Source: Allobaculum fili
GTDB lineage: Bacteria > Bacillota_I > Bacilli_A > Erysipelotrichales > Erysipelotrichaceae
Direction: 5' to 3'
NCBI RefSeq assembly: GCF_020969955.1
Contig: NZ_JAHDSX010000058.1
Location: 1-11,842, forward strand
DNA length: 11,842 nt
Shown here: one piece after another, positions 1-11,842 of the stretch
Layout of the letters: each line of letters starts with the position of its first letter
Position numbering within the stretch: the first letter of the stretch is position 1
The notes under the pieces: model-generated
What the model was told of the DNA's origin: nothing
Databases searched by the model: none
Seen by the model: only the letters and a program-made list of their open reading frames with translations
Program-made: the position numbers and the translations under genes

Positions 1-37
1 AGGATGATTTTTTCAACAGGTAGAAAATCATCCTTTT
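1..37 (+). terminator. Hairpin at the window edge. It is a candidate intrinsic terminator or operator of an upstream unit.
   Basis: AGGATGATTTT (1-11) pairs perfectly with AAAATCATCCT (24-34) around a 12-nt loop, followed by TTT (35-37). The stem may extend beyond the window. The U-tract is short, so terminator function is uncertain. Confidence 0.4.
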
Positions 38-126
38 CGTCATGCCTGAGACGCAAAATATAAGAAATGACAACGCTCATGAACAGGGTATACGATTTTT
101 ATCCCTCCTTAACTTAATGACATTGG

Positions 127-1704
127 GTGGTCTACGACAATAAGCAGGCTTTCAGCCATCACGCAACGGATCCAGCAGGAAACGGGCATCTCCAGAACGC
201 ATACGACCTTGTAAGGCTGCACAAGTTCGGCGATGACAAAGAGTCCATCAAAAAAATGAACGAACTGGCGTCCAACGATCCGAGGGTCCGCAGAGAGATG
301 GATAAAAGCCTTTTCGAGGACTTTGGGGATATCGACCCGAGCGATGACGAATCGGACGAGTCCGAAACCATGACGGAAGAAGACATCGTTCAGGCCAATC
401 TTAGGTGGTCGGCCAATCTGGAAAGGGATGCGAAGACGCAGGCCATTCTGCCTACCGTCCGCAATCTCGAAATGATTTTGGCCAACGACACCCGAATCAA
501 AGACGGCATCGGCGGATATAACGAGTTTTCATGCAGGCACGAAAAGTTCGGATCGCTGCCGTGGAAAAAGTTTGACCCTAGAAATCCGGGATGGACAGAT
601 GCCGACGACGCTGGACTGCGAAGCTTCATAGAAAACAGCTACGGAATATGGCATCGGGCAAAACTTGAGGACGCCCTCAGCGTAGTTACTCAGCGCAGGC
701 GATTCCATCCAATCCGTGACTATCTCGATTCGCTTGAGTGGGATGGGGAGACCAGGATTGAAACCCTGCTTGTGGACTACATGGGCGCAGACGACAACGC
801 CTACGTCCGAGCCATCACACGGAAACACCTTGTAGCGGCGGTCGCCCGCATTTATCAGCCGGGCATCAAGTATGACTACGTGCTGGATCTGGTTGGAGAC
901 CAGGGCATCGGCAAGAGCCAGCTAATCGAACGGCTGGCCACAAAGCCGGAGTACTTCACCGACAGTATCCAGTTCGATCGCAAGAAGCTTGTCGAGAGCA
1001 CACAGGGCAAATGGCTCTGCGAGATCGGCGAAATGGCCGCAGCCAAAAAAGCCGATGAAGCGGACCTGAAGGCGGCTATCTCCGCCACGCAGGATACCGT
1101 CCGAATGGCCTACGCCAGAAACCCGCAGACCTTTTTGCGACAGTTCGTCCTGTGGGGATCGACTAACGAGGGAATCCACCTGAAAGACCAGACCGGAAAC
1201 AGACGCTTCTGGCCGGTGGACTGCCACCCTGAAAAACGCAAGCACAGCCCGTATGAACTGAAAAAAGAAGAGGTGGACCAGATATGGGCCGAAGCAAAAT
1301 CCTGCTGGGAAAAAGGCGAGAATCTGCACCTTTCCGAGGATCTCGAACAGATGGCCAAGGAAGCCCAGGAGGCGCACACCTTCGTATCAGAAGAAGAAGG
1401 TCTGATCACGGACTTTCTGGAGCGAAAAATCCCAAAGGGCTACTACGGGATGGACGAGAGCCATCGTCGGGACTGGTATCTCAACAACGACACCAACGAT
1501 ACAGAAGAACGAGGATTCGTCTGCGGAACAGAAGTATGGGTAGTCTGCCTGGGTCGTCGCAAAGAGGATTTCAACCGAGCGGAACAGATTCGCATAGGGA
1601 CGACGATCGCAAAGGCCGGATGGAAACGCGGCGAGAGGTCGCGGCAGGATGCGCTGTATGGGCGCCAGCGGTATTTCTGGCGGCAACCAAACGATCAAGT
1701 GTGA
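127..1704 (+). CDS. VirE-family (virulence-associated protein E / P4-type primase-helicase C-terminal) NTPase. It is probably the replicative helicase or origin-binding protein, and it appears to lack an N-terminal primase domain.
   Basis: The ORF is 525 aa. It has a Walker A motif LVGDQGIGKSQL, Walker B-like WLCEIGEM, and the GSTN...TGNRRFWPV block typical of the VirE/pfam05272 family. The only start is GTG127, immediately after in-frame TAA TGA (115-120), with no Shine-Dalgarno sequence. The stop is TGA at 1702-1704. Confidence 0.85.
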   Translation: MVYDNKQAFSHHATDPAGNGHLQNAYDLVRLHKFGDDKESIKKMNELASNDPRVRREMDKSLFEDFGDIDPSDDESDESETMTEEDIVQANLRWSANLERDAKTQAILPTVRNLEMILANDTRIKDGIGGYNEFSCRHEKFGSLPWKKFDPRNPGWTDADDAGLRSFIENSYGIWHRAKLEDALSVVTQRRRFHPIRDYLDSLEWDGETRIETLLVDYMGADDNAYVRAITRKHLVAAVARIYQPGIKYDYVLDLVGDQGIGKSQLIERLATKPEYFTDSIQFDRKKLVESTQGKWLCEIGEMAAAKKADEADLKAAISATQDTVRMAYARNPQTFLRQFVLWGSTNEGIHLKDQTGNRRFWPVDCHPEKRKHSPYELKKEEVDQIWAEAKSCWEKGENLHLSEDLEQMAKEAQEAHTFVSEEEGLITDFLERKIPKGYYGMDESHRRDWYLNNDTNDTEERGFVCGTEVWVVCLGRRKEDFNRAEQIRIGTTIAKAGWKRGERSRQDALYGRQRYFWRQPNDQV

Positions 1705-1715
1705 CCCCTCCAGTC

Positions 1716-2007
1716 TTGTCCCGGCTTTGTCCCGGCTTTGTCCCAGCTTTGTCCCGCTTAATTTTTCCTTTATCTACAGTCTATTCACAGTCTATGGGAC
1801 AAGTGGGACAAGGAAACAGACTAAAACTTTATTCAGACAGCTATAGAAAATATACAGGCCCTGATATAGGAGCTGAGACGTTTTTTGAAAATAGCGCATA
1901 GCCGTATAGGAAAAAACTTGTCCCACTGTCCCAGTTGTCCCAAAGCACCTAAAACGACGATATGTAAAGGGCTTTGCCCGGGACAAGGAGATGGGACAGG
2001 TTGTCCC
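1716..2007. repeat. Iteron array and putative origin of replication. There are 12 copies of TTGTCCC / GGGACAA in two clusters flanking an AT-rich core.
   Basis: Direct TTGTCCC copies start at 1716, 1727, 1738 and 1749, with exact 11-bp spacing. Inverted GGGACAA copies are at 1796-1802 and 1805-1811. The AT-rich spacer runs about 1812-1917. The second cluster has TTGTCCC at 1918-1924, TGTCCC at 1927-1932, TTGTCCC at 1935-1941, GGGACAA at 1980-1986, GGGACA at 1993-1998 and TTGTCCC at 2001-2007. In addition, ACAGTCTAT occurs twice (1776-1784 and 1787-1795), 11 bp apart. Confidence 0.75.
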
Positions 2008-2028
2008 GGCTTACAGGAGAAAAGAGAA

Positions 2029-2355
2029 ATGAACGAACTTGAAAGAGATGTTGAGCAGTATCTGGTTCGAAAAATCAAGGACGCCGGAGGGCTTTGCTGG
2101 AAATTCGTAAGTCCAGGCACTCGAGGCGTGCCGGATCGCTGGTGTGTTCTGGCCGGAAAGCAGTTCTTCGTAGAGCTCAAGAAGCCAAACGCCCGACGCA
2201 GATCAGACGAGAAGCTTCAGGCGCACAGAGCCGAGCAGATCAAAGAGCAAGGGCTTAAGGTCTACCGAATCGCATCCAAACCGGCTGTAGATCTGCTGCT
2301 TAAGTGGATCATCGCAGGACATCTGCCAAAGCCCGAGCGAATTGAAGTGCTATGA
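2029..2355 (+). CDS. VRR-NUC domain nuclease (PD-(D/E)xK fold)
   Basis: Translation begins MNELERDVEQYLVRKIKDAGG and contains GVPDRWCVLAGKQFFVELKKP, which is the GxPD...(E)xK motif of VRR-NUC. AGGAGA (2015-2020) lies 8 nt upstream of ATG2029. The longer track ORF from 1885 runs through the iterons and is not credible. The stop overlaps the next start (ATGA). Confidence 0.8.
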   Translation: MNELERDVEQYLVRKIKDAGGLCWKFVSPGTRGVPDRWCVLAGKQFFVELKKPNARRRSDEKLQAHRAEQIKEQGLKVYRIASKPAVDLLLKWIIAGHLPKPERIEVL

Positions 2356-3698
2356 CGGCCTTTAAGCCCCATCCCTACCAACAGCGGGGTGTCCGGTGGA
2401 TTCTTGACCATCCAAGCTGTGGGCTTTTTCTGCCGATGGGAGCCGGCAAGACCGCCACAACCCTGACAGCGGTTGAGTATCTGCTTCGCACAAGCTTTGA
2501 GTCATGGAAAGTTCTGGTGATCGGACCGAAGCGGGTCATTGAAACGACGTGGCCCGGCGAAATCCAGAAGTGGGACAACCTCGCCGGCCTGAGGATTTCC
2601 GTCATCGCAGGAACTCCAAAGAAACGAGAAGCGGCCGTCCATGCCGAAGCGGATATCTACCTGATCAGCAAGGAGAACGTTGTCTGGCTGGTGGATCTGA
2701 TCGGCAAAGACTGGCCGTGGGACACGGTTGTCATCGACGAATTATCGACATTTAAAAATCCCAAGTCCAAGCGTTTTCGGGCCTTGCGGAAGATGCTGCC
2801 GATGATCTCCAGACTGATCGGCCTGACCGGCACGCCATCACCCAAAGGCATCCCCGACCTGTGGAGTCAGATATACCTGATGGACAGGGGCGAACGGCTT
2901 GGCCGGACGCTTGGCGCCTTCCGAACGGCTTACCTCAAACCGGGGATGACCAGCGGACACGTTGTCTATAACTGGTCTGTCCAGCCTGGAGCCTCCGAGG
3001 TTATCCAGAAACGGATTTCCGATATCTGTATGTCGATCGATCAGGCCGAGTATGCGACCCTGCCAGACTGCCAGATGATTGATATCCCTGTAGATCTCGG
3101 ATCCGATCTGAAAAAATATCAGGCTTTCAAGAAAGAGCTGGTGCTGGATGTCGGAAGCGAAACCATTGCGGCGGACAGCGCCGGGGTGATGTGCGGCAAG
3201 CTGCTTCAATACACATCGGGAGCGATCTACGACGAGGACCACAATGTCCACGTCCTCCACAAGCACAAGCTTGAATCCCTCTTGGAGCTGATGGAGTCAG
3301 CCAACGGCCAGCCTGTGATGATCTTTTACTGGTACCAGCATGAGAAAGCCAGAATAGCGGAAGCGCTGAAGGGCTACAAAGGCATGGATGTCAAAGACAA
3401 GGGGGCCATCCAGAAATGGAATCGTGGTGATCTTGGTTATCTTCTGCTTCAGCCGTCATCAGCCGGCCACGGACTGAACCTTCAGAAAGGCGGACATATC
3501 GCCATCTGGTACAGCCTTCCAAACTGGAATCTTGAGCTGTATCAGCAGGCTAATGCCAGGATCTACAGGCAGGGACAGAAAGAAAAGGTCCTGATCTATC
3601 ACCTGATGGCAAAGGGGACAATCGATCAGGACATGCTGAAGGCTTTGAAATCGAAAGAGATAACGCAGAGGGATCTTCTGGATGCGCTGAGAATATGA
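2352..3698 (+). CDS. SNF2 / DEAD-like superfamily II helicase (phage replication/recombination helicase)
   Basis: The product is 448 aa. Motif I is LPMGAGKT, motif II is VVIDELSTF, motif III is LTGTPSP, and motif VI is QQANARIYRQGQ. The start is ATGA-coupled to the VRR-NUC gene. The VirE / VRR-NUC / SNF2 trio is a common phage replication module. Confidence 0.9.
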   Translation: MTAFKPHPYQQRGVRWILDHPSCGLFLPMGAGKTATTLTAVEYLLRTSFESWKVLVIGPKRVIETTWPGEIQKWDNLAGLRISVIAGTPKKREAAVHAEADIYLISKENVVWLVDLIGKDWPWDTVVIDELSTFKNPKSKRFRALRKMLPMISRLIGLTGTPSPKGIPDLWSQIYLMDRGERLGRTLGAFRTAYLKPGMTSGHVVYNWSVQPGASEVIQKRISDICMSIDQAEYATLPDCQMIDIPVDLGSDLKKYQAFKKELVLDVGSETIAADSAGVMCGKLLQYTSGAIYDEDHNVHVLHKHKLESLLELMESANGQPVMIFYWYQHEKARIAEALKGYKGMDVKDKGAIQKWNRGDLGYLLLQPSSAGHGLNLQKGGHIAIWYSLPNWNLELYQQANARIYRQGQKEKVLIYHLMAKGTIDQDMLKALKSKEITQRDLLDALRI

Positions 3699-3708
3699 GA
3701 GGAAAAAC

Positions 3709-3969
3709 ATGGCGACTCAACGAAGTTTTAATACCGAACCCCGACTGGAGATGTCATTCAAAGACAACTGCTGGGTGGCTTCATGCGCGGGCCACGAACT
3801 GAAACGATTTAAGAAGAAAGCGAACTGCTGTCTGTACCTTTTCGATTCCGCAAAAGATGATGTCAGTGAAATGGCGGCGGCACTCGGCATTCAGGCGAGG
3901 ACGCTAGTCCGACGATGGGATAAGGAGCTGAGAGAACGTGTCAAGGCGCAGGCGCAGGCGAAGATCTGA
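3709..3969 (+). CDS. Small hypothetical protein with a possible helix-turn-helix
   Basis: The product is 86 aa. GAGAGG lies 6 nt upstream of the ATG. The segment VSEMAAALGIQARTLVRRW resembles an HTH. No family was recognised. Confidence 0.55.
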   Translation: MATQRSFNTEPRLEMSFKDNCWVASCAGHELKRFKKKANCCLYLFDSAKDDVSEMAAALGIQARTLVRRWDKELRERVKAQAQAKI

Positions 3970-4183
3970 AGAGTTCTCACAGGGCTACCTTCTTGCTATG
4001 GCTCATGCCGTGATCCTGCTGCATAGATCCGGCTGGGGAAGCAAGAAGCGGCTTCCTGCTTTTGCGGATGAGATGCTGGACACACTCAACGACTGGCAGG
4101 ACGGCGGCCACGGCTATCGAGAGAGCATTAAAAAACTCGAAAGCCTGACAGGAATTCGAGTAGAGAAAGGGGCAGAAAGATGA
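3938..4183 (+). CDS. Small hypothetical protein with an ambiguous start
   Basis: GTG3938 is preceded by AAGGAG (3922-3927), but that start overlaps the previous gene by 32 nt and produces an MSRRRRRRRS N-terminus. The alternative start ATG3998 (MAHAVILLH...) has no SD. The stop overlaps the next start (ATGA at 4180-4183). Confidence 0.5.
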   Translation: MSRRRRRRRSEEFSQGYLLAMAHAVILLHRSGWGSKKRLPAFADEMLDTLNDWQDGGHGYRESIKKLESLTGIRVEKGAER

Positions 4184-4626
4184 GGGCATGTGAAGTGCGA
4201 GAGGTTAAGCGAAGGCTGGAGTCCTATCGAGATCTCCTGATCATGGCTAACGAAAAAGACAGGGAAGCGCTGATGCTTCAGGAGAAATACGAAAGCATGG
4301 CCACTCCTGGAGCAATCAGTTACAGTCACGAGCCAAGCGGATCCGGAAAGGCAAAGGAGTCTGTCTATCTTGAGATCTTCAGTGACCAGCTTGAGGCAGA
4401 GCGCAAAGCGGCGCAGTATCGCTTTGAGGCTGAGCAGATCAAGAAGTTCATTGATCAGATCGAGGATGAAGCAAAAGAGATCATGATCCGTGCATACATC
4501 AACGGCGAACGGTACTGGAAGATCGGAGAGAGCCTGAACTACTCGAAAGACGGCATCCGAAGCAAAATCGACCGCTGTCTTTCGCGAGTTCCGTCCTCTC
4601 TGGCAGAAGCAAGCGGTTTGATCTGA
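4180..4626 (+). CDS. Putative phage late-gene transcriptional regulator with a sigma-70 region-4-like HTH (ArpU / RinA / DUF1492 class)
   Basis: The product is 148 aa. The C-terminal IMIRAYINGERYWKIGESLNYSKDGIRSKIDRCL resembles a sigma region 4 HTH. Its position directly upstream of the packaging module is typical for RinA/ArpU-type activators. Confidence 0.6.
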   Translation: MRACEVREVKRRLESYRDLLIMANEKDREALMLQEKYESMATPGAISYSHEPSGSGKAKESVYLEIFSDQLEAERKAAQYRFEAEQIKKFIDQIEDEAKEIMIRAYINGERYWKIGESLNYSKDGIRSKIDRCLSRVPSSLAEASGLI

Positions 4627-4653
4627 CTTGCACGCAGGGGGCACGGTTTTACA

Positions 4654-4662
4654 TGCTAAAAT
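4654..4662 (+). promoter_or_regulatory. Candidate extended -10 promoter element (TGcTAAAAT) upstream of the tRNA genes
   Basis: TG (4654-4655), c, then TAAAAT (4657-4662) matches TGnTATAAT in 8 of 9 positions counting the N (7 of the 8 specified bases). There is no convincing -35 at 17-bp spacing. It lies about 43 nt upstream of tRNA-Ser. Confidence 0.3.
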
Positions 4663-4704
4663 GATAGTGTCGAAAGTCGTCCAGAAATGGGCGGCTTTTC
4701 TTTT

Positions 4705-4792
4705 GCCGGATTGGCTGAGTGGATTAAAGCAGCTGTCTTGAAAACAGAGGATCCGTAAGGGTCCGGGAGTTCGAATCTTCCATCCGGCGCCA
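4705..4792 (+). tRNA. tRNA-Ser (anticodon UGA), type II with a long variable arm and an encoded CCA
   Basis: A manual cloverleaf fits well. The acceptor is GCCGGAT/ATCCGGC (7 of 7 pairs). The D arm is GCT-GAGTGGATTAA-AGC. The anticodon arm is GCTGT-CTTGAAA-ACAGA, with U33, anticodon TGA and A37. The variable arm is GGATCCGTAAGGGTCC. The T arm is GGGAG-TTCGAAT-CTTCC. The discriminator is G, followed by CCA. The layout parallels E. coli tRNA-Ser(UGA). Confidence 0.9.
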
Positions 4793-4795
4793 TAT

Positions 4796-4863
4796 GGCGG
4801 CTAGTAGCTCAAGCGTAGAGCCCTCTGAGGGGAGATCCGGGTTCAAGTCCTGGCTTGCCGCCG
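4796..4863 (+). tRNA. Aberrant tRNA-like element or tRNA pseudogene. The acceptor, D and T arms are intact, the anticodon arm is collapsed, and no CCA is encoded.
   Basis: The acceptor is CGGCTAG/CTTGCCG (one T.T mismatch), extendable with GG/CC to 9 bp. TA is followed by a D arm GCTC-AAGCGTA-GAGC. The T arm is CCGGG-TTCAAGT-CCTGG. Only 15 nt (CCTCTGAGGGGAGAT, 4822-4836) occupy the space where about 23 nt are expected, so no 7-nt anticodon loop can be drawn. Confidence 0.45.
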
Positions 4864-4875
4864 TCTTCTGAAATG

Positions 4876-4970
4876 CGTATCCGAACCGTCCGATTTCTTT
4901 CTCTGATACCGCAGGCCCGAAGCGGCTGTGAACAATTTTTTCATGCAGTGACGGGATCGGGTACGTTTTT
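4876..4970 (+). promoter_or_regulatory. Structured leader upstream of terS. A long-range imperfect stem is followed by a T5 run, making it a candidate regulated terminator.
   Basis: CGTATCCGAACCGTC (4876-4890) pairs with GACGGGATCGGGTACG (4950-4965). The pairing is 9 bp including one G.U, then an A.A mismatch, 2 bp, a 1-nt bulge and 3 bp. It encloses 59 nt that contain an inner hairpin (4910-4930). TTTTT (4966-4970) follows immediately, and the terS RBS GGAGG is at 4980-4984. Confidence 0.35.
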
Positions 4971-4992
4971 GAGAAGAAAGGAGGTCTGAGAG

Positions 4993-5412
4993 ATGACTGA
5001 AAAACAGAAACAGTTCTGCGATGAATACTTAGCCAACGGTCTGAACGCCACTCAGGCCTACCTGGCTGTTTATAAGAACGTGAAGAGCGAAGATGCGGCT
5101 AGAACAAACGCGTCGAGACTGCTAACAAATGCTAACGTCCGTGAATACATCGACGTCGCCCTGGCAAAGATCCATGACGAGAAAACGATGGATGCCAAGG
5201 AGGTCATGGAGCGTCTGACGGCGATCGGGCGCGAAGAAACAACGGATCAGCTGCTGACGATGGATGGCGATGTTAAAGAGGTCAAATCCAAAACGCAGGA
5301 TCGGATCCGGGCGCTTGAACTGATCGGCAAAGCCTACGGCATGTTCAAGGACAAAGTCGAAATGGAAGTCGCTACGCCTGTCTTTGCAGGAGAAAGCGAT
5401 CTTGAAGACTGA
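4993..5412 (+). CDS. terS: Terminase small subunit (Terminase_2 / P27 family)
   Basis: The N-terminus MTEKQKQFCDEYLANGLNATQAYLAVYKNVKSEDAARTNASRLLTNANVREYI is the hallmark of the phage TerS pfam03592 family. A strong RBS AAAGGAGG lies 8 nt upstream. The gene sits directly upstream of terL. Confidence 0.92.
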   Translation: MTEKQKQFCDEYLANGLNATQAYLAVYKNVKSEDAARTNASRLLTNANVREYIDVALAKIHDEKTMDAKEVMERLTAIGREETTDQLLTMDGDVKEVKSKTQDRIRALELIGKAYGMFKDKVEMEVATPVFAGESDLED

Positions 5413-6652
5413 GAAGATCTACCTGCCGGACATTGTCGGAAAAGGCTATAAGACGTTCTGGAATTTCAAAGGTCGCTACCGGGTTGTCAAAGGCAGCCGA
5501 GCGTCCAAGAAGTCCAAGACGACGGCGCTCTGGTTCATCTACAACCTGATGAAGTATCCCGGATCCAACCTGCTGGTTGTCCGCAAGACGTACAGAACGC
5601 TCAAAGACAGCTGTTTTACGGATCTGCAGTGGGCCTGTCAGCGTCTGAAGTGCTCCCGCTTCTGGGAATTCAAGCTGTCGCCTCTGGAGGCCACATACAA
5701 GCCTACCGGGCAGAAGATTCTTTTCCGTGGCCTGGACGATCCGCTGAAGGTTACGTCGATCACAGTGCCTGTCGGATCTCTTTGCTGGGGATGGATCGAG
5801 GAAGCGTATGAGCTGACCAGCGAAGAAGATTTCAGCACGCTGGATGAGTCGATCCGAGGCGAACTGCCTGACGGACTCTGGAAGCAATGGACGATAACAT
5901 TCAACCCGTGGAACGAACACCATTGGCTTAAAAAGCGCTTCTTTGACGCGCCTGAGAGCGAAAACATCCTTGCCCTTACCACAAACTACCTCTGCAACGA
6001 ATGGCTGGATCAGAGCGATTTGGAGCTCTTTGAGGACATGAAAAAGCGCAACCCGAGGCGCTATGAAGTTGCTGGCCTTGGCAACTGGGGAATCGTGGAT
6101 GGTCTTGTTTATGAGAACTTCCACATTCGGGAATTCGAGATTACCGACATTGGAGACGCAGTCACCGTAAGCGGTCTGGACTTTGGTTTTACCAACGATC
6201 CAACCGCTTTTTTCGTGGGCTTCGCTGACAAGGCAAATCGAAAACTCTGGGTGTGGGATGAGATCTACGAAAAGGGCATGACCAACAGCCGGATCTATGA
6301 GCGGATCGAGGCTCTGGGGTATCGCAAGAACAGGATCATTGCCGACTGCGCAGATGCGAAGTCAATCTATGAACTGGCCAGAATGGGCCTGAAAATCAAT
6401 GGATCAAGAAAAGGCGCCGACTCCATACGAGCCGGCGTTCAGTTTATCCAGGACTACGAGATCATCATCAAGCCGCGCTGTGTGAACTTCATCACGGAGA
6501 TTCAGAACTACCAGTGGGCCAAGGACAAATTCGGCAGCTCGATCAACAAGCCGATCGATGATTTTAACCATTTGATGGACGCCATGCGCTATGCCATGGA
6601 GCCCATACAGCGCGGATCTGTGAAGGTTCGCTCGATCAAAGGAGGATTCTAA
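5402..6652 (+). CDS. terL: Terminase large subunit (PBSX / Terminase_3-type ATPase-nuclease)
   Basis: The Walker A-like motif is VVKGSRASKKSKT, and WGWIEEAYE is Walker B-like. The C-terminal nuclease block is GLDFGFTNDPTA...DDFNHLMDAMRYA. I prefer TTG5402 as the start, because AGGAGA (5388-5393) lies 8 nt upstream. The track start TTG5384 has no SD. The gene overlaps the terS stop. Confidence 0.9.
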   Translation: MKTEKIYLPDIVGKGYKTFWNFKGRYRVVKGSRASKKSKTTALWFIYNLMKYPGSNLLVVRKTYRTLKDSCFTDLQWACQRLKCSRFWEFKLSPLEATYKPTGQKILFRGLDDPLKVTSITVPVGSLCWGWIEEAYELTSEEDFSTLDESIRGELPDGLWKQWTITFNPWNEHHWLKKRFFDAPESENILALTTNYLCNEWLDQSDLELFEDMKKRNPRRYEVAGLGNWGIVDGLVYENFHIREFEITDIGDAVTVSGLDFGFTNDPTAFFVGFADKANRKLWVWDEIYEKGMTNSRIYERIEALGYRKNRIIADCADAKSIYELARMGLKINGSRKGADSIRAGVQFIQDYEIIIKPRCVNFITEIQNYQWAKDKFGSSINKPIDDFNHLMDAMRYAMEPIQRGSVKVRSIKGGF

Positions 6653-8041
6653 ATGAGTACCAAACGACCATACCAGCTTCCGGAACCTCTGATTTGCGAG
6701 ACGGATGTGAACCTTGACTATGCATTGGTCAAGCGGTTTATCGACAAGCACGCCAGCCGAATGCAGCGTTACAAGTATCTTGAAGAAATGTACAAAGGTT
6801 TCCACAGCATCTATCAGCAGCCAGATAAGCCGGACTGGAAGCCCGATAACCGGCTGGCGATCAATTACCCGCGCTACATCACAGAAACGTTTCTGGGATA
6901 CGCCTACGGCATTCCAATCAAGGAAAGCCATCCAGATGATACGGTAGCCGAAGCCATGCGCGAATTTCAGAACGAAAATGAACTGTCTGATCATGAATAC
7001 GAGCTCTTTCAGGATGTCTGCATTTATGGCCATGCTTTCGAGTACCTCTACCAGGACGAGGAAGCAAAGACCAGAATGACAGTCTGCACGCCGAAGGAGC
7101 TTTTTATCGTTTACGACGATACAGTCCGAAACAGAGCCTTGTTTGCGGTTCGCTATGCCGTTCATGAGATTGAAGGCAGCCAGGGCGAGCTTTTTGGCGA
7201 AGTGCTGACCAGAGACCAGATCATCCGCTTCGACAAAGGGAACTTTACTGAGACGCTCGACAATCCATACGGACTGATTCCGGTTGTCGAGTATCTGATG
7301 AACCGTCAGCGCCTTGGTCTGTATGAGAACGTCACCGGCCTGATCGAAGCCTATAACCGGGCAATCGGTGAAAAAGCCAACGACGTTGACGCTTTTGCAG
7401 AAGCCTATATGAAGCTGATCGGCGTGGACATCGACGATGAGGAAGTGAAGCGAATCCGTGAAAACCGGATCATCAATCTGCCAGTATATGGCGATACGAC
7501 GGGCACGCAGGTTGATTTCATGGCCAAGCCGACAGCTGACTCCACGCAGGAAAACCTGCTGGACCGTCTGGATCGGCAGATCTACCAGATCTCGATGGTG
7601 GCCAACATCAGCGATGAATCGTTTGGCAACGCAACCAGCGGAACCGCCCTGGCTTACAAGCTTCAAGCCATGAGCAATCTGGCCAGCGGTTTTGACCGCA
7701 AGATCGAAAAAAGCCTGCGCAAGCGCTACAAGATCTGGTCAACGCTTAAAACGAACGTGAGCGATGAGAACGCATGGAAGGAACTGCAGGTAACAACAAG
7801 CCGCAACCTTCCCAAGAATCGCCTGGAAGAGGCACAGACAGCCGCACAGCTGTCCGGCATCGTCTCCCATGAAACACAGCTCTCATTACTCTCGATCGTG
7901 TCGGATCCGAAGGCAGAGCTTGAGAAAATCGAACAGGAACAGGAGCCTCAGCCGCTCATGGACTTCGATTCTCACCCGTCTGTAACCTCGAAAGAGGAAG
8001 GCAGCCTGGAAGAGCCGGAGGGCGGCTATGGCCTCCAGTAA
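6653..8041 (+). CDS. Portal protein (SPP1 gp6-like family)
   Basis: The product is 462 aa. GGAGG lies 7 nt upstream. It follows terL immediately, and its N-terminal region (FIDKHASRMQRYKYLEEMYKG...NRLAINYPRYITETFLGY) is typical of SPP1-type portals. The C-terminal tail is acidic. Confidence 0.88.
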   Translation: MSTKRPYQLPEPLICETDVNLDYALVKRFIDKHASRMQRYKYLEEMYKGFHSIYQQPDKPDWKPDNRLAINYPRYITETFLGYAYGIPIKESHPDDTVAEAMREFQNENELSDHEYELFQDVCIYGHAFEYLYQDEEAKTRMTVCTPKELFIVYDDTVRNRALFAVRYAVHEIEGSQGELFGEVLTRDQIIRFDKGNFTETLDNPYGLIPVVEYLMNRQRLGLYENVTGLIEAYNRAIGEKANDVDAFAEAYMKLIGVDIDDEEVKRIRENRIINLPVYGDTTGTQVDFMAKPTADSTQENLLDRLDRQIYQISMVANISDESFGNATSGTALAYKLQAMSNLASGFDRKIEKSLRKRYKIWSTLKTNVSDENAWKELQVTTSRNLPKNRLEEAQTAAQLSGIVSHETQLSLLSIVSDPKAELEKIEQEQEPQPLMDFDSHPSVTSKEEGSLEEPEGGYGLQ

Positions 8042-9554
8042 GTACTGGTCGGAGCGTGAGGCGGACTGGACGAAGGAGTGCCAGGCAAACAATGTGCAGT
8101 GGGATCAGGAGCTGCAGGACATCTATCAGACGATGAGCGATGAAATCAGTGAACAGATTGCGGTGTTCTTTCAGAAGTACGCGGATGAAAACGGCCTGAC
8201 CTATGCCCAGGCGAAACAGTATCTGGATCGGACCGATATCAGCTACTATTCCCGTCTGGCCAAACGCTACTGTGAAGATGCAGCCAAAGACATGGCAGCG
8301 GGAACGTGGGCGCATGACGCAGCGAAAAGCTACTTCACGCAGCAGGCCAATCAAGAAATGAAGCGCTACAACACCGCCATGAAGATTGCCCGTCTGGATA
8401 TGCTCAAGCGCCAGATCAGCCTGCGGATTGCCAACGCCCAGCGCAAAGCCTGCAGCGTCGTTGAGGACGCTCTCAATGACCGCATCCTGCAGACCTACAC
8501 AAGACAGGCCGGCATTCTGGGCGATACGGTACTTACCAACCTGAAGCACGTAAGCACCATCGCTCACGCGTCCTTCCATGGAGCGACCTTCTCCGATCGG
8601 ATCTGGGGCACCCAGCAGGCGAAACTAAAAAAAGTCCTGAACAAAGCGCTTCAGGACTGTTTGATTCTGGGAAAGGGTGCGGCACCGTTCACTAGAGAGC
8701 TAAAAAAGGCAACGGGGAAAACAACCCGAGAGTGCCAGAGGCTCATTTCGACGGAGCTGAGCCGGGTAAGAGTTCAGGCATCCCTGGATTCTTTTAAGGC
8801 CTGTGGATTCGATGAGTTCCAAATCATTGCCAATCCAGACTGCTGCAAAGAATGCCAGGCAATCAACGGGGAGCACTTCCCGCTGCCAAAACTGGCATCA
8901 GGCGAGAACGCCCCGCCGATGCATCCAAACTGCCGCTGCTCCATTGCCCCGTATGAAGCCAGAGACGAAGACGGCGATAAGGACTTTGATGAGGCTGCGT
9001 TCGATGAATGGTGCGACTACATGGAGAAGCATGAGGATGACCCGAATGCGATGACATGGGAAGAGTGGAAGAGCAGAAACCGTGGTATTGAACAAGAGCG
9101 TCCTATGGCTAACGGAGCGAGACGAAGTAATACTTATATTCTCTCTGAAAAGGAAATTGAGTTTATTAAAGGAGAGGCCGAAAACATTGGCATTCCACTT
9201 GATATATTGAGCTTTAATGAGGGAAACGTAACCGGTGTAAATGAGGTTATGGGATTGATCAGAATTAGAGGAGACGTTTTACCGGACAAAAGTTCAAATA
9301 ACAATAGGGATTTGTTATCTGTGCGGGCTGTACTTGCTCACGAATATTATGGCCATTTTAAACACATCCCCTCTGAATATCCGATTGGAGATTGGAGGGA
9401 TGAGTTCAGAGCTAGTTATGAAGCGGCATTAAATGCTCCGAATTTATCCGATGAAGACCGATCTAGACTTATAATAGATGCATATGAAAGGCAGAAAGAA
9501 GCAGGTGAGTTTAATGGCTACAGCGAAGAAGCAAAGCGAATTCTCTTTGGATGA
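8028..9554 (+). CDS. Head morphogenesis / minor capsid protein (Phage_Mu_F, SPP1 gp7 family) fused to a roughly 150-aa low-GC C-terminal domain of unknown function
   Basis: The MuF signature is NPDCCKECQAINGEHFPLP...APPMHPNCRCSIAPY (about aa 265-315). An acidic linker follows. From about nt 9125 (aa ~366) the composition drops to about 35-38% GC, and the sequence contains LAHEYYGHFKH. GGAGG lies 6 nt upstream of ATG8028, which overlaps the portal gene end. Confidence 0.85.
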   Translation: MASSKYWSEREADWTKECQANNVQWDQELQDIYQTMSDEISEQIAVFFQKYADENGLTYAQAKQYLDRTDISYYSRLAKRYCEDAAKDMAAGTWAHDAAKSYFTQQANQEMKRYNTAMKIARLDMLKRQISLRIANAQRKACSVVEDALNDRILQTYTRQAGILGDTVLTNLKHVSTIAHASFHGATFSDRIWGTQQAKLKKVLNKALQDCLILGKGAAPFTRELKKATGKTTRECQRLISTELSRVRVQASLDSFKACGFDEFQIIANPDCCKECQAINGEHFPLPKLASGENAPPMHPNCRCSIAPYEARDEDGDKDFDEAAFDEWCDYMEKHEDDPNAMTWEEWKSRNRGIEQERPMANGARRSNTYILSEKEIEFIKGEAENIGIPLDILSFNEGNVTGVNEVMGLIRIRGDVLPDKSSNNNRDLLSVRAVLAHEYYGHFKHIPSEYPIGDWRDEFRASYEAALNAPNLSDEDRSRLIIDAYERQKEAGEFNGYSEEAKRILFG

Positions 9555-9708
9555 GAAAAAAGCATTGACTTATAAACTTGATCACCCGGAGGAAAAAGTT
9601 GTTTGCCCAAGATGTGGAAAACTGTTGACGTATAAACGGATCGGCAAAAGCTCTGAAGCTCGCTGTGAAACAGAAGGCTGCATTCATGGAAGCGTGAGAG
9701 GAATATGA
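9514..9708 (+). CDS. Small zinc-ribbon protein (CxxC-x16-C-x4-C). It is the first gene downstream of the MuF C-terminal domain and a candidate cognate immunity or partner protein.
   Basis: The product is 64 aa from ATG9514, with AGGTGA 5 nt upstream. It contains CPRCGKLLTYKRIGKSSEARCETEGC. It overlaps the MuF 3' end by 41 nt. The track start at 9478 is also in frame but lacks an RBS. Confidence 0.5.
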   Translation: MATAKKQSEFSLDEKKALTYKLDHPEEKVVCPRCGKLLTYKRIGKSSEARCETEGCIHGSVRGI

Positions 9709-9711
9709 ACT

Positions 9712-9739
9712 GAGATGCCATAACAGGCTCTTTGTTTTT
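9712..9739 (+). terminator. Intrinsic terminator (junction module J1)
   Basis: The stem is AGA(T)GCC / GGCTCT with a 1-nt bulge, and the loop is ATAACA. It is followed by TTTGTTTTT. The sequence TAACAGGCTCTTT (9721-9733) is identical to 10111-10123. Confidence 0.6.
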
Positions 9740-9757
9740 CCAGAAAGGGAACTTAAC

Positions 9758-10090
9758 ATGCCAAAAGATGATTACAACAGAATTTTATTCTTGATCCTGT
9801 ACGGTTTGTATGATGACCTGAGAAAAGGCAAACGGACTCAGCTAGATGAAATTTCGCCATCTGCTTTAGGAATCAGCGAATCGTATTGGCTGTCTGTGAT
9901 TGAAGATGCAGTCAATGACGGGTTCGTTAAAGGGCCAACTTTCAAGACTACCAAATTCGGTCGAGTACCCAAAGATCTTGAAGAGATGACCATCACCCGC
10001 GATGGTGTGACCTTTCTCACAGAGAATTCGAAAATGAAAAAAGTGTATGAAGTCCTGAAAGAAACGAGAGATTGGCTTCCAATTTTTTAG
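9758..10090 (+). CDS. YjcQ-like small winged-helix protein (prophage-associated family)
   Basis: The product is 110 aa. The pattern (ILFLILYGLYD...LGISESYWLSVIEDAVNDGFVKG...ITRDGVTFLTENSKMKKVYE) matches my recollection of the YjcQ/pfam09639 family. There is a weak SD (GGGA) 7 nt upstream. The region is low in GC. Confidence 0.55.
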   Translation: MPKDDYNRILFLILYGLYDDLRKGKRTQLDEISPSALGISESYWLSVIEDAVNDGFVKGPTFKTTKFGRVPKDLEEMTITRDGVTFLTENSKMKKVYEVLKETRDWLPIF

Positions 10091-10099
10091 CGAATAGTG

Positions 10100-10130
10100 A
10101 AAAGAGCCGCTAACAGGCTCTTTTTTGTTT
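10100..10130 (+). terminator. Intrinsic terminator (junction module J2)
   Basis: The stem is AAAAGAGCC (10100-10108) / GGCTCTTTT (10116-10124), the loop is GCTAACA, and a T-run follows to 10126 and then GTTT. Flanking A- and T-runs could allow bidirectional function. Confidence 0.7.
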
Positions 10131-10141
10131 GGAGGAATGAA

Positions 10142-10309
10142 ATGACGAAAGAAAAAGAAGAACAAATTTTCAATGAACTGAAAGGCATCTCTTATCTCGA
10201 TTGGGAAAAGGTTAAACGGATTATTGATATAGCCTTTCAAATGAAAATAAAAAGTGTCACGAAGACCGTGACACTCGATAGCTTTGATGCGGCAAAGAGT
10301 GAGATGTAG
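10142..10309 (+). CDS. Small hypothetical protein (55 aa)
   Basis: ATG10142 lies 6 nt after GGAGG (10131-10135). The product is MTKEKEEQIFNELKGISYLDWEKVKRIIDIAFQMKIKSVTKTVTLDSFDAAKSEM. The track start at 10097 would span the J2 terminator hairpin. The region is about 30% GC. Confidence 0.5.
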   Translation: MTKEKEEQIFNELKGISYLDWEKVKRIIDIAFQMKIKSVTKTVTLDSFDAAKSEM

Positions 10310-10312
10310 AAA

Positions 10313-10573
10313 CTACTCTTCTACGATTTGGATAAAAATAGGATTGATTCTATAGGACTTCCCCTGGTAATGAATCCAGATATAATCAAGCTCGGTAAAG
10401 GTATCATTTTTAGAGGAGTCCTTTTTTGTCCATATCTCAGCGCCTTCTTCCAACCAGATATAAGGGCTTTGCCGGTATTCGCCCATAAGACATTCTTTAT
10501 CTGCAGATAAATTAACCCAATGTCCTAATAAGCATGCGTACACATTTTTCACACACTTCTCCTTTCTAGCCAT
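10313..10573 (-). CDS. Hypothetical protein on the opposite strand (86 aa from the ATG, or 94 aa from TTG10597)
   Basis: This is the only credible minus-strand ORF in the window. It converges on the 55-aa gene, with stops 3 nt apart, around the hairpin GTAGAA-ACTACTC-TTCTAC (10306-10324). Neither start has an SD. TACAAT lies 6 nt upstream of ATG10573, so a leaderless mRNA is possible. No family was recognised. Confidence 0.4.
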   Translation of the reverse strand: MARKEKCVKNVYACLLGHWVNLSADKECLMGEYRQSPYIWLEEGAEIWTKKDSSKNDTFTELDYIWIHYQGKSYRINPIFIQIVEE

Positions 10574-10589
10574 AAGAGAATTGTATACC

Positions 10590-10611
10590 CGTCTCAATCG
10601 AGGCGTTTTTT
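10590..10611 (+). terminator. Intrinsic terminator (junction module J3)
   Basis: The stem is CGTCTC (10590-10595) / GAGGCG (10600-10605) with one G.U pair, the loop is AATC, and TTTTTT (10606-10611) follows. Confidence 0.6.
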
Positions 10612-10626
10612 GTTTGGAGGAATGAA

Positions 10627-10791
10627 ATGACTGACGTAATCGTGCTGACCGATGCGGATAAGATTTTCGGTAATATTCTGACCGGGATTATGCTCACATT
10701 CACAGTGTTTCTGCTGGTCGGCTTCATCTGCATTGGACTGAAAGTGCTGTGGAAGTTTTTCAAAATGCTCTGGGAGGATCTTAACGAATGA
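10627..10791 (+). CDS. Small single-pass membrane protein (54 aa). It is below the ORF-track length cutoff.
   Basis: ATG10627 lies 6 nt after GGAGG (10616-10620). The product is MTDVIVLTDADKIFGNILTGIMLTFTVFLLVGFICIGLKVLWKFFKMLWEDLNE, with a hydrophobic helix of about 20 residues. Its stop, TGA10789-10791, overlaps the ATG10788 start of the Prp-like gene (ATGA coupling). Confidence 0.55.
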   Translation: MTDVIVLTDADKIFGNILTGIMLTFTVFLLVGFICIGLKVLWKFFKMLWEDLNE

Positions 10792-11090
10792 TCATGATCG
10801 ACACAGATCTGAAGACAGACATTCAGATTAAAGGCCATGCAGGCTATGCACCGGCCGGATCCGATATCGTCTGTGCGGCTGTCTCGATTTTATATGAGAC
10901 GCTGAAAAGAATGCTTCGACCGGGACTGGATGGAACCGTAATAGAAGACGAAAACGGGATCAGAATTGAAATCAATCCGGATCTGGGCACCTGGGGAAGA
11001 GTTTCCCTGAATTACTTCATTACCGGGATTCAGATGCTGGAGAGGGAGTACCCCAAACATGTTCAACTGAAGATTGGGCGAGCGAATTAA
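10788..11090 (+). CDS. prp: Prp-like cysteine protease (ribosomal-processing cysteine protease / DUF464 family). It is the predicted phage-encoded capsid and scaffold propeptide protease.
   Basis: The product is 100 aa. The hallmark IKGHAGYAPAGSDIVCAAVS carries the His...Cys catalytic dyad spacing of Prp. The gene lies directly upstream of a scaffold gene and a capsid gene that both begin with L27-like LQRFA propeptides. Confidence 0.8.
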   Translation: MIMIDTDLKTDIQIKGHAGYAPAGSDIVCAAVSILYETLKRMLRPGLDGTVIEDENGIRIEINPDLGTWGRVSLNYFITGIQMLEREYPKHVQLKIGRAN

Positions 11091-11101
11091 GCTCGCTTTT
11101 T
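11078..11101 (+). terminator. Intrinsic terminator overlapping the stop codon of the prp-like gene
   Basis: The stem is GCGAGC (11078-11083) / GCTCGC (11091-11096), the loop is GAATTAA (containing the TAA stop), and TTTTT (11097-11101) follows. Confidence 0.65.
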
Positions 11102-11179
11102 CTATGCCCAGGCAGGGACGGCATTAAAAGCTCTGGAAGGATCGTCCGACATGACGTTAAACCGGGGGGAATAAAGGAA

Positions 11180-11752
11180 ATGGAAAAACTGAATCTTCAG
11201 CGTTTCGCTGATGAAGCAGAAAACGCCCAGGCGCCAGACCAGGGCAAACCGGCGGAAGAGACTAAAGATCCTTCTGCCGCAAAATACTCAGACGCAGATC
11301 TGGACAAGATCATCAGCGCCAAGTTCGCCAAGTGGGCAGCCGATCGGGATAAAGCCGTAGAGGACGCCCGCAAGGAAGGCGAAAAGCTGGCCAAGATGAA
11401 TGCCGACCAGAAGAAAGCGTATGAGCTGGAACAGGCTCAAAAAGAGGCCCAGAGCCTCAAAGAACAGGTGGCCAAACTGGAGCAGGCACAGAAGCAGGCA
11501 GAGCTGAGAAAGAGCGCTGCAGAGATCTTTTCCCAGAACTACAAGCTGACCGTCACAAACGATGTTCTGGATTTCGTTGTCGGTAAAGATGCCGAAGAAA
11601 CCAATGCGAATATTCAGAAGATGGCGGCACTGCTCCAGGCAGAAAGACAGGCAGGCGAAAAGGCAAGAGCGACTGGATCTACGCCTTTTGGAACATCCAT
11701 CAATCACGAGCCCGCCAGTCCGTTCCAGAAGAAACTGGACAAATGGAAATAG
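11180..11752 (+). CDS. Capsid scaffolding protein (GP20/DUF4355-like coiled-coil) with an N-terminal Prp-cleavage propeptide
   Basis: The product is 190 aa. It is Ala/Glu/Lys/Gln-rich with predicted coiled-coil character (KEAQSLKEQVAKLEQAQKQAELRK). The N-terminus is MEKLNLQRFA|DEA. It sits between the protease and capsid genes. Confidence 0.8.
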   Translation: MEKLNLQRFADEAENAQAPDQGKPAEETKDPSAAKYSDADLDKIISAKFAKWAADRDKAVEDARKEGEKLAKMNADQKKAYELEQAQKEAQSLKEQVAKLEQAQKQAELRKSAAEIFSQNYKLTVTNDVLDFVVGKDAEETNANIQKMAALLQAERQAGEKARATGSTPFGTSINHEPASPFQKKLDKWK

Positions 11753-11760
11753 GAGGAACC

Positions 11761-11842
11761 ATGAACGAATTTAAACTTCAGCGCTTTGCGGAAGGTGATG
11801 GAACTAGTACGACAACCACACCGACAGGCGCAAACAATGAAA
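11761..11842 (+). CDS. Major capsid protein, 5' end only (truncated by the window edge)
   Basis: GGAGG lies 4 nt upstream (11753-11757, spacer AACC). The product begins MNEFKLQRFA|EGDGTSTTTTPTGANNE, with an L27-like propeptide. The position after the scaffold gene is canonical. Only 27 codons are visible. Confidence 0.65.
   Translation, partial: MNEFKLQRFAEGDGTSTTTTPTGANNE

Follow-up and report, generated by a model that had tools for sequence, protein, structure and literature searches.

Why should the head protein of an Allobaculum fili prophage end in a distinct domain of ~150 amino acids? The window analyzed here, a stretch of 11,842 nucleotides, carries a head module with the gene order TerS, TerL, portal, MuF, Prp, and scaffold, and the same prophage element was found in the Allobaculum sp. 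Allo2 chromosome (CP078088.1). The gene in question lies between portal and scaffold.

4993-5412: TerS
5384-6652: TerL
6653-8041: portal
8028-9554, + strand: MuF-toxin ORF of 508 amino acids, a gp7/MuF head protein with a C-terminal toxin domain (ORF list, translation, Pfam PF04233, and TIGR01641)
8637-8945, + strand: Phage_Mu_F (SPP1 gp7-like) core domain, amino acids 204 to 306 (Pfam and NCBIfam TIGR01641)
8955-9071, + strand: acidic linker, amino acids 310 to 348, with TWEEWK at its end (sequence divergence among P0221 to P0247)
11180-11752: scaffold

We propose that this gene probably encodes a MuF-type polymorphic toxin, in which a gp7-like N-terminus of ~350 amino acids and a linker are followed by an exchanged cassette of a zincin-like peptidase and a zinc-ribbon partner. 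The head protein part is clear. Amino acids 204 to 306 match Phage_Mu_F (PF04233; E value of 2.2e-11, 44.9 bits against a cut-off of 29.6), and the ORF matches phageSPP1_gp7 (TIGR01641; E value of 3.2e-18). Together with the position in the head module, these matches confirm the MuF/gp7 assignment made in a first-pass annotation of this DNA. The sequence HPNCRCSIAPY, where that annotation ended the MuF-like domain, corresponds to amino acids 299 to 309, and the acidic linker it described follows directly. Sibling MuF proteins with different C-termini share sequence with the window protein as far as the end of this linker, and PHROG minor head protein families cover only amino acids 1 to ~388.

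The DNA changes character beyond the linker, where the following features begin.

9079-9721, + strand: swapped cassette (pre-toxin junction, toxin domain, and zinc-ribbon gene), GC content 0.411 (blastn against prophage L074, GC, and GC3)
9081-9128, + strand: pre-toxin junction, RGI (amino acids 352 to 354) and then MANGARRS (amino acids 360 to 367) (family motif)
9105-9551, + strand: C-terminal toxin domain, amino acids ~360 to 508, predicted zincin-like (gluzincin-type) metallopeptidase (AF2 model and homologues)

The first-pass annotation had counted GC by hand in three 60-nt segments (33/60, 23/60, and 21/60) and placed a sharp change near nt 9125; all three counts were exact on recount, and the strongest left/right contrast was computed at nt ~9124. 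GC content is 0.544 over 8028 to 9078 versus 0.411 over 9079 to 9721. Other 643-bp windows outside 9000 to 10800 have a mean of 0.526 ± 0.020 and a lowest value of 0.487, which puts the cassette ~5.7 standard deviations below their mean. At the junction, GC3 falls by 0.35, from 0.674 to 0.323; the shift thus affects synonymous sites and does not stem from amino acid composition. The low-GC tract extends past the ORF to ~10787 and also spans a separate accessory-gene block. A GC drop at the domain is likewise seen in most other phages that bear it.

Comparison with a sibling Allobaculum prophage (L074) located the edges of the exchanged DNA. By blastn, L074 is 95.7% identical to the window up to nt 9078, has no homology over 9079 to 9721, and is homologous again from 9722. 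The block that it lacks corresponds precisely to the C-terminal domain and the overlapping 64-amino-acid zinc-ribbon gene (9514 to 9708), and its place is taken by a RadC/JAB-like C-terminus and an unrelated overlapping ORF of 74 amino acids. A second sibling prophage has an HExxH C-terminus and an overlapping ORF of 100 amino acids. The C-terminal region and the zinc-ribbon gene are thus a horizontally exchanged cassette, in agreement with the swapped C-terminal module first suspected from composition.

Exchange at this point is recurrent. MuF proteins with 91 to 97% identity over amino acids 1 to 345 are 508, 542, 558, 565, 572, 574, or 578 amino acids long, and one short form of 361 amino acids (P0247) among these near-identical N-termini has no toxin domain. 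In P0221 to P0247, unrelated C-termini begin right after TWEEWK. At least six other C-termini occur on the 91 to 97% identical N-termini, including a RadC/JAB-like one, three HExxH types, and others; the metallopeptidase-like ones are RadC/JAB-like or carry HELFH, HEFAH, or HELGH. Less closely related N-termini are joined to ADP-ribosyltransferase, CdiA_C, or DUF6883. The conserved N-terminus and variable C-terminus expected of a polymorphic toxin were therefore found, and a C-terminus of uniform composition conserved across MuF homologs was not seen. The cargo domain is better conserved than its carrier: between the window and L008, the toxin domain is 59% identical and the carrier part 36%.

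The toxin domain belongs to a sizeable family (75 close homologues; 676 representative clusters at 50% identity) that was found in 115 species genomes, mostly of gut Firmicutes, and on 66 IMG/VR viral contigs, and in which it is C-terminal in every case. It was not found in the 50,697 GenBank phage records searched, and sequence searches of Pfam, NCBIfam, PHROGs, PADLOC, and the PDB gave no match to it. Among 100 full-length members, the carriers were Phage_Mu_F (42), Phage_min_cap2 (28), VG15 (9), and the pre-toxin domain PT-TG (2). One PT-TG carrier (P0167) scores over the cut-off at 30.4 bits and the match of the other (P0180) is weak; P0172, P0176, and P0183 are further carriers without MuF. 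The domain also stands alone, in 34 of 122 complete ORFs, as chromosomal genes of ~150 to 195 amino acids. In three such examples with inspected flanks, the neighbors were non-phage chromosomal genes, and some genomes hold multiple copies of the toxin and partner pair. The junction upstream of the domain is conserved as [SRN][GD]I[IM][KND] ... R-x-M-A-N-G-x-R-x-S, a motif present in 96 of 190 non-redundant junctions versus 1.7% of background windows; the G and R of its G-x-R element are nearly invariant to invariant.

These data bear on another reading, that the domain is an ordinary structural extension of the MuF lineage, without any part in catalysis or conflict, and that the GC shift reflects only local composition. 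Many MuF-like proteins of uncultivated Firmicutes phages do bear the domain. However, siblings that are 95.7% identical carry other domains, the short form has none, and the domain occurs on unrelated carriers and without any head protein. The GC3 drop, an obligate partner gene, and an invariant H-E-x-x-G-H ... E signature (both described below) point the same way. We therefore give this reading, which the comparative data already contradict, next to no credence.

What travels with the domain is a small gene that begins inside its coding sequence.

9503-9508, + strand: AGGTGA, Shine-Dalgarno-like, 5' of the zinc-ribbon gene start (read from the sequence)
9514-9708, + strand: zinc-ribbon partner gene of 64 amino acids (MATAKK...CPRCG...CETEGC...VRGI*), putative immunity protein/inhibitor
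9697-9705, + strand: R-G-I, conserved C-terminal tripeptide of the partner protein (partner alignment)

The most likely start is the ATG at 9514, with AGGTGA 4 to 5 nt upstream, and the two reading frames overlap by 41 nt. The small Zn-ribbon ORF pointed out in the first-pass annotation is real: a zinc-ribbon ORF overlaps the toxin stop codon in 141 of 150 loci. Three of the partner's cysteines are invariant and a fourth is conserved in at least 90%, and RG[ILVF] directly precedes the stop codon in 105 of 110 distinct partner sequences. The zinc-ribbon gene is thus a conserved partner that is swapped together with the toxin domain, and we infer that its product neutralizes the domain. The next ORF (9758 to 10090; YjcQ), also raised earlier as an immunity candidate, is kept beside different toxins in sibling prophages and is therefore not the cognate immunity candidate. 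No promoter-like site of its own was found for the partner gene.

The stand-alone pairs raise the question of whether capsid delivery matters at all. The cassette could be a toxin-antitoxin or abortive-infection module (a moron) that aids the lysogen and, by chance, integrated in frame where the MuF gene ends. Like type II toxin-antitoxin and orphan toxin-immunity cassettes, the stand-alone copies are overlapping, chromosomal two-gene units with a small candidate for a neutralizing partner, multi-copy in some genomes, and the window's cassette adjoins the low-GC accessory-gene block. Unlike type II systems, the toxin gene comes first here, no DNA-binding antitoxin domain was detected in the partner, and most copies of the pair are joined to a delivery domain. 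Nearly all of the 66 IMG/VR viral loci have the domain fused in frame to the C-terminal end of a head protein, and these carriers come from several unrelated families; such recurrence requires selection for the fusion. The conserved junction motif, the lack of an independent promoter-like site, and the lack of a PADLOC match also argue against this module, which we consider very unlikely.

If the domain is instead a delivered toxin, as we favor, what might its activity be? Two of its segments are strongly conserved.

9339-9356, + strand: HEYYGH, amino acids 438 to 443, putative zinc-binding/catalytic motif of HExxGH form (conservation)
9393-9416, + strand: WRDEFRAS, amino acids 456 to 463, helix with invariant W, D, E, A, and S (alignment A1 and model)

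An AF2 model of the domain (pLDDT of 91.8, pTM of 0.85) contains helices 25 to 37, 83 to 97 (with HEYYGH), and 107 to 120 (with WRDEF) and strands 45 to 47, 54 to 56, and 61 to 64. The zincin core is defined by an N-terminal helix, a three-stranded sheet, a motif helix, and a Glu helix (PMC5512222), and the confidently predicted topology matches it. In 66 sequences, A, H, E, Y, and Y of AHEYYGH are invariant and G and H nearly invariant; H, E, G, and H of HEYYGH are invariant in 100 to 105 full-length members. The invariant columns of alignment A1 (W107, D109, E110, A113, and S114) fall inside model helix 107 to 120. Among them, E459 (model E110) lies 16 residues past the second histidine, on the helix that follows the motif helix, and is a candidate third metal ligand.

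Several results also set limits on a metallopeptidase assignment. Foldseek returned no significant structural match (best E values of 0.18 to 0.25 in BFVD, a set of predicted viral structures, and 0.32 in the PDB, for ArdC 6sna); the weak matches are mostly zincins, namely, the ArdC metallopeptidase domain, anthrax lethal factor, a phage "lethal factor," and IrrE-N. Profile searches of Pfam and the PDB likewise gave no match between the domain and established zincins, and the Tox-MPTase1-5, ATLF (anthrax lethal factor), and HopH1 profiles (Zhang et al. 2012) match neither the window domain nor that of 66 family members; a single ATLF match in 1 of 100 full-length members (E value of 1.5e-4) was not mapped to the toxin domain. 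By DSSP, the two HEYYGH histidines sit at i and i+5 on one continuous helix (83 to 97), so that joint metal binding would need a local distortion. HEYYGH is one residue longer than HExxH and therefore does not fit the strict motif, but the variant form has precedents: HExxGH is the functional zinc site of the M49 family (PMC5805324), and phage polyvalent proteins include a zincin clade with an HEXXXH motif (PMC5512222). The tentative metallopeptidase assignment of the first-pass annotation is thus strengthened by the predicted topology and the invariant HExxGH and Glu, and it remains putative.

Both precedents differ from the window domain in architecture. M49 enzymes are roughly 700 amino acids long and have a second motif, EExR(K)AE(D), which DEFRAS of the window resembles at the motif level only. 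Dipeptidyl peptidase III, the M49 enzyme with the HEXXGH zinc site, shares the hexapeptide and shows that it can bind zinc and catalyze peptide hydrolysis (PMC5805324, PMC5708649). M49 members are two-lobed exopeptidases with five conserved regions, including HEXXGH, and ~50 residues between motifs, whereas the window domain has ~150 amino acids and 12 residues from the end of HEYYGH to the start of WRDEF. M49 membership was rejected, as there was no PDB sequence or fold match to dipeptidyl peptidase III and the size differs. The polyvalent-protein zincins (Iyer et al. 2017, PMC5512222), whose HEXXXH clade was compared by its published description, have the same core with one extra residue between the histidines and are associated with MuF and virion delivery. 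They are parts of large multidomain proteins with proposed processing roles and no dedicated small partner gene; in contrast, the window domain belongs to a family that always sits at the C-terminus and comes with a zinc-ribbon gene.

The polyvalent proteins suggest another role, that of a nontoxic, capsid-delivered early effector or processing peptidase, which might cleave a host defense or regulatory protein at entry or release itself from MuF. The zinc ribbon would then act as a latency factor or chaperone, holding the domain inactive during assembly, rather than as an immunity protein in a competition system. Zincins, the HEXXXH clade included, are the commonest domain of phage and plasmid polyvalent proteins, for which processing has been proposed (PMC5512222). 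Most of the alternative sibling C-termini are also metallopeptidase-like, which would fit one shared task, and both the partner's place in the late operon without its own promoter and the conserved junction motif just upstream of the domain are compatible with such a role. However, the same pair occurs alone, in the three inspected examples among non-phage chromosomal genes, and it is also found on PT-TG pre-toxin carriers, which have no capsid or entry step. Furthermore, a strictly co-inherited neutralizing partner is the usual mark of a protein that harms its producer, the distant N-terminal homologues bear the classical toxins ADP-ribosyltransferase and CdiA_C, and the domain matched no PADLOC or anti-defense family. 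On balance, we consider an early effector unlikely.

A toxin of the MuF polymorphic class (Jamet et al. 2017, PMC5576092; Zhang et al. 2012, PMC3482391) accommodates these observations better. As in that class, the N-terminal MuF/gp7 domain adjoins the portal gene, near-identical N-termini carry variable C-terminal domains, a small ORF lies directly downstream, and the host is a gut Firmicute with a prophage. Metallopeptidase-type C-termini make up 20% of the MuF toxins of the published set, and such a C-terminus is predicted here. The window domain differs in lying outside the Pfam toxin families, including Tox-MPTase1-5, ATLF, and HopH1, and in having HExxGH instead of HExxH, and a zinc-ribbon partner ending in RG[ILVF]-COOH is not described as an immunity protein in the literature consulted. 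Collectively, the N-terminal MuF domain, the head-module locus, the variable C-termini, and the shared domain largely support the initial placement in this class, with the domain and its zinc-ribbon partner as a new candidate toxin/immunity pair.

In such a system, the two genes would be expressed with the late head operon, with the zinc-ribbon protein translationally coupled to the toxin fusion. The zinc-ribbon protein would bind and silence the peptidase in the producing cell while the MuF part directs the toxin fusion to the procapsid. When the next cell is infected, the fusion protein would enter the cytoplasm with the DNA, and the peptidase, now free of inhibitor, would cleave one or more bacterial proteins in the infected cell. 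The partner gene lacks a separate promoter-like site, and a lysogen would probably be unprotected against incoming toxin; the partner thus fits a "producer-cell safety catch" better than classical immunity. With one to two copies per virion, the toxin dose would be very small, which counts against delivery of this kind.

The partner's conserved tail suggests how silencing might work. Metallocarboxypeptidase inhibitors from potato, leech, and tick are small, disulfide-rich proteins whose conserved C-terminal tail plugs the active site in a product-like manner. The partner likewise would be a small rigid protein (here, a zinc ribbon) with a conserved extreme C-terminus; this is pure analogy, and the peptidase class differs from that of the window domain. 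By extension, R-G-[ILVF]-COOH could fill the non-primed subsites and contact the metal of the HExxGH peptidase as a product mimic, and [SRN][GD]I[IM] of the junction (RGI at amino acids 352 to 354 in the window, immediately within the exchanged cassette) could be the self-cleavage site. Loss of the partner in packaging or after injection would then let the peptidase release itself from MuF and become active in the new host. The junction (amino acids 350 to 361) is modeled at a pLDDT of <50, only about one in three junctions with the motif has the exact RGI, and carriers of PT-TG type have no junction motif, all of which speak against this scheme; we regard it as speculative and doubtful. If true, a single mobile cassette would encode a capsid-delivered protease that arms itself and brings its own safety catch.

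MuF toxins are a predicted and almost untested route by which temperate phages may deliver proteins into bacteria. The sibling Allobaculum prophages, which are essentially the same outside the toxin and partner cassette, offer a clean natural experiment, and the tail of the partner yields a simple, falsifiable hypothesis of how the domain may be inhibited. This pair represents a sizeable unannotated toxin-domain family and a new zinc-ribbon partner family, and naming and modeling them would supply experimenters with a compact candidate protease and inhibitor pair and improve the annotation of gut prophages, in which such proteins are now labeled "minor capsid protein."

The window covers the replication and head region of a prophage of siphovirus type, with the following features:

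127-1704, VapE-like protein
2352-3698, SNF2 helicase
4993-5412, TerS
5384-6652, TerL
6653-8041, SPP1-type portal
8028-9554, plus strand, MuF ORF
between the MuF ORF and the Prp-like peptidase, a block of small ORFs
10788-11090, Prp-like peptidase (PF04327, E 1.7e-15)
11180-11752, DUF4355 scaffold

As described in the first-pass annotation, the MuF ORF encodes 508 aa; Phage_Mu_F matched at aa 204-306, and there was also a TIGR01641 match. The HPNCRCSIAPY sequence said to end the MuF domain is at aa 299-309, the acidic linker that follows it reaches aa 348, and the HEYYGH motif of the putative toxin domain is at aa 438-443. Over its last 269 aa, the MuF protein is identical to a "minor capsid protein" from Allobaculum sp. 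Allo2, whose copy of the element is chromosomal (CP078088.1). In that copy (6663-10810), the portal is called as three genes and TerL and MuF as two each, and the ORFs of the window are intact; thus, the public 269-aa protein is a truncated call. Frameshift errors in the CP078088.1 assembly are the probable cause of the split genes. The homologue of the Prp cysteine protease is phage-encoded, immediately precedes the DUF4355 scaffold gene, is conserved in sibling prophages, and may process head proteins.

The sharp change in composition within the MuF ORF proved real, and the GC values previously counted by hand were exact on recount. GC content falls from 0.544 (8028-9078) to 0.411 across a cassette consisting of the toxin domain and a zinc-ribbon partner gene (9079-9721), which lies ~5.7 standard deviations below windows of the same size. 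GC3 drops from 0.674 to 0.323 across the junction, indicating that the change sits at synonymous sites. The low-GC tract extends past the MuF ORF to ~10787.

A search with MuF aa 1-345 found 1627 homologues. The closest (91-97% identity) have total lengths of 508, 542, 558, 565, 572, 574, and 578 aa, with a 361-aa short form in addition. As the proposal of a constant N terminus and a variable C terminus predicted, these relatives are collinear through ...TWEEWK and unrelated beyond it. Three sibling C termini carry a JAB/RadC-like HNHP...S.SD signature (RadC at 21.8 bits, just below the cutoff), three types have differing HExxH motifs (HELFH, HEFAH, and HELGH), and one has no recognizable motif; Pfam gave no confident match for any of them. 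Most of the alternative C termini (in P0221, P0224, P0229, P0230, P0231, and P0238) look metallopeptidase-like, and the cargo of the Allobaculum MuF lineage is biased to the peptidase type. Comparison of the toxin-domain family profile with the HExxH C termini of P0224, P0230, and P0231 by hhalign revealed no relation. Remoter N-terminal homologues bear ADPrib_exo_Tox (E 5e-20), CdiA_C, or DUF6883.

At the DNA level, comparison with the sibling prophage L074 delimited the exchange as follows:

4984-9078, 95.7% identity (TerS, TerL, portal, MuF N terminus)
9079-9721, no homology (toxin domain and zinc-ribbon gene)
9722-10124, 79% identity (YjcQ)
10125-10781, mostly without homology, with a single 59-bp match at 10576-10634 (accessory genes)
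10782-11842, 86% identity (Prp, scaffold)

The slot equivalent to 9079-9721 holds a JAB-like C terminus and an unrelated overlapping 74-aa ORF in L074, and an HExxH C terminus and an overlapping 100-aa ORF in a second sibling, L156. Thus, what is exchanged is exactly the C-terminal domain together with the small gene that overlaps it. An ordinary structural extension is excluded by this sibling comparison.

The small zinc-ribbon ORF noticed at the 3' end of the toxin recurs across the family: among 150 loci surveyed in IMG/VR viral contigs, species genomes, and metagenomes, 141 have an ORF of 57 to 71 aa across the toxin stop codon, usually with an overlap of 10 to 17 nt. These partners are zinc ribbons of the form CPxCG...C(x2-4)C in which three cysteines are invariant and the fourth is present in at least 90%, and R-G-[ILVF] immediately precedes the stop codon in 105 of 110 distinct sequences. 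The window partner (9514-9708, plus strand) has its homologous start at ATG 9514, with AGGTGA ahead of it, and encodes 64 aa ending in ...VRGI. No promoter-like site was found between the toxin ORF and the partner gene.

Between the partner gene and Prp lies a second low-GC block (9722-10787; GC 0.40) of accessory genes:

9758-10090, YjcQ-family wHTH protein (PF09639, E 1e-20)
10097-10309, 70-aa ORF
10313-10597, minus strand, phrog_3240 ORF of unknown function
10627-10791, 54-aa ORF with a hydrophobic (membrane-type) look by eye

The YjcQ ORF, earlier put forward as an immunity candidate, was rejected as the cognate immunity gene: it is kept beside different toxins (79% identity to L074), and just two further loci have it after the partner gene. 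In the closest phage relatives, the partner gene is followed directly by Prp, without the accessory block, and the accessory slot of L074 contains an N6 DNA methyltransferase. The ORF at 10313-10597 is the sole convincing minus-strand gene of the region. Terminator-like hairpins flank it (minus strand, 10276-10252; plus strand, 10590-10605), a layout suggestive of a moron within the late operon that is transcribed on its own.

Queried as a single sequence, a profile, or an active-site fragment, the toxin domain had no meaningful match in Pfam (E up to 10), NCBIfam, PHROGs, PADLOC, or the PDB. An AlphaFold model of the domain built from 66 sequences (pLDDT 91.8, pTM 0.85) contains these elements, in model numbering:

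25-37, helix
45-47, 54-56, and 61-64, strands
83-97, helix with HEYYGH
107-120, helix with WRDEF
after 107-120, two more helices

The zincin core is defined as a helix at the N terminus, a sheet of three strands, a motif helix (His-Glu-His), and then a Glu helix (PMC5512222), and the predicted order of elements in the domain is the same. The H, E, G, and H of the motif and the downstream W, D, E, A, and S are invariant in more than 100 members. With the domain model as query, Foldseek found no significant match in the PDB or in BFVD, a set of predicted viral structures; among the best weak matches are an IrrE-like peptidase, anthrax lethal factor, the metallopeptidase domain of ArdC, and phage "lethal factor" proteins. 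The extra residue in the motif has precedent, since M49 peptidases have HExxGH as their hallmark zinc site, interchangeable there with HExxH (PMC5805324), and an HEXXXH clade with a bent helix occurs among phage polyvalent-protein metallopeptidases (PMC5512222). The tentative metallopeptidase assignment of the first-pass annotation is thus strengthened by the modeled topology and the invariant H-E-G-H and downstream E, and it drew no significant structural match. Collectively, topology, invariant residues, and motif precedent point to a gluzincin-type metallopeptidase as the most likely activity, a prediction that we hold with reasonable, though not high, confidence. Membership in M49 was rejected, as the likeness is confined to the motif. 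A full-length AF2 model was poor (pLDDT 68.7, pTM 0.32); its C-terminal part was inferior to the domain-only model, and the mixed alignment is a possible cause. The stretch at 9402-9473 (aa 459-482), EFRASYEAALNAPNLSDEDRSRLI, weakly resembles the helix 1-turn-helix 2 segment of staphylococcal protein A domains. The protein A match (whole-chain E 1.3e-4) was rejected because it sums repeats, each insignificant alone; the likeness probably reflects convergence on a helix-capping motif.

For the domain (aa ~355-508), 75 close homologues were found, and searching 1.84 billion representative proteins with a profile gave 676 clusters at E<=1e-3, 239 of them at E<=1e-30; in each of the 150 top hits listed, the match is at or near the C terminus. 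Among 100 full-length members scanned with Pfam, the carriers were Phage_Mu_F (42 members), Phage_min_cap2, which is the "MuF2" domain of PMC5576092 (28), VG15 (9), and the PT-TG pre-toxin domain (2); several further members have glycine-rich or repeat N termini without a head-protein domain. Stand-alone proteins (<=215 aa) make up 34 of 122 complete ORFs, and all three whose flanks were examined have non-phage chromosomal neighbors. Some MAGs hold two or three copies, as in the termite-gut MAGs Defluviitaleaceae Th196P1bin9 (L120, L123, L130), Oscillospiraceae Hs463_bin105 (L132, L139, L140), and Turicibacter Th196P1bin2 (L126, L136). Most of these are called as stand-alone toxin plus zinc-ribbon pairs, a pattern reminiscent of arrayed orphan toxin-immunity cassettes or toxin-antitoxin modules. 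Most hosts belong to the Bacillota (Oscillospiraceae, Ruminococcus, Lachnospiraceae, Turicibacter, Allobaculum, Paenibacillus, and Cohnella), with some Coriobacteriia. Between the window and comparison locus L008, identity is 59% in the domain and 36% in the MuF part, and the domain is better conserved than its carriers. In most GC-rich phages, domain GC is clearly below that of the N-terminal part (e.g., 0.467 versus 0.644 and 0.381 versus 0.586), a difference that a recently moving cassette would be expected to show. No match was found by tblastn of the domain in 50,697 GenBank phage genomes. The most divergent viral members (37% identity) are on two IMG/VR contigs of 131 to 145 kb, L071 and L072; their ORF runs ~60 aa past the usual domain end, and the overlapping Cys-rich small ORF ends in ...SEIYL, not RG[ILV], so that they may represent a variant toxin-partner pairing.

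The evidence best supports reading the system as a MuF polymorphic toxin paired with a cognate neutralizing partner. The two genes would be co-expressed late, the partner would silence the peptidase in the producer cell, the MuF part would carry the fusion into the capsid, and the toxin domain would act in the next cell. Low copy number, a partner without a separate promoter, and the predominance of peptidase-like C termini among the siblings would also suit an entry-phase effector or self-processing enzyme that does not inhibit growth, with the partner as a latency factor; however, stand-alone copies, copies on PT-TG carriers, and the obligate partner speak for intrinsic toxicity, and we consider this alternative, the main rival, unlikely.

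Upstream of the domain is a family-wide motif, R-x-M-A-N-G-x-R-x-S, in which the R of G-x-R is invariant in alignment A2 (105 full-length sequences). A second motif, [SRN][GD]I[IM][KND], occurs 10 to 16 residues further upstream in 96 of 190 nonredundant junctions, versus 1.7% of control windows; its version in the window, RGI (aa 352-354), lies immediately inside the breakpoint. The junction motif is found on differing carrier classes and is absent from the PT-TG type proteins examined. We read it as a putative cassette-borne pre-toxin junction, perhaps serving as a recombination landmark or for processing; that it resembles the partner C-terminal RG[ILV] is suggestive only.

The architecture shows the testable features of MuF polymorphic toxins, namely an N-terminal MuF domain, a place in a prophage head module, a conserved N terminus with variable C termini among close relatives, and a C-terminal domain shared with other toxin carriers, and the system is thus of a kind already known (PMC5576092, PMC3482391). 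What appears to be new is the toxin-domain family, with no match to the Tox-MPTase, ATLF (anthrax lethal factor), or HopH1 families; the zinc-ribbon partner family with its conserved C-terminal tail; and the conserved junction motif. The domain may be part of the HEXXXH clade, to which PMC5512222 devotes a single sentence; we found no paper on HEYYGH, and in the literature on MuF metallopeptidase immunity pairs no description of the toxin-domain family. The Allobaculum siblings represent a well-defined natural cassette swap.

Follow-up and report, generated by a model that had tools for sequence, protein, structure and literature searches.

Gene content of the variable region

The window, by which we mean the whole 11,842-nucleotide stretch of Allobaculum fili DNA that was analysed, belongs to an Allobaculum-type siphophage or prophage with a variable zone between the core of its MuF head protein and the protease Prp. 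The portal gene is immediately followed by the MuF gene, and Prp by the scaffold protein (DUF4355). The features of this zone and its flanks are as follows.

8028..9078, plus strand: core of a MuF (SPP1 gp7-like) minor head protein, the conserved "carrier" (PF04233, TIGR01641, phrog_115)
9054..9071, plus strand: junction motif T-W-E-E-W-K (aa 343-348), from an alignment of 12 lineage MuFs
9079..9554, plus strand: MuF C-terminal domain (aa ~351-508, 158 aa), a predicted portable effector/toxin (homologs, AF2)
9339-9356, plus strand: HEYYGH motif of the C-terminal domain
9399-9419, plus strand: DEFRASY motif of the C-terminal domain
9514..9708, plus strand: 64-aa Zn-ribbon protein, Zn64 (CPRCG...C..C, ending RGI), best start ATG 9514
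9721..9739, plus strand: degraded copy of the hairpin found at module boundaries (TAACAGGCTCTTTGTTTTT), closing the toxin cassette on the right, from homology and repeat
9758..10090, plus strand: YjcQ-family winged-helix protein, 110 aa (PF09639 E 1e-20, phrog_3675)
10099..10129, plus strand: intrinsic-terminator hairpin after YjcQ (AAAAGAGCC-N7-GGCTCTTTT and a T-run), from folding
~10124-10600: cargo slot between the terminator hairpin and the 26-nt repeat junction, holding the 55-aa ORF (plus) and the phrog_3240 gene (minus)
10121..10146, plus strand: copy 1 of an exact 26-nt repeat, TTTTTTGTTTGGAGGAATGAAATGAC (T-run, RBS, ATG-AC), where translation of the 55-aa ORF begins
10142..10309, plus strand: 55-aa ORF, conserved in siblings
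10252..10276, minus strand: intrinsic terminator of the minus-strand gene, within the 55-aa ORF towards its 3' end
10313..10552, minus strand: 79-aa gene for a small beta-barrel protein (phrog_3240 E 1.3e-29)
10590..10631, plus strand: junction upstream of TM54, a weak hairpin (10590-10605) and copy 2 of the 26-nt repeat (10606-10631)
10627..10791, plus strand: TM54, a 54-aa single-pass membrane protein just upstream of Prp
10788..11090, plus strand: Prp-family cysteine protease (PF04327 E 1.7e-15), the right flank, outside the variable region

The MuF core (aa 1-~350) matched PF04233 (E 2e-11), TIGR01641 and phrog_115 (E 1.5e-86 over aa 1-358). The gene content that an earlier note had read from the DNA (the MuF C-terminal domain, the Zn-ribbon, YjcQ and 55-aa ORFs, and a minus-strand gene) was recovered in full, and the last of these is indeed the only opposite-strand gene in the window, since the other long minus-strand ORFs overlap plus-strand genes and had no match in family searches. 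Its start is most likely GTG 10552 (AAGGAG-N6-GTG), giving a product of 79 aa; all of its homologs have 78-81 aa. The AF2 model of this protein reached a pLDDT of 83.8, and its SH3-like matches were weak. Family searches returned no match for the 55-aa ORF or for TM54. Judged by its protein-level conservation among sibling phages, the 55-aa ORF is a real gene (43% identity over 54 aa, E 3e-16, to the 55-aa ORFs of siblings L001 and L079, and 100% to that of L081). TM54 is 76-91% identical to its counterparts in siblings L010, L080 and L081, and 39% identical to a 50-aa ORF of L002.

The small genes had also been credited with a terminator each. Strong hairpins follow YjcQ (-14.6 kcal/mol, z -3.1), the minus-strand gene (11-bp stem and T-run; -14.9 kcal/mol, z -4.8, with 0/200 shuffles folding as well) and Prp, while those after Zn64 (9721..9739, -10.2 kcal/mol) and before TM54 are weak, and the claim stands for the former set only.

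Composition

The GC content falls inside the head-gene block, as had been proposed. In sliding windows it dropped from 0.52-0.57 to 0.36-0.42 between ~9050 and 10750, and the maximum-likelihood breakpoints were 9126 and 10830 (log-likelihood ratio 44.9). The segment 9079-10791 has a GC of 0.404, which places it ~12 SD under backbone windows of equal length (148 windows; mean 0.525, sd 0.0098, minimum 0.506). GC3 is 0.60-0.68 in the backbone genes versus 0.32-0.44 in the MuF C-terminal domain, Zn64, YjcQ, the 55-aa ORF and the minus-strand gene; within the MuF gene itself, the core has a GC of 0.545 and a GC3 of 0.67, and the C-terminal domain a GC of 0.403 and a GC3 of 0.32. TM54, with a GC3 of 0.62, is backbone-like. 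Hand counts of 18/60 at 10201-10260 and 30/60 at 10681-10740 proved exact on recounting, and the range of 30-38% given for the region is slightly too low: 60-bp windows within the stretch run from 30% to 50%, with a mean of 40%.

A C-terminal domain and its Zn-ribbon partner

[quoted passage not shown] The sequences AHEYYGH and W.DEFRASY are unchanged across 19 homologs, and the first has HExxxH spacing, unlike the canonical HExxH; HEXXGH is an established Zn-binding hexapeptide of the M49 family (PMC5667867). The AF2 model shows an alpha/beta fold with a pLDDT of 90.8. No match to the C-terminal extension was found in Pfam, including Tox-MPTase and other peptidase families, or in a PDB sequence search, and Foldseek gave no significant peptidase match (best E 2.3 in PDB and 0.096 in BFVD). 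Among 638 cluster representatives the domain is C-terminal in every one, carried by MuF1, MuF2 (PF06152), VG15, unrecognised proteins or a PT-TG-like region, and it occurs in stand-alone forms as well. One relative, an 841-aa protein at locus L051, has a second domain, with HEMGH, on the same MuF2 protein.

The Zn-ribbon gene starts 41 nt before the 3' end of the MuF gene, and its homologs directly abut the HExxGH domain at 65/65 viral loci and at 72/74 bacterial genomic loci, with one further case being a boundary artefact (~73/74). Each locus has just one Zn-ribbon match, the one abutting the domain, and a search of the siblings with other C-termini found no Zn-ribbon homolog. Variation in the gene tracks the C-terminal domain rather than MuF, with identities correlated at r = 0.81 between domain and Zn-ribbon protein versus r = 0.42 between domain and carrier. 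In 49 locus pairs the cassettes are >60% identical on carriers <25% identical, and in one pair the carriers are 98% identical and the cassettes merely 42% and 36% identical. A chromosomal array of Cohnella panacarvi offers a further context. Its first cassette joins a PT-region to an Endonuclea_NS_2 toxin (E 2e-39), with a YezG-like immunity gene (E 2e-47) behind it; the next joins a PT-region, 91% identical to the first, to the HExxGH domain, followed by a Zn-ribbon gene, and a truncated orphan copy lies downstream. The PT-TG match in Pfam is under the gathering threshold (20.0 vs 23.5 bits). The Cohnella Zn-ribbon gene thereby holds the slot equivalent to that of the neighbouring nuclease cassette's YezG-like immunity gene.

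From these patterns we take the Zn-ribbon protein to be the C-terminal domain's own partner and predict that it is an immunity protein. The earlier note had offered the small proteins as immunity proteins for the MuF-linked domain, and co-variation and the Cohnella slot support this for the Zn-ribbon gene and not for the other ORFs. The main alternative is that the Zn-ribbon protein is an obligate helper, such as a folding or metal-loading chaperone, a specificity subunit or a capsid-loading factor, and no antidote. The strict 1:1 linkage and the overlapping, coupled genes suit an obligate partner as well as they suit an immunity protein, and a promoter search found none for separate expression of the Zn-ribbon gene in a lysogen. 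The same search found none for the minus-strand gene, which leaves lysogen expression, needed for an immunity or moron role, unsupported for both. We nevertheless consider a helper unlikely. The Cohnella gene sits exactly where its neighbour keeps an immunity gene, and in the Turicibacter locus L134 a stand-alone HExxGH domain lies between two Zn-ribbon paralogs, one of them without an upstream domain. Extra immunity genes without an upstream toxin are common. Further, the linkage persists in stand-alone, non-capsid contexts, which makes a capsid-loading role unlikely, and a small ORF after the toxin is the rule among MuF toxins (PMC5576092).

Exchange among sibling phages

The seven phages compared form one lineage, with backbones of ~86-96% DNA identity, and in the interval from the MuF core to Prp they carry at least six different gene sets. 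The region is accordingly a variable accessory region, as had been suggested, with gene content that differs among relatives; one gene set shared by all of them, which the earlier note had named as grounds for refutation, is not what they show. MuF identity to Allobaculum prophage MuFs is 94-96% but limited to aa 1-350, and one MuF core bears at least six unrelated C-terminal families, each with its own small downstream gene (74, 76, 61 or 49 aa). The 12 lineage MuFs share a common sequence through (T/S)WE(E/D)WK and are unrelated afterwards, which marks TWEEWK as the recombination border of the toxin cassette; DNA homology ends on the left at 9078 (against L001 and L079), 9092 (L080) and 9012 (L081).

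Homology to L001 and L081 picks up again at 9721/9722, where the weak hairpin at 9721-9739 forms a direct repeat (D3) with 10111-10129. YjcQ, which follows, is a frequent resident of the gap, independent of toxin type. It accompanies C-terminal types 1, 2 and 4 in the siblings, occurs as two alleles (~80% identical) that assort independently, and is found directly 3' of the Zn-ribbon gene in distant phages or genomes (L046, L047, L049, L103, L107, L112, L118 and L119). The hairpin behind it recurs after the 74-aa gene and YjcQ in L001, after YjcQ in L002 and after the 76-aa gene in L010.

Colinearity with L002 and L003, which covers the C-terminal domain, Zn64 and YjcQ, stops at 10124, where these phages have an N6_Mtase gene instead; an N6-adenine methyltransferase occupies the cargo slot of a 98%-identical sibling. 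The suggestion of anti-defence cargo fits this alternative occupant of the right-hand slot. From there on, the 55-aa ORF, the minus-strand gene and TM54 match L081, whose toxin cassette differs, in a block of 92.6% DNA identity, and L081 has both copies of the 26-nt repeat, an exact repeat with a chance expectation of ~2e-8. The phrog_3240 gene is present in L081 and absent from L001, L002, L079, L010 and L080, and relative to L001 it sits exactly between the 55-aa stop codon and the hairpin at 10590-10605. Phages of Staphylococcus and Streptococcus that carry it have it between cro and the antirepressor, again counter-oriented. Its sequence context suggests that it behaves like a moron-like insert here, as in those unrelated phages, which agrees with the moron signature proposed earlier. 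The junction at 10590..10631 is 85-86% identical to L001 9927-9984, before a 56-aa gene, and to L079 8539-8599, before an 84-aa gene, each of which precedes Prp. Homology to all siblings is back at 10782-10787.

The low-GC stretch consists of at least three modules, namely the toxin cassette (9079-9720), YjcQ (9758-10090) and the cargo slot (10124-10600), with no link between toxin type and YjcQ, TM54, the 55-aa ORF or the minus-strand gene. Modules were probably exchanged by recombination at the conserved junction sequences. The view of the region as one island does not survive these breakpoints. In its explicit form, this view would have the whole 1.7-kb stretch arrive from a low-GC donor in one transfer and then be passed on undivided, as might be read from GC and GC3 being low throughout 9079 to ~10600 and from the siblings' own versions of the MuF-to-Prp gap being low in GC too. 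It is very unlikely, given that the homology breakpoints subdivide the stretch into a left part that matches L002/L003 and a right part that matches L081, and that the YjcQ alleles assort independently. Further, the unrelated C-terminal cassettes of the siblings are equally low in GC, so that low GC characterises the pool from which modules are exchanged and does not point to one event.

Discussion

We read the low-GC stretch, with a probability of about three in four, as a mosaic of independently exchanged modules that includes a toxin cassette grafted onto MuF and a cargo slot. In the mechanism we envisage, a polymorphic-toxin cassette has been joined to the conserved MuF head protein right after TWEEWK. 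MuF, portal-associated and present in few copies per capsid, would bring the C-terminal domain into the capsid, from which it would enter the next cell along with the DNA and hydrolyse a cytoplasmic target in a Zn-dependent reaction, probably as a peptidase. The translationally coupled Zn-ribbon protein would bind the domain and neutralise it in lysogens and producing cells, possibly via its invariant C-terminal R-G-(I/L/F) tail; we infer this interaction purely from genomics, and any role for the small cargo genes is likewise putative. A lethal toxin delivered into the phage's own future host is hard to square with productive infection, so "toxin" may be the wrong word for the domain, which may instead serve as an effector of host takeover or anti-defence. 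That the HExxGH domain is instead a cis-acting head-maturation or self-processing peptidase, with the downstream small genes as head-assembly accessories, is very unlikely: the MuF protein matches some PHROG families labelled "head maturation protease" (phrog_595), zincin-like peptidases of polyvalent proteins have been proposed to process polyproteins (PMC5512222), and the locus lies within the morphogenesis operon, adjoining Prp and the scaffold gene, but the PHROG matches are confined to the MuF core (aa 1-~358), the domain and its Zn-ribbon partner also occur in non-phage loci and stand-alone, and siblings with 94-96% identical head genes have unrelated domains instead, so that the domain is not needed to assemble this capsid.

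Comparison with known systems

The largest part of the stretch belongs to the MuF polymorphic toxins of temperate phages already described (Jamet et al. 2017, BMC Biol 15:75; PMC5576092), examples of which are the ADP-ribosyltransferase-MuF of E. faecalis V583 EFV and the MuF-RelA/Apk toxins (PMC5576092). Shared features are a conserved MuF domain encoded right behind the portal gene, a C-terminal domain that varies among near-identical phages, a small ORF immediately downstream, the occurrence of the same C-terminal domain in a non-phage polymorphic-toxin system, and gut Bacillota hosts. The present domain differs in lacking a Pfam model and in having HExxGH instead of HExxH, it is paired with a Zn-ribbon protein whose C-terminal RG(I/L/F) is invariant, and its toxicity is predicted. 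Our literature search found no description of an HExxGH domain paired with a Zn-ribbon protein; the toxin/partner family is thus one without a known Pfam or literature match, in a type of arrangement that is itself already known.

The LXG/PT-TG toxin arrays of Bacillota (e.g., B. subtilis YeeF-YezG) resemble the locus through the HExxGH/Zn-ribbon cassette of Cohnella panacarvi, with its sub-threshold PT-TG match, but the delivery module here is a phage head protein rather than a secretion-system domain, and the window has no orphan cassettes. MuF fusions have been proposed as injected effectors (PMC5512222), and polyvalent proteins comprise 2-15 domains, with zincin-like peptidases the commonest (Iyer et al. 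2017, PMC5512222). Like these and T4 Alt, the MuF protein carries a putative enzymatic domain on a virion-internal protein predicted to accompany the DNA into the host; unlike polyvalent proteins, it has two domains only and a dedicated, predicted neutralising partner gene, as is typical of toxin systems. The likeness to M49 (dipeptidyl peptidase III) comprises the hexapeptide HEXXGH and, downstream of it, an acidic-Glu-x-Arg-Ala motif, DEFRAS here and EEXR(K)AE(D) in M49, that could supply the third zinc ligand. However, the domain has ~150 aa versus ~700 aa in two domains, its motifs are 15 aa apart versus 22-55 aa, and neither Pfam nor Foldseek matched it to M49, so the likeness is probably motif-level only and convergent.

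The remainder, adjoining the toxin cassette, is an ordinary phage mosaic hotspot. Compared with morons and mosaic boundaries in the sense of Hendrix and Juhala, the slot lies inside the head operon and not at the usual ends of the late region, and no promoter was detected for the phrog_3240 gene. This gene is nevertheless present or absent between otherwise colinear genomes, counter-oriented, equipped with its own strong terminator and atypical in composition, and short conserved junction sequences lie beside the exchanged units, as at classical module boundaries.

Composition and gene content of the head-gene block

The head-gene block carries a real and large break in composition between the MuF core and Prp, as the earlier note had claimed when it placed a low-GC accessory island there. 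The GC content is 0.52-0.57 until about 9050, drops to 0.36-0.42 as far as about 10750 and then recovers (300-bp windows), and fitting two breakpoints by likelihood delimits the low-GC segment as 9126-10830 (log-likelihood ratio 44.9). Over 9079-10791, GC is 0.404, against a mean of 0.525 (sd 0.0098, minimum 0.506) in backbone windows of equal length. Third-position GC divides along the same line, at 0.60-0.68 in VapE, SNF2, TerS, TerL, the portal gene and the MuF core, and at 0.32-0.44 in the MuF C-terminal domain, the Zn-ribbon ORF, YjcQ, the 55-aa ORF and the minus-strand gene; TM54, a small ORF before Prp, is backbone-like (0.62). The two GC hand counts made earlier proved exact, and the gene inventory stood up to ORF calling and Pfam and PHROG matching, including the single opposite-strand gene: every other long minus-strand ORF falls within a plus-strand gene and matches no family. 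The small ORFs gave 0 matches in PADLOC and NCBIfam.

Features of the packaging and head-gene block (plus strand unless stated)
5384-6652, TerL (Terminase_3)
6653-8041, SPP1-type portal (PF05133)
8028-9554, MuF (PF04233 / phrog_115, match limited to aa 1-~358)
9514-9708, 64-aa Zn-ribbon ORF, Zn64 (weak zinc-ribbon matches only)
9758-10090, YjcQ (PF09639, E 1e-20)
10142-10309, 55-aa ORF, without family
10313-10552, minus strand, phrog_3240 gene (E 1e-29)
10627-10791, single-TM ORF, TM54, without family
10788-11090, Prp (PF04327)
11180-11752, scaffold (DUF4355)

At the two ends of the window, further genes could be placed. A VapE-like primase/helicase-type protein (127-1704) and a SNF2-family helicase (2352-3698) lie 5' of the packaging genes, and a DUF1492 protein (4180-4626, borderline match) lies directly 5' of terS; 127-4626 is the end of the phage's replication and late-regulation region. 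Toward the other end, the phage's own Prp-family cysteine protease sits directly 5' of the scaffold gene (10788-11752). This adjacency, together with the precedent of Prp in Staphylococcus phage 80alpha, suggests Prp-dependent N-terminal processing of scaffold or capsid proteins.

Sibling prophages differ by independently exchanged modules

The closest MuF proteins come from Allobaculum (Erysipelotrichaceae) genomes and mouse-gut-type metagenomes (558-578 aa, 93-96% identity over ~70% of the query), and the distant ones, from Dorea and other Lachnospiraceae, align end to end at ~43% identity. Searching cultured-phage DNA with 6653-11842 returned only a 65-70-nt piece of the scaffold gene in Lacticaseibacillus phages, so there is no close cultured isolate, and single-sequence locus searches with the MuF core gave 0 matches in viral or genome contigs. 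Close relatives sit in long stretches of bacterial sequence, a 474-kb contig and the 3.14-Mb A. mucilyticum chromosome, and one sibling, L080, has an integrase beside terS; neither an integrase nor an attachment site was seen within the window.

We compared the fetched genomic contexts with the window at the DNA level. In the lists below, CT1 is the window's MuF C-terminal HExxGH domain (aa ~351-508, 9079-9554), and CT2 to CT4 are the unrelated types carried by siblings.

DNA colinearity of sibling loci with the window
L001, L079: 93-96% to 9078; homology returns at 9722 (YjcQ, in L001 alone), in brief junction segments and from 10782-10787 onward
L080: 92% to 9092; resumes in junction pieces and TM54
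L081: 89% to 9012; resumes over 9721-10791 at 92.6%
L002, L003: 93-98% as far as 10124, including the shared C-terminus; colinearity returns at 10782 in L002, and the L003 sequence stops within the methyltransferase gene

Gene order from MuF core to Prp
Window: CT1, Zn64, YjcQ, 55 aa, 79 aa (minus strand), TM54
L002: CT1, Zn64, YjcQ, N6-methyltransferase, 50 aa, 56 aa
L001: CT2, 74 aa, YjcQ, methyltransferase, 55 aa, 56 aa
L079: CT2, 74 aa, methyltransferase, 55 aa, 84 aa
L010 and L080: CT3, 76 aa, TM54, 81 aa
L081: CT4, 61 aa, YjcQ, 55 aa, 79 aa (minus strand), TM54, 84 aa

The window is a recombinant, because its left module matches that of L002/L003 and its right module that of L081. The MuF proteins of the lineage are alike up to (T/S)WE(E/D)WK (window aa 343-348) and unrelated beyond it, with at least six C-terminal families; the cores carrying these are 70-96% identical and diverge right after TWEEWK. 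A set of ordinary conserved head-accessory genes is rejected, since the genes differ between siblings, and so is an island that moved as one block, since the homology breakpoints are independent. What stands of the earlier proposal is an accessory hotspot in the head operon with variable gene sets; its single island does not. Nor does the low GC point to one transfer: the interval is low-GC in every version and every sibling compared, which makes it a property of the exchangeable gene pool. The gap between cassette and scaffold has a median of 163 nt, compared with 1080 nt in the window, among the 12 of 99 loci that could be anchored with ad-hoc Prp, scaffold and YjcQ profiles that were too insensitive for the remainder.

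Two further observations concern the lineage. A decayed copy of the same prophage lies in Allobaculum mucilyticum (L008/L009; CP078089.1, ~318.7-330.4 kb), with IS66-family genes in place of the terminase region, a DDE transposase nearby and, after MuF, nothing more than a 180-aa fragment that is homologous to the methyltransferase N-terminus. Separately, CT2 (P0002 / L001:6001-7677) has a borderline match to a RadC-like JAB domain (E 1.9e-4, 21.8 bits against a cut-off of 22.1) and is distantly related (26-34% identity) to the C-termini of the proteins P0018, P0019 and P0021; on these grounds, a second metallopeptidase-like toxin family may be circulating in the Allobaculum phage lineage.

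Cargo slot, junctions and resident small genes

The slot at ~10124-10600, which holds the 55-aa ORF and the phrog_3240 gene, is bounded by recurring junction elements. First, a strong hairpin followed by a T-run stands after YjcQ (-14.6 kcal/mol, z -3.1). The same GAGCC-N6/7-GGCTC hairpin with T-run recurs in relatives: in L001 behind both the 74-aa gene and YjcQ, in L002 behind YjcQ and in L010 behind the 76-aa gene. The window has a degraded copy after Zn64. Second, an exact 26-nt repeat, TTTTTTGTTTGGAGGAATGAAATGAC, comprising a T-run, an RBS, ATG and two more bases, occurs at 10121-10146 before the 55-aa ORF and at 10606-10631 before TM54 (chance expectation ~2e-8). Both copies are kept in L081, and near variants precede small genes 5' of Prp in L001, L010 and L080. 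The shared junctions are likely recombination sites, because the breakpoints fall there. Relative to L001, the minus-strand gene occupies exactly the space between the stop codon of the 55-aa ORF and a weak hairpin before the second repeat, and in a 98%-identical sibling the slot holds an N6-adenine methyltransferase instead, an enzyme that is typical phage self-protection cargo. The slot and its conserved junctions thus offer a small, well-defined example of accessory-gene shuffling inside a head operon.

The phrog_3240 gene is best read as 79 aa from a GTG start at 10552, behind AAGGAG-N6, a reading supported by its homologs, all of which are 78-81 aa. Its strong terminator (minus strand, 10276-10252; -14.9 kcal/mol, z -4.8) lies within the 3' part of the 55-aa ORF (10142-10309), which is convergent with it, so that the two transcripts would overlap at their 3' ends. 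A search upstream of 10552 gave no sigma-70-type promoter. Among the siblings compared, L081 carries the gene, as the window does, and L001, L002, L079, L010 and L080 lack it, a distribution converse to that of the methyltransferase. In temperate phages of Staphylococcus (Phietavirus) and Streptococcus, the family lies between cro and the antirepressor, pointing the opposite way to its neighbours and the same way as cI and the integrase. The earlier note proposed a moron signature for the small genes together; this gene has a strong terminator of its own and is present or absent between colinear phages, and it behaves, as far as these comparisons indicate, as a moron. Its predicted structure is a small beta-barrel with weak SH3-like matches and no functional lead.

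YjcQ, a winged-helix protein, matches PF09639 over profile positions 2-95 of 95 (74.2 bits, cut-off 23.3). In siblings it occurs alongside CT1, CT2 and CT4, in two alleles ~80% identical, and it directly follows the Zn-ribbon gene in at least eight distant loci, and it is missing from L079, L010 and L080; it is therefore a frequent resident of the gap, independent of toxin type. The literature search found no published function for it.

A C-terminal HExxGH domain with a dedicated Zn-ribbon partner

The C-terminal 150 aa of MuF matched nothing in Pfam at E<=10 except a spurious HTH, and a PDB profile search found no relevant relative of solved structure. A profile search of 1.84 billion cluster representatives returned 638 proteins with a CT1-type domain (clusters at 50% identity, mostly from gut and rumen Bacillota), in which the domain is always C-terminal. 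Its carriers are MuF1 (PF04233), PF06152 proteins, classed as MuF2 by Jamet et al. (PMC5576092), VG15 and unrecognised proteins, and stand-alone forms also occur. Among 19 diverse homologs, AHEYYGH and, ~12 residues on, W-x-DEFRASY are invariant. The canonical zincin motif HExxH is absent, the CT1 motif being HExxxH and specifically HExxGH, and the element order in the AlphaFold model (pLDDT 90.8, pTM 0.87) is predicted to be zincin-like: a helix, a three-stranded sheet, the HEYYGH helix (76-90 of the domain) and the DEFRASY helix (100-113), on which the invariant D102-E103 are the candidate third metal ligand. Candidate catalytic residues, in MuF numbering, are H438, E439, H443 and E459.

Foldseek gave no significant neighbour in PDB or BFVD. 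The best PDB match was the ArdC metalloprotease domain (E 2.3), and those in BFVD were an uncharacterised crAss-like phage protein (E 0.096, the best), an IrrE N-terminal-like protein (E 0.52) and a 'PolyVal' metallopeptidase (E 1.9); CT1 is accordingly assigned to no peptidase family. Filing it as a known zincin was rejected for want of significant sequence or fold similarity. HEXXGH with a downstream acidic motif, EEXR(K)AE(D), forms the zinc site of the M49 family (PMC5667867), which makes metal binding plausible for CT1. Judging from its motif and model, CT1 is predicted to be a metal-dependent hydrolase and is probably a peptidase. The hexapeptide is common to M49 (DPP III) and CT1, but membership is ruled out by motif spacing and domain size: in M49 the acidic motif follows 22-55 residues downstream, in two-domain proteins of ~700 aa with five conserved regions, whereas in CT1 DEFRAS starts 15 residues after the second His of a ~150-aa domain, and neither Pfam nor Foldseek returned an M49 match.

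Among the carriers, an 841-aa MuF2 (PF06152; L051:1934-4456) has an extra internal HEMGH region before its terminal HExxGH domain, a small 'polyvalent' architecture. Two short HExxGH proteins, P0130 and P0165, share an N-terminal 'YNHNHD(S/P)K(N)GRF' followed by a Gly/Ser linker, which may be a different packaging or carrier signal. In a distant phage (L006:6199-6501), a 100-aa ORF with a metallopeptidase-like HEIMH lies between the Zn-ribbon gene and Prp.

The linkage between the domain and the Zn-ribbon protein is essentially absolute. A Zn-ribbon homolog abuts the domain in all 65 viral loci with readable downstream sequence (39 distinct sequences) and in 72 of 74 evaluable bacterial loci. 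Of the two exceptions, L146 reflects an artefact of ORF boundaries, and L137 has its Zn-ribbon gene 2.5 kb past a truncated domain. The latter locus (Lachnospiraceae bacterium 10-1, KE159819.1, ~3456-6012) has its domain cut at profile position ~137, which, with the displaced partner, suggests a cassette split by insertion. Even where MuF cores are only 42-45% identical to that of the window, as in Dorea (L004) and L006, MuF is followed by an overlapping 58-aa Zn64 homolog (40-53% identity, E 1e-16), and siblings with other C-termini have unrelated small ORFs and no Zn-ribbon homolog. Pairwise identity of the domain correlates with that of the Zn-ribbon protein at r = 0.81 and with that of the carrier at r = 0.42. 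In 49 locus pairs, cassettes are >60% identical on carriers <25% identical; conversely, L035 and L064 have carriers 98% identical and cassettes only 42% and 36% identical. Members of the Zn-ribbon family share a conserved CPxCG...C...C and invariably end in R-G-(I/L/F).

The earlier suggestion that the small genes are immunity proteins is thereby narrowed to the Zn-ribbon ORF, whose linkage favours it; YjcQ, the 55-aa ORF and TM54 are rejected in that role, as they are present with several toxin types. Apparent second Zn-ribbon hits in L021-L033 were rejected as orphans, being a different CPKCG...CKCKHC ORF. That ORF (~65-70 aa) directly follows the cognate Zn-ribbon gene in the MuF2 phages L021-L033 and L044 (e.g., L022:4648-4860).

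The pair outside phages

The pair also occurs on a chromosome, in Cohnella panacarvi Gsoil 349 (L161:1-4406; NZ_KI911563.1, ~2.824-2.831 Mb).

Gene order in the Cohnella panacarvi array
Gene 1: DUF6985
Gene 2: pre-toxin region and Endonuclea_NS_2 nuclease (E 2e-39)
Gene 3: YezG-like immunity protein (E 2e-47)
Gene 4: same pre-toxin region (91% over 139 aa, sub-threshold PT-TG match) and HExxGH domain
Gene 5: 71-aa Zn-ribbon gene
Gene 6: truncated, divergent second domain copy, HEIVGH...DEAQASI
Gene 7: 89-aa ORF

By its gene order, this reads as a textbook polymorphic-toxin array with the Zn-ribbon gene in the immunity position. Its toxin ORFs (309 aa and 348 aa) have no obvious secretion domain, and for that reason they may belong, as orphan modules, to a larger toxin gene that lies beyond the fetched region. 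In a Turicibacter sp. MAG from termite gut (L134:2342-3634), a stand-alone 157-aa domain lies between two 64-aa Zn-ribbon paralogs, the upstream one with no domain in front of it, among non-phage neighbours (retropepsin-like, cupin and LRR proteins). Upstream in that locus, a pair formed by a 79-aa ORF and a retropepsin-like aspartyl-protease ORF is present in three copies.

Proposed function and relation to known systems

In SPP1, each capsid contains one or two copies of the MuF protein gp7, a portal-binding protein (PMC5576092), and MuF-fused domains have been proposed to enter the host with the DNA by Jamet et al. (PMC5576092) and Iyer et al. (PMC5512222). By the same route, CT1 would be held with MuF at the portal and enter the host with the DNA. 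A bolder reading is that the HExxGH domain founds an undescribed, compact (~150 aa) family of metal-dependent hydrolase toxins with a zinc site closer to that of M49 than to the classical zincins, neutralised by the Zn-ribbon protein, whose terminal Arg-Gly-(Ile/Leu/Phe) carboxylate would plug the active site, and that the cassette is common to capsid-delivered MuF and secretion-type Bacillota toxins. We hold this full reading tentatively, at a probability of roughly one in three (0.35); if true, the phage injects a protease into each newly infected gut bacterium. CT1 may be either a 'toxin' that arrests growth or an effector of host takeover or anti-defence.

Three aspects are new. First, the HExxGH domain and its Zn-ribbon partner with terminal RG(I/L/F) form a toxin/partner family absent from Pfam, PADLOC and NCBIfam; our literature search found no description of the pair, and the supplementary files of Jamet et al. 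gave no matches to peptidase terms. Second, the comparisons amount to a sequence-level demonstration that the cassette is mobile across phage carriers of the MuF1 and MuF2 types and a chromosomal toxin array. Third, the junctions are mapped at fine scale in one phage lineage. MuF toxins are abundant in gut phages, and experimental work has covered only a few, those of the ADP-ribosyltransferase and RelA/Apk types. The locus defines a widespread toxin/partner pair with unusually clean linkage evidence, and sibling prophages differing mainly in the cassette form a natural comparison set; with these and clear candidate residues, it becomes directly testable whether MuF-borne domains are packaged and injected, and whether they are toxins or host-takeover effectors.

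The window cassette is placed among MuF polymorphic toxins because of the Cohnella and Turicibacter contexts and the published definition of that class (Jamet 2017). Specifically, the definition asks for a MuF-superfamily N-terminus directly 3' of the portal; here, MuF (PF04233 E 2e-11, TIGR01641) starts at 8028, overlapping the end of the SPP1-type portal gene (6653-8041). A C-terminus polymorphic on a shared N-terminus is seen in the at least six unrelated C-termini, and the small downstream ORF (<150 aa) that changes with the toxin is the 64-aa Zn-ribbon ORF, which overlaps the MuF stop. Finally, the class shares toxin domains with other polymorphic-toxin families, as this one does through the C. 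panacarvi array. By these testable criteria, the stretch would work like a MuF polymorphic toxin locus with an ordinary mosaic accessory slot behind it.
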